From a virus, in IMG/VR virus record IMGVR_UViG_3300045004_000088, positions 1-64,000 of that record: DNA of 64,000 nt. One strand, written 5' to 3'. Below the pieces are notes generated by a model. The model was not told the origin of the DNA and searched no databases. It worked only from the letters and a program-made list of their open reading frames with translations. The first letter of the stretch is position 1. Each line of letters starts with the position of its first letter. Positions 1 to 64,000 of this stretch are shown piece by piece. The position numbers and the translations under genes were made by a program.

Positions 1-1
1 G

Positions 2-175
2 GACATTGTGAATTTGATGGGTCAGCACCCGCCGCTTTACGGAATGCCCCATGCGGCCGATTACATTACTTACTTGTACATCAAGTACGGTAAAGACGGC
101 CCGCCGTCAGAGAACGGCATCATCAAAGTGAAACCCGGTCGGAACGTTACCGACCGCTACTTACCACCGGAGTGA
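2..175 (+). CDS. hypothetical protein (3' fragment, start lies outside window)
   Basis: Open frame from window edge to TGA at 173-175; stop overlaps next start (TGACATG). Confidence 0.45.
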   Translation, partial: DIVNLMGQHPPLYGMPHAADYITYLYIKYGKDGPPSENGIIKVKPGRNVTDRYLPPE

Positions 176-176
176 C

Positions 177-509
177 ATGCACGACTTGGTTGCAGAGTGT
201 CTGGCAAAAGGCATCCCCGTCATCAACTCGACCAGAACCGAGGAAGATTACCGTGCCGAGCGGTTCAAGCAAGAAGAAGAAAACCTTGCGAACCACGTCT
301 TCATCAGCGGCGTCAAGGATGAGGGCTGCCGGATCGATCCCGAAACCAATCAGGTGATTCGCCGGATCTCGTTCGACTACAATTTCTTCCAGTCGTGTTT
401 GCACTTAGGGGAGATGCACGATTTCGCTGGTGCGTTCGACGCCGAACACAAGCAGCGGCTGGCGGATCAACTGTTCGCGGCACTGGAAAGGGCAGAGATC
501 AGGCTATGA
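177..509 (+). CDS. hypothetical protein (110 aa)
   Basis: ORF track; ATG overlaps upstream stop; protein-like composition. Confidence 0.5.
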   Translation: MHDLVAECLAKGIPVINSTRTEEDYRAERFKQEEENLANHVFISGVKDEGCRIDPETNQVIRRISFDYNFFQSCLHLGEMHDFAGAFDAEHKQRLADQLFAALERAEIRL

Positions 510-757
510 AAACGATCTATACAGAAGACGAGATCCGGTCGATGATTTCTAAGGTGACGGGTGTGTTCCCGAACATGATCAAGTTCGTGGTTCGCCGGGA
601 CGACGGTGCCAGACTGAACCGTTCGGATTTCGAGATCGAAGCGGAATGTGAGATGCCCGCGCCGCCTCCGAGGACGGGCGACAAGTTGGAAGACGCACTG
701 AACAAGTGTCGGCAGTGGGAAATGTCCGACGCGGAACTCGCAGAACTGGAGAAATGA
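506..757 (+). CDS. hypothetical protein (83 aa)
   Basis: In-frame ATG at 506 forms ATGA overlap with upstream stop; the upstream part of the listed ORF is an Arg-rich out-of-frame artefact. Confidence 0.5.
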   Translation: MKTIYTEDEIRSMISKVTGVFPNMIKFVVRRDDGARLNRSDFEIEAECEMPAPPPRTGDKLEDALNKCRQWEMSDAELAELEK

Positions 758-1023
758 CCATGAACGAGATCAACTGGATCGAGGGGACGCCGGAAAAAGA
801 GGGTCTGTACTGGGTACACGACATGCTCAACGGCGTGCTGTTCGCGATGGTGGTCGCCATTGACGAGGAAGAGAACGGCAACAACCTGTACTACTACATC
901 ATGGGTTGCGACATGGGGTTCCCCGTGAGCCAACTCAGCCACTACTCCCCGGTGACGCCGCCGACGCCACCAGTAGGCACCAGCCACATCGTAGACCTCG
1001 GCGGCTACGAGGAGGAAGAATGA
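754..1023 (+). CDS. hypothetical protein (89 aa)
   Basis: ATG at 754 in ATGA overlap with preceding stop. Confidence 0.5.
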   Translation: MTMNEINWIEGTPEKEGLYWVHDMLNGVLFAMVVAIDEEENGNNLYYYIMGCDMGFPVSQLSHYSPVTPPTPPVGTSHIVDLGGYEEEE

Positions 1024-1259
1024 GACTGTTCGAGTTGAAGGAACTGGTTGACAAGCTATACGAGGACGAGGCCAACCACAACCTGAAGATCATCGCGTCC
1101 TGCGGATTCGATGATCTGAGTTATAGCGGCGTGGCGACGAGTTGTGAGATAGCGTTCCAACAGGACGACGGCTCGTGTTTCACGGAAGACCTCTACGAAG
1201 AGGGCGAAGAGATCGAGGGCGAGAAGGTTATCGTGATCGCCGGCTGGCAGGGCGATTAG
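1020..1259 (+). CDS. hypothetical acidic protein (79 aa)
   Basis: ATG at 1020 in ATGA overlap; acidic C-terminus. Confidence 0.5.
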   Translation: MRLFELKELVDKLYEDEANHNLKIIASCGFDDLSYSGVATSCEIAFQQDDGSCFTEDLYEEGEEIEGEKVIVIAGWQGD

Positions 1260-1744
1260 TCCTTGAACATGTTGTCGTAGGCCGACCGGATCTTCTGCCG
1301 CAGGCCGACCAGTTCTTTGTACATGTCTTGCAGGTGATTGTTCCCGGCTGTTCCGGCCGTGCGGACGGTTTGACTGTAGCCATTTCCGCCGAGCCTTGAG
1401 ACGGCGGAAGTCGCCATGTCGCCGTACCGCTCCGGGTTGTCTTTCATGTCCGACACGATCATGTCGATGTCCTTCATGGCGTAGTAGACGCGGTTCGAGA
1501 GGGCGTCGGTGTGTTGCCCGGTTTCGATTTCGCCGCGTGTCGTGCTGTCCATGTTGATGATGGCGGAATAGAGCTTCTGGGCGGCGTCGGCGATGCCGTA
1601 CACGTCCTGTTGCGGCACTTGCTGTTTGCCCTTGAGGTTGTTCATGAACTTGCGGATGGCGACAGCGGCCTCGAAGACGCTGTTGAAAGCGACCTGTGCG
1701 GGGTGAGAAAGGGACGATTCGATCCACTGACGGAAAGTTTGCAT
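1256..1744 (-). CDS. hypothetical protein (162 aa)
   Basis: Long ORF with ATG; convergent on the preceding plus-strand gene. Confidence 0.55.
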   Translation of the reverse strand: MQTFRQWIESSLSHPAQVAFNSVFEAAVAIRKFMNNLKGKQQVPQQDVYGIADAAQKLYSAIINMDSTTRGEIETGQHTDALSNRVYYAMKDIDMIVSDMKDNPERYGDMATSAVSRLGGNGYSQTVRTAGTAGNNHLQDMYKELVGLRQKIRSAYDNMFKD

Positions 1745-1778
1745 GCCTTAGTTATTGTCGGGAGCGGCTAAATAAGGC

Positions 1779-3056
1779 ATGGAATTCAGTATGTCATTCC
1801 GCTCGTTTATTGAGCTTGGGCCGCTGGACGTTACGGTCGAAGAGATCGGCGGTCTTAGCGAACACGCGATCCTCGGCAACTACGAGGACGGCTACAAAAA
1901 GTTTCGCGTGACGTTCCACGCGCCGAAGAACCAGCGGAAGTGGAAGACCGGCGACTTCGCCGAGGACGTGGTCTACGTCATCGCCGACAGCCCGCACACG
2001 GCCAAGAAGATGGCCCAGGAGTGGTTGGGCAACAAACTCGACCCCAGAGAGAACGACGAGAAGCCCCGCCGCGTCCCCAAAACCAACTACATGCGCAGCA
2101 CGGAACGCCGGCACTTCGACATGCGGAGCCGCATCGTCGGAAGCTGGCGTCAGGTCGTTGAAATGTTGGGATACGCCGCCGAACGCCGCCACAACACCGT
2201 GGACTTCGTAGACGAACCGGAGCTTGAAATTCTGGTTGACGCACTGAAGGGCCGGGTCAAGCAGAAACTGATCGACGGGTTGAGCGAACCGGAGCGGAAG
2301 GGTCTGCGGCAGTTGTTGAAGGCGTCGAAGACGAATCCGGGGCAGTGGGGCGGGAAGCACGGGAAGGGTGCGGCGGATCTGGCCCGTGAACTGACGGTGA
2401 TATTGTGGCCGCGCCGGGACAAGGAAGAGGGGATCGAGTCGGGTCCGGCGGCGAAGCCGGTCGAGGGCGGGTACGGCTACAAGAACAGCGTTTACCGCCG
2501 GAAGCTGACGAAGCGTGACGTGGACGCGATCATGAGCCGGGTGAACACTTACGGGGACGCCGTTCGCGAAGCGAATCGGCTCGGTATCCCGAAGTCCGAA
2601 CTGGACGGCGTCGTTCAGTCGCGCTACGAACACAGCGACAGAGAGTACGCCGAGAAGCGGATGATTTACGCCGACCTGTACAAGCGGCTGCACATCCCTT
2701 CGACCCACGACGCTTTCGGCGACGACCACGTCGCCAAATACTGGAGCAAGCGGAAGTTCGACTGGGAAGCGTATGCGACCGAGGTGTTGCCGACGTTCGG
2801 ACTGGAGACTATTAGGAACAAGCCGGGGATGGAAGCCGGCTACCAAGACGACGACGAGTATTCGACGTGGGCGATAGACTGGTTGTGGAACCTGTACCGT
2901 TCCGGTCCTCCGCGTAGAGAGGGGACTGCGGCGACGAGGTACAAGGAGGCGTTGCACGAGATCCTGTCGGGTACGCTGGAGGACAAGAAGAACAAACGCG
3001 AGCCGGTGAAATACGTTCCCGGCGACATCTTCGGCGACGAGGAGATTCCTTTCTGA
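1779..3056 (+). CDS. hypothetical protein (425 aa)
   Basis: Long ORF; ATG 35 nt from the divergent minus-strand gene. Confidence 0.6.
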   Translation: MEFSMSFRSFIELGPLDVTVEEIGGLSEHAILGNYEDGYKKFRVTFHAPKNQRKWKTGDFAEDVVYVIADSPHTAKKMAQEWLGNKLDPRENDEKPRRVPKTNYMRSTERRHFDMRSRIVGSWRQVVEMLGYAAERRHNTVDFVDEPELEILVDALKGRVKQKLIDGLSEPERKGLRQLLKASKTNPGQWGGKHGKGAADLARELTVILWPRRDKEEGIESGPAAKPVEGGYGYKNSVYRRKLTKRDVDAIMSRVNTYGDAVREANRLGIPKSELDGVVQSRYEHSDREYAEKRMIYADLYKRLHIPSTHDAFGDDHVAKYWSKRKFDWEAYATEVLPTFGLETIRNKPGMEAGYQDDDEYSTWAIDWLWNLYRSGPPRREGTAATRYKEALHEILSGTLEDKKNKREPVKYVPGDIFGDEEIPF

Positions 3057-3835
3057 TGAAACAGTTCACACGCTGGTTGTTGGAGAGCGTCGGCCGATTT
3101 TTGACCGACGACTTGGACGCGAAGCTGCAAGACATGGCGCAGAAGATCGCCGACGCGGTGCCGCAGGTTTACCAGACCAGAGAGCCGGTGTCCCTCGGCC
3201 AGTTGATGTCGAAGCGGATGAACTCCGAGACGGGCAAGACGCAGCGATTTCTCCGCACGTTCGAGGTAGTTTACGACGACCAGAGGATCGGTGCGGCGTG
3301 GGACGACGAGCGTAGCAACAAGGTGGTGGCGAACGCTTTCAAGTTGAAGGGGCGTTCGGCCGACGCGATCTACAGCATTCTGGTTCACGAATTGATCCAC
3401 TCGACCGATCCGAGGGCCGGCGAACTGACGGGCAGTAGTGCGGACATGAAGCTCGACAACGATGCCGACTACAAGAACTATTACAGTCTGCGGCACGAGT
3501 TCGACGCCTTCAGCGGAATGATCACCAACTGGATCGTGCGGAAGATGAAGACGGCCGAGGAAGCGAAGGCGTTCCTTCAGAACGCGGCGCGGGGCAGGAG
3601 CGAGGGTTTGCCCCCGGATCTGGCTCCGAGGTTCGACAGGTTCATGAAGCTCGACCCGAAGTTGAGGAACAAATTCTTGAGAAGGGTGTACGAGGCCGTC
3701 AAATTGAAGATGTCCGGTCAAAAACCCCGGACCAGCGTTCCCCTCAACAGAGGCGTTCACCAGCAACCGGGGTATACGGGCGAAGACGTACCGCAGACAC
3801 AACAGCCGGCATACGTTCCGAAGACGACTCAGTGA
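3056..3835 (+). CDS. putative Zn-metallopeptidase-like protein (HExxH motif: LVHELIHSTDP)
   Basis: ATGA overlap with upstream gene; HELIH motif read directly; family not identified. Confidence 0.55.
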   Translation: MKQFTRWLLESVGRFLTDDLDAKLQDMAQKIADAVPQVYQTREPVSLGQLMSKRMNSETGKTQRFLRTFEVVYDDQRIGAAWDDERSNKVVANAFKLKGRSADAIYSILVHELIHSTDPRAGELTGSSADMKLDNDADYKNYYSLRHEFDAFSGMITNWIVRKMKTAEEAKAFLQNAARGRSEGLPPDLAPRFDRFMKLDPKLRNKFLRRVYEAVKLKMSGQKPRTSVPLNRGVHQQPGYTGEDVPQTQQPAYVPKTTQ

Positions 3836-4137
3836 CCGAGGCACTTGGCGACGATTTCCTCTGCGGTCATGGTCGCACGGATCTGTGACGGGATCTTGTT
3901 CTCTTTCTTGAGCAGGTGATCAAGGTACTTGTCAACTTCGCCGACAATGTACACCTTCAGGTCGGCCACCTTTTTGTCGTACTCGGCGAACAGGTCGGCT
4001 TCGACGTTCGCCAGCTTTAAGTTGAGTTTGTTGTACTCGTCCGTCCTTTGAAGGAACGCCGCCCGGACGTTTTCCAGTGCCAGTTCCAGCGTGGCGATCT
4101 TCTCTTCTAGTTTCTTGTCCAACCACTGATTGCTCAT
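3829..4137 (-). CDS. small coiled-coil protein (102 aa)
   Basis: ATG with GGGAGAAACA RBS; heptad-like composition. Confidence 0.5.
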   Translation of the reverse strand: MSNQWLDKKLEEKIATLELALENVRAAFLQRTDEYNKLNLKLANVEADLFAEYDKKVADLKVYIVGEVDKYLDHLLKKENKIPSQIRATMTAEEIVAKCLGH

Positions 4138-4144
4138 TGTTTCT

Positions 4145-4172
4145 CCCGGTTGTGAGTTGAATTATAACCGGG
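4145..4172. promoter_or_regulatory. inverted repeat CCCGGTT(N14)AACCGGG whose loop carries a minus-strand TATAAT and which overlaps the RBS of the 3829-4137 gene
   Basis: Read directly; reverse complement of the loop contains TATAAT 24 nt upstream of the minus-strand ATG. Confidence 0.35.
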
Positions 4173-4244
4173 CGGGACTCTGTTAAGAAACAAGAATGGC
4201 AATTCTCACAGGCTTCACTCCATACGGGAGAAGAAAGGGTTCAA

Positions 4245-4892
4245 ATGGCAATTCTCAAGGGGTTCCCGCCGAGCAACTGCATCAGTCCGACGATCCACAT
4301 CACGGAGTACGATCTGAGTCAGATGGCGGGGTGTTACAACGTGACGGTTTCGGAGAAGGACTTGGAGCCGTACAAGGCCAAACCGCTGTCGAAAGCGGAT
4401 CAGCAGAAGAAGTACCTTCTGGGCAACGTCTGGCTCCAGAAGAAGGAGTACGGCAAGTGTTTCCGGCTTGAGATCGAAGCGATGTTGGATCGGTTCAAGC
4501 CGCTCGGCATGAGTCTGGGCGTGGGCGAGAACATGATGAAGGATCTGATGCGGGTGGCGTCGGACGCGCAGGAAGTGTTCTGCCGGGACAACATGTCTTT
4601 CCAGAAGGGTCCGACGTGGTTCCTGTGGATGGAGTACCACGTCATTCACGCCCTGAGTGGGTTCCTCCAGACGGATCTGCGGCCGGCGTGGGTGAAGACG
4701 TGGGAGGGGTATGCCGGCGACGGCGTGTCGTGGGTGAAGTGGCGGATGAGCGAGAAGCTGGACTACCCGACGCCGCTGGCGACCAGAATGAAGGAGGTCG
4801 ATCCAGAGAGGTGCAAGGTGCGGGAGACGAAGACGAAGCCCCGCAACGTGATTGCCACCAGAAAGCTGTCAACGTTGCAATACTGGTTCTAA
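4245..4892 (+). CDS. hypothetical protein (215 aa)
   Basis: ORF track; intrinsic terminator immediately downstream. Confidence 0.6.
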   Translation: MAILKGFPPSNCISPTIHITEYDLSQMAGCYNVTVSEKDLEPYKAKPLSKADQQKKYLLGNVWLQKKEYGKCFRLEIEAMLDRFKPLGMSLGVGENMMKDLMRVASDAQEVFCRDNMSFQKGPTWFLWMEYHVIHALSGFLQTDLRPAWVKTWEGYAGDGVSWVKWRMSEKLDYPTPLATRMKEVDPERCKVRETKTKPRNVIATRKLSTLQYWF

Positions 4893-4899
4893 ATCAAAC

Positions 4900-4932
4900 A
4901 AGCCCGGCCAGAAGCCGGGCTTGTTCGTTGTT
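4900..4932. terminator. rho-independent terminator hairpin AAGCCCGGC-cagaa-GCCGGGCTT followed by a T-rich tract, between convergent genes
   Basis: 9-bp GC stem plus GTTCGTTGTT read directly. Confidence 0.6.
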
Positions 4933-5212
4933 AGCGGTTGACGGTCGGACAGCGACCGTTGGGGCAGGTTGACGGCCAGTTGACGGTTTGCCAGACGGTT
5001 GTCGGCTGGAAGTGGACCGTTGTCGGCGCGGCGTAAACGACGGTCGGCGGGTTCGCGTGTACGGTCACGACGGTTTGGCACGAGGTGGGAGCGGGTTGAC
5101 AGGTTGAGACGGTCTGGCAGGTGTTGCACTTCCGTTTGCCGAAGGCTTGTGCGTCCTGTGCGAGCAGGAAGACGGCTGCGGCGACGGCGAGTGCGGTGAT
5201 GCACTTCTTCAT
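4931..5212 (-). CDS. small secreted Cys-rich protein (signal peptide MKKCITALAVAAAVFLLAQDAQA; CQTV/TVV repeats)
   Basis: In-frame ATG at 5212 with GGAG RBS 6 nt upstream; N-terminal hydrophobic signal-like segment; the track's N-terminal extension was rejected. Confidence 0.55.
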   Translation of the reverse strand: MKKCITALAVAAAVFLLAQDAQAFGKRKCNTCQTVSTCQPAPTSCQTVVTVHANPPTVVYAAPTTVHFQPTTVWQTVNWPSTCPNGRCPTVNR

Positions 5213-5327
5213 GGGAAACTCCTGATGATCGACCTTCCGGTCGAGTTCCTTGCTGGTAGTGGGAAGTCCACTCCGCGTCCGGCGGTCCAGCGGGGTTACT
5301 TTAGGCATGATCGTCACCTTTGTCAAC

Positions 5328-5399
5328 TTGATAATTTCCGGGCGTGTGGTTTACAAGGTGTGTGAGGCGGTCGATAATGCCAGTTGCGGGTTGATAATT
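5328..5399 (+). repeat. three copies of the 9-mer (T/C)(T/C)GATAAT(T/G) at 5328, 5371 and 5391 in a divergent intergenic region
   Basis: Read directly; candidate operator or -10-like elements. Confidence 0.4.
5350..5378 (+). promoter_or_regulatory. sigma70-like promoter TTTACA-17 bp-GATAAT driving the 5434 gene
   Basis: Hexamers and 17-bp spacer read directly; about 55 nt upstream of the ATG. Confidence 0.45.
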
Positions 5400-5433
5400 C
5401 GCACCCGTAGTACCCCACAGTTCGGAGAGTCAA

Positions 5434-6735
5434 ATGGGAAGTTTCAACGAAAACTGTGCCTTGAGCAACCTCGCCATCGGCTACGGGGACAAAGTCAAGT
5501 TCCTCTTCCTGACGCAAAACCCTTACGTCCAATCCGATCAACGGATTTTTCAACGGGGCTGCTACCTCTACGACCAATGGTTCGTGCGGACGCCGCCGAT
5601 GTCGGGCAAGTACGACGACTACGGCCGGGCCGAGATCAAGCCGTCGCCGCTGCTCGATCTGGTGGTGAAGAAGTTCCAAGACGACGTGGTCGTCAAGCCC
5701 TACGGGTTCAACCAGTGCCACGCCGTCCCGGTGATGTTGGGGAAGCCCTTCGATCACTACGTCGAGGCGGCGTGGGAGGGTCGCCTAGAGGTACAAGACC
5801 ACTGCACACGGCCGCGTTCTGACGGCCCCGCCCACTGGCCGACGTGGGAGAAAGTGCATCACCTGCTGAAGAAAGCCGGTCTGCTCATTCACATGGAGAT
5901 CGACCGTTCGACGGTGCCGAATGAGGACAGCGAAGACGAAGACAAGATGGAGAAGTTGGACGAACAGCGGGACGGGTTCAACGCACAGCCGGTCAAGCCG
6001 GGCGTGGTGTGCCTGACGTTCGTGAGTTACAACCACACGCTCGAACTGAAGAAACTGCGAGCGGCCGAGAAGGTGCTGTCACAGACCTACGACTGCAAGC
6101 TCGCGTACCACATCCCCGACCGCAAGTACGAGCCGGCACTGATCGTCTCGCCGAAGGGGGCGTTGAAAGACCCGTCCCTGCTTTTCGACGCGGCCGAGGC
6201 GAAGCGAGCGGTGAAAGAGTACCCCGAAAAGCACGGCAACTACAGGAAACTGCCGGTCGCGATGGTGGTGGTGCGTGACGACGTGTGGAAGGCGTACACG
6301 TCGATGAAGATCAAGTCGTGGCGGGACAAGGAGCCGCTGACGGTCGGCGCGTTCTACGAGAAGTTGAAGAAGATCACCACGAAGGAACGCCGGATGCAGG
6401 ACAGTCTGGGCGGGAAGAAGGATCTGCCGGAAGACATTCTGGACGATCTCCCGTACCTTTCCGACCTGTCGTTCCGCGAGGTACTGAACTCGATTCCGTA
6501 CCAGACGATGCCTCATTCGCACATCATGAGTGCGGCGGAAGACAAAGAGTTCCCGCTCGATCAAGTTCTGCAACCGTGTGCGGAACTGGCGATTGTGGAA
6601 CACGTCATGGCTCACCGTCACCAGTCGCGGTCGTTGCCGTCGCTCGGCAGTCAGGACGACAACTGGGACATCCAGAAGAAGATCCTGAAGAAACTGGTGG
6701 CAATCGCCGAGAAAGAAGACAAGAGGGAATACTAA
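5434..6735 (+). CDS. hypothetical protein (433 aa)
   Basis: ATG with GGAGAG RBS; long ORF. Confidence 0.65.
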   Translation: MGSFNENCALSNLAIGYGDKVKFLFLTQNPYVQSDQRIFQRGCYLYDQWFVRTPPMSGKYDDYGRAEIKPSPLLDLVVKKFQDDVVVKPYGFNQCHAVPVMLGKPFDHYVEAAWEGRLEVQDHCTRPRSDGPAHWPTWEKVHHLLKKAGLLIHMEIDRSTVPNEDSEDEDKMEKLDEQRDGFNAQPVKPGVVCLTFVSYNHTLELKKLRAAEKVLSQTYDCKLAYHIPDRKYEPALIVSPKGALKDPSLLFDAAEAKRAVKEYPEKHGNYRKLPVAMVVVRDDVWKAYTSMKIKSWRDKEPLTVGAFYEKLKKITTKERRMQDSLGGKKDLPEDILDDLPYLSDLSFREVLNSIPYQTMPHSHIMSAAEDKEFPLDQVLQPCAELAIVEHVMAHRHQSRSLPSLGSQDDNWDIQKKILKKLVAIAEKEDKREY

Positions 6736-7196
6736 TGGCACGCAACACCGACATCCGGGGTCGTCTCAAGAAGGAACTGAGCGACGACATCGACCGGATC
6801 GATGAGAAGCTGGACCGCGAGACGAAGCCGTCCAGCTACCCGATTTACATCCTCGAACTCGGTGACGCCGAACCGGAAATCGTGTTCCCGGCCGGCAAGA
6901 AAGACCTGATGCACGTCACCTTCTGGCACAATACGGTGGCGCGACGTGTCGCACGGAAGCTCAAAATCCCTCTGGAAGAGATCCTGAACCTGCCGTACTG
7001 CCAGCGTCGGGCGCGGATCTGTGGCAAGAGAATCTACTACGGCGAAATCACACAGCATTCGTGGACCGGGCTGTTGAAGCTCAAGCGGCAGATCCAGAAT
7101 GCGGTAGGCGAGAGGGGCTTGGGATTCGTCTACGAGGAACACGAATCCCGTTCGGAGTTCGACGTGGCCGAGTTCAAAGCCCTAAGTCGATCATGA
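6735..7196 (+). CDS. hypothetical protein (153 aa)
   Basis: ATG in TAATG overlap with the upstream stop; the track's longer N-terminus was rejected. Confidence 0.5.
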   Translation: MARNTDIRGRLKKELSDDIDRIDEKLDRETKPSSYPIYILELGDAEPEIVFPAGKKDLMHVTFWHNTVARRVARKLKIPLEEILNLPYCQRRARICGKRIYYGEITQHSWTGLLKLKRQIQNAVGERGLGFVYEEHESRSEFDVAEFKALSRS

Positions 7197-7869
7197 CGTA
7201 GTGGTCGCCCGCGTCGTGAATGTTGTCGCCAAAGTCGTCAATTTCGATCCCCAGTCCTTCAAGTTTGGCGAGCGTAGCAAAAAGCTCGCTCAACTTGGTC
7301 AGTTCCTGGGGAGTGTTCTTCTTGAAGTGATTGAGAGTTTCCACTCTGGTGCGGTCGGGTTTCAGAATGCCCCTGACGGCTTCTTTCGCATCTTGCCACC
7401 TATCACCGCTGATCAACGACAACAAACCATCACTGCCGTAAACCATCGGCGGGCCTTTGATGAAATCCACGATCAACGCGAAAGCGTGTTCACGGACCTT
7501 AGCAACCTTGTGAACCCTGACGATGCAGCGGCTTTTCAAGCTCTGGGCCTTTTCGAGATTGGCCGCGTCTTTGGCGTCGGCCGTCAGTTTGATGAGCAGG
7601 TTCTTGTCGGTCGGGTGCTTGTAGACGAGGGCGAAAGTGCCTTTGTCGTGGTATTCGAGCTTGTCGCCGGGCAAACCCAGAGCCTTGAGGATCTCACTCG
7701 GCTCGATTTTGGCGTTCTCGTCGCGCCGGCCGAATACGACATCGGGGTTGCCGTCGTCCATGCCCATTTCTTGATCAAAATCGTCATCCTCGAAGTCGTC
7801 GTCATCGACTCCGTGATCGTCGCCGCCGGTTTTCTTGATTTCGGTAAGCCAGTGTTTGAAGCTCAACAT
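7174..7869 (-). CDS. hypothetical protein (231 aa) with acidic N-terminal region
   Basis: ORF track; ATG. Confidence 0.55.
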   Translation of the reverse strand: MLSFKHWLTEIKKTGGDDHGVDDDDFEDDDFDQEMGMDDGNPDVVFGRRDENAKIEPSEILKALGLPGDKLEYHDKGTFALVYKHPTDKNLLIKLTADAKDAANLEKAQSLKSRCIVRVHKVAKVREHAFALIVDFIKGPPMVYGSDGLLSLISGDRWQDAKEAVRGILKPDRTRVETLNHFKKNTPQELTKLSELFATLAKLEGLGIEIDDFGDNIHDAGDHYVMIDLGL

Positions 7870-7872
7870 GCG

Positions 7873-7913
7873 GGTATTTAGCTTCGGAGCATGGCGTTTG
7901 GATGCTAAATACC
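7873..7913. promoter_or_regulatory. 10-bp perfect inverted repeat GGTATTTAGC(N21)GCTAAATACC spanning the divergent starts of the 7869 (minus) and 7902 (plus) genes
   Basis: Read directly. Confidence 0.4.
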
Positions 7914-8360
7914 GACATGAGAGACTTCAAGTTGTGGATCGAAGCGATTGAATACCGCCCCGTCAGGAGCATTGCCGAGGCAAAGGTGTTGTCGCGGTCG
8001 AGCAGTCTAGACACTGCGGGGATGGATTTCGGCACTATTCAGAAGGCTCTCGCAGCACGCCGAGAAGTGACGTATCAGGAAATGTTTCCGTTGGCGAGCT
8101 TGGCGAACGTACCGGCCGGCGACAAGAAGAAGACTCTGGAAATGATGGGAGCTTTCGCCCAGATGTTGGGCCGCGAGGCTCCAGACACGCTGGAACAGTC
8201 TCAAGCTCTGGCGGTGCGTGGTCCCGATTTCAGGAAGATGACGCCGCCAATCATCGTTTACAGCGACGACAGCGGCATTCGGGTTATGGACGGGGTGAGC
8301 CGCGTCAATGCGGCGCGGCTGCTAAAAGTGTCGGAACTGCGTGCGTTCGTGATCAAGTAA
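7902..8360 (+). CDS. possible ParB/Srx-fold protein (C-terminal MDGVSRVNAARLL); start may instead be the ATG at 7917
   Basis: Weak resemblance to the ParB N-terminal domain motif; ORF track. Confidence 0.45.
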   Translation: MLNTDMRDFKLWIEAIEYRPVRSIAEAKVLSRSSSLDTAGMDFGTIQKALAARREVTYQEMFPLASLANVPAGDKKKTLEMMGAFAQMLGREAPDTLEQSQALAVRGPDFRKMTPPIIVYSDDSGIRVMDGVSRVNAARLLKVSELRAFVIK

Positions 8361-8458
8361 ACTCTCGACCGGCGTGGGCAATTACATCTTGTTGGGGGCC
8401 GGCTGGATTCTATCCACGAGTGTCATCTCCCCATCTTGGACTCGACCGTAATGGTCGA

Positions 8459-8986
8459 TTACGCTTTCATCTTCTCGCCGTACTTGTCGCGGAGTTCGTT
8501 GAACAGTTTCGCGACTTTTTCCACGGCCTCTTTATCTTCGGGATCGACCACCTTGAGGATGTCCCTCATCCGCAGCGACTGCTCGAAGAAGTAGTTGCGG
8601 AGCAGCATGGTTCGTTCGGCGTTCTCGGCCTTAGCGATCTCTTCCGGGGTAAGCCCGCGTTCGTAAGCTTCTCGCCAGTTCTGGCTGTCGAACTCCATCA
8701 GATCCGCGCACATGTCGAGCTTGCTGGCGATGTAGTCCGGGGCGGTATAAACCTCTCGCCCCTCGTAGACTTGCCAGCCTTTGCAGGGGAAGCCGGCCCT
8801 CTCGAACAGGCCGAGAGCCTGTTCGAGAGTCAGCGAAGGATTGCGCCAGTTGCGTTCGACGCCGGCCACGGTGATCGGCGGGAAGTCGTGATCGACCGCC
8901 CGGAACGCTTGGTTCAGACGAACGAGTTGATCTTCGTTCGGGATCGGCCCGGTGAAGAAGATCTCGGTGTAGTACCACTGGCCCAT
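8459..8986 (-). CDS. hypothetical protein (175 aa; MGQWYYTEIFF...)
   Basis: Internal ATG chosen; the listed 359-aa N-terminal extension is an Arg-rich out-of-frame artefact. Confidence 0.55.
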   Translation of the reverse strand: MGQWYYTEIFFTGPIPNEDQLVRLNQAFRAVDHDFPPITVAGVERNWRNPSLTLEQALGLFERAGFPCKGWQVYEGREVYTAPDYIASKLDMCADLMEFDSQNWREAYERGLTPEEIAKAENAERTMLLRNYFFEQSLRMRDILKVVDPEDKEAVEKVAKLFNELRDKYGEKMKA

Positions 8987-8991
8987 AACAG

Positions 8992-9372
8992 CTACCTCTT
9001 TTTGGCGACCTTCTTGACTGAGTTGGTCGGCTTCTTCCTCGCCTTCGCGTTCTTGGGCGAGCCGTCCAGTTCGTTGATTGTAGGCCCGACGAGCCGCTTC
9101 TTGATCTCTTCTCGCCACCAATTGGCGATTTGTTCGTCGTGTTCGCTGCCGTCTCCCTCGAACCCGAACCGCACGAGGGAATCGTTGCCGATACCGTACT
9201 CGGCCGCGAGGACGCGACAGGTTTTCTTTTTGGTGCGGGCGAGTTGGCCCATGATGCAGTTCTGGTTCGAGAACATCTTGATCTCGTCCGGCTTGATCTT
9301 CCCGGCCCAACCGGGCCAGTGATCGTCCAACAGGTTCGCGCCGGCTTGAACGTGCTTTTGTGTCGTCTTCAT
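8992..9372 (-). CDS. hypothetical basic protein (126 aa)
   Basis: ATG at 9372 with AAGGTG RBS; the track start is a TTG. Confidence 0.5.
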   Translation of the reverse strand: MKTTQKHVQAGANLLDDHWPGWAGKIKPDEIKMFSNQNCIMGQLARTKKKTCRVLAAEYGIGNDSLVRFGFEGDGSEHDEQIANWWREEIKKRLVGPTINELDGSPKNAKARKKPTNSVKKVAKKR

Positions 9373-9389
9373 GAGGCACCTTTGAGTTA

Positions 9390-9420
9390 GGGACACCGGC
9401 AGTATAGACGCCGGTGTCCC
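9390..9420. promoter_or_regulatory. hairpin GGGACACCGGC-agtatagac-GCCGGTGTCCC whose loop is the minus-strand motif GTCTATACTG, about 28 nt upstream of the 9372 start
   Basis: Read directly; the motif recurs at 20292 and 29912. Confidence 0.45.
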
Positions 9421-9428
9421 TTCGGGAT

Positions 9429-9929
9429 TCAAGAACCACTTTCCGGTTGGGCTTCGGCCGCTTGTTTGGCCTTAAAGATCTCTTCATCGGACTTGTTGAA
9501 CTGACCGAGCCAGTCTTCCAGAACGTGCTTCCAGTCAACGTCCCTGTTGCAGACGACGCGGATACCGAGGAGCAGCTTTTCGAGAATCTCGATGGTGTCT
9601 TTGACTGCCGCCATCTCCGAGTTCTCGTTCATGGCCCCTTCAGCCATTACCCCGGAATTTTCGAGTTTGGCGACGTGGTGCTTGGCGGCGTTGAGTTCGG
9701 TCTGGAGATAGGCTTCGGCCTTGCCGAGCATGAACTCCATACGCATTCCGGCCCATCGGAAGCGGCGCGACTCCCGCTTGGCTTCGGAAAGTGCGAATTC
9801 GAGTTCCCCTTTCTTGTGGCCGAGTTCGGTTTGCCAGCGGCGGAACTCATCGACGTTTGCGAAGCCGAGTCCCTTCGCGACTTCTTCTTCGCTGACGATC
9901 TCGCCGTGCATTTTGCCTGCTTTGGACAT
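9429..9929 (-). CDS. hypothetical protein (166 aa)
   Basis: In-frame ATG at 9929; the track's N-terminal extension was rejected. Confidence 0.55.
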   Translation of the reverse strand: MSKAGKMHGEIVSEEEVAKGLGFANVDEFRRWQTELGHKKGELEFALSEAKRESRRFRWAGMRMEFMLGKAEAYLQTELNAAKHHVAKLENSGVMAEGAMNENSEMAAVKDTIEILEKLLLGIRVVCNRDVDWKHVLEDWLGQFNKSDEEIFKAKQAAEAQPESGS

Positions 9930-9933
9930 GACG

Positions 9934-9977
9934 ATCCCCCGTAAGTTGGCTCCATTGTAAGCCAACTTACGGGGGAT
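9934..9977. terminator. strong hairpin with 17-bp perfect stem ATCCCCCGTAAGTTGGC and 10-nt loop, followed on the plus strand by a T-rich tract; lies between two minus-strand genes
   Basis: Read directly. Confidence 0.45.
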
Positions 9978-9984
9978 GTGAAGA

Positions 9985-10314
9985 TTACTTTTGTGTTGCT
10001 TTGACGTATTCGTTCCAAGATTCGGCGTCGGCCTCGCTCCAATCCGGCTCGTCCAACGTCCATTCCACCGGCTTGAGCAGGAAGACTTGGAAGTCGGACG
10101 GCTGAGTCTTCTCCAAGTCACAGGGGTCGTCGTAGCACGGCCTGAGATAGTAGGCGGGCCAGCCGGTGTCGTTGTACTCCTTGTTTCGCTCGTCCACGTT
10201 GTAGACGCGGCTGCCACGGTACTTGACGACGAAGAACCTGTTGGCCTCGACGTACTTCTTCAGCCGCGCGACCAGTTCATCGGTCCACATGATTCGCCTC
10301 ATTGGGGAAACCAC
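9985..10314 (-). CDS. hypothetical protein (109 aa; GTG at 10314 or ATG at 10302)
   Basis: ORF track; start codon ambiguous. Confidence 0.5.
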   Translation of the reverse strand: MVSPMRRIMWTDELVARLKKYVEANRFFVVKYRGSRVYNVDERNKEYNDTGWPAYYLRPCYDDPCDLEKTQPSDFQVFLLKPVEWTLDEPDWSEADAESWNEYVKATQK

Positions 10315-10331
10315 ATGCCCCCAATATAGAC

Positions 10332-10508
10332 CTATTCCTCGTCCTTCAGCACTTCTTCGGCGAGTTTTTGGAGGCTTTTGTCGATGTCAACCGCGTGCGA
10401 GCTACAGTCGTACTTGCACTCGGAACACTCGCACCAGTGAAAATTGCCGAAGTTGAGGATGCGGTCTTTGAGTTCTTCGATTTGTTCGGGCGTCAGATTG
10501 AGTTTCAT
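10332..10508 (-). CDS. small Cys-rich protein (58 aa; CECSECKYDCSSH)
   Basis: ATG at 10508 overlaps the upstream stop (ATGA); the track's long N-terminal extension was rejected. Confidence 0.45.
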   Translation of the reverse strand: MKLNLTPEQIEELKDRILNFGNFHWCECSECKYDCSSHAVDIDKSLQKLAEEVLKDEE

Positions 10509-10969
10509 TGTTGTTTCCAGAGTGAGAACCAGTCTTTGTCTTCGTCCGTGTTGGTATCGTACAGACACAGTTCGACCACTTGTCCGAGCCACTTCTGGCG
10601 GAAGGGCAGGTAAAGGGCGTGGTCGTAGACCCGTTCGGTTCCCATCAGTTCCGTCTTCTTCTGATTGCGGCTGATGGGGTAAGTGTTGGTCTTCGTCTCG
10701 AAGTGGCTCTCCATGTAGAGGCTTTGCTCGACGTAGTGTTCGTAGGTCGGGCATTCGATTTTTGTGCGAACGACGCCGGGCAGAGTCGCGGCCAGTTCGA
10801 GTGTCTTGGCGAGACACTCTTGGTAGCCGCTACACTTAATGACTTGCGAAGTCATGTGTTCGATGCGGAGCAGCGTGAAGTCCGGCTTGAGCAACTCGAC
10901 GGTAATGGTTTTAAGGCCCAAGTTGTGAATGCGTTCGTCCCCGGCGATGTGGACCTCGAAGATTTCCAT
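10505..10969 (-). CDS. hypothetical protein (154 aa)
   Basis: ATG at 10969 with GAGG RBS. Confidence 0.55.
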   Translation of the reverse strand: MEIFEVHIAGDERIHNLGLKTITVELLKPDFTLLRIEHMTSQVIKCSGYQECLAKTLELAATLPGVVRTKIECPTYEHYVEQSLYMESHFETKTNTYPISRNQKKTELMGTERVYDHALYLPFRQKWLGQVVELCLYDTNTDEDKDWFSLWKQQ

Positions 10970-10970
10970 G

Positions 10971-11177
10971 TTAGCCTCGGCGATACTTGTTCTTGTTGTT
11001 GGGGCTGTTACGGCCGACATGGTAAGTACCGCACCAGCCGCAGAAATAGACGTGGCCCTTGTAAGAAGGATCGAGTCGAAGGAGGCTGCGGAGTTGTGCT
11101 TCCGCAGCCCCTTCCGAGTGACAGTGTTTGCCGGTGTGACGACACCGTTTCACAGCCTCTCTCCCGTTCCGTTGCAT
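10971..11177 (-). CDS. small Cys/His-rich putative zinc-binding protein (68 aa), paralog of the 11610-11984 gene
   Basis: ATG; motif CxxxGKxxH[ST]E...GHV..C..CG..HVGR is shared with the downstream paralog. Confidence 0.5.
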   Translation of the reverse strand: MQRNGREAVKRCRHTGKHCHSEGAAEAQLRSLLRLDPSYKGHVYFCGWCGTYHVGRNSPNNKNKYRRG

Positions 11178-11779
11178 TCACCGCACTTCGGGGAACCCCA
11201 CGGGTGCGCGGGCGAGCCGACGCCGCTGCCGTCGCACGCCGAACACACGGTCAGTTGGAACTTGCCGACGAGGTTGGCGAACACTTGGAGGTGATCGACC
11301 AGTTCGTCTTCTGGCATCTTGTCGAGGTCTTTACCGCCGGTCCTGCGAATGCTCGTGTGCGCCACGTCGGGCGGGAACGGGGCGGCGTTGAGCATGACCG
11401 TGTACGTCGTGGTGAGCGGGACCACCGAGTGCCACGTCAGCGGGTTGACGATCTCGTAGGCCGAGTGTTCCCGCAGAATGAACTCGGCGACCTGTCCGGG
11501 CGATTCGTCGGTGCGATCCTTGCTGAAACCCACCTTCATCCGGTAGGCACCCTGAAGGATGATGAAGGCACCGGGCCACGGGTGCGGGTGTGCGAACGCT
11601 TCGTGCGTGTCACACGGGTTGAACTTGTGGAGACAGATCCGATCCCCATTCTCCAGAGTCGTGAAGACCCGGTAAGTGTGGGGTTTCCGGCGGTTGACAA
11701 TCAAGCTGTCCCACTTGCTCCGGTCCTTCAGTAAGGCCGGTAATGTAGATCGTAATGCGTGATCGAGTGAGTCTAACAC
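11150..11779 (-). CDS. cupin-like protein with C-terminal DnaJ-type zinc finger (CSACDGSGVG / CGECNGTGE); GTG start
   Basis: HPHPW cupin-like segment and two CxxCxGxG repeats read directly. Confidence 0.5.
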   Translation of the reverse strand: MLDSLDHALRSTLPALLKDRSKWDSLIVNRRKPHTYRVFTTLENGDRICLHKFNPCDTHEAFAHPHPWPGAFIILQGAYRMKVGFSKDRTDESPGQVAEFILREHSAYEIVNPLTWHSVVPLTTTYTVMLNAAPFPPDVAHTSIRRTGGKDLDKMPEDELVDHLQVFANLVGKFQLTVCSACDGSGVGSPAHPWGSPKCGECNGTGERL

Positions 11780-11984
11780 GTTTCTTCCTCTCCTTCTTCT
11801 TCATGAGTTTGTTGCGAACGGTACGCCGGCCCAGTCGTCCGACGTGAAAGAATCCGCAGAATGCACAGACGCAAACGTGTCCGTTATACCCCTTAGCGCG
11901 TTTCAGAGAACTCAGTGCTTGCCGTGCTTGGTTTTCAGAGGTATGAGACACTTTCCCGTTTTCGGTACAGTATCTCTCCTGCAT
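11610..11984 (-). CDS. Cys/His-rich small-protein paralog with basic tail; its 3' 170 nt overlaps the cupin gene out of frame
   Basis: ATG at 11984 with GAGGTG RBS; N-terminal 50 aa align to the 10971-11177 protein. Confidence 0.45.
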   Translation of the reverse strand: MQERYCTENGKVSHTSENQARQALSSLKRAKGYNGHVCVCAFCGFFHVGRLGRRTVRNKLMKKKERKKRVRLTRSRITIYITGLTEGPEQVGQLDCQPPETPHLPGLHDSGEWGSDLSPQVQPV

Positions 11985-12013
11985 GTGGCACCTCGGTCAA
12001 ATTGACTCCTCGG

Positions 12014-13201
12014 TTAAGTGACACCCAGTATCCTTTTGGCTTCGTACCAGTCGCCCTCGTTATCCCCGGCCAGACCTTCGCGAACCCGCTTCTCGTAAAG
12101 CTGGTGTGCCATCTTCGCGATTTCTGCGGTCCTGTCGGCTTGGCCAAGATTCGATTTGGCTTCGTCCAGAGACAGTCCTTGTTCGTGGAACTCTTTGAGC
12201 CGGAAGATCTGGTCGAGGTTCAACCCCTCACTGCTCTCGGCCCATTGCTTCGGCAACAATTTCATCCGCGTTTGCAGATCGGGACACTTGAACTCACGGA
12301 CGAACTTGAAGCGGCTCGGACGGTTTTTGAGCGCGTGATCGACTTTCGTTATGTCGTTAACGGTCATCACGAAAAAACAGTTCTCGTAGGTATTGTAGAC
12401 CCCGTCCAGCCCATTGAGAATCTGATCAAACGTGAACTTGATGCTGTGGTTCTCGGTTCCGAGGATGCACCGCCGGCCGTCGAAGTAGTTGTCGAAGTCC
12501 TCGAACAGTACGATGCACCGGCTGCTGATCTGGCTAAAAATCCCCATCACATCGAAGTTACTGAAGTCCGGTGTGAACGTGATAATCTTGATCGGCACCC
12601 GGTACTTGGTCGCCAGATACTTGATGAAGAACGTCTTGTTGTTACCGGGCGGGCCGTAGATCAACGCGCCACTCTTCTGCTTCTTCCCAGAGAACACTTC
12701 GGCCGCATCCTTCTCGATGTCTTCCCACAGTTGCGGGTCCAGAGCGGGCTGCGGGGGCGTCCCTTTGATGAGGCCGATCATGTCCGTGTAGTTGGGCATG
12801 ATGACTTCGGCCGGGACGCCCAGACTGTTCATCTGGATCTCTTTGATCTTGAAGTCGAGGTACTGTTTGACGCGGGCGGCACGCCAACGTAAACAGGTCA
12901 GATGCGTCACGCTGTCCTTGCCGTGCCACCCCGCCGTCAGCAACCGTTCGCCGTGGTTGAGGTAGAACCACGGGCAGCCCTCGAAGAAGCAGAGGGCGCG
13001 GAACTCGACGGGGTACTTAGCTTCGGTGATGAACTCTTCGCTGATGATGAACTTCCGGTGGCCCGGTCGTTTGGAGATCTCGTACAGCGTCTTGAACGTG
13101 CGGGCGTCGAGACGGATCGTTATTGATCCGGCGTAGCGGAACAGCACCCACACGCTCGCGAGGACGCCGAGGATTGCACCGAGCCAGCCGAGCCAGTTCA
13201 T
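12014..13201 (-). CDS. membrane-anchored AAA+ ATPase (N-terminal TM; Walker A GPPGNNKT; Walker B VLFEDFD)
   Basis: Motifs read directly; ATG with GGAGA RBS. Confidence 0.75.
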   Translation of the reverse strand: MNWLGWLGAILGVLASVWVLFRYAGSITIRLDARTFKTLYEISKRPGHRKFIISEEFITEAKYPVEFRALCFFEGCPWFYLNHGERLLTAGWHGKDSVTHLTCLRWRAARVKQYLDFKIKEIQMNSLGVPAEVIMPNYTDMIGLIKGTPPQPALDPQLWEDIEKDAAEVFSGKKQKSGALIYGPPGNNKTFFIKYLATKYRVPIKIITFTPDFSNFDVMGIFSQISSRCIVLFEDFDNYFDGRRCILGTENHSIKFTFDQILNGLDGVYNTYENCFFVMTVNDITKVDHALKNRPSRFKFVREFKCPDLQTRMKLLPKQWAESSEGLNLDQIFRLKEFHEQGLSLDEAKSNLGQADRTAEIAKMAHQLYEKRVREGLAGDNEGDWYEAKRILGVT

Positions 13202-13716
13202 TTCTTGTCTCCGTCAAAGGCTTTGAGGGCGGCTTCGTCCAGACAGTAGACGACGGTCGGATTCGGGTTGATCTCGACCTTCCAATTCGTCAGCTTCGGC
13301 GCACCTTCACAACGGTGGTTGTGGCTGATGATTACCATGCCGCCTTCGTGCCGGGTGTACTTGGTCTTCCCGCACTGAATCTCGCGAGCGATCTGGAGGC
13401 GTTGCGGAGTCGGCAGGAGTTCGACCGGGCAGCAGACCGTACAGAAATCCTTGCGATATTTGCCGTGCGGCAGTCGCGGATCGTTGAAAGCGACGGTCTT
13501 CGGGCCGAGGACCGCGACTTGGATCGGCCAAGTGATTTCCTTCTTTTCGAGAAGGTCTTCGATGTCTTCGTGGTAGAAGTTCACGACATCGGCGTAGCTG
13601 CCGTCCGCGAGCCTGACCGAGAAGCAGTTGTTGAAGCCGAGGAGGGTGCAGCTTTCGATGTTGACGGCTTCGGCCGTTTGGAAGTCGCAGCCTTCGGGGA
13701 CGAACTCTGTTCCCAT
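13198..13716 (-). CDS. hypothetical Cys-rich protein (172 aa)
   Basis: ATGA overlap with the AAA+ gene; GGAGA RBS. Confidence 0.55.
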   Translation of the reverse strand: MGTEFVPEGCDFQTAEAVNIESCTLLGFNNCFSVRLADGSYADVVNFYHEDIEDLLEKKEITWPIQVAVLGPKTVAFNDPRLPHGKYRKDFCTVCCPVELLPTPQRLQIAREIQCGKTKYTRHEGGMVIISHNHRCEGAPKLTNWKVEINPNPTVVYCLDEAALKAFDGDKK

Positions 13717-13736
13717 TTGTGTCTCCGGTTAAAGAA

Positions 13737-13773
13737 AATGCCAGCAGGCCAACCGAAGTCGCCTGCTGGCATT
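13737..13773 (-). terminator. intrinsic terminator: 13-bp stem AATGCCAGCAGGC, loop, GCCTGCTGGCATT, followed on the minus strand by TTCTTTAA
   Basis: Read directly; downstream of the 13908-14282 gene. Confidence 0.55.
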
Positions 13774-13907
13774 ACGGACGGGTGCGCACCCGCTACGGCA
13801 CCGCCTGCCGCCCGCTGACTTCCCCAAAGTGCCAACGATGCCCTACTTCGTCGGTTAAACCGCTTTTCGGGACAACATCCCACGCCAGCGAAATGGGACT
13901 AGGGGCT

Positions 13908-14282
13908 TCACTTGTCTTTCTTGTTCACCTTGATCGTGTCTTCCGGCGGCGAACCCGTCTTCATGTCTTTGGCCTGATCCAACCCACGGTAGTACCCGGC
14001 ATGCCAGAGTTGGTTGCCCTCGTACTCGTTCGGCTTCTGGCCGGTGATCACCGCGAGCATGCCTTCGATCTTGCCGTTCTGCCGCGCGAGTTCGAGAGTG
14101 TTCTCGGTCTGCCGCTGGTACATCGTCATGGTGAAGTCGTTCATCTGCTGCTGTTGCAGCTTGTCCTTCTGGTCGATCAGCAGGACCGCCTGTTGCAGCC
14201 GGTCGTTCTGGTGCCGCTGGTACAGGTTGTAGCCGACCGAACACAGAAGGATCGCGACCACTGCCCACGTCGTCTTGTTCAT
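13908..14282 (-). CDS. membrane-anchored coiled-coil protein with Gln-rich segment (124 aa)
   Basis: ATG at 14282 with AAGGA RBS; N-terminal hydrophobic segment; the track extension was rejected. Confidence 0.55.
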   Translation of the reverse strand: MNKTTWAVVAILLCSVGYNLYQRHQNDRLQQAVLLIDQKDKLQQQQMNDFTMTMYQRQTENTLELARQNGKIEGMLAVITGQKPNEYEGNQLWHAGYYRGLDQAKDMKTGSPPEDTIKVNKKDK

Positions 14283-14316
14283 GGCTTTTCCTTGAAAGGG
14301 GTGTATCGACAGCAAG

Positions 14317-14345
14317 ATACTACCGCTTTTCTTTATCTGCGTCAA
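14317..14345 (-). promoter_or_regulatory. sigma70-like promoter TTGACG-17 bp-TAGTAT (minus strand) upstream of the 14282 gene
   Basis: Hexamers and spacing read directly. Confidence 0.5.
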
Positions 14346-14938
14346 GCCTTCTTGGGCTGGCCGGTCTTCGGGTCGTAAACCGTCATCGCGTCCAGAACTT
14401 CGAGACGGTCTTCGGCCCGGAGCCGTTCGATCCATTCGATGGCGAACTGTGCGGGGGTCATGTCGTTCGCGCCGTGCATGTGGAGCATGTCGCGGTTCTC
14501 GTGCCAGTACCCCGCCATAAGCTGCGACGACGGTTCGGGGACGTACAGGTTGGTCTTCGCGACGTGGACGCCCGCGTGGATGTGTTCGATCCACAGGTTG
14601 AGGTCGCTGGCGTCTTCCGGCGCGATGATCTCGAAGTACAGCACCTTCAGTTTGTCGTAGCATCGTGGAATCTGTTGAATGACTTCAGCGATGGACGGCT
14701 TGAAGAAGCCCTGATAGCCGAAGGTGTGAACCGTCCACAGTCGGTCGAGAACGTAAAGGTCGCCCTTGTACGGTTTCTCTTTGGCGTCCCATGTGTACGA
14801 CTGGTTGAACAGGTCGGCCTTGTGTTCCAACAGGAACGCTTTGTTCCCCTTGAGTCTGATCGGTAGGAACTTCTTGGCTAGTTCCGTTACCTGTTCATCC
14901 GTAGTGGTGTGGGGAACCTTGAAGGGGGGCATTGACAT
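14342..14938 (-). CDS. hypothetical protein (198 aa)
   Basis: ATG at 14938 with GGAG RBS. Confidence 0.55.
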   Translation of the reverse strand: MSMPPFKVPHTTTDEQVTELAKKFLPIRLKGNKAFLLEHKADLFNQSYTWDAKEKPYKGDLYVLDRLWTVHTFGYQGFFKPSIAEVIQQIPRCYDKLKVLYFEIIAPEDASDLNLWIEHIHAGVHVAKTNLYVPEPSSQLMAGYWHENRDMLHMHGANDMTPAQFAIEWIERLRAEDRLEVLDAMTVYDPKTGQPKKA

Positions 14939-15230
14939 TGGAAACTCCGTCTTGGGGTTTGGGTTCTTCGGGCTTCTGACCACGGGGCCGGAACGGGGTC
15001 TTGCCGTCGTTATAGGCGTCGGCTTGGGCGAACGAACTCAATCCGGGCTGGAATTCGCACCGGAAGTTGAACAAGTGCGTTGTGCCTTGTGGAGCTTCTT
15101 TCTTGAGAAGCTCCATCATGTCTTTGACGGCGCGGATGGTAGCCGCCGTTGTCTCGAAGTCGTGCGAGATGACGACCATGCCGAGCGGTTTGAAGTCCGG
15201 GTTAACGCAGTTCTGGGTGACGACGATCAT
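14895..15230 (-). CDS. hypothetical protein (111 aa), overlaps downstream gene by 44 nt
   Basis: ORF track; ATG. Confidence 0.4.
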   Translation of the reverse strand: MIVVTQNCVNPDFKPLGMVVISHDFETTAATIRAVKDMMELLKKEAPQGTTHLFNFRCEFQPGLSSFAQADAYNDGKTPFRPRGQKPEEPKPQDGVSNVNAPLQGSPHHYG

Positions 15231-15757
15231 TTTGACGTTTCCTTTTTGAGTAGCCGCCGAACGCGGCTGATTTCTTTGTCCGAGTGTACCACGCCGCCCG
15301 CGTTGAAGTCAATGTACCACTGGAGAACGTCGGCCCGCGTCCGCAGATCGTTGACGTTGATCTTCATCGTGTTGACGAGGCGGATGCTGTCGGTGTACTC
15401 GCGGTAGTAGGAGCCGAACGCCTTGATCTCATTGTTGATGAACTTGCGGAACGCTTCGACCCGTTGCTTGCCGTCAACGATGACGAAATCGTTGTAGCCC
15501 TTCTCGTTGTTGAAGTGCCAGTTCGGGTTGTTGAGGTAAATGACGCGGCCGGTCTTGCCGCCGCGCAAGAAGAACTCAACGAACGCGACCCGCTGCTTGT
15601 CGGACCAGACGTGTCCCCTCTGGAAGTCGGGGTCCAAATCCAGACCTTGTTCAACGAAGTCGTTGATGGTGCTGATCAGGCTTTCCGGCGAGACATCGAC
15701 CTCGTAAGAGCCGTGCCGCACGAACTGCGGGATGTCGCGGAACTTCGTGATCTTCAT
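15227..15757 (-). CDS. DUF262 / ParB-like nuclease-fold protein (QRGHVW ... IVDGKQRVEA)
   Basis: DGQQR-type motif read directly; ATGA coupling to both neighbouring genes. Confidence 0.6.
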   Translation of the reverse strand: MKITKFRDIPQFVRHGSYEVDVSPESLISTINDFVEQGLDLDPDFQRGHVWSDKQRVAFVEFFLRGGKTGRVIYLNNPNWHFNNEKGYNDFVIVDGKQRVEAFRKFINNEIKAFGSYYREYTDSIRLVNTMKINVNDLRTRADVLQWYIDFNAGGVVHSDKEISRVRRLLKKETSK

Positions 15758-16770
15758 TTCACTTTACCTTCGGTGAACTGAATCGACTTTGCGACACTCC
15801 CGAACAGGACTTGGAGCGTCTTCTCGATTTCGTACTTGGAGTCCGTTTTGTCCAGCACAATACCAACAAACCCGGTTGCGGACAAGATGGGTTTGACCTC
15901 GGACTCTCTCATTGTAGACGCGAACGCCTCGGCCGCGAGGTGACCGTTTTTAGTCATGTGGGCAGCACATGACCAGATCTGATCGACCTCCTGCATGTTG
16001 CCGCTGAGAATGAAGACCGGACACGGACCCTTCCCCAATGTTTTATTCGCGTCACGTTTCACGAGCAAAAACTTGACGTGATTCGTCTGGGACGGCTTTC
16101 TTTCGTGGTCCTTGAGCTTCGGGAGCTTATCGAAGACGGAAACATCGGGAAGCTTCCCCGGCTCGTGGATGAAGTGGGCGAAGTCGCCGTAACTGAGTTC
16201 CCACTGGCCTTGTGTCGCCACCTCCCAGTTTTCGTAGGCGGCGCGAATCAGTTCCCCGACTTCTTGTTTCTTAATGCCGCGAACGGTGCCGATGTGGTGA
16301 ACGACCTCTTGGAAGTAATCGCTCTCTTCGGACTCGGCGATGTTGACGGCGCGGTAGCACCACTTGCAGACGACCACGACCTCTTTCAGCACAACGGTAC
16401 GGGTCGCGTAGTCGAGGTGCCAGATGTCGAGGCCGACTTCGGGGTTGGCGGTGCAGTAGAAGCACTCGTTGCCGTGACGGACGAGTGCTTCGTCCGTCAG
16501 GTTGGGCCAATACTTGCAGCAGCCCCTCTTGTTGAGGTGGTCGAGTCCTTTGCCGGCAGCGACGGAAGGAAGCACCAGAGGCGTCAGTGTGGGCTTGGAC
16601 ATGGCACGCTGGTCTTTCTCGAATTCACAGATCGGACAACCACAGACGTTCTTCTTGGTCGGGTTGAACATCGCGGAGCCGTTCTTCCGGGCGACGAAGA
16701 ACGGTCCTTGCTTCGCTGGTGTGGCGAGCGGCGGCAGAATGAACATCTTGCCGTCCGGCACCTTGAACAT
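15754..16770 (-). CDS. Cys-rich protein with HNH-like segment (CFYC...DIWHLD...CKWC), 338 aa
   Basis: Paired CxxC motifs flanking a His-containing segment; assignment tentative. Confidence 0.45.
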   Translation of the reverse strand: MFKVPDGKMFILPPLATPAKQGPFFVARKNGSAMFNPTKKNVCGCPICEFEKDQRAMSKPTLTPLVLPSVAAGKGLDHLNKRGCCKYWPNLTDEALVRHGNECFYCTANPEVGLDIWHLDYATRTVVLKEVVVVCKWCYRAVNIAESEESDYFQEVVHHIGTVRGIKKQEVGELIRAAYENWEVATQGQWELSYGDFAHFIHEPGKLPDVSVFDKLPKLKDHERKPSQTNHVKFLLVKRDANKTLGKGPCPVFILSGNMQEVDQIWSCAAHMTKNGHLAAEAFASTMRESEVKPILSATGFVGIVLDKTDSKYEIEKTLQVLFGSVAKSIQFTEGKVK

Positions 16771-16772
16771 GC

Positions 16773-17051
16773 TCACTTGTGGATGCCCTGAGTGGCCGAG
16801 ATAACTTCGAGGCCGAGGCCGATGAAGATGGTAAACACCCCGGCGCGTTCGATCACGGTGCCGACCAGATCGTGATGGCCGAGGTGTACGAAGTGTCTGA
16901 GGATCGGTTTCTGAGCTTTGTGGACGCTCTGTAGCTCGTTGCAAACCTTGAGGGCTTCTTCCAGTAGTTGCGGGGGTTCGAGCTTCTGCGCCACTCCGAT
17001 GCCGATCACTTCAACGTTGGGGGCATCTGGCTTGAACGGGAACGCGGTCAT
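16773..17051 (-). CDS. hypothetical protein (92 aa)
   Basis: ATG; downstream of a promoter/terminator pair. Confidence 0.45.
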   Translation of the reverse strand: MTAFPFKPDAPNVEVIGIGVAQKLEPPQLLEEALKVCNELQSVHKAQKPILRHFVHLGHHDLVGTVIERAGVFTIFIGLGLEVISATQGIHK

Positions 17052-17083
17052 TGGTTGTACCTTTGTGTTTGGTGTCAGGGACA

Positions 17084-17112
17084 GTTATAGATCGGCCAGA
17101 GCCACTTGTAAA
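17084..17112 (-). promoter_or_regulatory. sigma70-like promoter TTTACA-17 bp-TATAAC (minus strand)
   Basis: Read directly; 32 nt upstream of the 17051 ATG, immediately after the terminator. Confidence 0.5.
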
Positions 17113-17155
17113 GCAAGGCAAAACAAAAAGGCCCAGGTCGAATTCGACCTGGGCC
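17113..17155 (-). terminator. intrinsic terminator GGCCCAGGTCG-aatt-CGACCTGGGCC followed by TTTTTGTTTTG (minus strand), downstream of the 17175-17960 gene
   Basis: 11-bp stem and U-tract read directly. Confidence 0.7.
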
Positions 17156-17174
17156 TTCCGGCTGAGGAGAGGGA

Positions 17175-17960
17175 TCAGCCTTGTGGGGCGGTGTCGGCCG
17201 GCTTGGTGGTGCCGATGCCGAGGTTCGCGAGGGTGGCCTTCGCCGACTGCTTGGCCTTCCACTCGGCGGTCGCGGCCGACGACGCACTGGTCTGGTTCAG
17301 TTGCTTCGCCACTTCGACCGCACCGTTGTTGGTGTCGATCTGCTTCTGGATCTCTTCCGCGTACCCCGATGCCGCCGCGAGGCTACTGTGAGCCGAGGAC
17401 TTCTGGAAGTTGATGCCGACGCTCGCCAGTTCCGCGCGGGTCGCCGAAAGGTCCAGCTTCACGCCGAGGCGGTCGGCTTCCTTCTCCAGATCGTCCGCAC
17501 GCTTGACCGCTTCCTTGACCTGCGTCAGCACGCTGTTGTGCAGGGTCGTTTGTTCGCCAAGTTCCTTCGTCGCGTCGGCGGCGCGGGCCTGAGCGGTACT
17601 CAACTGCTCGGCGAGATCGAGCAGTACCGGGTCGTCGGTGTTGCCGTTCACCTCACGCGCCCGCTCGTTCACCTGCGCGGTCAGCACGTTCACTTCGCTG
17701 TTCGCCTCGTTGCTCTCGCGGGTCAGGCTGTTGATCTGGCCCTGACTCTCGTTGAGCTTCGAGACGTACCCGGAGATCTCGCCCTTCGCGTCATCGACCG
17801 CTTGCTTCATGTTGTTGACCGCGTTGGCCTTGTCGATGTTCTTGACGCCGGCCGACGCCGACGATCTGGCGTTGAACCAGAGCTTCTTGACGTTCTTCGC
17901 GCCCAAGACGAGCAGAACCGCACCGCCGAGGATCGCGAGGATGATGAGGAACGTGTTCAT
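17175..17960 (-). CDS. membrane-anchored long coiled-coil protein (N-terminal TM; PspA/IM30-like character)
   Basis: N-terminal hydrophobic helix then roughly 230 aa of Ala/Glu/Gln-rich heptads; AAGGA RBS. Confidence 0.5.
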   Translation of the reverse strand: MNTFLIILAILGGAVLLVLGAKNVKKLWFNARSSASAGVKNIDKANAVNNMKQAVDDAKGEISGYVSKLNESQGQINSLTRESNEANSEVNVLTAQVNERAREVNGNTDDPVLLDLAEQLSTAQARAADATKELGEQTTLHNSVLTQVKEAVKRADDLEKEADRLGVKLDLSATRAELASVGINFQKSSAHSSLAAASGYAEEIQKQIDTNNGAVEVAKQLNQTSASSAATAEWKAKQSAKATLANLGIGTTKPADTAPQG

Positions 17961-18019
17961 GGTCAGAATCCTTGTTTGTGTTTTGCGAAACAGTTAGGGG
18001 TTAAGGGACCGCAGCGGAA

Positions 18020-18700
18020 TCAGACGTTGATCCTTTCGGGCGGAATCTCCCGCCCGACGAACACCTCAAGCCAGCCGCTGGCGCTGTCCTTCTGGACGTA
18101 GAGGTATTCGTTGACTTCCTGTTTGGCTTCATCCTGCGTGGTCCGCGAGAAGCCCCAGAGATCGATTCGTTTCAGGCCCACGTCGCTTTCGGAATCCTTG
18201 ACGACGGTCACGTTGACGTGTTCGGCGGTCTTCAAACCCTGAAGACGCCAGTATTTCTTCTCGTCTTCCGTCCCGGCATTGATCGCGAAGATGCCGCCCG
18301 GATCGTTGACGCCTTCCATCAGCCCCGGACGCGATTCGTCGTCCCACGCGCACTCGAAATACTTGGTGAGTGCCACGATGCGGAAGTCGATCTTGTTCTT
18401 GCCGGTGTCGCCGTCACGCGGCACAGCCCGAAGGATCAGCGACTTGTTCTCGTCGGGGATCGCCTTGCCAGCCGTCGAGACGCCCGCCTCGACAACGTAG
18501 TCGGCCATCAGCACGCCGGTCCCGCGATCCAGAACGTGCAGTTCTTTCAGGTTGTAGAACACGCCTCGGAACTTCAGTGTATCCAGATGGAAGTTGGCAC
18601 CGATCTTCACCTTGAACGGGTTGTGGACCTTCTCTTCGTTCGGAACGAACTGGTTCCGACCCAAGATCCGATCCGCCAGTGTTCGCTTCTTATCGGCCAT
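18020..18700 (-). CDS. hypothetical protein (226 aa)
   Basis: ATG with GGAGGG RBS. Confidence 0.6.
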   Translation of the reverse strand: MADKKRTLADRILGRNQFVPNEEKVHNPFKVKIGANFHLDTLKFRGVFYNLKELHVLDRGTGVLMADYVVEAGVSTAGKAIPDENKSLILRAVPRDGDTGKNKIDFRIVALTKYFECAWDDESRPGLMEGVNDPGGIFAINAGTEDEKKYWRLQGLKTAEHVNVTVVKDSESDVGLKRIDLWGFSRTTQDEAKQEVNEYLYVQKDSASGWLEVFVGREIPPERINV

Positions 18701-18753
18701 TGTAGACCCTCCGAAAGTGTTTCGTCTGCACCGTTTGAGAATTTTGGCAATTC

Positions 18754-18782
18754 GTGCCGGGCGGTTAAGTCTCGCCCGGCAC
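18754..18782. terminator. hairpin GTGCCGGGCG-gttaagtct-CGCCCGGCAC between minus-strand operons
   Basis: 10-bp GC-rich stem read directly; U-tract weak. Confidence 0.4.
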
Positions 18783-18793
18783 AGGGGTTGCGT

Positions 18794-19105
18794 TTACCGT
18801 ACCGCCGCCGCGATCACTTGGAAGAAGCCGAGTACGAGGGCGGCGACGACGATGGCGAGCGCGACGTTGGGTTGCTTGCCGTGGGTGACGATGTTGTTGT
18901 TGGCGTCACGCACGTCGGCGGTGCCGAGTAGTTCCTTGTTGAGATCGCCGGGCGTGAGCTTGTCGATCCACCGCCAGAACGGGTAGAACAGGGCGGCGGC
19001 GAAGACGACGGCGATCAGTGCCATCACGACGTGCGGCCAGAAGTCCGGCGGAAAGAAGCTCGCGTTTTCGGCGACGGTTTCGGCGGTAGCGAGAAGCGGG
19101 GTCAT
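18794..19105 (-). CDS. small membrane protein with two predicted TM helices (holin-like topology)
   Basis: Two hydrophobic stretches; GGAG RBS. Confidence 0.5.
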   Translation of the reverse strand: MTPLLATAETVAENASFFPPDFWPHVVMALIAVVFAAALFYPFWRWIDKLTPGDLNKELLGTADVRDANNNIVTHGKQPNVALAIVVAALVLGFFQVIAAAVR

Positions 19106-19151
19106 GGTCAGGCTCCAGTCTTTGGGTTCGACACAGGGTTAGGGGTTTCGG

Positions 19152-20258
19152 TTACCAGCGGTAGTGGAACACGAGCCAGTATAGACCAACCAGCCCGATA
19201 ATGATCAGCGGAATGTAGACGAAAATCCAGAGCAAGGCTTTTCCTACATTTCCGCCGCCCGACGAATGGTGCGTCGGCGGATCGTCGTACTCGTAGTAGT
19301 CAACCTGTTTCGGCCGGGGGTTCCAGCAGGCGTTGACGTACCCGTCATCGTACATCATGTCGGCGTCAACCCCTCGCGGGGTGTACGTCACGTCTCTCGG
19401 AATCCCTTGCCGTTCGAGGGCGGCTACCCTTGCGCGAAGGTCGGCGTTCTGGGCGTACATGGCGTTGAGTCGAGCTTGGTCCATCGACATCTGGTGGTGG
19501 TACACCCAGAGGGACATCACGTCGATGGTTTGACTCGCCAACCAGTAATTCCAGTACGGGTGGTAGGAGTCGTTGTAGTGGACGATCACCGTTGACGGGT
19601 AGCGGCTGTAGTACGACCCGTAGAAGGTATCCGTCCGCTGCGAGCGGTTCTGCCATCGCGACTCGTCCAGCCGGCCGCGCAGATAGTCGGCAGACTTATC
19701 GTTTTTGGCAATCGGCACGTCTTTACCGGCAGGCGTTTTGTACGACGCCGCAGGTGCTTCGGACTTCTCGTAGGACTTTCGGCTCTCGGTCTTTCGGGCT
19801 TCGGTTCCCGACAACTTGTCGAACGTTTCAGCCGCCGGTTTCTTGCTCACGGTGGTCGGCTGACGACCTTGAATCGGTGTCGTCGTCACCGTCTTGTTTG
19901 GAGGTGAGGTAGACCCGCCTCCAAAAACCGGCTTGTCTGTCGCACTGCCCTTTGCGACACCTGTCGGCGGATTCGACCCGCCGCTGAAACTCGGACGACT
20001 CGTTGCCGGCGGTTTCGCCGTACTGGTGGGAGGGTTGCTCCCGCCACTGAACTTCGGGGTGCTGGAGGGAGCGGCACTGCTTCCTCCGCTAAACTTCGGA
20101 GCGCTACTGCTGCCGCCCGAAAACGCGGGCTTACTACTCCCGCCACTGAAACTGGGGCGACTCGAACTGCCACTGCTGGACTTGGGCGGGCCGGCATAAG
20201 CGTTGCTGGCGAACAGCAAAGTAAAGGCCAGCGCCAGCCCGCACATCTTTCTGATCAT
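19152..20258 (-). CDS. secreted or membrane protein with signal peptide, 6x xFSGGS S/G/P-rich repeats and C-terminal TM anchor
   Basis: Signal peptide MIRKMCGLALAFTLLFASNAYA; repeats and C-terminal hydrophobic tail read directly; GGAGG RBS. Confidence 0.6.
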   Translation of the reverse strand: MIRKMCGLALAFTLLFASNAYAGPPKSSSGSSSRPSFSGGSSKPAFSGGSSSAPKFSGGSSAAPSSTPKFSGGSNPPTSTAKPPATSRPSFSGGSNPPTGVAKGSATDKPVFGGGSTSPPNKTVTTTPIQGRQPTTVSKKPAAETFDKLSGTEARKTESRKSYEKSEAPAASYKTPAGKDVPIAKNDKSADYLRGRLDESRWQNRSQRTDTFYGSYYSRYPSTVIVHYNDSYHPYWNYWLASQTIDVMSLWVYHHQMSMDQARLNAMYAQNADLRARVAALERQGIPRDVTYTPRGVDADMMYDDGYVNACWNPRPKQVDYYEYDDPPTHHSSGGGNVGKALLWIFVYIPLIIIGLVGLYWLVFHYRW

Positions 20259-20291
20259 TGAATCCTCCGTTACGGGCCGTTCATTGCCGGG

Positions 20292-20301
20292 TCAGTATAG
20301 A
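20292..20301 (-). promoter_or_regulatory. GTCTATACTG motif (minus strand) 34 nt upstream of the operon start at 20258; adjacent 9-bp inverted repeat 20303-20335
   Basis: Read directly. Confidence 0.4.
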
Positions 20302-20339
20302 CAAACTTCCCAGGATTGTCGGCATTCGGGAAGTTTTTG

Positions 20340-20885
20340 TCAAGCGATCTCTTCCGCAGCGTTCGCCAACAGGCGGATCACGGCCATGTTGGGAACCGAG
20401 GACGGGAACTTCCCGGTCGCTTTGCCAACGGCGAGGCAAAGGAAATCGGCGGGAACAATCAACATAGCATAATCAGGCAACTCGTCCAGAGCCGCCGACA
20501 CGTTCTCGTCAGTAGCTGGTTCGCGGATCGAGTCGTTCGCTTTAGCCGAAAGCGAAAAATGAGTCGCGAGCGCCCACGCCGTGTGTTCGCATCTCTCGAA
20601 CGGGGCAGAGATTATCTCCAAATTACTGCGGTACAAAGAATTCAGTCGGGGCAGGCTACTTTGGATCTGGGCGATGCCTTTGCCGGTGAGTTTGTCGCCC
20701 TCGGCGTCGGCGTGACGGATCAGGACGATGTCCTTCATGTAGAACTGGCGGTCTTCCGATACGAACCGTTTGTGATCGTGGTGGTAGAAACCGCTCACGG
20801 CGTCGGCATCCGTCATACAGGCGGCGAGGCTTTCGCGAGTGGGTCCACAGAGAACTTGACCGTGAATGAAAATGGCTGCTTGCAT
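20340..20885 (-). CDS. hypothetical protein (181 aa)
   Basis: ATG with AAGGGG RBS. Confidence 0.55.
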   Translation of the reverse strand: MQAAIFIHGQVLCGPTRESLAACMTDADAVSGFYHHDHKRFVSEDRQFYMKDIVLIRHADAEGDKLTGKGIAQIQSSLPRLNSLYRSNLEIISAPFERCEHTAWALATHFSLSAKANDSIREPATDENVSAALDELPDYAMLIVPADFLCLAVGKATGKFPSSVPNMAVIRLLANAAEEIA

Positions 20886-20930
20886 GTGATCCCCTTTTTT
20901 GAAGTATAGCCGGTCTGGGGACTAGATAGG

Positions 20931-21515
20931 ATGAACCGATTTGCAAAGGAAACAATGTCGTTCGCAAACTACGTCAGACTTCGTAATCCACAACTCTTCG
21001 AGGCCATCGTCGGTGATCTGGGCATTGACCTGAGCGATCCAGGGACGAGAGACGCCTTCGTTGCACAACTCCAACAGTCCGGCGCGGACCTCGAAAAAGT
21101 CGTCGCCAACGTACAGGCCAACCCGAACGCCAAACCCGACAAAGCGAAAATGGTCGCAGACCAAGAGTTCCAGAAGCAACAGAACATGCTCAACGGCAAA
21201 ACCGTTCCGAAGGGCATCAACAAGAAAGACTGGGAGAGGGTTGTCGGCCTCATGACACCGACCGGCAAGCCAATTCCCAACCAGATCGGTAAGGGCAAAG
21301 GAGTCGATGTCGCCGGTGTATTGGAAAAGGGCGCGAAACAGGGCGCGGTGCCGGCGAACATCGACAAGCTGACCCCGCCGTGGTTGAAGATGAACAAGGT
21401 GACGCCGCCGGTCGCGTCTAAGACGCCGACAGTAGACCCGAAGCACCCGATGACACCGAGCGAAGTAGCTGCGAGTAAAGCCAAGCCGAATCAGGTTATG
21501 GGCGGGGGAGCATAG
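20931..21515 (+). CDS. hypothetical Lys-rich protein (194 aa)
   Basis: Only protein-like frame in this stretch; lone plus-strand gene. Confidence 0.45.
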   Translation: MNRFAKETMSFANYVRLRNPQLFEAIVGDLGIDLSDPGTRDAFVAQLQQSGADLEKVVANVQANPNAKPDKAKMVADQEFQKQQNMLNGKTVPKGINKKDWERVVGLMTPTGKPIPNQIGKGKGVDVAGVLEKGAKQGAVPANIDKLTPPWLKMNKVTPPVASKTPTVDPKHPMTPSEVAASKAKPNQVMGGGA

Positions 21516-22350
21516 TCGAAACGACCTTCTTCATGAAGTCGGTCGCGGGCGAAGTGTCGGCCCGCATGATCGCCGCGAACGGCGAATCCGAAAACCCGAA
21601 CTTGTTGCCGTCGAGTTGATAGTAGATCTTGTTGAAATCCGGCGGCGAACCGTAGCAGTAGTTGATGAAGTTCGCGGTGAAGTTGGTATCCGTCATCTGA
21701 CACTCCAGATTCATCGAAGTGTCGATGCTGTAGCGGTCGAAGTGTTCAAGCAACGACAAAGACATGCCCGCCCTAAAAAGACCCTTCACCTTCTTGTCTG
21801 ACCCCGCCCTCAACAGTTGCCGGTAAGAATCGAATCCAATCAGTCTGGCACGCTCCACAACCCTGTAGAAGAACTCGGTGTGGACGTTTTTGAACCCGAA
21901 GATCTCACCGACCGGGAACCATTGCTTCCTCCCGCCCGACCTACGAGCAATCTCGTCTCCCGAAATCCCATAACTGGTAAGGTGGGAGAAAGTGAAATCA
22001 GATCGGCAGGCGAACGAAATGTTGGCGTCGAGTTTCTTCGGCGGGTGCCACAAAACGCAGTGCGGCGGCAAACTGATAAACGTCTGGGAAATCAAACTGC
22101 GGGCAGACGCCAACGCCAACGCATCGAGTCTCGCAACATCCGGGTCGGGATCGGTCGCCAATTTGATGGCGTGCAGACGAGGGAGATCGGCGAAGTGCTT
22201 GTGATACAAGTTGATCGTCGGCGTATCTTCGTTTACGACGAGAATGACGCACAGATTCTCTTGCAGACCGTGGAGTTTGAAGCTCTGCGCGAGAATGGCG
22301 ATCTGCCACTGGTAGTGAGGCGTGTTGGGTGCAACGACTAGGTAGTCCAT
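21496..22350 (-). CDS. hypothetical protein (284 aa)
   Basis: ORF track; ATG. Confidence 0.55.
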   Translation of the reverse strand: MDYLVVAPNTPHYQWQIAILAQSFKLHGLQENLCVILVVNEDTPTINLYHKHFADLPRLHAIKLATDPDPDVARLDALALASARSLISQTFISLPPHCVLWHPPKKLDANISFACRSDFTFSHLTSYGISGDEIARRSGGRKQWFPVGEIFGFKNVHTEFFYRVVERARLIGFDSYRQLLRAGSDKKVKGLFRAGMSLSLLEHFDRYSIDTSMNLECQMTDTNFTANFINYCYGSPPDFNKIYYQLDGNKFGFSDSPFAAIMRADTSPATDFMKKVVSTMLPRP

Positions 22351-22363
22351 GCACTAAAGAGAG

Positions 22364-22669
22364 TCAGTTGGCGAGGAAGCCGTCGTAATACTCGCGAAAA
22401 AGTCGGCTGTAACACTTCCCCCACACCGAACCGTGTGCGTCCCGCTGTTTACCCCATGCTTCGACGTGAGCAAATTCGTGGATCATCACGTCGATGGCGT
22501 GGCTCATGGTCAATTCATTGGAAACCTTGATCAAGAAGTGATCGGACTTCTCGATACAAAGACCCTCAACGTCGTCCGTCAGCTTCATCCGTCGAACTTT
22601 GACCGGCTTGTTGCTGCGGACGACCTTCTTCAAGAAACGCATCGAGTCGTAGAAGAGGGTGTAGGCCAT
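22364..22669 (-). CDS. small HExxH metallopeptidase-like protein (MIHEFAHV; SprT/WLM-like size)
   Basis: HEFAH motif read directly; ATG at 22669, the track start is TTG. Confidence 0.5.
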   Translation of the reverse strand: MAYTLFYDSMRFLKKVVRSNKPVKVRRMKLTDDVEGLCIEKSDHFLIKVSNELTMSHAIDVMIHEFAHVEAWGKQRDAHGSVWGKCYSRLFREYYDGFLAN

Positions 22670-22678
22670 CAAGCCTAT

Positions 22679-23230
22679 TTACGACACCACCCGGTTCAGA
22701 ACGAACTCCACCTCTGGACGCTCTGCGCGAAACGTCCTGAACAACTCCTCGAACAGAACGAAGTGATCTTCCCGGTCCTCCCACAACCTAAGTCGTTGTG
22801 GATTAAGGGTTAAGAGTTGTCGCAGCCCCGAAGTTTTGCACTCGAAAGTGTTGATTCCGGGGCAGTCCTTCTGGCCCTGAAAATAGGTCAGGCCGAAGGC
22901 GAGGCCGTAGTGGGTGCAGATTTCGAGGACGCGATTGCGTAGTTTGTACGGTCGCCCCGTCATCAGCACGCGGAGATCGCATTCTTTGGCGCGGCAGATC
23001 TCGGCGACTTCTTGAATCAAGAACTCGTCACCCGGCTTCTCTGGGAAGACAGGAGGGATCAGAGATTCCAGTCGGCCGTAGAAACCGATGTGCGGCCACG
23101 GGTTCCCGGTCGCCGCGAGGAAGTCTTTCTCGGCTTGCTCGCGTCCGGGCGTCTTGACGAGTGTCCCGTCAAAATCGAAAACGTCGATATTCACTTGTAC
23201 TTCTCCTGAAACTTGCCGGTTTTGAGCCAT
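22679..23230 (-). CDS. HAD-superfamily phosphatase-like protein (motif I DVFDFDGTLV)
   Basis: DxDGT motif read directly; start uncertain, no clear RBS. Confidence 0.5.
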   Translation of the reverse strand: MAQNRQVSGEVQVNIDVFDFDGTLVKTPGREQAEKDFLAATGNPWPHIGFYGRLESLIPPVFPEKPGDEFLIQEVAEICRAKECDLRVLMTGRPYKLRNRVLEICTHYGLAFGLTYFQGQKDCPGINTFECKTSGLRQLLTLNPQRLRLWEDREDHFVLFEELFRTFRAERPEVEFVLNRVVS

Positions 23231-23472
23231 CTGAGCCGCCAGCCCCCGCGAGCGGCAGCTTCTCTGCGTGTAGAACACTGATTGGGCATGCCCGCGAACT
23301 GATGGCAAACGCCGTTGTGCCAGACGCGGAACATCCACGGGTAGGGGTGGTTCCACCCGTGTTCAACTTTGTAGGTTTCGACGCGGTCTGTCACGGCTTC
23401 TCTCGGTTGTCCCAGACTCGGTTCTGCCCATCGGGTACGCAGAATGAATCGTAGAGAGTTTCTTCGACCCAT
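23191..23472 (-). CDS. possible small protein overlapping the HAD gene start
   Basis: ATG; N-terminal half protein-like, C-terminal half Arg-rich. Confidence 0.25.
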   Translation of the reverse strand: MGRRNSLRFILRTRWAEPSLGQPREAVTDRVETYKVEHGWNHPYPWMFRVWHNGVCHQFAGMPNQCSTRREAAARGGWRLRWLKTGKFQEKYK

Positions 23473-23732
23473 TTGAAGTAAAGCACCTTGATGCCTTCTT
23501 CGTCGCGGTACGGCGCGATCATGACCGCCCGATCTTCGATCTGTGCAAAGATCACTTTGATTTTATCGGGGTCCACGGTGTCGAGAACCTGTGTGCCTTG
23601 CGACCCGAAGACCAAACGGCGGAACTGCCCGTCCTCGAAAAGAGGGTACGCCTGAGCCGCAAGTTCCTTGATGAACTTCCACCCCAGATCGCGGATGATG
23701 AACGGCGTGGCTTGGACGCTGTATTCCAGCAC
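23391..23732 (-). CDS. hypothetical protein (113 aa; GTG start with GAGGG RBS)
   Basis: ORF track; RBS read directly. Confidence 0.5.
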   Translation of the reverse strand: MLEYSVQATPFIIRDLGWKFIKELAAQAYPLFEDGQFRRLVFGSQGTQVLDTVDPDKIKVIFAQIEDRAVMIAPYRDEEGIKVLYFKWVEETLYDSFCVPDGQNRVWDNREKP

Positions 23733-23755
23733 GACATTACCCTCGGCGCAAAAAG

Positions 23756-23783
23756 AAGCCCTCCCTTGTTATAGGGAGGGCTT
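23756..23783 (-). terminator. intrinsic terminator AAGCCCTCCC-ttgttata-GGGAGGGCTT followed by CTTTTTG on the minus strand, downstream of the nucleotidyltransferase gene
   Basis: 10-bp stem and U-tract read directly. Confidence 0.65.
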
Positions 23784-23800
23784 CGCTGTTTGTAAACCGA

Positions 23801-25351
23801 TCAGCGGATGAGTGGAACCCAACCAGCCGACTCGGTCGGACGCTCCTGTTGGGCCGGGCGGTTCTTGATGCGTTCCATCATACGGCCCCAAGACATCGAC
23901 TCCTTTTTCTCGCCGCCGTCATCCTTCTTTTCCGGTTTCTCCTCTGCATCCCCTTCGTCAGAAGACGGTCTGGTGAGCGACTTGGCCGCTCCCATTCTTT
24001 TCTCCTGCGGACCTTCCTCGCCGCCCATATCGTTTTCGTCCTCGCCGTCCTTGAACAGACCTTCCGCTTCGCCGCCCTGACCCTTGTTGATCATTTGGAG
24101 CCATTCGCGGATCTTGCTCTTGGTCAGCCCGGTGTGGCCCTTAACGTCCTTGAGCTTGTCGGGACTGAACCCATCCTTTTCAGCCCAAGATGCGATCTTG
24201 ACCAGATAGGCGATGTCCGATGCTTCTTGTTTGCTCCAGCCGCCGCCGCCCAGTACCTTCTTGACCTTTTCGGGGTCGTTGTCCCTGAGAACCCAAGCCG
24301 GTGCCAACCAGCGGTCGCCACGGAAGTCCGGCGGCATGTCGTCTTCGCGGAATTCGAGATCAGGGAACACGACGTTCAGAAGGCCCAGACCCTTAGCCGC
24401 GCCCATGTACCCTCTGGCGTCCATGTCGGGATCTTCGAGGCCGCTGAGGAACGATTTGCGGATCTCGGACGGGTCAACGTCGGCCATGTCTTTGAACTGC
24501 CCAATCGCCGCTTTTTCCTTGTCGCCGATTCCCGAAAACTTTCCGAACTTGCCAGTTTGATTGAGGTAACGGAATGCCGTCATCGGGTCGTCACGCATCT
24601 TGTCCATAGGACTGTTGATAAACTTGACCTCGCCCGCCTTCAGGTGGTGTGCGCCACCATGCGGATCAATCAATTCGCTGTTCTCGCCGTCACTTTGACT
24701 CAATGGGATATACATGGCGTTCATCGTGAAGTCGCGACCCATGCTGTCTTCTTCGACGCTGGTCGCAACGTCGGCTTTGTCCGGGTTCACCCGGCGACTT
24801 TTGCCGTGCTTGCCGAGGGACGCAAGCTCGAACTTCTCGCCGTTTATCTCGACGGTGATCTCGATCTCTTTGCCCTGTCCGTCCCAACGGCTGGCGTAGA
24901 AGCACCGACGCTTGTTGCCGCTCGGCAGATCGGCGTACCGCTCGTCCTGACCCATCTCGCCGTCTTTCGGCTTGACCTCAGTAAACGGTTGTTCCGAGTT
25001 GGAGAGAATCATGCGGACTTCGGAAGGAGTGGCGTCCGTAACGAGGTCGTAGCCCTTCGGGGTTTTGCCCTTGAGGTGGTCGCGAACCGCGCCGCCGGTG
25101 AGCCACAAGTTCTTGGCCTTCATCAGCGGTTCGTGTTCGCCCTTCGACTTGTCGATGGTGGTGTAGCCGAGGCCGACCTGACCGCTGCCCTTGAAGGCTT
25201 GGATCAGTGTGCGGAGGTTCGGGCGGGTAGCCTTATCGACGCGGAAAGGAGAAAACTCCGCAGAGCCTTCTTGCTTTTGCAGTTTGATTTTGGACGAGAT
25301 GGGGGTCTTGGCGTCTCGTTCTTCGCGGAACAAAGTGAACTTTTTCATCAT
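23801..25351 (-). CDS. tRNA nucleotidyltransferase (CCA-adding) / poly(A) polymerase head-domain protein with long acidic C-terminal extension
   Basis: LTGGAVRD and RDFTMNAMY motifs match the GGxVRD and RDFTINA signatures of the class II CCA enzyme head domain; AGGAG RBS. Confidence 0.65.
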   Translation of the reverse strand: MMKKFTLFREERDAKTPISSKIKLQKQEGSAEFSPFRVDKATRPNLRTLIQAFKGSGQVGLGYTTIDKSKGEHEPLMKAKNLWLTGGAVRDHLKGKTPKGYDLVTDATPSEVRMILSNSEQPFTEVKPKDGEMGQDERYADLPSGNKRRCFYASRWDGQGKEIEITVEINGEKFELASLGKHGKSRRVNPDKADVATSVEEDSMGRDFTMNAMYIPLSQSDGENSELIDPHGGAHHLKAGEVKFINSPMDKMRDDPMTAFRYLNQTGKFGKFSGIGDKEKAAIGQFKDMADVDPSEIRKSFLSGLEDPDMDARGYMGAAKGLGLLNVVFPDLEFREDDMPPDFRGDRWLAPAWVLRDNDPEKVKKVLGGGGWSKQEASDIAYLVKIASWAEKDGFSPDKLKDVKGHTGLTKSKIREWLQMINKGQGGEAEGLFKDGEDENDMGGEEGPQEKRMGAAKSLTRPSSDEGDAEEKPEKKDDGGEKKESMSWGRMMERIKNRPAQQERPTESAGWVPLIR

Positions 25352-25372
25352 TCTATTTAGCTCCTGGGGGCA

Positions 25373-25819
25373 TTACTTTTTGCTCAAGTAATAAGCAAGT
25401 GCGGCGGCTCCGACAATTTGCATCACCTTCCACGCCGCATCGAGCCACCACTGAAGGCGGATCTCGCCCTTGTTGCGGTAGCTGGTGTTGTGTTCGTTGC
25501 TGAACTCAAGGACGCGGACCTTTTCTTTCAGTTCTTGTACGTCTGCTTTCAGGCCGTTGTTGAACTGCTTGTCCAGAACGGCCACTTTTTTGTCGATCTC
25601 GTCAAGGTTGTCCTTCGATTTATCCCAACCAGACTTTTCTAGGACGGCGACACGCACCGCCGTCTCGGTCATGTTGATCGCGAGTTTCTCGATCTTGTCG
25701 GACATCTCGTTCTGCTTTTCGACTAGATACTTGATCCTTTCGTCTATACGGCTGGAGATCTCAAACAATTGACGTACCGTTTCTTGTGTGGCGTCGGATT
25801 TTTGATTCGGCGGTGGCAT
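25373..25819 (-). CDS. coiled-coil protein with C-terminal TM anchor (148 aa)
   Basis: Heptad-rich sequence followed by a hydrophobic tail; GAGGG RBS. Confidence 0.5.
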   Translation of the reverse strand: MPPPNQKSDATQETVRQLFEISSRIDERIKYLVEKQNEMSDKIEKLAINMTETAVRVAVLEKSGWDKSKDNLDEIDKKVAVLDKQFNNGLKADVQELKEKVRVLEFSNEHNTSYRNKGEIRLQWWLDAAWKVMQIVGAAALAYYLSKK

Positions 25820-25859
25820 AATGTGGTTCCCTCACAACGGCGTTTCACTTTCCTGTGAC

Positions 25860-25868
25860 CTATATACC
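25860..25868 (+). promoter_or_regulatory. CTATATACC motif 5 nt upstream of the ATG of the SD-less gene 25874
   Basis: Read directly; same motif at 33062 and, as CTATAATACC, at 51461. Confidence 0.4.
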
Positions 25869-25873
25869 TACTC

Positions 25874-33577: not shown

Positions 33578-36500
33578 ATGGCTGATCCGCAACTTCACGT
33601 CGTAGTCGATGCAATCGGCCGCAACGTAAACATGAACATCGACCCAAACCAGTGGGACGAACTGAAAAGTTCGATCACCGCCGGTATGAAGTCAGTTGTC
33701 GGGGAAGTCGCGTCGGTCATCAGCCAGAAAACGTCGTCCCAGTGCAAGTCAATCGAAGCAGCTTTGAACGAAATGAGTTCGAGTTTCGCTGAAGAAATAT
33801 CGGGCCTGAAGCGGGTGATGAACGAACTCGGCCAGAAGATCGACAACATCGGCAAGGGAACGGGAACCCCAACTCTCGGCGGCGACGTAAGCGGTTCCTT
33901 GGGCGTGATTCAAACGAACACTCAGGCCGTTTTAGACTACGTCAAGGGCGAATTCAAAACCGCGTTTGCTGGTCAGGCGTCCGACATTCGTGCAATGAAA
34001 GATATGGCGTCAACGCCGGGCAAGTTCTTCACACACGACCAAGAAACACACAGACTGCTAGGCGGCTTGAAAGCCGCCATCGAAGCATGCTGTCCGGGTT
34101 CTTCGGTCGTTGACAAGACCCCATCCGTAGCTCCTTCGCCGACAGAAAGGGCGGCTCCGAGTGCGGCACCATCGGGTGGCGGTGGTGGCGGGGGTGGTGG
34201 CGGGGGCGGTGGCGGGCCGAGTCCGATGGACCGTGCCAGAGCATTTGAAGCGGCCATGAATGCCGCGACCACGTCAAACGAGGGCATGAACGACTCGCTC
34301 ACGCGGGGTCGAAGGGCTTATCGTCAGCACCGCGAAGACATGATGGCGACGGATGACGCACTTGAAGGTTTCATCGGCCACGTCGCCGATCTTCAAGAGG
34401 CGTTTTTCGTCTTCTCGAAGGACATGAGTTTCTTGAAGGATACGTTCCTCGGCACCTTCAAGTCCATGTTCAAGGAAGCCGTACACGAAGAAGTCAAGTT
34501 CATCAAAGAGACGCGGGCCGCGATCAACGAGACGCAAGGTCTGACAGCCGAGACACGAGGTCTTCAAGACGCGATGACGGACATCGGCAAGACCGCCAAG
34601 ACAACCGGCGTCGGCCGCTCCGAGTTCCAGGCGTCTTACCTGAAGGCTCTGAAGTCGGGCATCAAGGACCAGAAGATCGCGATGGCGGTTACGACGGCCC
34701 AGTTGAACACCGAGAAGCAGTTGGGTCTTGAGGCCGGCGAACTGACCGAAGAGTTCATCAAGTGGAACAACCAGTACAACATGTCCACCATGCAGATCGC
34801 CGAAATGGGGCGGGGCATGCGGGACATCGCACGCTACACAGGCTTGACGGGCAAGGAACTCGCCAACGCCGTCAAACAGGGTGACAACTTCGTTGAGGTT
34901 CTCCGCAACGCCGCCATGTTGAGTGCGAGCGCAGCCAAGAACGTCATGGAGATCGCCGCCAACGCCCAAAAGATGGGTGTGACTAAGCAGATCGAACCGC
35001 TGATCAAGGCGATGGCATCGACCAACAACTTGTTCCGCGAAGCGTCGAGCGAGACTCGCGCCTTCCTGTTCCAAGCCGCCGCCCAGGTCGGTCGCACGGG
35101 CGACTTGATGAAGGGTACGATCCTCAAGACGAAGGGCGGCATCAAGGACATGGAGAAGGGCATGGAGATGATGCTGAAGAAATTCGGCGTCCAATCCGTT
35201 GAGGCCATCGACAACCTGTCCGACGAAGCCAAGATGAAGCTCAACCTCCAGTTGAAGGCCGCATACGGTCTTGAACTCGGCGAGTTGCAGCAGTCGCTGA
35301 AGGCGTTGAAAGAGTCCAGCAAAACCCTGGCCGACCGCCTCGATGACATCCGCAAGAAACAACAAGGCAACCTCACGCTGGAAGAAAAACTGGCGTTGAA
35401 GGAAGAGGAGCGTCGTCTCAAAACGAGCAAGAGCTTCGAGATGTTGACGAGTTTGGACGAGGCGGCTAAGGGCGCTAAGGACATGAACGCCGCGTTGTCC
35501 AAGTTCGGAGAAAGAAGGAAGGACTTCGAGGGCGACCTGAAGGCGATGGGTAAGTCGTGGGGCAGCAACGCCGGTGCAGCCCGTGACGCCATCAACGAAG
35601 CTTTGAAGGGTGTCAACGAGTCGCTGAAGGCGTCCGGCAAGTCGGAACTGAGTATCGACTCTTCTGAGATCGAGAAGGCGTTGAAAGACCCTGCGGCGTT
35701 CCGCGAACTGTCGGCCAAGTTGACTAAGGCCGAACAAGAAGCCGCGACCGCACAGAAGGCCGCTCTGGACCCGATGAGCAAGATCGAGCAGGGCGTCCGC
35801 GAACTGAACGACACGATGAGGAACTTCACCAGCAGTTTCCTTTCAAGTTACATGAACTTGACGGGAGTGTTGGGCGTATTGGCTCCGCTCTTGGGCATGA
35901 TGGCGGCACAACAGGCGTTGTCCATCGCACGGTGGCGGGCCGACAAGGACTTCGGTGTGATGGGTGTGCTTAAAAAAGGCTTGGGCAAGATCTTCGGTTA
36001 CGGCGGCAAGAAGAAGGGCGGGGCGGGGGACGTTGCACCCGGTGCGGCGGCTGGTTCAGGAGTTGATGCGGGCAAGGGCGTCGAGGCTTTGGCAAAAGAC
36101 GGTTTGGGCGGCGTGTCTCACGTCGAAGACGACACGGTAGCAGGGTTGCTGCGTCAGTTGCTTCACTGCCTGTGCAGTCCGAAGGCCAACGGGATCGAGA
36201 ACGACGAGTTCAAAAACATCGGCAAGAAGAATAAGGCCAATGCCGCCCAGATCGAACAAGGAGCGGTCGCCAAAGCGGAGAAGAAGGCGGGCGGGGCAGC
36301 GGCCAAAGAAAAAAGCAAGGCGTCGGCTGGTGGCGACGACACCAAATCGATCCTAGACAAGATCGAGAAACTGAAGGGGGACGGACCAAGAATCGCTAAA
36401 GCGGCCGGCATCATCGCGGCACTGACAATCGGAATCGTGCTGTTGGGCGCGGTGTTGATCAAGTTGGCTAACATGTTGTTCAGCAAATTGAAGCTGGACA

Positions 36501-39500
36501 TCAAGACGGTCATCGAGACGGCCGCGATCATCGGCGTGATCATGGGAGCGGCTGGACTGATCGGCACCGCCTTGTACTACGCCAAGCCACACCTCGACAA
36601 ACTCGCGGATGCCGAAAAGGACATCAACGCGATGGTCAAGAACATGTGGAAGGGCGCTAAGGCGTTGGCGAAGTTGTCGGGTCCGCTGCTCGTGTTTGCG
36701 GCGGAACTCGCGATCTTCGGCAAGATCGTTCTGGGTGCGTTGGGGCTGAGTCCGGGCAGGTTGCTCCTGATCGCCGGAACGTGGATCGCGTTGGCTCTCG
36801 GTATCGCCGGAATCGCGGAAGCGATTGTCCGGTCTGGGCCGATGTACGCACAACTCCCGGTCGCCACGAAGATGATGCACACGCTCCACAAAGAACTGTG
36901 GGCCGCTGTAGGTGCGTTCGGACTCGTGACTCTGCCGCTGATCGCGTTCGCCGCAATCATGGCGTTGTTCGGTTACGTCGTGATCGACAAGTTCGGGTTG
37001 ACTCCGGGCCGCATGTTCGCCATTGCAGCGACGTGGTTGATCCTCGCCGTCGCGGTCGGAGCCATCGGGTACGCTCTCACGGCTTCGTTGCCGGGATGGG
37101 CGACAATGGGTGCCGGTCTGAGTGCCGTGTGGTCGATCTATCCGATGCTGTGGAGTGCGGTGGCGGCGTTCGCGCTAGTCAGCTTGCCGCTCATCGCGTT
37201 CGCGGGCCTTCTCGCACTGTTCGGATACGTTGTCATCGACAAGTTCGGCCTGAGTCCGGGCCGCATGTTCGCCATTGCAGCGACGTGGTTGATCCTCGCC
37301 GTCGCGGTCGGAGCCATCGGGTACGCTCTTGCCGCCTCGTTGCCCGGATGGGTAACGATGGGTGCCGGTCTGTCGGTGATCTGGGCGTTGATGCCGGTGT
37401 TGCTAAACGCAGTGGCCGCATTCGCCTTAGTGAGTCTGCCGATCATCGCGTTCGCGGCACTTCTTGCAGGGTTCGGGTACATCGTAATTGATCAACTCGG
37501 ATTGACTCCGGGCCGTATGTTCCAGATTGCAGCGACATGGTTGATCCTCGCCGTCGCGGTCGGGGCCATCGGTTACGCTCTAACGGCATCGTTGCCCGGA
37601 TGGGTAACGATGGGTGTCGGTCTGGGTGTGATCTGGTCGCTGCTCCCCCTGTTGTTCATGGCGGTTGCGGCCTTCGCGCTAGTGAGTTTGCCAATCGTGG
37701 CGTTCGCTGCGATTCTGGCCGCGTTCGGGACAATCGTAATTGACGAGCTTGGGTTGACGCCGAGTCGGATGTTCGACATCGCGGCGACGTGGCTGGTACT
37801 GGCAATCGGTATTGGGGCAATCTCCTACGCACTGATTGAGGCGACTCCGGGCTGGAGCATGTTGGGTATCGCCTACCCGTTCCTGCTTTACGCATACGGC
37901 TTGATGTGGTTGGGCGTGGGAGCATTCGCACTGGTAAGCTTGCCGATTCTCGCTCTGGCCGAGATCATCGCCGAGTTCGGCGACACGCTTGACGAACTGG
38001 GTCTGACCCCGGAACGGATGAAGCAGATCGGCGAGACGTTCGTGACGCTGTCTGAGACGATTGGCGAATTGTGCATGTCGATGTTGGGAGCCACCGCGAA
38101 ATTGGCGGTCCTCGGCGTTCTGAGCATCTTCTCCGTTCTGATGATGAGCCTCGCGATGTTGGGCGTCGGTGCCTTCGCGGTGCTGGCGATCCCGATTTTG
38201 GCTCTTGGCAGTGCGATCTCCAACTTCGGCCGGACGATCATTGACGACATGGGCCTGACCCCAGAACGAATGCAAGCCATTCAAGATTCGTTCACCTCGT
38301 TGACCGACACGATTAGGAGCCTGTCTTGGAAAATGATTTCGGCAACGGCGTCACTATCGTTATTGGGCGTGCTTTTGATATTCTCAACTTTGGCTTCCAC
38401 GTTTATATGGATGGGCGCGTTGGCATTCCTCGTGATGATGGGGCCGTTCCAGTTCTTGGCATACATGCTTTCCAAGTTCGCCGAATCAGTTGACATTGAA
38501 GGGGTGAAAAAAGCTGGTGAAATTTGCGAGGCGATTGCCAAGACGATTAGTACGATTCCGCCAGTCATCAAGTCACTAACCGACGAATTATTACCGTTGA
38601 TGGAACCGCGTTGGTGGGGTCTTGTTGGGCCAAGCAAGATGGAAAAAGCTCTTAAGGTAACAACAGGTTTCTTCAGTAAGAACTTTGCAGCAATCTTGAG
38701 TTTTATTTCTTACGGCATTATTGATCCAATCTTTGGCATTGGTCCCGGTGCCGCAGGTGTTAAACTCAATCCTCGCGACATTCAGACGGCCGCGAACGTG
38801 ATGAAGGGGCTGGCTGATATGCTACCTGCTATTCCACCTGTGATTGACGCACTGAATGGCCCAATTGCCGATCTGTCTAAAAAAAGTTGGTTTGGATACG
38901 GCAGTAACAAATTAGAAAAAACTCTGAATAAACTAAAAGACGGTTTCCATTCAAGTTTTGCGGCAATTTTGAATTTCATTTCTTACGGTATTATTGATCC
39001 GATATTTGGTATCGGTGCCGGTGCTTTTGGCACTAAACTAAATCCACGAGATGTTCAAACCGCCGGTAAGATTATGAAGGGGCTGGCAGAAATGCTACCT
39101 GCTATTCCACCTGTGATTGACGCACTGAATGGCCCAATTGCCGATCTGAGCAGCAAAGGCTGGTTCAGCGGCAAGAATAAGTTGCAGAAAACGTTAGCCA
39201 AGTTGCAACAAGGTTTCCAGCAGAACTTCACGGCGATTTTAAGTTTCATATCACATGGTATTATTGGCCCTATATTCGGTGCCGGCCAAGCCGAGGGCGA
39301 GGGCATTATGTTAAACCCACGCTACATTCAAATGGCTGCAAATGTGATGAAAGGTCTGGCCGATATGCTTCCGGCCATCGGAACCATGATTGACACTCTC
39401 GGCAGTGGAATTCAGAAAATCCTGAAAAGCAGCAAAATGCGGATGAAGATGGACGCAATCGAAACGTTCGCGACATGGTTCGCGAACGTAGCCCGCTTGC

Positions 39501-41377
39501 TGACCGAAGGTATGGTGATTCCGATCAAGACGCAGTTCCCGACCGTGGACGAAGTTCAGGACATGGGCGGAAGACTTGAAGGAATGACGCAGATCGTTGC
39601 CAAATTGCCGAAGTTCATGGAGGATCTGTACTCCAAGATTAAAGAAGGTTTGGCACTGTTAGATCAAAACAAGATCGAGGGCAACGAGGTAACACGATTT
39701 ACGATATGGTTCTATAACGTTGCCTCGATGTTGAACTTCGGTATTGTGATGCCGATCACGACCGGATTCCCGCCACAGAAAGAAGCGGACGACGCTATCG
39801 CCAAGCTCGACAAGATGACAGAGATCGTATCAAAGTTGCCGTCAATCGTTCAGAGCTTGAGCGAGGCGACGGCCGGCGCTCGCGAGATGATGAAGAGTTC
39901 GGGCATTTGGGGCGCGTACCGCGACATGGACATGTTCATGTGGGAAGCGGGCTTCATCATCCGTCGCGGCGTGATGGAGCCGATGCAGACATGGCCGAAA
40001 GACAGCGAGATGACCGACGCCGTTGCCCGCATCACCAAGATGGACGAAATGTTCAAGACGATGGCTCAGGCTATGGAAAGCATGGCCGCGTCAGCTAAAG
40101 CTATGGCTTCTGTTGATCTAAGTCAGTCTATGAACATGGGGAGTTTGGGCAACCCTGAAAATGGCAACTTAGCCGAGTTCGTGAGTGCGTTCGCGGAACA
40201 GAACGCCGAGTCGATGGGCATGAACGATACTAATTCTTTGGTTGATGTGATGGGTCAACAATCTCCACAAATCACATCGATGCAAAGTGCTTTGCGAATT
40301 GTCGAGAACTACACCCACGACATCAAGGATCTGTTCGAGCGGTCGTCCAGTGTCATCGGTGACATCCAGAAGACCAGCGAGTACATGTCGATGTTCGGTG
40401 ATTTGGACTTCTACGAGAACCAGATCTCCGAGAAGATCGCGCAGAGCAAGCAGTTCGTGCCGACCGTCCAGAGGATTGCAGAGAACATCGGTAAAGGCTT
40501 CGACTTTGCCGGCGGCAAGGCGTTGCTCGAAACCATCGCCGGACAGAAAGTCCGCATGGATGAAATGGCGGCGGGTCTGAAGGAAACAGAAGACTACACC
40601 AAGAAATTGGCGGAAATCTTCACGATGGCGAACAACGCCGTCAACATGATCAAGCAGACCACCAACAACCTGACGCAACTCAATGCCATCAAAGACGTTG
40701 AGAAAGAAATTACGGCCAAGATCGCGTCGGGCAACAGCTTCATGGTGTCGGTGTTGAAGACGGTCGAGGCGGTCGCCACCAACTTCGGAACCAACGAAGA
40801 GGTCAAGACGACTCTGATGGGTGTGCAGGCCAAGATCAAGGCGGCGGGCGACACGAATCAGGCGTTGACCGACTCTTTAAAGTTCATCGAGACGGTTAAA
40901 CAGTTGCAGAGCAACGTGTTGTCAATCGGCCAAATGGCCAAAGACAAGCCGCTTGGCGGTGGCGTGCCGGGTGCCGGCGCTCCTGTCAGCATCCCGGCCG
41001 CTAAGACCGGATTGAGTACGCCTGAGCCGGTACAGACCGCTTCGACAACGGGCGCGGCCAACTTGGACGTTGAGAAGACGATCATGAGAGATCAGGCGAC
41101 TTCTCAGCCGCCGGCCGGTGGCAACAAGAACGCGGTCGATTTCAGCAACTTGCAGAAGGCGATTGAAGAGAACAAGATGACCAACGACGAGATCCTCAGC
41201 GTGCTTCAGGCCATGTTGCGGCTGATGACGCCGCGTTCTGGAAGCAACACGGCACCGGGCGGGGACACGAATACATATTCGCGTCCCGACAAGCCGGCTG
41301 CTTACTACCGCGCACCCGTTGGCGACTTCAACAGTTCCGCAGGTAAGGGTGCCACCAACATGGTAAGGACCAGATAA
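33578..41377 (+). CDS. tail tape measure protein (2599 aa) with poly-Gly tract, helical N-terminal third, 7 tandem 84-aa tri-TM repeats and 3 tandem 90-aa repeats
   Basis: Size, position before the baseplate genes, GAGGA RBS; repeats read directly. Confidence 0.8.
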   Translation: MADPQLHVVVDAIGRNVNMNIDPNQWDELKSSITAGMKSVVGEVASVISQKTSSQCKSIEAALNEMSSSFAEEISGLKRVMNELGQKIDNIGKGTGTPTLGGDVSGSLGVIQTNTQAVLDYVKGEFKTAFAGQASDIRAMKDMASTPGKFFTHDQETHRLLGGLKAAIEACCPGSSVVDKTPSVAPSPTERAAPSAAPSGGGGGGGGGGGGGGPSPMDRARAFEAAMNAATTSNEGMNDSLTRGRRAYRQHREDMMATDDALEGFIGHVADLQEAFFVFSKDMSFLKDTFLGTFKSMFKEAVHEEVKFIKETRAAINETQGLTAETRGLQDAMTDIGKTAKTTGVGRSEFQASYLKALKSGIKDQKIAMAVTTAQLNTEKQLGLEAGELTEEFIKWNNQYNMSTMQIAEMGRGMRDIARYTGLTGKELANAVKQGDNFVEVLRNAAMLSASAAKNVMEIAANAQKMGVTKQIEPLIKAMASTNNLFREASSETRAFLFQAAAQVGRTGDLMKGTILKTKGGIKDMEKGMEMMLKKFGVQSVEAIDNLSDEAKMKLNLQLKAAYGLELGELQQSLKALKESSKTLADRLDDIRKKQQGNLTLEEKLALKEEERRLKTSKSFEMLTSLDEAAKGAKDMNAALSKFGERRKDFEGDLKAMGKSWGSNAGAARDAINEALKGVNESLKASGKSELSIDSSEIEKALKDPAAFRELSAKLTKAEQEAATAQKAALDPMSKIEQGVRELNDTMRNFTSSFLSSYMNLTGVLGVLAPLLGMMAAQQALSIARWRADKDFGVMGVLKKGLGKIFGYGGKKKGGAGDVAPGAAAGSGVDAGKGVEALAKDGLGGVSHVEDDTVAGLLRQLLHCLCSPKANGIENDEFKNIGKKNKANAAQIEQGAVAKAEKKAGGAAAKEKSKASAGGDDTKSILDKIEKLKGDGPRIAKAAGIIAALTIGIVLLGAVLIKLANMLFSKLKLDIKTVIETAAIIGVIMGAAGLIGTALYYAKPHLDKLADAEKDINAMVKNMWKGAKALAKLSGPLLVFAAELAIFGKIVLGALGLSPGRLLLIAGTWIALALGIAGIAEAIVRSGPMYAQLPVATKMMHTLHKELWAAVGAFGLVTLPLIAFAAIMALFGYVVIDKFGLTPGRMFAIAATWLILAVAVGAIGYALTASLPGWATMGAGLSAVWSIYPMLWSAVAAFALVSLPLIAFAGLLALFGYVVIDKFGLSPGRMFAIAATWLILAVAVGAIGYALAASLPGWVTMGAGLSVIWALMPVLLNAVAAFALVSLPIIAFAALLAGFGYIVIDQLGLTPGRMFQIAATWLILAVAVGAIGYALTASLPGWVTMGVGLGVIWSLLPLLFMAVAAFALVSLPIVAFAAILAAFGTIVIDELGLTPSRMFDIAATWLVLAIGIGAISYALIEATPGWSMLGIAYPFLLYAYGLMWLGVGAFALVSLPILALAEIIAEFGDTLDELGLTPERMKQIGETFVTLSETIGELCMSMLGATAKLAVLGVLSIFSVLMMSLAMLGVGAFAVLAIPILALGSAISNFGRTIIDDMGLTPERMQAIQDSFTSLTDTIRSLSWKMISATASLSLLGVLLIFSTLASTFIWMGALAFLVMMGPFQFLAYMLSKFAESVDIEGVKKAGEICEAIAKTISTIPPVIKSLTDELLPLMEPRWWGLVGPSKMEKALKVTTGFFSKNFAAILSFISYGIIDPIFGIGPGAAGVKLNPRDIQTAANVMKGLADMLPAIPPVIDALNGPIADLSKKSWFGYGSNKLEKTLNKLKDGFHSSFAAILNFISYGIIDPIFGIGAGAFGTKLNPRDVQTAGKIMKGLAEMLPAIPPVIDALNGPIADLSSKGWFSGKNKLQKTLAKLQQGFQQNFTAILSFISHGIIGPIFGAGQAEGEGIMLNPRYIQMAANVMKGLADMLPAIGTMIDTLGSGIQKILKSSKMRMKMDAIETFATWFANVARLLTEGMVIPIKTQFPTVDEVQDMGGRLEGMTQIVAKLPKFMEDLYSKIKEGLALLDQNKIEGNEVTRFTIWFYNVASMLNFGIVMPITTGFPPQKEADDAIAKLDKMTEIVSKLPSIVQSLSEATAGAREMMKSSGIWGAYRDMDMFMWEAGFIIRRGVMEPMQTWPKDSEMTDAVARITKMDEMFKTMAQAMESMAASAKAMASVDLSQSMNMGSLGNPENGNLAEFVSAFAEQNAESMGMNDTNSLVDVMGQQSPQITSMQSALRIVENYTHDIKDLFERSSSVIGDIQKTSEYMSMFGDLDFYENQISEKIAQSKQFVPTVQRIAENIGKGFDFAGGKALLETIAGQKVRMDEMAAGLKETEDYTKKLAEIFTMANNAVNMIKQTTNNLTQLNAIKDVEKEITAKIASGNSFMVSVLKTVEAVATNFGTNEEVKTTLMGVQAKIKAAGDTNQALTDSLKFIETVKQLQSNVLSIGQMAKDKPLGGGVPGAGAPVSIPAAKTGLSTPEPVQTASTTGAANLDVEKTIMRDQATSQPPAGGNKNAVDFSNLQKAIEENKMTNDEILSVLQAMLRLMTPRSGSNTAPGGDTNTYSRPDKPAAYYRAPVGDFNSSAGKGATNMVRTR
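34177..34220 (+). repeat. (GGN)13 simple-sequence tract encoding Gly13 within the tape measure gene
   Basis: Read directly. Confidence 0.8.
36757..38520 (+). repeat. 7 tandem copies of a 252-bp unit (84 aa, about 3 TM helices each) inside the tape measure gene; copies 2-4 nearly identical at DNA level
   Basis: Unit anchors at 36757, 37009, 37261, 37513, 37765, 38017 and 38269, all 252 bp apart. Confidence 0.8.
38708..39520 (+). repeat. 3 tandem roughly 270-bp units (SYGIIDPIFGIG...NPRDIQTA...MLPAIPPVIDALNGPIADL) in an AT-rich part of the tape measure gene
   Basis: Read directly at 38708, 38981 and 39251. Confidence 0.7.
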
Positions 41378-41916
41378 TGGCTAGAGCTACGGAAAAAGGC
41401 TCGTGCAGACTGAAACCTATCAGGAATTGTTACATCACAATTCCCGGCTACGGCCCGATCTTCATGAACAACTTGCCCGAACTGAGCGACGGCAAGAGCG
41501 CCAGTTATCCTGACACGACGATCATTGGTCGTTCGTTCCCGATCAAGGCGTTCAGCCACTCGGAAAACAGGTCGATCAGTTGGGCGATGCACTTGTTCGT
41601 CGTGTCGAAGCAGGACATCAACGACAACTTGATCTTGATGAGGAAGCTGGAGTCCTGTGTCTATCCGAGGAACACGGGACCGGGTCCGTATGCGCCGCCG
41701 CTGATCTGTCAGTTGAAGTGCGGGGAGCTTCTGAGTGTGGGGAACCAGCCTTTGAACGCGGTTCTGAAAAGTTACAGTGTGAAATTCCCGACCGACGTGG
41801 CGTGGGATGAAGACAAGCTTACTCCATTTAAGATGGACATCGATCTCAGCTTCGAGGTCGTTTATAGCAGCAACAATTTGCCTGGGGCCGAAAGAATTGT
41901 CAACCTGGGCATGTAA
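41377..41916 (+). CDS. tail protein of unknown function (179 aa)
   Basis: TAATG coupling to the tape measure gene. Confidence 0.5.
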   Translation: MARATEKGSCRLKPIRNCYITIPGYGPIFMNNLPELSDGKSASYPDTTIIGRSFPIKAFSHSENRSISWAMHLFVVSKQDINDNLILMRKLESCVYPRNTGPGPYAPPLICQLKCGELLSVGNQPLNAVLKSYSVKFPTDVAWDEDKLTPFKMDIDLSFEVVYSSNNLPGAERIVNLGM

Positions 41917-41928
41917 ACCGAGGTGACA

Positions 41929-42249
41929 GTGGCCAACTTCTTTGAAGAAACGAACATAAACCCCAGAACTTACTTCACTGCCGCGAGTCGGTATTCCGAC
42001 TCGACCATCTGCTATTACACGGACATGAAACGCCTGTCACTTACGACGTACAAGCGTGGCGTTTCTGCCGTGACCCCCAACGACAAATTCATGGTAATCG
42101 GGAAGGGCCAAGAGTACCGTCCCGATCTGGTCAGTAGTCGCGTCTACGGTCTGCCCGATTTCTGGTGGCGGATCATGGAGGCTAACGGGATCTACGACAT
42201 TTACGACTTCAAGGCCGGCGTCAACATCCGAATCCCCTCAATGATCTAA
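41929..42249 (+). CDS. LysM-like tail protein (gpX-like; ...GLPDFWWRIMEANGIYD...IKAGVNIRIPS)
   Basis: C-terminal LysM-like pattern; GTG with GAGGTGA RBS (the track start is a GTG at 41923). Confidence 0.45.
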   Translation: MANFFEETNINPRTYFTAASRYSDSTICYYTDMKRLSLTTYKRGVSAVTPNDKFMVIGKGQEYRPDLVSSRVYGLPDFWWRIMEANGIYDIYDFKAGVNIRIPSMI

Positions 42250-42258
42250 GGAAAACGT

Positions 42259-43692
42259 ATGTCTTGTAACGCAATTTGTTTGCCAGAATATCAATGTGGT
42301 GATCTACAAAAAATAAAGCCCAACACTGGCGCGGTTTACGCACCATTTGTGACAATGACATTGGGTGGAACTATCACCGTTGGTAACAAATCATTCCCAG
42401 GAGAACCCAACACAGCCTGCATCAAATCTTTTGAATTTGGCGGCTCGACTGGTGCTGGCTGTACTGTAGAAATAATTGATGAATCTGGTGGTAGTTTTGT
42501 GAGATATTTCAATGCAGTTAACAAAAATTTATGTCAAGCCGCCGATGATCACAATATGGAAATTAACTTTGGATGGATCTCCAGATCGACAGATGGAAAT
42601 TTAACCAAAATCGGAATTCCTGAAGGGCCGATATTTTTCATACCCGGAAAAATAGAAAGCGTGTACGAAGGAGGTGTTATAAAATACACGTTGAATGGAA
42701 CCGATATGTTAACCCACATGGCAGAAAGTCGCGTGCAAGTACCTGTTGGAACAGAATCAAATAAAGTTAGATTGATGCCGGCGGTAAGAAAAATGGCGTC
42801 AAGAAATTGTCCACCACTCAATAACATCAGATATTTAAGACGAAATGGACCAAATCTAACTGAATGGAGATTCAAAAATAGTGATGGCGGGCCAGAGGGT
42901 CCAATGGGAGTTTGGCAGGGAGATCAACAAAATCCTATTTCGGCCATGAGAAAATTTTTCAATTCCTTGACGACAGACCGTAATAAAGGATTTTATGCTA
43001 TTTGGAACTCTGGGTCATCAGTTCCAGAACTTTGGTTCATGGAAGATTCGCGACCATATTGTGACGAAACGTCTAATGGATTTTTTTGTGCTGGAACTTA
43101 CATTGTAAACGGAGGAGATTGCAGCCCTGTAATTAGCTTTAACCCAAAAGCAGAATGGCAATATACTGCTGATCTTAATTCGGGTGGTAACTTGGGAGGT
43201 GCCACATCTGCTAAGAATATAGAACAACGACCGCCAATAGAACAAAGACGAAGCGGGAATTGTAAGGACATAACCACTACTCAACGTGGTGCTGGTACTA
43301 CAACACAATTCGCCGCACCACAAAACGACATCAATTGGCGGTCGCCAGATCAAATTACTCCAAAAATGCAAAAAGCTATGGCGGAACACGAAACGGCGGC
43401 ACACTACAAAGAGCTGCAAGCGCCTATGGAAGCCGAGTTAAAAATACATGGCGACACAAGCTTTGTCCATCAATCGCGATGGGCCGATGCTGTTGTTTCG
43501 ATAATCGTAATAAATCCATTTCAAATTTTTTCAGGTGGTTCATACCACGAATGGCTCGCCGGGCCAATGTGTAACCCAATTTTTTCAGACAAAGAATGGA
43601 TGATAAAAGGTGTTAACCATCAAATTTCTGATGGAGCTTATACTACGACCTTAAAAGTACAATGTATGAATGTAAACAAGACTGAACAATAA
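42259..43692 (+). CDS. tail/baseplate protein (477 aa, AT-rich gene; positional analog of Mu gp43 or P2 gpD)
   Basis: Position and size; sharply lower GC than neighbouring genes. Confidence 0.5.
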   Translation: MSCNAICLPEYQCGDLQKIKPNTGAVYAPFVTMTLGGTITVGNKSFPGEPNTACIKSFEFGGSTGAGCTVEIIDESGGSFVRYFNAVNKNLCQAADDHNMEINFGWISRSTDGNLTKIGIPEGPIFFIPGKIESVYEGGVIKYTLNGTDMLTHMAESRVQVPVGTESNKVRLMPAVRKMASRNCPPLNNIRYLRRNGPNLTEWRFKNSDGGPEGPMGVWQGDQQNPISAMRKFFNSLTTDRNKGFYAIWNSGSSVPELWFMEDSRPYCDETSNGFFCAGTYIVNGGDCSPVISFNPKAEWQYTADLNSGGNLGGATSAKNIEQRPPIEQRRSGNCKDITTTQRGAGTTTQFAAPQNDINWRSPDQITPKMQKAMAEHETAAHYKELQAPMEAELKIHGDTSFVHQSRWADAVVSIIVINPFQIFSGGSYHEWLAGPMCNPIFSDKEWMIKGVNHQISDGAYTTTLKVQCMNVNKTEQ

Positions 43693-45806
43693 TGACAAAT
43701 TTATCAGACCAAATACGACAACTAGAAACAGAACTAAAAAAAGTTAAAGCTGTTCTTTCTTCAAGTCAATACGAAATGGCTAAAGTCGCAACTACGACTT
43801 TGAACGACCGTACCCACATTGTTTCTCAATCAGAACAAATGTTTGGCATGTACACTGCCCTGTGTGTTGAAACCAAAGATGTTTGGAAACAGAACCGCAT
43901 CCGTTTTTATTGCCCCTTGTTCCAGTCTCCCGACAGCCCGATGAAAAGTCTGCCGTGGGCGTGGCCGATCTCGCCTATGGGCGGGTTTGATGATTCCGGC
44001 TGTTCGTGGGTGCCACCAGCCGGCTCGACCGTCTGTTTGATTTTCGAGGGCGGCGCGAGAAACGCACCTTTCTACATTGGCACAACGTGGCATCGTAACC
44101 GAGGACCAGAAGGGGCCAATGTATGGACCATTGACATCGCGGAGTACCAGAAGGTGTGGTCGGGTCACCGCAAGGGCTACCTGTGTGGACCCAACGACGA
44201 GAGCCAGTGTTTGCCGCCGTGGAACACCGAATCTTCAAACGGGTTCGACCTTAATAGCATCGTTGACTTCGATGCGAACCCGGAAGCCCAAAAGATGTTG
44301 ACCTACCCGCACATTTACGGGTTCAAGACGCCAGAAAAACACATGCTCAAAATGGTTGACGGCGATGCGTCGTGTGACCGCCGGTGGAAAAGACTTGAGA
44401 TACTCTCGTCTTGCGGCAACTGGCTGATCTTCAAAGACGATCACCTGCACTACGCCGGCCAATACGCACACCCGACCACGGGCGGCGTTGTCAAAACGGG
44501 TGACGTGACGTGCATCGAAGGTGCCGCACCCGGCATCGACATTACCAGGGCAATCGGCCTCGGCGATTTCTTGCCGGACTTAAACCCCGTTGACTCCGGG
44601 GCCGATTTCGGCAGTGCGGACGAAGGGTCAGTGGAAGACGACACGCCGAAAGAGGGAGCTAAAATTTCAAACCCCGCTTGCAGTGCAAAAATTGTTGGCG
44701 GTCATCCCGACACACCTTACTTCCCGTCGTGGAAACCGACCAAATATCAAAAACAACAGATAGGCGCGAACCCTTTTTTCAAACACGAAAACGAGTGCCG
44801 ACCGTATCGCGGGCCGGGCAACAACCGTAACAACACCGCCATGTTGCCCCAGAGCGGCATCCAGATGATGTCTATCAGCGGCCACACATGGGTCATGGAC
44901 GACTCGGTCGAAGAACCGACTGGCGATTGCGTGTGGGAACGATCACTACGACCGTTCGACTATGGGTGCAACAACATTTTCAACGGTTACATGGGACTGT
45001 TCAGCAGTTCGGGTCACAAATTCATCATGAGTGACATCGAGCAAGACGAGCCGAACAAAAGGGGCGAAGACAATTACATCCGTCTAGAGTCGCAGGCAGG
45101 CAACATCATCGAACTCAACGATATGGAGAAGGAGATCGGGATCGCCGGTTTCCGTCGCGGCATCAGCATGCGTTCGACCAGCAAACACTTGTTCATGATG
45201 ATCGATGAGGACAACGAGCAAGACTTGATCCCGCGAAGCGATGGTAACCAACCGGTCAACAAGGCGAAGAAAGCGTTCATCAAGATCCGGTCGGGTTACG
45301 GTATCGAGTTCAAGATCGAGGACACCAACTCGCAGGAGAATACGGTTGCCCAGTCCCTGCAAATGTTCTGTCCGCAGAAGGACAATACCGAGCGTGGCCC
45401 GCACATCATGAGGTTCCAAGAGGCTCCGAGTGGTCCGGGTCAAATCATGCTTCGTGCCGGCGGCGACTACATTACAATAAGTTACGACGATCACGTCGAG
45501 ATGGTGGGCGACAAGGAAAAGAATCCAAGTAACAAGATCGGCATCATTTCCAAGAACAAGGTCGTGTCAACGGAACAGGTTTACATCAACCTCGCCCGCA
45601 TGCACGTCTTCTTGGCTAAGGAACAGATCCTGTTGTTGGCCGGTCAGGATTGTCCGTCCGAGAACGGCGAGATGGCTCCGTGTCCGGCACAGATCCTCGT
45701 GTACCACGAGGGCAAGATCAAGATCAGTGACCGCGTCATCGGAAGCTGTTCCCCGAAGGCTCCGTGTGCGTCGATCTTCATGATGTCGCCGTTCGTTTCG
45801 TGCTAA
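43692..45806 (+). CDS. baseplate hub / central spike-like protein (704 aa)
   Basis: Position between the gpD-like and gp25-like genes; TAATG coupling. Confidence 0.45.
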   Translation: MTNLSDQIRQLETELKKVKAVLSSSQYEMAKVATTTLNDRTHIVSQSEQMFGMYTALCVETKDVWKQNRIRFYCPLFQSPDSPMKSLPWAWPISPMGGFDDSGCSWVPPAGSTVCLIFEGGARNAPFYIGTTWHRNRGPEGANVWTIDIAEYQKVWSGHRKGYLCGPNDESQCLPPWNTESSNGFDLNSIVDFDANPEAQKMLTYPHIYGFKTPEKHMLKMVDGDASCDRRWKRLEILSSCGNWLIFKDDHLHYAGQYAHPTTGGVVKTGDVTCIEGAAPGIDITRAIGLGDFLPDLNPVDSGADFGSADEGSVEDDTPKEGAKISNPACSAKIVGGHPDTPYFPSWKPTKYQKQQIGANPFFKHENECRPYRGPGNNRNNTAMLPQSGIQMMSISGHTWVMDDSVEEPTGDCVWERSLRPFDYGCNNIFNGYMGLFSSSGHKFIMSDIEQDEPNKRGEDNYIRLESQAGNIIELNDMEKEIGIAGFRRGISMRSTSKHLFMMIDEDNEQDLIPRSDGNQPVNKAKKAFIKIRSGYGIEFKIEDTNSQENTVAQSLQMFCPQKDNTERGPHIMRFQEAPSGPGQIMLRAGGDYITISYDDHVEMVGDKEKNPSNKIGIISKNKVVSTEQVYINLARMHVFLAKEQILLLAGQDCPSENGEMAPCPAQILVYHEGKIKISDRVIGSCSPKAPCASIFMMSPFVSC

Positions 45807-45820
45807 TTCAAAGAGGATAA

Positions 45821-46252
45821 ATGCCGGCAATGAAGTTTTTGGGTGTTCCTTATCCCATTACACCGCACCCGCGAGGATACTTGAGATCGAGCGGGGGCAT
45901 CAGTCAGATCAAGTCCGATCTTTTGCAGTTGCTGCTCACCAACCCCGGCGAGAGGGTGATGCTGCCGACTTACGGCACGCCCCTCAAGAAGTTCATCTTC
46001 GAGCAGAACGACGCGATCTCGGCCGAGAGCGTGCGACAGGCGATCATCAATTCGATCAACCTGTGGGAGCCGAGAATAACGGTTCAAGAAATCACCGTTA
46101 AAAACAGTGCGGACGAAAGTCAATTAAACCCTCAAGATCCCAAAGAAGACTTGGAGAACGTGATGTCTATTACGATCAGGTTCTTCGATCCTGAGAACAT
46201 TCAAGAGGTCGATGCCGTGGTAATCGAACTACCAGTAGGTGGAGTACAATGA
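45821..46252 (+). CDS. baseplate wedge protein, gp25/GPW family
   Basis: Protein MPAMKFLGVPYPITPHP...SDLLQLLLTNPGERVMLPTYGTPLKKFIFEQND matches the conserved GPW/gp25 N-terminal pattern. Confidence 0.75.
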   Translation: MPAMKFLGVPYPITPHPRGYLRSSGGISQIKSDLLQLLLTNPGERVMLPTYGTPLKKFIFEQNDAISAESVRQAIINSINLWEPRITVQEITVKNSADESQLNPQDPKEDLENVMSITIRFFDPENIQEVDAVVIELPVGGVQ

Positions 46253-47811
46253 GTGAATGCCCTTTCAACGTAGAACCGTTCTCACAGTCCGGCCCGCTGG
46301 CGGCTCCGAACGTCGTCAACCTGAACTACACGAACCAAGACTTTTGGTCGATGAAGTCGCGGCTGATCGACTTCATCAAATCGAATTTCCCCAACGACTT
46401 CAACGACTTTGTCGAGTCGTCGCTGGCGATCATGTTGATCGAGAACTGGGCGTTCATTGCCGACACCTTGTCCTTCAAGATCGACCAAATCGCCAACGAA
46501 GTTTTCATCGACACCGTCACCGAGGTCGAAAACGCATTCAGACTTGCCAAATTGGTCGGCTTCAATCCGCAACCGCCGATTGCGGCGCGGTCGATGTGGT
46601 CGGCAACACTGAACAACCCGGTGCTGGCAGACGTTACCATCCCGGCCCCGTTCGACGTGACGGTGACGGCCGGAAACGAGTCCATCAGCATCGAGCTTTT
46701 CCCCGCCGACGCTGACGGGAACCCGATCTACGACCAAGACATTCTGATCCCCGCCGGTACGGTCGTGAACAACAGCGTGGTGGGTCTTGAGGGGTTCACT
46801 TACACCGACACGTTCCCCGGAACCGGCTTGGTCGGGCAGACCTATACCCTCAGCTACTTCCCGGTGATTTTCGACAGCATTCGCGTGGACGTGGACGGCG
46901 TCAGGTGGACCCAGGTGGAACAGTTCACCGACTCTCAACCCCGGCGCGAGTACAGGGTCGAGTTCAACAGCCTCTGGCACGCTTTCATCATCTTCGGCAA
47001 CAACCGGGCGGGCCTGATTCCGTCGCAGGGATCACAGATTGTTGTCACATACCGGAAGGGCGGCGGGACGGTAGGTAACATCGTCACACAGTCGATCACG
47101 TCGGAAACCGTCGTGCCGCTACCCGGTTTTGAATACTCCGTCCCGGTCGGCCTCAGCAACTACACGCAGGGCCAGTTCGGGTACGACGGCGACACGGTTG
47201 ATGACGTTCGCAGCAAGCTGCCGGCTTGGTTGGCGCTTCAGAACAGGTGCGTGACGGGTTCGGACTACAAGACGTTCGCGGACCAATTCGCCTCCCCGTA
47301 CCAGGGGCAGACGGGCAAATCGACGGCGGTTCTGAGGAACCAGGGGTGCGCGGCCAACGTCATCGACCTTTATGTTCTGGTTCGGGGGACCACGCCGTCG
47401 TCCGCGAACGATCTGCAACTCGCTTCGAGTCAGTTCAAAGCCGAACTCGGTGACGCGATCTCACAGGTCCAGATGTTCACGGACTTCGTCTGCATCAAAG
47501 ACGGGTCGATATTGCTGGTCGATGTGTCAATCGACGTGGTCATGAACAAGTTCTACAAGAAGTTCGAGGACCAGTACCGGACGATGGTGACGCAGAAAGT
47601 CGCGTCCTTCTTCTCGCTGCCGAACTGGGAATACGGCAAGTCGCTCAGGCAAGAAGACCTCGGCAAACAGTTGTCAACGATCCGCGAGGTCAACAGGTTT
47701 GAAATGAACTTCATGACCAACGACCCCGAAAACAGCGGCGTTCTGGTGACCGCCAACTACAAGCAGATCATCCGCCCGGACACGATCACAGTAACATTTG
47801 TATACGAGTGA
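46249..47811 (+). CDS. baseplate J-like protein (520 aa)
   Basis: ATGA coupling to the gp25-like gene; size and position. Confidence 0.5.
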   Translation: MSECPFNVEPFSQSGPLAAPNVVNLNYTNQDFWSMKSRLIDFIKSNFPNDFNDFVESSLAIMLIENWAFIADTLSFKIDQIANEVFIDTVTEVENAFRLAKLVGFNPQPPIAARSMWSATLNNPVLADVTIPAPFDVTVTAGNESISIELFPADADGNPIYDQDILIPAGTVVNNSVVGLEGFTYTDTFPGTGLVGQTYTLSYFPVIFDSIRVDVDGVRWTQVEQFTDSQPRREYRVEFNSLWHAFIIFGNNRAGLIPSQGSQIVVTYRKGGGTVGNIVTQSITSETVVPLPGFEYSVPVGLSNYTQGQFGYDGDTVDDVRSKLPAWLALQNRCVTGSDYKTFADQFASPYQGQTGKSTAVLRNQGCAANVIDLYVLVRGTTPSSANDLQLASSQFKAELGDAISQVQMFTDFVCIKDGSILLVDVSIDVVMNKFYKKFEDQYRTMVTQKVASFFSLPNWEYGKSLRQEDLGKQLSTIREVNRFEMNFMTNDPENSGVLVTANYKQIIRPDTITVTFVYE

Positions 47812-47814
47812 GGC

Positions 47815-50800
47815 ATGGCAGAGAAAACAATCTATGAGGTGCCGAGTGTTACGGATACGGTGGTCATTCCTTTCTTGACCCCCGACGCCGACCAATGCTT
47901 GCTCCAGAACCCCTACATGGTCAACAACCTGACCATTTACTACATCGAACGCGACTTCTCAGGCGGCAACGTCACGCAATTTGACGTTGAAACCCGGAAC
48001 CAAGACGCGGAGCGGGCGGCGACCGAAGCACAGAACGCGGCGTGCCTTGACCCGACTCAGGAGAACATTCTTGAGGCGCGAAAACTACGCGCCCAGGCCG
48101 ACTCCATGAGGGTTTCGCGACCCGTGTATTACAACGACGCCGTCCCCGTTGCGGTGATCGGCAACTCGTCTTATCCCGCTTGGCTCTCGACCGACACACC
48201 CAACGCTCTCATCGAAAACGTACCGCTTGACGAGGAAGGTAACACCGTATACGGCCACTTCCAATACGTTTGGAACCCGGTGGGTATGCGAGAGGGCAAC
48301 TACATCGCGTGCTGGACGTGGACGCCCCTCGCGGCCGGGGAAACGCTTTCGCAAAACCTTTCCTTCTCGTTGATGGGCAACAACGCCATCACCACGAGCA
48401 TCCCGACCCACGCCACGCCGCCGGAAAAGTACCAAACTCTGCTGGACACATACCTCCCAGAGATGTACAAATCCACGCTCTCCGAAGACGACGTGACCCC
48501 GTCCGTTCTGACCAGATTCAACAAATCGGTCGGCCAGGGGTTCACGGTGTTGGAGAATCTCGCCAACCAGATCTTGGACATCATGGACGCCAACTCGACT
48601 GACGAGGCGTTCTTGGGCCTTCTGGGGCGGATGTTCGGGCTGAAGCTGAGGAGCGAAGACCCGACCCGTTGGCGGAAGCAGATCAAGTTGGCGGTGCCGC
48701 TTTACAAGATGAAGGGAACTCGCGCCGGGCTGGAGATGGCGTTCGATTTGGCCGGCATGAGGATGACGAGCTTGGTTCGCGGCTGGCAGATCATTTCGCC
48801 GTACACATGGGTGGAAACCTTCAAAGCGGCCGGCGGCGAAATGGAGTTCGTGCTGTCCCGTGTCGCACAACCAATTGATTCAGACAACTTTGAAGTGTCC
48901 GTCAGAAAGGCGGGCAACTCGTACTACACGGACTACCTGCCATCAGACGTGTCGATCAACACATCGGACGGCGTCAGCACACTAACGATTGAGAACAACA
49001 TCTCGCTCGAAAACGGCGACATCCTTCGAGTGCTGTACCAGTACGCGGCGATCCCGAACCCGACGCAACAGGACATCGAGGACTACATTCGTTTGTTGCC
49101 GTTGACCGATCAGCGGGACGAAACGGTTCAGGACTACCCGCCGAAAAACTGGAACGTTCGACTGCTCGAAGAGAACGACCCGTTGTTTTCGATCTTGATT
49201 CCCAACAAGCACCCGTACCACGACTTCTTGGTGTTCGGTAAGATCAGGACCGAGTTCCCGTACAGCGAAAACGTCTATAACATGGACGAATACAACGGCT
49301 CGATTAGGGACAGTCTCGAACCGTGCGACATGGACAAGGACTTCGTTGACCCGTGCAGCCAGTGCTTGGGCAGCAAGTACATCATCGACATTGAAGTTGA
49401 CCGCCTTTGCGACGACCGGGTGAACGAGGCCAAAGACATCCTGAAGGAGTTCGTCCCGTTTCACGCCCTGCCCCAGACCATCAACTTCAGCGGCTCGATG
49501 GAGGACTTCGTTCAGCCGCCCGTCGAGACGATTGAGTGCCTGATTTACTATCGCGGGAGCGAGACAGTAATCGCCGGCAGCGATCAAATGGTCTTCAACC
49601 GCGCGATGATTCCGAGCGGCATGCCGCTCGACCAAATTCTGAGAAACACCCTCGCTACGAGTACGCTCGTAGCGAGCGGAACCGCCACAGCCTACAACAG
49701 ACAGATCATGTTGTTCTCGCCGGACGTTCCGATCAGCAACACCGGCCTGAGTACCGACCCGACCGAAACGGTGCTAGAAATCTACGGCCCGCACCCGCAC
49801 GCCGGTAACTACCAAGTCACCAACGCGGTCGGACACGCGGTCGAAGTTTACGGCCCAATCTCGCCGACATCGCCATTGACGGAGCCGATCAATCAGTCGG
49901 CCTTCTCGTTCAGCCTGTCGAACATCATTTACGAAAACTCCGACACCTCCATTGTGACCGACAATTTCTACAAGTTGAAGGACGCGACTTGGGACTTGGC
50001 AGAACTGGGCGTCAAGAGCCAGTGGGACGTTGACAACGGGTACGCTACGACGGCCTGGACGATCAAGATGACGGCGTACAGTGCCACGCCGTACACGATC
50101 CAAGACATAAAGCCCGAAGGCGAGATCGTGATCGCTCAAGACCCTTCCCTGCCAAACGTGAACGCGACGGGTGTGGCCTATTCGATCATCCGCCCGGACG
50201 CGAGCGTGGCACACACAGGCACCTTGAATTTGTCGGTTGAGCTTCGCGGACTGGTAACTGTCACGGACGGGGTGCTGACCGACGTTCGCGGGGTAATGAT
50301 CCAGCCGCTCGCGGGGCAATACTTTTTGTACTACAACGATACCGGCGACCAGTACGTCGTCAGTGAATTGGTGGACGGCGAGACACACCAGTTTTACATC
50401 AACGGCTGGTCGGGCGGTTCGGTGGGCGGAAAGAGTATCGCTTTGTATGATCGGCTGATCGATACGCGGTACGGCTTACTTACTTATCAGGGTATCGGCC
50501 TGAACACGGTGATCAACTACGAATCGTCGTTGGGCATCTCGAACGGCCAAAACCCGGTACTGGTTCCGCTGGAAGACAGCAAGTTCAAAGAGAACTTCAT
50601 CGTCGTGATCAATGACCCAGTCAACGGGGCGGATGAAGAGACTTTTGCGATTGCCGACATCGACGGGACTACGATCACCCTGGACGGTGACATTCACTAC
50701 TGGACGACTTTGGGTAACGGGGGGACGAGCGTGCCGTTCGAGATTTACAACTACGAAACTCTTCCGGTGACTGTGGCGGGCGTGCCGTTCCAGCGGCTCG

Positions 50801-50970
50801 ACCGGCGGAACTCGGAAGTGATCACCTCCGTCACGGAGACGATGTCGCCGATGGCGATGAGCATGGCAGCCGCCCCAGAGCCGGGGTTCTCTGACTTTGT
50901 GAAACAAGAAGAGAAAATCAACTTCCGCATTGATTACGCGGACGGAACAGTCGAAGAGGGGAGCCTATGA
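47815..50970 (+). CDS. large baseplate wedge / tail fiber protein (1051 aa)
   Basis: Position in the baseplate operon; size. Confidence 0.5.
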   Translation: MAEKTIYEVPSVTDTVVIPFLTPDADQCLLQNPYMVNNLTIYYIERDFSGGNVTQFDVETRNQDAERAATEAQNAACLDPTQENILEARKLRAQADSMRVSRPVYYNDAVPVAVIGNSSYPAWLSTDTPNALIENVPLDEEGNTVYGHFQYVWNPVGMREGNYIACWTWTPLAAGETLSQNLSFSLMGNNAITTSIPTHATPPEKYQTLLDTYLPEMYKSTLSEDDVTPSVLTRFNKSVGQGFTVLENLANQILDIMDANSTDEAFLGLLGRMFGLKLRSEDPTRWRKQIKLAVPLYKMKGTRAGLEMAFDLAGMRMTSLVRGWQIISPYTWVETFKAAGGEMEFVLSRVAQPIDSDNFEVSVRKAGNSYYTDYLPSDVSINTSDGVSTLTIENNISLENGDILRVLYQYAAIPNPTQQDIEDYIRLLPLTDQRDETVQDYPPKNWNVRLLEENDPLFSILIPNKHPYHDFLVFGKIRTEFPYSENVYNMDEYNGSIRDSLEPCDMDKDFVDPCSQCLGSKYIIDIEVDRLCDDRVNEAKDILKEFVPFHALPQTINFSGSMEDFVQPPVETIECLIYYRGSETVIAGSDQMVFNRAMIPSGMPLDQILRNTLATSTLVASGTATAYNRQIMLFSPDVPISNTGLSTDPTETVLEIYGPHPHAGNYQVTNAVGHAVEVYGPISPTSPLTEPINQSAFSFSLSNIIYENSDTSIVTDNFYKLKDATWDLAELGVKSQWDVDNGYATTAWTIKMTAYSATPYTIQDIKPEGEIVIAQDPSLPNVNATGVAYSIIRPDASVAHTGTLNLSVELRGLVTVTDGVLTDVRGVMIQPLAGQYFLYYNDTGDQYVVSELVDGETHQFYINGWSGGSVGGKSIALYDRLIDTRYGLLTYQGIGLNTVINYESSLGISNGQNPVLVPLEDSKFKENFIVVINDPVNGADEETFAIADIDGTTITLDGDIHYWTTLGNGGTSVPFEIYNYETLPVTVAGVPFQRLDRRNSEVITSVTETMSPMAMSMAAAPEPGFSDFVKQEEKINFRIDYADGTVEEGSL

Positions 50971-51443
50971 AAACCGAAGACCAAGTGCAATGTATCGGTT
51001 GGGTCGAAGCCGTCATCGAATACAAAGACGGCCGCAAAGACACTTTGCGGTTCAACAACAGCGTCATGAGGCGGGGACGGGCGGCTCTGGCCGCAGCCCT
51101 GAGCAACTCCCTTAGTGACGGGTTCAATTTCTACGTCAGCCGAATGATTTTCGGCGACGGCGGCACGTCCGGGGGCGTTCCGAAGTTCGTTGACACGAAC
51201 AGGAACGGCCTTTACGGTTTGACGCGGGCGAGTAAGCCCGTCGTGGCGAGCGTGGACCCGACGACCCCTAGCAAAGCCGTGTTTACCAGCGTGTTGACGT
51301 TTAACGACGCCAACGGGTACGCCCTGAACGAAATGGCGTTGGTAATGAACAGCGGCGACTTGTACAGTCTGGCGACGTTCCCAGACCTCAACAAGACTGA
51401 CGCCATGCAGATCACATGGTCTTGGTCGGTTAATTTTGTCTAA
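50967..51443 (+). CDS. small tail-associated protein (158 aa)
   Basis: ATGA coupling. Confidence 0.45.
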   Translation: MKTEDQVQCIGWVEAVIEYKDGRKDTLRFNNSVMRRGRAALAAALSNSLSDGFNFYVSRMIFGDGGTSGGVPKFVDTNRNGLYGLTRASKPVVASVDPTTPSKAVFTSVLTFNDANGYALNEMALVMNSGDLYSLATFPDLNKTDAMQITWSWSVNFV

Positions 51444-51460
51444 AATAGCTTTTGAAAATA

Positions 51461-51470
51461 CTATAATACC
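51461..51470 (+). promoter_or_regulatory. CTATAATACC (TATAAT -10) 3 nt upstream of the ATG of the homing endonuclease gene, no SD
   Basis: Read directly. Confidence 0.45.
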
Positions 51471-51473
51471 TGC

Positions 51474-52493
51474 ATGAAGAATTTATACCCGCAATTGACT
51501 ACCCGTCAGCATGAGATATTCATAGGAAGTATGCTTGGCGATGGCTGTCTTAGCCGTCAACCTGTTAACTGGAATTGGCTGATTCAGCAGAGCTTTGCCG
51601 ATCATAAAAACTTTCCAAAAGAAAGCTACATGCAGTTTTTTTTAGATGAGCTAGGAGGCTGGTCCAGATGTGCAAAAATTGTTATGAAGTCTCATCGAGC
51701 CAAAATTATCGACGGCAAGATCGGTCGAGTGCAGTGTGAACCATATCCGACTTGGAGATATGAGTCTTGCAATCATCTGATTTGGACGGAAATGGGCAAG
51801 AAGTGGTATGCCCCTCAGTTGGTGAACGGCAGAATCAGGAAGGTCATTCCTAACGATCTCAAACTGACTCCGCTATCGATGGCGATATGGTACATGGATG
51901 ACGGGGTCAATCAAGCTAGAGACGCCCAAGCCAAACTATGCACCAATGGTTTTACCGAAGAAGAGGTTGTTTTCCTGGCGGAAGTAATGAAACGTGACTT
52001 GTCGATCAAGGCTGTCAAGTCGAGAGTCAAAAAAGACCGCAGTCAGTTTTTACTTCGTGTCAACCGTGAAGCGTATTTTGAATTCATTGACATTATAAGG
52101 CCAGAGATCAAGTGGGACTGCTTCGGTTACAAAACGGACACCTCCGGGTACGTCAAGAAAGACAACAAGGGAGCCAACCACGGAAAGTCTAAATTAAACG
52201 ACGAGAAATCGCAGGAGATTTTTCGGTTGAGGCAGATAGGTCGTTCTCGTAAAGAAGTCGCGGCCATATTTGGTGTGACCGAAGCGTGTGTGACACGCAT
52301 CGCTTCTGGGCAAGGATGGAAACATCTGGGAAACCCGATGGTGCGACAACACAAAAAAATGACCGCAGAAGACAGAACGCAAGCATTAAGGCTTCTGGCA
52401 GAAGGTAAGGATCAAGAAGAGGTCGCAAGCATTATCGGCACATCACAGTCGAGCATCAGTAGATTGTTAAACAAAAAAACGTTCGCAAAATAG
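51474..52493 (+). mobile_element. LAGLIDADG homing endonuclease with C-terminal HTH domain, AT-rich, inserted in the tail module
   Basis: Motifs IGSMLGDGCL and MAIWYMDDG read directly; C-terminal sigma-70 region-4-like HTH; GC drop. Confidence 0.65.
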
Positions 52494-52504
52494 GTGAACT
52501 TCGT

Positions 52505-52702
52505 ATGACATGCAAGAAAGAGAATGAAAATAATTTGCCGGTCAACGCGGATGTCATATACATCCCCAGTGTGATCGGGCAAATAAACAAAATTACATTC
52601 CCCAGTATCATTGTCTGTGAAGTAAACGTGCCTAGTGTGATCGTAATGGACGAGCTTGACATCCCAAGTATCATTACGGTCGATTGGGCTACAGGAGCAT
52701 AA
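52505..52702 (+). pseudogene. 65-aa AT-rich ORF made of (I/V)PS(V/I)I repeats resembling the repeat region of the 61184-63376 fiber-like protein; possible gene fragment
   Basis: Read directly; adjacent to the homing endonuclease gene. Confidence 0.3.
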
Positions 52703-53103
52703 TGAACGATTGGTTGAAGCGCAGCTATGCAAAGCAGAAAAGGCAAGCCGACAGACGTACTCTCGAAGGTATCGATGAGATCGTCAACAAATGGAAAAAA
52801 GCCGAAGACAAAAAAGAGTGGGGCGACAAGCTCGCGGTGATTTTGACGATCATGGCTCGCAACGTTATTGAGTTTGCGAAGCCGGACCTTCCTCTGGAAG
52901 AAAAGATCGCAAATCATCGCGAAATAATGAAAAGAGCGGCTAGTTCGCTCCCCTGCATAGACACGACCAGACACCGGGCTTTCACTTACCTGATGACCAA
53001 AATGTTGTGCGTGTTGCGTCAGAACACGATGACGAGAGAAGAACTACTGGAAGCACACAAGGAGTATCGTGAGTACCTTGCAAGTAAGCACCCTAGAGCT
53101 TGA
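52702..53103 (+). CDS. hypothetical protein (133 aa)
   Basis: ATG in TAATG overlap. Confidence 0.5.
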   Translation: MNDWLKRSYAKQKRQADRRTLEGIDEIVNKWKKAEDKKEWGDKLAVILTIMARNVIEFAKPDLPLEEKIANHREIMKRAASSLPCIDTTRHRAFTYLMTKMLCVLRQNTMTREELLEAHKEYREYLASKHPRA

Positions 53104-53347
53104 AGAAAACGGCAAACCGAAGCGGTATCTGGTCTTCGACAACGAAGCCTTCGACTACGAACTGAGTGAATCGGACCTCTCCCGCGCGATCATGTACTGT
53201 GGCGACGACCCACAGGCCAAGAAGACGCTGCACGGCGAGATCCAAAAGCACTTCCTCGACTGTCTCGAAGAGTTCCTCGGTTTCCCCGTGACACTGAGTG
53301 AGCTTGTGGCTGCGATCCGCGAAGGCAAACTGGAGAAGAAGCAATGA
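53069..53347 (+). CDS. hypothetical protein (92 aa; GTG or TTG start inside the upstream gene)
   Basis: ORF track; start uncertain. Confidence 0.4.
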   Translation: MSTLQVSTLELEENGKPKRYLVFDNEAFDYELSESDLSRAIMYCGDDPQAKKTLHGEIQKHFLDCLEEFLGFPVTLSELVAAIREGKLEKKQ

Positions 53348-53856
53348 ATTTCGTAGAAGAAACCGATCTGCGGTTCGCGTTGATGCCATCGACAATTGAG
53401 AACGCCGGCATGGGGTGTTTCGCCGCCGTGGATCTGAAGAAGGGCGACTACATCGAGGTGATCGGCGTCTACGTCAAGAAAGGCGGCATCGCCGACAAGT
53501 GTACCGCCTACGCGACCAGATACAAGTTCAACGGTCACGACAACCAAGAGGCCAACATCGTGCCGATGGGCTACGGCGGGATGATAAATCACACCCCGGA
53601 CACCGCGAAACAGAATGTCAAACTCGAATTCGCTCGCGGGCTGGCACGGAGAAGCAACGACGCGGGACAAGTGATTTACAGGTTCACGAGGGACATCCCG
53701 GCCGGCGAAGAACTTCTTGGGTACTACGGGGATCACAAGGAGGCAGAGCTTCAGTGGATGAACAAAGGGGCGAGCTACCACGACCGCGAGGGCGGGGCGT
53801 GGAAAGAGTTCATCGAACTCGATTATTACAACCTCGGTCTGCTCGCCAAAATCTGA
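53344..53856 (+). CDS. SET-domain protein (putative protein lysine methyltransferase)
   Basis: GMGCFAAVDLKKGDYI, MINHTPDTAKQNV (NHxxxPN-like) and GEELLGYYGD (ELxxxYG) match SET signatures. Confidence 0.6.
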   Translation: MNFVEETDLRFALMPSTIENAGMGCFAAVDLKKGDYIEVIGVYVKKGGIADKCTAYATRYKFNGHDNQEANIVPMGYGGMINHTPDTAKQNVKLEFARGLARRSNDAGQVIYRFTRDIPAGEELLGYYGDHKEAELQWMNKGASYHDREGGAWKEFIELDYYNLGLLAKI

Positions 53857-53893
53857 TCTGAACCGTAGATAAAGTAACCCGCCGAGGAGGACC

Positions 53894-54670
53894 GTGCCAC
53901 AGATTGACCTGATTCCAGTACCGCAGTATCAAGCTCTCCAGCCGTACCACGTCGATTTCGACAACCTGCCGCTGAAGGCGTTGATCACGCGGATGCAGTT
54001 GATCAACAGTGCCGTTGACATCAACTCCGACATTCTCCGACAAGCGGTCGGAAGTCAGGGTACGGTCAGCGCACGCCTCGGCCAGAGCTTGAACGACGAC
54101 GGCAGCTTGAGGGTTTCGGCGGTTGACGGCACGCTCCACAACATCGGCGCTCACGCCGATGGGACTTACGAATCCGTGGCATACGTCCGCATGAAGCTGG
54201 ATGAGCGTGAGAAATTGGCGTTGATCGCTGACGGGGCGACCAACATGACGCTAGAATTCAACACGCCGTCCGTCATTACCAGTTTTGACACCGGGCCGGT
54301 GGAATTCATCCCGTCTGACGGGGTGACGTGGAACACGGTCGCGCCGAACAAGGTTCAGGCCAACCTGACGTTCCCGATCTCTTCGGCACACAAACATTAC
54401 TACGGGATCACCCCGCAGTACGACGGAACGCCCGACTTCCAGCACTATAAGATCGGCTACCCGAACTACATCGCAGGCAGTCTGCGTGTGGCGATCAACG
54501 GTGTCAGGATTTTTGACGACGGCGATGTGTACGTCCCAGGCTCTACGGTGTCCGAAGCGTGGACACTTCAGGGGTTCACCGGGGACGAAACGACCGGCAA
54601 GTTTGTACTCATGACGCCGCTGACTCTGGACGATGTGATCCGGGTCGATTTCGACGTTGCCCTCACCTGA
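53894..54670 (+). CDS. hypothetical protein (258 aa)
   Basis: ORF track. Confidence 0.5.
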   Translation: MPQIDLIPVPQYQALQPYHVDFDNLPLKALITRMQLINSAVDINSDILRQAVGSQGTVSARLGQSLNDDGSLRVSAVDGTLHNIGAHADGTYESVAYVRMKLDEREKLALIADGATNMTLEFNTPSVITSFDTGPVEFIPSDGVTWNTVAPNKVQANLTFPISSAHKHYYGITPQYDGTPDFQHYKIGYPNYIAGSLRVAINGVRIFDDGDVYVPGSTVSEAWTLQGFTGDETTGKFVLMTPLTLDDVIRVDFDVALT

Positions 54671-54683
54671 TGCGAGCTAGTGG

Positions 54684-55232
54684 ATGAAAAAAGACACGTC
54701 ACCTGTAGTCGTCAACAAAATGGCTTACAGGCCGGTGCCTATGGACCTCGGATTCATTGTCCTGTGTTTTGACGCCGACCCGTACAAGCCCCTCACTACC
54801 CTGAGCAGCATAGATCGCGCGTACCCTGGAGCCAAAACCGAAATGGTTTCCCCTCCAGATTTCAAGCACATTCACAAGTCAGCAATTACGGGGAAGGGTT
54901 CACTGACCTCGCTGATCAACGCCGGTATGTCGAAGCCGCCGGCCGAATGGAACGTAATAGTGATGGCAGGGGTTCGAGTTAAAGAACAACTCGACAAAAA
55001 GTATTCGCCCTTCATGGAAAGCCGTCTGGACATCTTCTTCCCGCTCATCTTTGGTTTCCACAACTTCCTCGACGCTCCGATGAACGGCCTGACCATTCAC
55101 CGGGACACCTTCAAAGAGGTCGGCAAATTCGCCGACGACAACCCGCTCGAAATCTGCAAGATGATGTGGTTCTTGGAAGCCCACGGCAAGAACTGCAAGT
55201 TCAAAGCCGTCGCCGGTTGTCGGATGTGTTGA
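54684..55232 (+). CDS. hypothetical protein (182 aa)
   Basis: ORF track. Confidence 0.5.
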   Translation: MKKDTSPVVVNKMAYRPVPMDLGFIVLCFDADPYKPLTTLSSIDRAYPGAKTEMVSPPDFKHIHKSAITGKGSLTSLINAGMSKPPAEWNVIVMAGVRVKEQLDKKYSPFMESRLDIFFPLIFGFHNFLDAPMNGLTIHRDTFKEVGKFADDNPLEICKMMWFLEAHGKNCKFKAVAGCRMC

Positions 55233-55245
55233 GCATAAATAGCTC

Positions 55246-55704
55246 ATGCTCACGTTCACCCAGTGGGTCGAAACGACCCGTGTCACGATCTATACCAGCC
55301 CCCAGTCGAAAGGCGCTATGGTGGACGACACGTTCGCCGACGAGCCTGTTCAAATGCTGGACATCGACAGCATCATAAACTACGAGCGGGCCTCCAAAAT
55401 GGACCTCCCGGCCAGCCGGGAAAACATGCAGAAGATCCTTGCTGGCATCAAGGCCGGCGAGAAGATGCCGCCGGTTTACGTCCGCGAAGTGAAACTGAAG
55501 GGGAAGTCAAATCCGAGGTGGGACGGGAACAAAATGCTGTCGGTCGGAGGGGTTCCGAACTCGCGTTTCAAATATCAGATCATTGACGGGCATCACAGGT
55601 ACTGGGCGTACAAAAAGGCGGGCGTCAAAACAATACCCGCCATCGTCGTCTCGCCAGAAGACATCCAGAAGAAGAGGCTCTGGACGCCCGAAGACGAATA
55701 CTAG
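55246..55704 (+). CDS. ParB-like nuclease domain protein (YQIIDGHHRYWAYKKAGVKTIPAIVV)
   Basis: DGHHR motif read directly. Confidence 0.7.
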   Translation: MLTFTQWVETTRVTIYTSPQSKGAMVDDTFADEPVQMLDIDSIINYERASKMDLPASRENMQKILAGIKAGEKMPPVYVREVKLKGKSNPRWDGNKMLSVGGVPNSRFKYQIIDGHHRYWAYKKAGVKTIPAIVVSPEDIQKKRLWTPEDEY

Positions 55705-56321
55705 GACGCCATCCACGGCGTGTAGGCGATTTGCGCCCCGTCCCGCGTAATGCAGGGGCCGGAAGAGAACGCCAGGAAACCGCCATTCCAAGTGTACCAT
55801 TCGAGCTTGTCGCCCGGCTGCACCACCGACATGAACTTGACCATTCTCTCTTCTTGCTTGAGTTGATCGACCGTCAGCGGGTTCTCACGGGGGCGTCCGC
55901 AAGTGCGTTGGCCGCTGTTGAGGTTGTCGGCCAAGATCTTCCAGAAGTCCTCGACTTTGTCACTGAGGAACTCGATGATGTTCTCGGCCTTGCCGCCGTT
56001 GTACTCGGTGTAGAAGTATTGGAACCGCCCCGTGGCGATGTTGTCTTCTTTCTTCTTCCGAGCAGCCGCCTCGATCTTTTCCATTGCTTGTTGTTGTTCT
56101 TCGAGCAAGACCGGAATTTGATCTTCGGTGATCTGGACCGCTTTCCAGTGTTTCGTTTCGTGCGTGTAGTAGGAGCCGACCGCCATATTGTCGAACTGGC
56201 GGTGGTTGACGGTACACGTTTTCTTGTTGGAAACGTTCATCACCTCGGCCGCAACCTTCGGCGTCCCTTCGTTGACGATGCCGAGATACTGCCACACGCC
56301 GAAGTAGGGTTTGTCTGACAC
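55701..56321 (-). CDS. hypothetical protein (206 aa)
   Basis: ORF track; ATG. Confidence 0.5.
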   Translation of the reverse strand: MSDKPYFGVWQYLGIVNEGTPKVAAEVMNVSNKKTCTVNHRQFDNMAVGSYYTHETKHWKAVQITEDQIPVLLEEQQQAMEKIEAAARKKKEDNIATGRFQYFYTEYNGGKAENIIEFLSDKVEDFWKILADNLNSGQRTCGRPRENPLTVDQLKQEERMVKFMSVVQPGDKLEWYTWNGGFLAFSSGPCITRDGAQIAYTPWMAS

Positions 56322-56328
56322 TGCTGCC

Positions 56329-56847
56329 TCAGAGTAAGTTGCAGATGAAGTCCCAACGGTAGTTGTACTTCATCTCGCCGTTATGAACTTTGTCGAGGTA
56401 CTGGTAGAGTTCGTCCCAACTCCCGAACATCTGATCGTCGGGGATGAACCCAAAGTACCACAGAGGATTATACTCTTTGCCTTGCGGACAGACGAGCAGC
56501 ACGGGGTTTTTGAGTAGATTGGCGAGGAAGATCTCGTGGTGGCTGCCCGTGGTCGGAACCCCGAACGGCAGGTAGGCGATGACGAGGTCAGACCGCTGGA
56601 CCACTTGAAGGTCTTTGCGAACGAACTTACGCGCGATCTTCGCCATCGTCGCGTAGTCTTTTTCGGTACGGGCCTTCTTCAAGTCGTCGGCCCACTGTTG
56701 TTTGGGGTCGGCGTGAGGGTCGAAGACGTTCATCCCGTAGCGTTCGGTGAGCGTTTTGATGACTTCGGGACGCCAGTTTGCTTTGGCGGAACACTGTTCG
56801 ATTGGACCACTCAAATATGCCAGTTGACCGTTAAGGAAATTAGACAT
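56329..56847 (-). CDS. nucleoside 2-deoxyribosyltransferase / DNPH1-like protein
   Basis: AYLSGPI ... DLVIAYLPFGVPTTGSHHEIFLA ... VLLVCP parallels NDT motifs (YFGAGWF ... GLGMELGYA ... VLLVIP); AAGGTGA RBS. Confidence 0.5.
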   Translation of the reverse strand: MSNFLNGQLAYLSGPIEQCSAKANWRPEVIKTLTERYGMNVFDPHADPKQQWADDLKKARTEKDYATMAKIARKFVRKDLQVVQRSDLVIAYLPFGVPTTGSHHEIFLANLLKNPVLLVCPQGKEYNPLWYFGFIPDDQMFGSWDELYQYLDKVHNGEMKYNYRWDFICNLL

Positions 56848-57040
56848 TTCTCACCTTGTAGTTGAAGGAGTCAAGCATCCACGGCTCGTCAAATCCAGAG
56901 AGGTAGCAAGAGGGGGCCGCTGAGGTAGCACTCTTGGCCTTTGAGAAAGTCCATGATCGTGACCCTTCTGGGAGAAGGTAACTCTACTATGTTGTAGCCG
57001 GTTTTTCGGCGCAAAGTCAAATTATCCGAACGGAGCGAGC

Positions 57041-57772
57041 ATGTCAACAGAGAACAGCATTGCGGTGGAATCAAAATCAACCTTAGAAAACCTGCAAGCC
57101 GTGGTGGAAAAACACCCTTTGACGGGCAGGCATTCGTACTTTCAGCTTAAATACTTCATCGTCGGGAAGGAGCCGACGCCGCAGGCCAAGATCTGGCAGT
57201 GCCTCCGTGAGATGAAGGCCCGCCGAGACGCACTCGAAGCCATCCAGTTGGAACGTGACGAAACCAACGACCGCATCGAACTGGCCGAGATCGACATCGA
57301 ACGGCTGAAAAACCCCCGGAAGGGAGCGTTCGGCATCGACGTGCCGGAAGAAGACGAACTGACTTTGAAGCGGCGTGAAATCAAGATCCGGCAGTCCGAG
57401 CGAAAGCTCAAGTCGATGAAGAAGGCGCTGAAAGACTTGGACGCCCGCCAAAAAGACACAGAGGAAGAAGCGGCGTTCTTCTTGCAGGCGTTCGCGGACC
57501 TGACCAAGAACCAAAAAGTCATCGAGTACGACGACTTCAACGCCCAGAAGGAATACTGGACGACGCGGTTCTCCAACGAGATGAACATGAAGTTTATGCT
57601 CGACGGCCGGGTGGACGGGGAACTGGCGAAAGCGATCCTGTCGCTGCCAGACGAAACCGTCGTGAAACAAGAAATGTTCGGCATCCTGAATCGGCAGCAA
57701 GAGATTTTGGAAGCGAAACGACTGATGGAAAAGAAACAGCTTGCTCAAATGAAGGTGGCCCTGAATGGCTGA
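57041..57772 (+). CDS. coiled-coil protein (243 aa)
   Basis: ORF track. Confidence 0.5.
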   Translation: MSTENSIAVESKSTLENLQAVVEKHPLTGRHSYFQLKYFIVGKEPTPQAKIWQCLREMKARRDALEAIQLERDETNDRIELAEIDIERLKNPRKGAFGIDVPEEDELTLKRREIKIRQSERKLKSMKKALKDLDARQKDTEEEAAFFLQAFADLTKNQKVIEYDDFNAQKEYWTTRFSNEMNMKFMLDGRVDGELAKAILSLPDETVVKQEMFGILNRQQEILEAKRLMEKKQLAQMKVALNG

Positions 57773-58775
57773 TCAGATTTCGACCCTCGACTCGAACTAC
57801 TCGACAGGCGACCTTTCGACGTTCCCGACCACCCTCGACTCGTGGATCTCGCTTTACGAAGCCCGGAACGCGGCGATCACATCACTTCGGCAGAGCGTTA
57901 CGTTCAACTCGAAGTTCATGATCGTGCAGGACACGTCCCTGTTCCCCGACACCGGCATCTTGCACATCGGCAAGAACCCCGGCGATCCGGGGCTTGGCGA
58001 GTTGGTCTGGTACGGGGCGAAAACTGCCACCTCGTTCAGCAAACTCATTCGCGGGTTCGCCAAAACGAAACAGACCTACTGGCCGCAGGGTTCGCCGATC
58101 ACCAGTGGCGTGGCGGCGGAACACCACAACGCGATCAAGGACGCGATCATGCAGATTGAACGCGACCTGGGTCTGTCTCAGTTCCCGAACGAATTCAGCT
58201 TGAACGGTATCCTCCAAGCACAAGAAAACCGATTCTTGGCCCCGAAGCCGTTGTTCCGTGGTTTTCCGATCCGTGGTGCGCCGCCGCTGAAGGTGCGGTT
58301 CCAAAACTTCACGGTCGGGAACCCGGTTCGGTTCCTGTGGGACTTCGGTGACGGCACGACATCGGTCGAACGCTCGCCGATCCACACCTATTTGGCCGAG
58401 GGCGTGTACACCGTCAAGTTGAACATCATTACCGGCACCGGCGCACAGGGGGTCGTCACCAAGAAGAACTACGTCACTGTCAACAAGGACCAGAAGACAC
58501 CGTTCTTCTATGTCCTGCCGTTGCAGGGCGACAGTATAGAAACCAACCCCGGATCGCCGACGACGTTCAGCTTCGTGGACCAGACCGATGGCGAGGTGTC
58601 CGAACGGTACTGGATCTTCGGCGACGGCAACAACCTCAACGTGACCGACCCCAACGTACACACGGCGGATTACTCATACGCCAAACCCGGAACCTATTCT
58701 CCTTCCCTGATGGTCATCTTCGCCGACCAGACTTTGAAGCGGGTGTTCCTGTCACAGAAAATCACGGTGTTTTGA
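57765..58775 (+). CDS. PKD-domain tail fiber-like protein (336 aa; WDFGDGTT, WIFGDGNN)
   Basis: PKD signature read directly; N-terminus paralogous to the next two genes. Confidence 0.6.
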   Translation: MADQISTLDSNYSTGDLSTFPTTLDSWISLYEARNAAITSLRQSVTFNSKFMIVQDTSLFPDTGILHIGKNPGDPGLGELVWYGAKTATSFSKLIRGFAKTKQTYWPQGSPITSGVAAEHHNAIKDAIMQIERDLGLSQFPNEFSLNGILQAQENRFLAPKPLFRGFPIRGAPPLKVRFQNFTVGNPVRFLWDFGDGTTSVERSPIHTYLAEGVYTVKLNIITGTGAQGVVTKKNYVTVNKDQKTPFFYVLPLQGDSIETNPGSPTTFSFVDQTDGEVSERYWIFGDGNNLNVTDPNVHTADYSYAKPGTYSPSLMVIFADQTLKRVFLSQKITVF

Positions 58776-61036
58776 TGGCTATCCCAACCGCAAGTTTGTT
58801 CCCCACTTCGTTCGACGGAAACAGAAACCTGTTTCTCGTTCACGACGGGTTGCGCCTCGTTTTGGCCGCTGATTACAACCCCGGAGACACCAGCATCACC
58901 GTTCACAAGAACGACCTGATGATGAACAACTTCCCTCCGAGCGGTTTGATCACGCTTACGGAACAGTGCAGCGAGGCGGAAGAACGAGCGATCTCGTTCT
59001 TCTACAGCAGCCACACCGACACCACGTTCGACGGCATCGAAATCCTGCCAGAGTTCACTGACGGCGTGAAGCCCGCGAACATCACGAACGTCACAATGAA
59101 CGTGATGGACAAGCACCACAACCATCTCAAAGATGCGTTAATCGCCATCGAAGAGTTCATCGGAGTCAAAGGGACGGAAGACGACGAACCGTTCGGGCCA
59201 ACGATGGAAGGCCGAATCAACTTCTTGAGAAGGATCGTACTCTGTCCGAAGGCGTGGTTCTCGGTCAACAAAACTATCGGGTTGGTCCCGTTCGAGGTCG
59301 AGTTCACGAACCTGTGTTTCCGCCTGGGTACGGACGGGAACGCGGGCAACGTGGTTTTCGAGTGGAACTTCGGCGACAACACGGCGTCACAAATCTCGAT
59401 CATCGAGGTTGTCAGCGAGGTGCCTGTCAACGTGGTGAACGTCTTGGTTGACAACGAGACGGGCGGTGTCATATCGAAGACCTACACGACGCCGGGCGTG
59501 TACGACGTGTCCTTGAAAGCCACCAACGACTTCTGCTCCGACACGGTGGTGTTCCCCGGCTTGATCACGGCACGGATCGCGGCCCCAGATCCCGCTATTG
59601 TCGAATACATCCCGGCGACGGGCCAGATTCTGACGCCGGGATACCCGGTGGGCGGGCCGTTCGTAACCACGCCGGTGATCCGCGCCGTCACGAACTCAAT
59701 CATCAACATTGAAATTCAGTCGGGCGTTAACCCGTCAACCGGCCGCACCTATTCGGGCGAAGCCGTGAACGGGTCGGGGTTCCCGATTGACCCGATTGTG
59801 GAATACACATGGGACATCCCCGACGACCAGTTGCACAGCAACAGCCGGAACACGAAGGCGATCTTCGGTATCGGCGGGATGTACGACATGGTGCTGCGTG
59901 TGGACACGTCCTTCGGCGCGTACCGCATTACCAGCTACAAGAACAGCTTCGACATCATCGAGAAGACGAACCTGTGGCTGTGGACGTTCGGCACCGGCAC
60001 GACGATCAAGTCATACGAGTTCGGCCTGTTGAGCGAAACGTTCAAAACCAAGAGCGGCATTTCGGTCCCCATCGGGTTGAACAACAACTTTTTGAACGGG
60101 GTGGCGAACGAAGACAAACAGAAGTTCGAGTTCCGACGCAACAACGGGTTCGCCCCGATAGGCACACAGCAGTCCGGCAGCCAGGGGCAGGGACTGCTGT
60201 ACTGGGCGAGTGGCAGAAACGCATCCGACCCGGTGGGTTCGGAACAAATCAACCTGATGCAATACACGGGGTTCACCGATACATACATCGTTCAAGATTC
60301 GATTGCGAGACAGTGGAACTGGGTCGCATTCAACTCGCTGAACAACTTGTACTTCATCCTCGGCACTATGCCGTCTTACCCGCCGTTCACCTCGCCGACC
60401 AATCAATCGCGGATCTCCATGTCGTTGGCGACACTGGACTACGCGGTGGATTACCTGACGACGAGCAACTACGACAACGGCTCGGACGAGTTGATGAACA
60501 ACAAGGCCAACTACGACGGCGGCGGTGTCGCGGTGGACGGCGATTTCAGCGTTTACCGCTCAGCTTGGCACGAGGACAACGGGTTCTTTTTGAGGAACGA
60601 CGGCGTCGGGGCGTTCTTCAGAATCAGGGACTTCTACAAGACCGAAGAGGTCGGCGGTATCGAGTTCAAGAACATCACCAAACTGCCGCCGATGGCGGGG
60701 CCGGCGAAGTTGGAAGGGCAGTTGGTGTCGTTGACGCCCGGCCTGTTCTTCTTCAACAACACCGGGCAGTTGAGCGTGTTCAACGCCGCGACGAGCGTGT
60801 GGCAAACGAACACCGGCACCAACATCTCGCAGTTCCGCGCGTTGCAAGACTCGACTGTGATCAACTTCGATTCCGACGAGAACACGCTTCTGGCGACTTC
60901 GGACGGCGACAACGTAGCTTATTTGAGTTACGACTACAGCACGAAAGCGTTCATGACGTTCAACGCAGTAACTACCACGTTCACCTCGCTGAATCCGAGG
61001 CCGAGCGGCGAGCAATGGCAAATGAGTGTTTACTGA
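58772..61036 (+). CDS. PKD-domain tail fiber-like protein (754 aa; FEWNFGDNTAS)
   Basis: ATGA coupling; shared N-terminal domain (HHN.L.DA...IE.F.G). Confidence 0.6.
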   Translation: MMAIPTASLFPTSFDGNRNLFLVHDGLRLVLAADYNPGDTSITVHKNDLMMNNFPPSGLITLTEQCSEAEERAISFFYSSHTDTTFDGIEILPEFTDGVKPANITNVTMNVMDKHHNHLKDALIAIEEFIGVKGTEDDEPFGPTMEGRINFLRRIVLCPKAWFSVNKTIGLVPFEVEFTNLCFRLGTDGNAGNVVFEWNFGDNTASQISIIEVVSEVPVNVVNVLVDNETGGVISKTYTTPGVYDVSLKATNDFCSDTVVFPGLITARIAAPDPAIVEYIPATGQILTPGYPVGGPFVTTPVIRAVTNSIINIEIQSGVNPSTGRTYSGEAVNGSGFPIDPIVEYTWDIPDDQLHSNSRNTKAIFGIGGMYDMVLRVDTSFGAYRITSYKNSFDIIEKTNLWLWTFGTGTTIKSYEFGLLSETFKTKSGISVPIGLNNNFLNGVANEDKQKFEFRRNNGFAPIGTQQSGSQGQGLLYWASGRNASDPVGSEQINLMQYTGFTDTYIVQDSIARQWNWVAFNSLNNLYFILGTMPSYPPFTSPTNQSRISMSLATLDYAVDYLTTSNYDNGSDELMNNKANYDGGGVAVDGDFSVYRSAWHEDNGFFLRNDGVGAFFRIRDFYKTEEVGGIEFKNITKLPPMAGPAKLEGQLVSLTPGLFFFNNTGQLSVFNAATSVWQTNTGTNISQFRALQDSTVINFDSDENTLLATSDGDNVAYLSYDYSTKAFMTFNAVTTTFTSLNPRPSGEQWQMSVY

Positions 61037-61164
61037 TTAAATAAGAAAATCAGGTTACAAGTTCATCACGAAGATGGTGACTGGTTCAACAATGAGCCTT
61101 ACAACTTGAAATTCATTTGCCCCAACTGCCACAGTCAAACCCCAAACTACTGTGCTGGTAATCG
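61037..61164 (+). pseudogene. HNH endonuclease relic: ...VHHEDGDWFNNEPYNLKFICPNCHSQT..., no start codon or N-terminal domain
   Basis: HH..G..N...NL...CxxCH signature read in frame in an AT-rich intergenic stretch. Confidence 0.45.
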
Positions 61165-61183
61165 AAAAAAGTAAAGAGGTTCT

Positions 61184-63376
61184 GTGCCACAAGGATTTCC
61201 ACCACAGCCCGTTTTCCCCTTCGCGATTGACAGCAACGGGACGCTATTCCTCGTGAACAACACGACGGAGAGCCGGCTCACCGCCGACAACCAAGCGTGG
61301 TCGGACACGGTTCCCATTGCGCCCGTCGCTGCCGACGCCGACGAGATCTGGCCGGACAACGGGTTCGCCACCATTTCGGGGGAGATTCTTTACTACGATT
61401 CCGTCGAACTTGACGACAACGACAAAGTCAAGACGTTGAAGAATTGCGTCAGGAACTTGGGCGGCGTACACACCCAGTTCAACTTGGCCGGGACCGACGT
61501 GCGTGGCTTCGTGATGGCCGAACACCACAACCAGTTGGTGGAAGCGACCCTTCGCATCGAACAGTTCGTCGGGACCAACTTTACGGAAGACCAATCGACA
61601 CTCGACTGGCGCATCCGAAACCTCCAGGCACAGAACGTCCTGTTTGACGACTTCTCGTGCGTTGACGTGGTGTTCACCTTTGTAACAATTTCTACCGACC
61701 CCGCGAGCGGTACGGTAGTGAACTTCACCGTCCAACTGACCGGAGACTACAACAGCTACCGACTCGACTTCGGTGACGGGAGTTTTACCGAAAGCTTGCT
61801 GTCAGGCACGCACACCTACGCTCCGAACACCATCATCGACCCTGTTGTCACAGTGAGCAACAACAGGTGTACCGTCGCACAGACGCCGCCGGTGCGTTTG
61901 ACTCCGACCGAACCGGCCGAAATCAACACGATCACGGAGTTCTTCGTGCCGGTGTGCGAAGTGCCGGACATCCCGCCGTTGATCTTGCCCGAAATCAATC
62001 CGCCCACGGTACAGATCGGATTCCCGCCTCTGGTGATCCCGTGCGTCAACGTCAGTCCCATCGGGCCGATTGACATTCCGTCAATTGTGACGTTCGAGCC
62101 GGCAATCAACATTCCGAGTCTGATCGAATTCGGGCCGATCAGCATTCCGAGCGAGATCGTAATCATCGGGGGCGTAGACCTACCCAGTGAGATCACAATC
62201 ACCGGGCCGGAAATCCCCACGGCCATTGTGATCGAAGGCGGCGTAATCCCAACGGTCATCACGGTCGAAGCGGGCGTGATCCCCACGGTGATTACCATAG
62301 AAGGCGTTGAGATCCCCACGTCAATTGACGTGTACGACGACATCCCATCGGTGATCGAGGTGACCGATGACGTTCCGTCAGTGATCGAGGTTATTTCAAA
62401 CATCCCGACTACGATCACCGTGTACCATAACATCCCGACCACAATCGATGTTTACGCGAACATCCCGACAACGATTAACGTCTACGGATCTTTCCCGACC
62501 TCGATCAACGTCTACGGGTCTTTCCCGACCTCGATCTTGGCGTACAACGTTGACATCCCGACTTCGATCTTGGCGTACAACGTCAATATCCCGACTTCGA
62601 TCTTGGCATACAACGTCAATATCCCGACTTCGATCTTGGGGTACAACATCAACATCCCGACTTCAATCTTCGCATACAACGCGAACGTCCCCACGGTAAT
62701 CGACGTGAACTGGAACCCGGTGCCGGTTCTGAGTTGCGTGGTCACGGTCAGTTGCGGAAGTACGTCGGTGACGCCGATGGCGATGATGTCGGGCGGGTTC
62801 GAGGAGAGCTTCGTTGACAGCTTCCAGTCGGACCCTCCGCTGGTAACCGCGCAAGACATCGGCATCCCGTCCGAGATCAAGGTCGTGGTGCCGGAAATAC
62901 CGGACATGAGACTGGTACACGATCTGCCAATGTTCATCGAGGTTCGCGGAACCACGTTGCCGACCTACATCGAAATCAAGGCCGAGACGCCGATTCCGAA
63001 CGAGATCTCTTTGAAACACAACCTGCCTGAGTTCTTTGAACTGAGGGCGACTAACGTACCGGAATTCATTTTCTTGAAGAACAAGGACGTACCTGAGTTC
63101 ATCGAATTGCGAATGGCCGAGGACGTGCCGAGGAAGCTGATGATGGAGTTGGTGGGCGTACCTGAATCGATCCAACTGGTGGGTGCGCCGACCGCGATCC
63201 ACTTGGTCAGCAACGTCCCGACCGCGATCCACTTGGTCCTGCCAGAGAAGCCGGAAGTGGAAATGGTGTACCGTGGCGACCCGATCACGCACAAGGTCGA
63301 ACTCGACATGAGCAAACTACTCAGCGACGACGAGGGCGAGGGCCAGTGCGTCAGATTCGTACCGTGTAGGAGGTAA
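61184..63376 (+). CDS. PKD-domain repeat-rich tail fiber-like protein (730 aa) with long array of 10-11-aa (I/V)PTxIxVY repeats; GTG start
   Basis: RLDFGDGSFTE PKD motif; AAGAGG RBS; repeats read directly. Confidence 0.6.
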   Translation: MPQGFPPQPVFPFAIDSNGTLFLVNNTTESRLTADNQAWSDTVPIAPVAADADEIWPDNGFATISGEILYYDSVELDDNDKVKTLKNCVRNLGGVHTQFNLAGTDVRGFVMAEHHNQLVEATLRIEQFVGTNFTEDQSTLDWRIRNLQAQNVLFDDFSCVDVVFTFVTISTDPASGTVVNFTVQLTGDYNSYRLDFGDGSFTESLLSGTHTYAPNTIIDPVVTVSNNRCTVAQTPPVRLTPTEPAEINTITEFFVPVCEVPDIPPLILPEINPPTVQIGFPPLVIPCVNVSPIGPIDIPSIVTFEPAINIPSLIEFGPISIPSEIVIIGGVDLPSEITITGPEIPTAIVIEGGVIPTVITVEAGVIPTVITIEGVEIPTSIDVYDDIPSVIEVTDDVPSVIEVISNIPTTITVYHNIPTTIDVYANIPTTINVYGSFPTSINVYGSFPTSILAYNVDIPTSILAYNVNIPTSILAYNVNIPTSILGYNINIPTSIFAYNANVPTVIDVNWNPVPVLSCVVTVSCGSTSVTPMAMMSGGFEESFVDSFQSDPPLVTAQDIGIPSEIKVVVPEIPDMRLVHDLPMFIEVRGTTLPTYIEIKAETPIPNEISLKHNLPEFFELRATNVPEFIFLKNKDVPEFIELRMAEDVPRKLMMELVGVPESIQLVGAPTAIHLVSNVPTAIHLVLPEKPEVEMVYRGDPITHKVELDMSKLLSDDEGEGQCVRFVPCRR
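62340..62700 (+). repeat. array of 30- and 33-bp tandem repeats (unit such as ATCCCGACTTCGATCTTGGCGTACAACGTCAAT), at least 10 copies
   Basis: Read directly. Confidence 0.75.
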
Positions 63377-63377
63377 G

Positions 63378-64000: not shown

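Follow-up and report, generated by a model that had tools for sequence, protein, structure and literature searches.

A probable remnant of a free-standing HNH homing endonuclease gene at a tail-module junction of an uncultivated phage

The g2/g3 junction and its surroundings

The window, that is, the whole stretch of DNA analysed here, comprises 64,000 nucleotides (positions 1 to 64,000) of the IMG/VR virus record IMGVR_UViG_3300045004_000088. The features at the junction of two of its plus-strand genes, g2 and g3, are as follows.

58772..61036, plus strand: g2, encoding an intact 754-aa PKD-domain protein of the tail/baseplate module (Pfam PKD_4, E=1.6e-10) that ends in ...QMSVY followed by TGA.
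61037..61183: spacer of 147 bp between the TGA stop codon of g2 (61034-61036) and the GTG start codon of g3 (61184).
61037..61171, plus strand: 45 open codons of an HNH homing endonuclease, hereafter the relic (identified by translation, PHROG 10822, phmmer and alignments).
61037..61042, plus strand: TTAAAT, directly 3' of the g2 stop codon and part of a 9-nt identity (TGA-TTA-AAT) with the related locus L040.
61064..61069, plus strand: CAT CAC, encoding His10-His11, the 'HH' of the HNH motif with its general-base histidine (a conserved alignment column).
61103..61108, plus strand: AAC TTG, encoding Asn23-Leu24, the conserved 'NL' with the middle N of HNH (sequence and alignment).
61118..61132, plus strand: TGC CCC AAC TGC CAC, encoding CPNCH, the second zinc-binding CxxC pair and the metal-binding histidine.
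61172..61174, plus strand: TAA stop codon, probably that of the endonuclease gene itself (from the ends of the relatives P0194, P0188 and P0139).
61173..61183, plus strand: native spacer and ribosome-binding site of g3, AAAGAGGTTCT (alignment A1; shared with the closest relative, L021, which has no homing endonuclease gene here).
61184..63376, plus strand: g3, encoding 730 aa from a GTG start codon, with conservation over the N-terminal ~330 aa and a variable C-terminal part.

The relic is read in the frame of the g2 stop codon, exactly as a preliminary description of the 147-bp spacer had stated, and its translation is LNKKIRLQVHHEDGDWFNNEPYNLKFICPNCHSQTPNYCAGNRKK, followed by TAA at 61172-61174. 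The only in-frame ATG, GTG or TTG is a TTG at codon 24, which has no Shine-Dalgarno sequence, and the relic is therefore without a usable start codon. The GC content of 61037-61171 is 0.393, compared to 0.558 for the window, and only 1.3% of 135-bp windows are equally low. Downstream, AAGAGG at 61174-61179 is followed by TTCT and then by the GTG of g3.

The C-terminus of g2 aligns to residue 754 in all relatives. Homologues of g2 number in the hundreds and are found on contigs of up to 690 kb; one of them, P0001, is a 100% match on JGI contigs that reach 475,914 bp, which indicates that the window derives from a huge phage. No match was found by blastn between the 4.7-kb region and GenBank phages, so this phage has no cultivated relative at the DNA level. 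The products of g1, g2 and g3 (57765-63376) have in common an N-terminal region of ~50-200 aa with 25-41% identity, as well as PKD repeats. The preliminary description had called the genes on either side of the spacer paralogous fiber genes with PKD domains. Paralogy of g2 and g3 was found, in a weak form (a common N-terminal motif of ~49 aa, E=4e-6), but the PKD match of g3 falls below threshold, and the term 'fiber' for g1, g2 and g3 is suggested only by their position downstream of baseplate genes. From about residue 325 of g3 (62150-62700), identity to L021 declines from ~80% to ~50% before the alignment is lost, and many relatives match g3 residues 1-340 only, a variable distal part being typical of receptor-binding proteins.

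Other regions of the window are also AT-rich. An intact free-standing LAGLIDADG_2 homing endonuclease gene of 339 aa (51474-52493, plus strand; Pfam 75.9 bits; PHROG 11023, E=2e-17), the product of which has C-terminal HTH domains, lies in an island (51331-52723) with GC content down to 0.36 versus 0.56, just downstream of an ORF resembling tail collar fibres (50967-51443). A second island (42172-43928, GC down to 0.29) covers an ORF of 477 aa (42259-43692) that has no Pfam or PHROG match, and lies directly upstream of the Phage_base_V (baseplate spike) gene (43692-45806); a foreign origin or rapid evolution of the gene may account for it. AT-rich stretches (38563-39770, GC down to 0.30) within an ORF of 2599 aa (33578-41377) form a segment with no family match, which an inserted domain or a mobile element could explain.

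Homology of the relic and occupancy of the junction in relatives

The similarity of the relic to HNH endonucleases, which the preliminary description had proposed from the sequence alone together with a tBLASTn check, is far above chance. The relic matches the 'HNH endonuclease' family PHROG 10822 (E=1.5e-14, profile positions 114-157 of 245) and PHROG 14736 (E=8e-12), and a tblastn search with it matched 262 phage records. The best of these (E=6e-9) is a 136-aa HNH endonuclease of Synechococcus phage DSL-LC03, with 60% identity over 42 aa; T5-type hegA/F-TflIV genes were also matched, F-TflIV of a T5-like phage with 52% identity over 42 aa. Among 1.84 billion representative proteins, phmmer found 8148 matches at E<=1e-3 and 56 at E<=1e-10. 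The Pfam HNH model PF01844 gave 14 bits, under the cut-off of 21.4, because only the second half of the HNH motif is present in the relic; intact relatives meet or come near the cut-offs of Pfam HNH and HNH_3. A tblastn search of the whole window with full-length HNH proteins revealed neither a second HNH copy nor, around the spacer, additional fragments in other frames, and the minus-strand ORFs of the spacer have no family match. A PDB sequence search with the intact relative P0126 as query gave no match. Exact 30-mers of the relic had no matches in viral and metagenome contigs, and neither an identical donor nor another copy of the source contig was found.

Alignment to intact genes identifies the relic as the C-terminal beta-beta-alpha-metal core of an HNH homing endonuclease. 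His10-His11 match an (H/D)H column that is invariant in 13 relatives, so that the first histidine of the HNH superfamily is in place, and NN...NL and CPNCH are present and aligned, supplying the conserved asparagine and the final metal-binding histidine; a DGD motif is likewise kept. Neither a frameshift nor an internal stop codon was found in the relic when it was aligned with its relatives, and all residues conserved in the family are kept. Thus, of the description of the spacer as a decayed endonuclease gene, truncation is borne out and decay is not.

Of the two zinc-binding CxxC pairs of the subfamily, the relic has only the second (C28, C31). The first would be expected ~10-15 residues 5' of codon 1, where the C-terminus of g2 stands instead. 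Among 76 close relatives, defined as proteins with >=55% identity to the relic, 67 have a CxxC pair no more than 25 aa upstream of the point where the relic starts, the median N-terminal length missing from the relic is 111 residues, and 21 terminate within 10 residues of its last codon. In the alignment, the relic starts immediately behind a conserved tryptophan located C-terminal to the first CxxC pair, and its end is '...NYCAGNRKK*'. The C-terminus of P0194 coincides exactly with this end, while P0188 extends one residue further and P0139 five; the relic therefore probably keeps the C-terminus and stop codon of its gene. What has been lost comprises the start codon, some 110-250 N-terminal residues made up of repeated '...ID(T)SHF' modules that are presumably DNA-binding, and the first pair of zinc ligands, so to the lack of a start codon and an N-terminal domain, both noted at the outset, the missing first CxxC pair can be added. 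A free-standing homing endonuclease gene (HEG) is a complete translatable ORF with nuclease and DNA-binding parts, and the window copy is not such an ORF. With the start codon, the N-terminal modules and the first zinc pair gone, a functional nuclease is out of the question; the copy is best regarded as inert, with neither independent translation nor a zinc-stabilised nuclease fold to be expected of it.

A truncated HNH ORF of 53 aa, P0195 (L044-L046), has the same alignment end as the relic and is also without the first CxxC pair. It was considered as a second relic at the g2/g3 junction and rejected, because it lies in an unrelated context of small genes in groundwater metagenomes; C-terminal HNH stumps thus recur elsewhere.

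The two proteins most similar to the relic among the 1.84 billion are both products of complete HNH genes, and both genes lie at the same junction. P0126 (219 aa, 72% identity), unsurpassed in the library as a single-stretch match, is encoded in L040 between the end of a g2 homologue (55% identity) and the start of a g3 homologue (45%). P0139 (298 aa, 70%) is encoded in L039 between homologues of g2 (53%) and g3 (62%), and upstream of it are g0, g1 and the same nucleoside deoxyribosyltransferase gene as in the window. A third such protein, P0194 (205 aa, 60%), is encoded on 24 contigs (L041-L043), again between homologues of g2 (52%) and g3 (46%). All three match PHROG 10822 (E 2e-46 to 8e-60). 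These intact genes, of 205-298 aa, have the orientation of the relic and a GC content of 0.26-0.38, in phages of 0.31-0.42 GC, and the span from the g2 stop codon to the g3 start codon in the intact elements is 646-1076 bp. The stop codon of the P0194 gene overlaps the g3 start codon, and in L040 and L041 alike the endonuclease stop codons overlap or abut that start; the window differs from L040 and L041 in having a native spacer of 11-12 nt after the relic.

Homologues of g0-g4 were found near other members of the endonuclease family at none of 80 other IMG/VR loci. Highest similarity and identical position, in a family not otherwise tied to the site, together argue for orthology of the relic and the junction genes, and the presence of an orthologous intact gene at the identical site in other genomes is characteristic of a HEG. 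It was suggested in the preliminary description that relatives with a full-length HNH gene at this junction be sought; such relatives exist (L039, L040 and L041-L043), their genes belong to the same subfamily, and their position at the exact junction confirms the proposal of a former HNH homing endonuclease that is now truncated. The comparison indicates that one HNH homing endonuclease lineage occupies the g2/g3 junction and that the window carries a stump of it.

Other relatives have an empty junction. In L021 (g2 86% identical at the amino acid level), a spacer of 12 bp separates the two genes (TGA|AAAAGAGGTTCT|GTG), and alignment A1, with L021 and L022, shows that the junction of the window equals that of L021 plus 135 bp placed right after the TGA. 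Nucleotide identity between the window and L021 is ~72-91% on both sides and unbroken up to the insert, and no co-conversion tract is visible in the flanks in this comparison. The g2-g3 spacers of 30 related loci, which represent about 22 lineages with 39-86% g2 identity, are 8-47 bp long and have no detectable HNH similarity. The insert is absent from L021, L022, L024, L032-L038 and L003-L020, and no full-length HNH copy was found at the junction among close relatives with 64-86% g2 identity. Thus, the element is inserted between conserved genes and is sporadically present and absent, as is typical of HEGs. Scans of metagenome and genome collections based on g2 contributed just two more genuine relatives, L024 and L025, and L025 and L020 represent a single contig; the remaining matches of these scans were rejected as relatives, their similarity being confined to PKD domains.

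A different homing endonuclease gene was noted at the neighbouring junction of one lineage, L032-L035 (68% g2 identity), where a complete gene of 212 aa, of GIY-YIG + I-HmuI_NUMOD-like type (for example, L032:1866-2504), lies between g1 and g2, with overlaps of 1 nt with g1 and 4 nt with g2. At 47 bp, the g2-g3 spacer of this lineage is also the longest of those without a HEG. The LAGLIDADG gene of the window and the GIY-YIG gene of L032-L035 indicate that homing endonucleases are active in this phage group and that they visit this module often.

Origin of the stump

The reading that best accounts for these observations, and that is very probably correct, is that a free-standing HNH homing endonuclease gene of the PHROG 10822 type, once complete and later truncated by deletion, has left its 3' end in the spacer. 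A complete element of ~650-1080 bp would formerly have occupied the g2/g3 junction, consisting of a short leader, 'ID(T)SHF' modules, a CxxC pair and the HNH core. It would most likely have arrived by homing or recombination from a relative of lower GC content, after the split from the closest known relative. One deletion of ~500-950 bp could then have carried away everything from the start codon through the N-terminal region to the first zinc-binding CxxC pair, sparing six bases of the leader, the 45 terminal codons and the stop codon of the gene itself, with the native ribosome-binding site of g3 directly 3'. A single 5' deletion would suffice, because the 3' end of the relic looks like the natural end of the gene; a scenario of two deletions was set aside, since many close relatives end at or near the stop codon of the relic.

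The sequence around the g2 stop codon offers a possible route for such a deletion. The TGA-TTA-AAT of the window is identical to the g2 stop codon plus the first 6 leader nt of the intact element in L040, and TTAAAT at 61037..61042 probably remains from the 5' leader of the element and marks where the deletion was joined. At the internal point that matches the start of the relic, the intact genes have TGG-CTA, TGG-CTT or TGG-TTG (Trp-Leu). The deletion would probably have occurred between the g2 stop codon with the adjoining leader (TGA-TTA...) and these conserved codons for Trp-Leu (TGG-YTN...), which lie a short way 5' of the core, and a deletion between such TGR-YTR (TGA/TGG) microhomologies would place the relic in frame with the g2 stop codon. 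The microhomology consists of 6-9 bases in AT-rich sequence and is found in one of three leaders (those of L039 and L041 differ from TTAAAT, and the identity with L040 is of 9 nt), so this route is put forward as a possible one.

The timing may be gauged from the pattern of divergence. The relic agrees with the intact genes mainly at first and second codon positions (31-34 and 34-38 identities of 45, respectively, compared to 14-25 of 45 at third positions), which suggests that most of the divergence took place under coding constraint, in a working gene. This pattern, together with the absence of decay and a GC content of 0.39 in a genome of 0.56, points to late arrival from a lower-GC relative and recent truncation rather than long residence. 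The best available match to the relic is 72% identical in amino acids and 70% in nucleotides, and none of the relatives found is near enough to be the donor. Recent homing from a divergent donor should leave a co-conversion tract in the flanks, and the fact that none was seen counts against the preferred explanation. In a rough neighbour-joining tree of g2, the clade of the window, whose other members are empty, has the HEG-bearing loci L039 and L041-43 as its nearest outgroups, and such a tree gives an approximate view of the direction and number of gains and losses at the junction. Its topology would also accommodate an ancestral insertion followed by several to many clean losses, which retains some residual likelihood.

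A different order of events would have the piece arrive already incomplete, through abortive or template-switching repair in homing or through illegitimate capture of an HNH fragment as filler DNA at a break, with the full-length gene never resident. The absence of a full-length copy from the relatives of 64-86% g2 identity, of a visible co-conversion tract and of point-mutational decay would all suit this possibility. It nevertheless appears distinctly improbable, since the relic's own subfamily occupies exactly this junction elsewhere, and since both the leader hexamer and the natural stop codon seem to be present. An element that was inserted at the proper site and then internally deleted would account for this more readily than would chance capture. 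The end result does not differ from that of the preferred explanation; what changes is only when the deletion took place.

Two readings that would give the spacer a present function are far less credible. The 45 codons might be expressed and functional, lengthening g2 at its C-terminus if the TGA is read through or giving a short peptide from the internal TTG, considering that they are open and in frame with the g2 stop codon and that every conserved residue is kept. There is, however, a one in three chance of such a frame, and the TGA/TGG microhomology explains it; g2 ends at the same residue in all relatives, whose spacers of 8-47 bp are in varied frames, so that TGA is a real stop codon; the first CxxC pair and the DNA-binding region are gone; no Shine-Dalgarno sequence precedes the TTG; and the closest relative has no insert. 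Expression is therefore extremely unlikely. Recoding of TGA stop codons was rejected on the same grounds, the relatives' spacers differing in length and frame and the end of g2 being identical everywhere. A spacer that is intergenic and AT-rich could alternatively be a regulatory or RNA element (a promoter, a terminator or a structured RNA) with only incidental resemblance to HNH endonucleases. Promoter-like and terminator-like sites were not found in a scan of the spacer, an Rfam search of it gave nothing at E<=1, its predicted RNA fold is of unremarkable stability (z-score -1.16), and the homology to HNH endonucleases at the protein level is overwhelming. This reading, to which hardly any probability was assigned, is effectively refuted by the homology.

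The remaining claims in the preliminary description concerned recombination: that the junction is a hotspot, and that the relic may explain a shuffling of fiber paralogs. The former holds in a limited sense, in that HEGs are found at this junction in several lineages and a GIY-YIG HEG is found at the neighbouring g1/g2 junction. The latter finds no support in the comparison of relatives: the gene order g0-g1-g2-g3 is constant in more than 30 related loci, the flanks are collinear, and identity is continuous up to the insert. The sole sharp drop in similarity to L021 lies ~1 kb downstream of the junction, inside g3 (~62150-62200).

Implications and comparison with known systems

By itself, the relic is inert and holds no surprise; selfish elements of this kind are known to end as truncated homing endonuclease genes. 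It does account for an odd AT-rich spacer of 147 bp in a tightly packed late operon, and, the spacer being a relic, it should not be annotated as a gene. Of wider significance is an HNH homing endonuclease lineage that is tied to one tail-module junction in a widespread group of uncultivated huge phages, with intact, truncated and empty alleles at one site as a tidy example of homing endonuclease turnover. The series of alleles also yields a prediction of the target site of the enzyme, which would be the HEG-less junction sequence, in L021 of the type ...GTTTACTGAAAAAGAGGTTCTGTGCCACA...

Nuclease genes have been reported at the boundaries of genetic exchange between phages (PMC10055350). A speculative extension, unlikely on present evidence, is that the g2/g3 junction is a dedicated homing site of one HNH lineage, that the relic is retained and masks the junction from intact copies during coinfections, in the manner of a 'vaccination scar', and that repeated cutting drives exchange of the distal part of g3. 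If this were so, homing endonucleases would be linked to the evolution of host range via the variable distal g3.

The relic has the same type of HNH core as the free-standing HNH endonucleases of phages (the mob genes of T4, hegA/F-TflIV of T5 and PHROG 10822). These too lie between conserved genes and are sporadically distributed among relatives, as at this junction; the mob and seg genes of T4 have the same intergenic and sporadic pattern (PMC2988022), and T4-type phages are the classic example of free-standing HNH and GIY-YIG genes in the intergenic regions that separate conserved genes (PMC2988022). Unlike them, the relic consists of only the last 45 codons, without a start codon, N-terminal DNA-binding modules or the first CxxC pair, and its host genome is that of an uncultivated huge phage. 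The intact junction genes (encoding P0126, P0139 and P0194) have the junction, orientation and subfamily in common with the relic, with 72%, 70% and 60% amino acid identity over the core, but are complete and belong to phages of 31-42% GC with just 52-55% g2 identity to the window.

A closer parallel to the truncation is I-TevIII in the nrdB intron of T4, an HNH homing endonuclease gene that, like the relic, is left as a non-functional deletion derivative; the full-length I-TevIII gene is kept in related phages. A review of T4 refers to the 'defunct I-TevIII endonuclease' (PMC2988022). I-TevIII is encoded in an intron, whereas the element of the relic is free-standing in an intergenic spacer. 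In the model attributed to Goddard and Burt, the life cycle of a homing endonuclease is said to consist of invasion, degeneration and loss. The relic would represent the 'degenerate' stage of such a cycle of invasion, decay and loss, and all three states are present at this locus: the gene is whole in L039-L043, cut short in the window and missing from the HEG-less loci.
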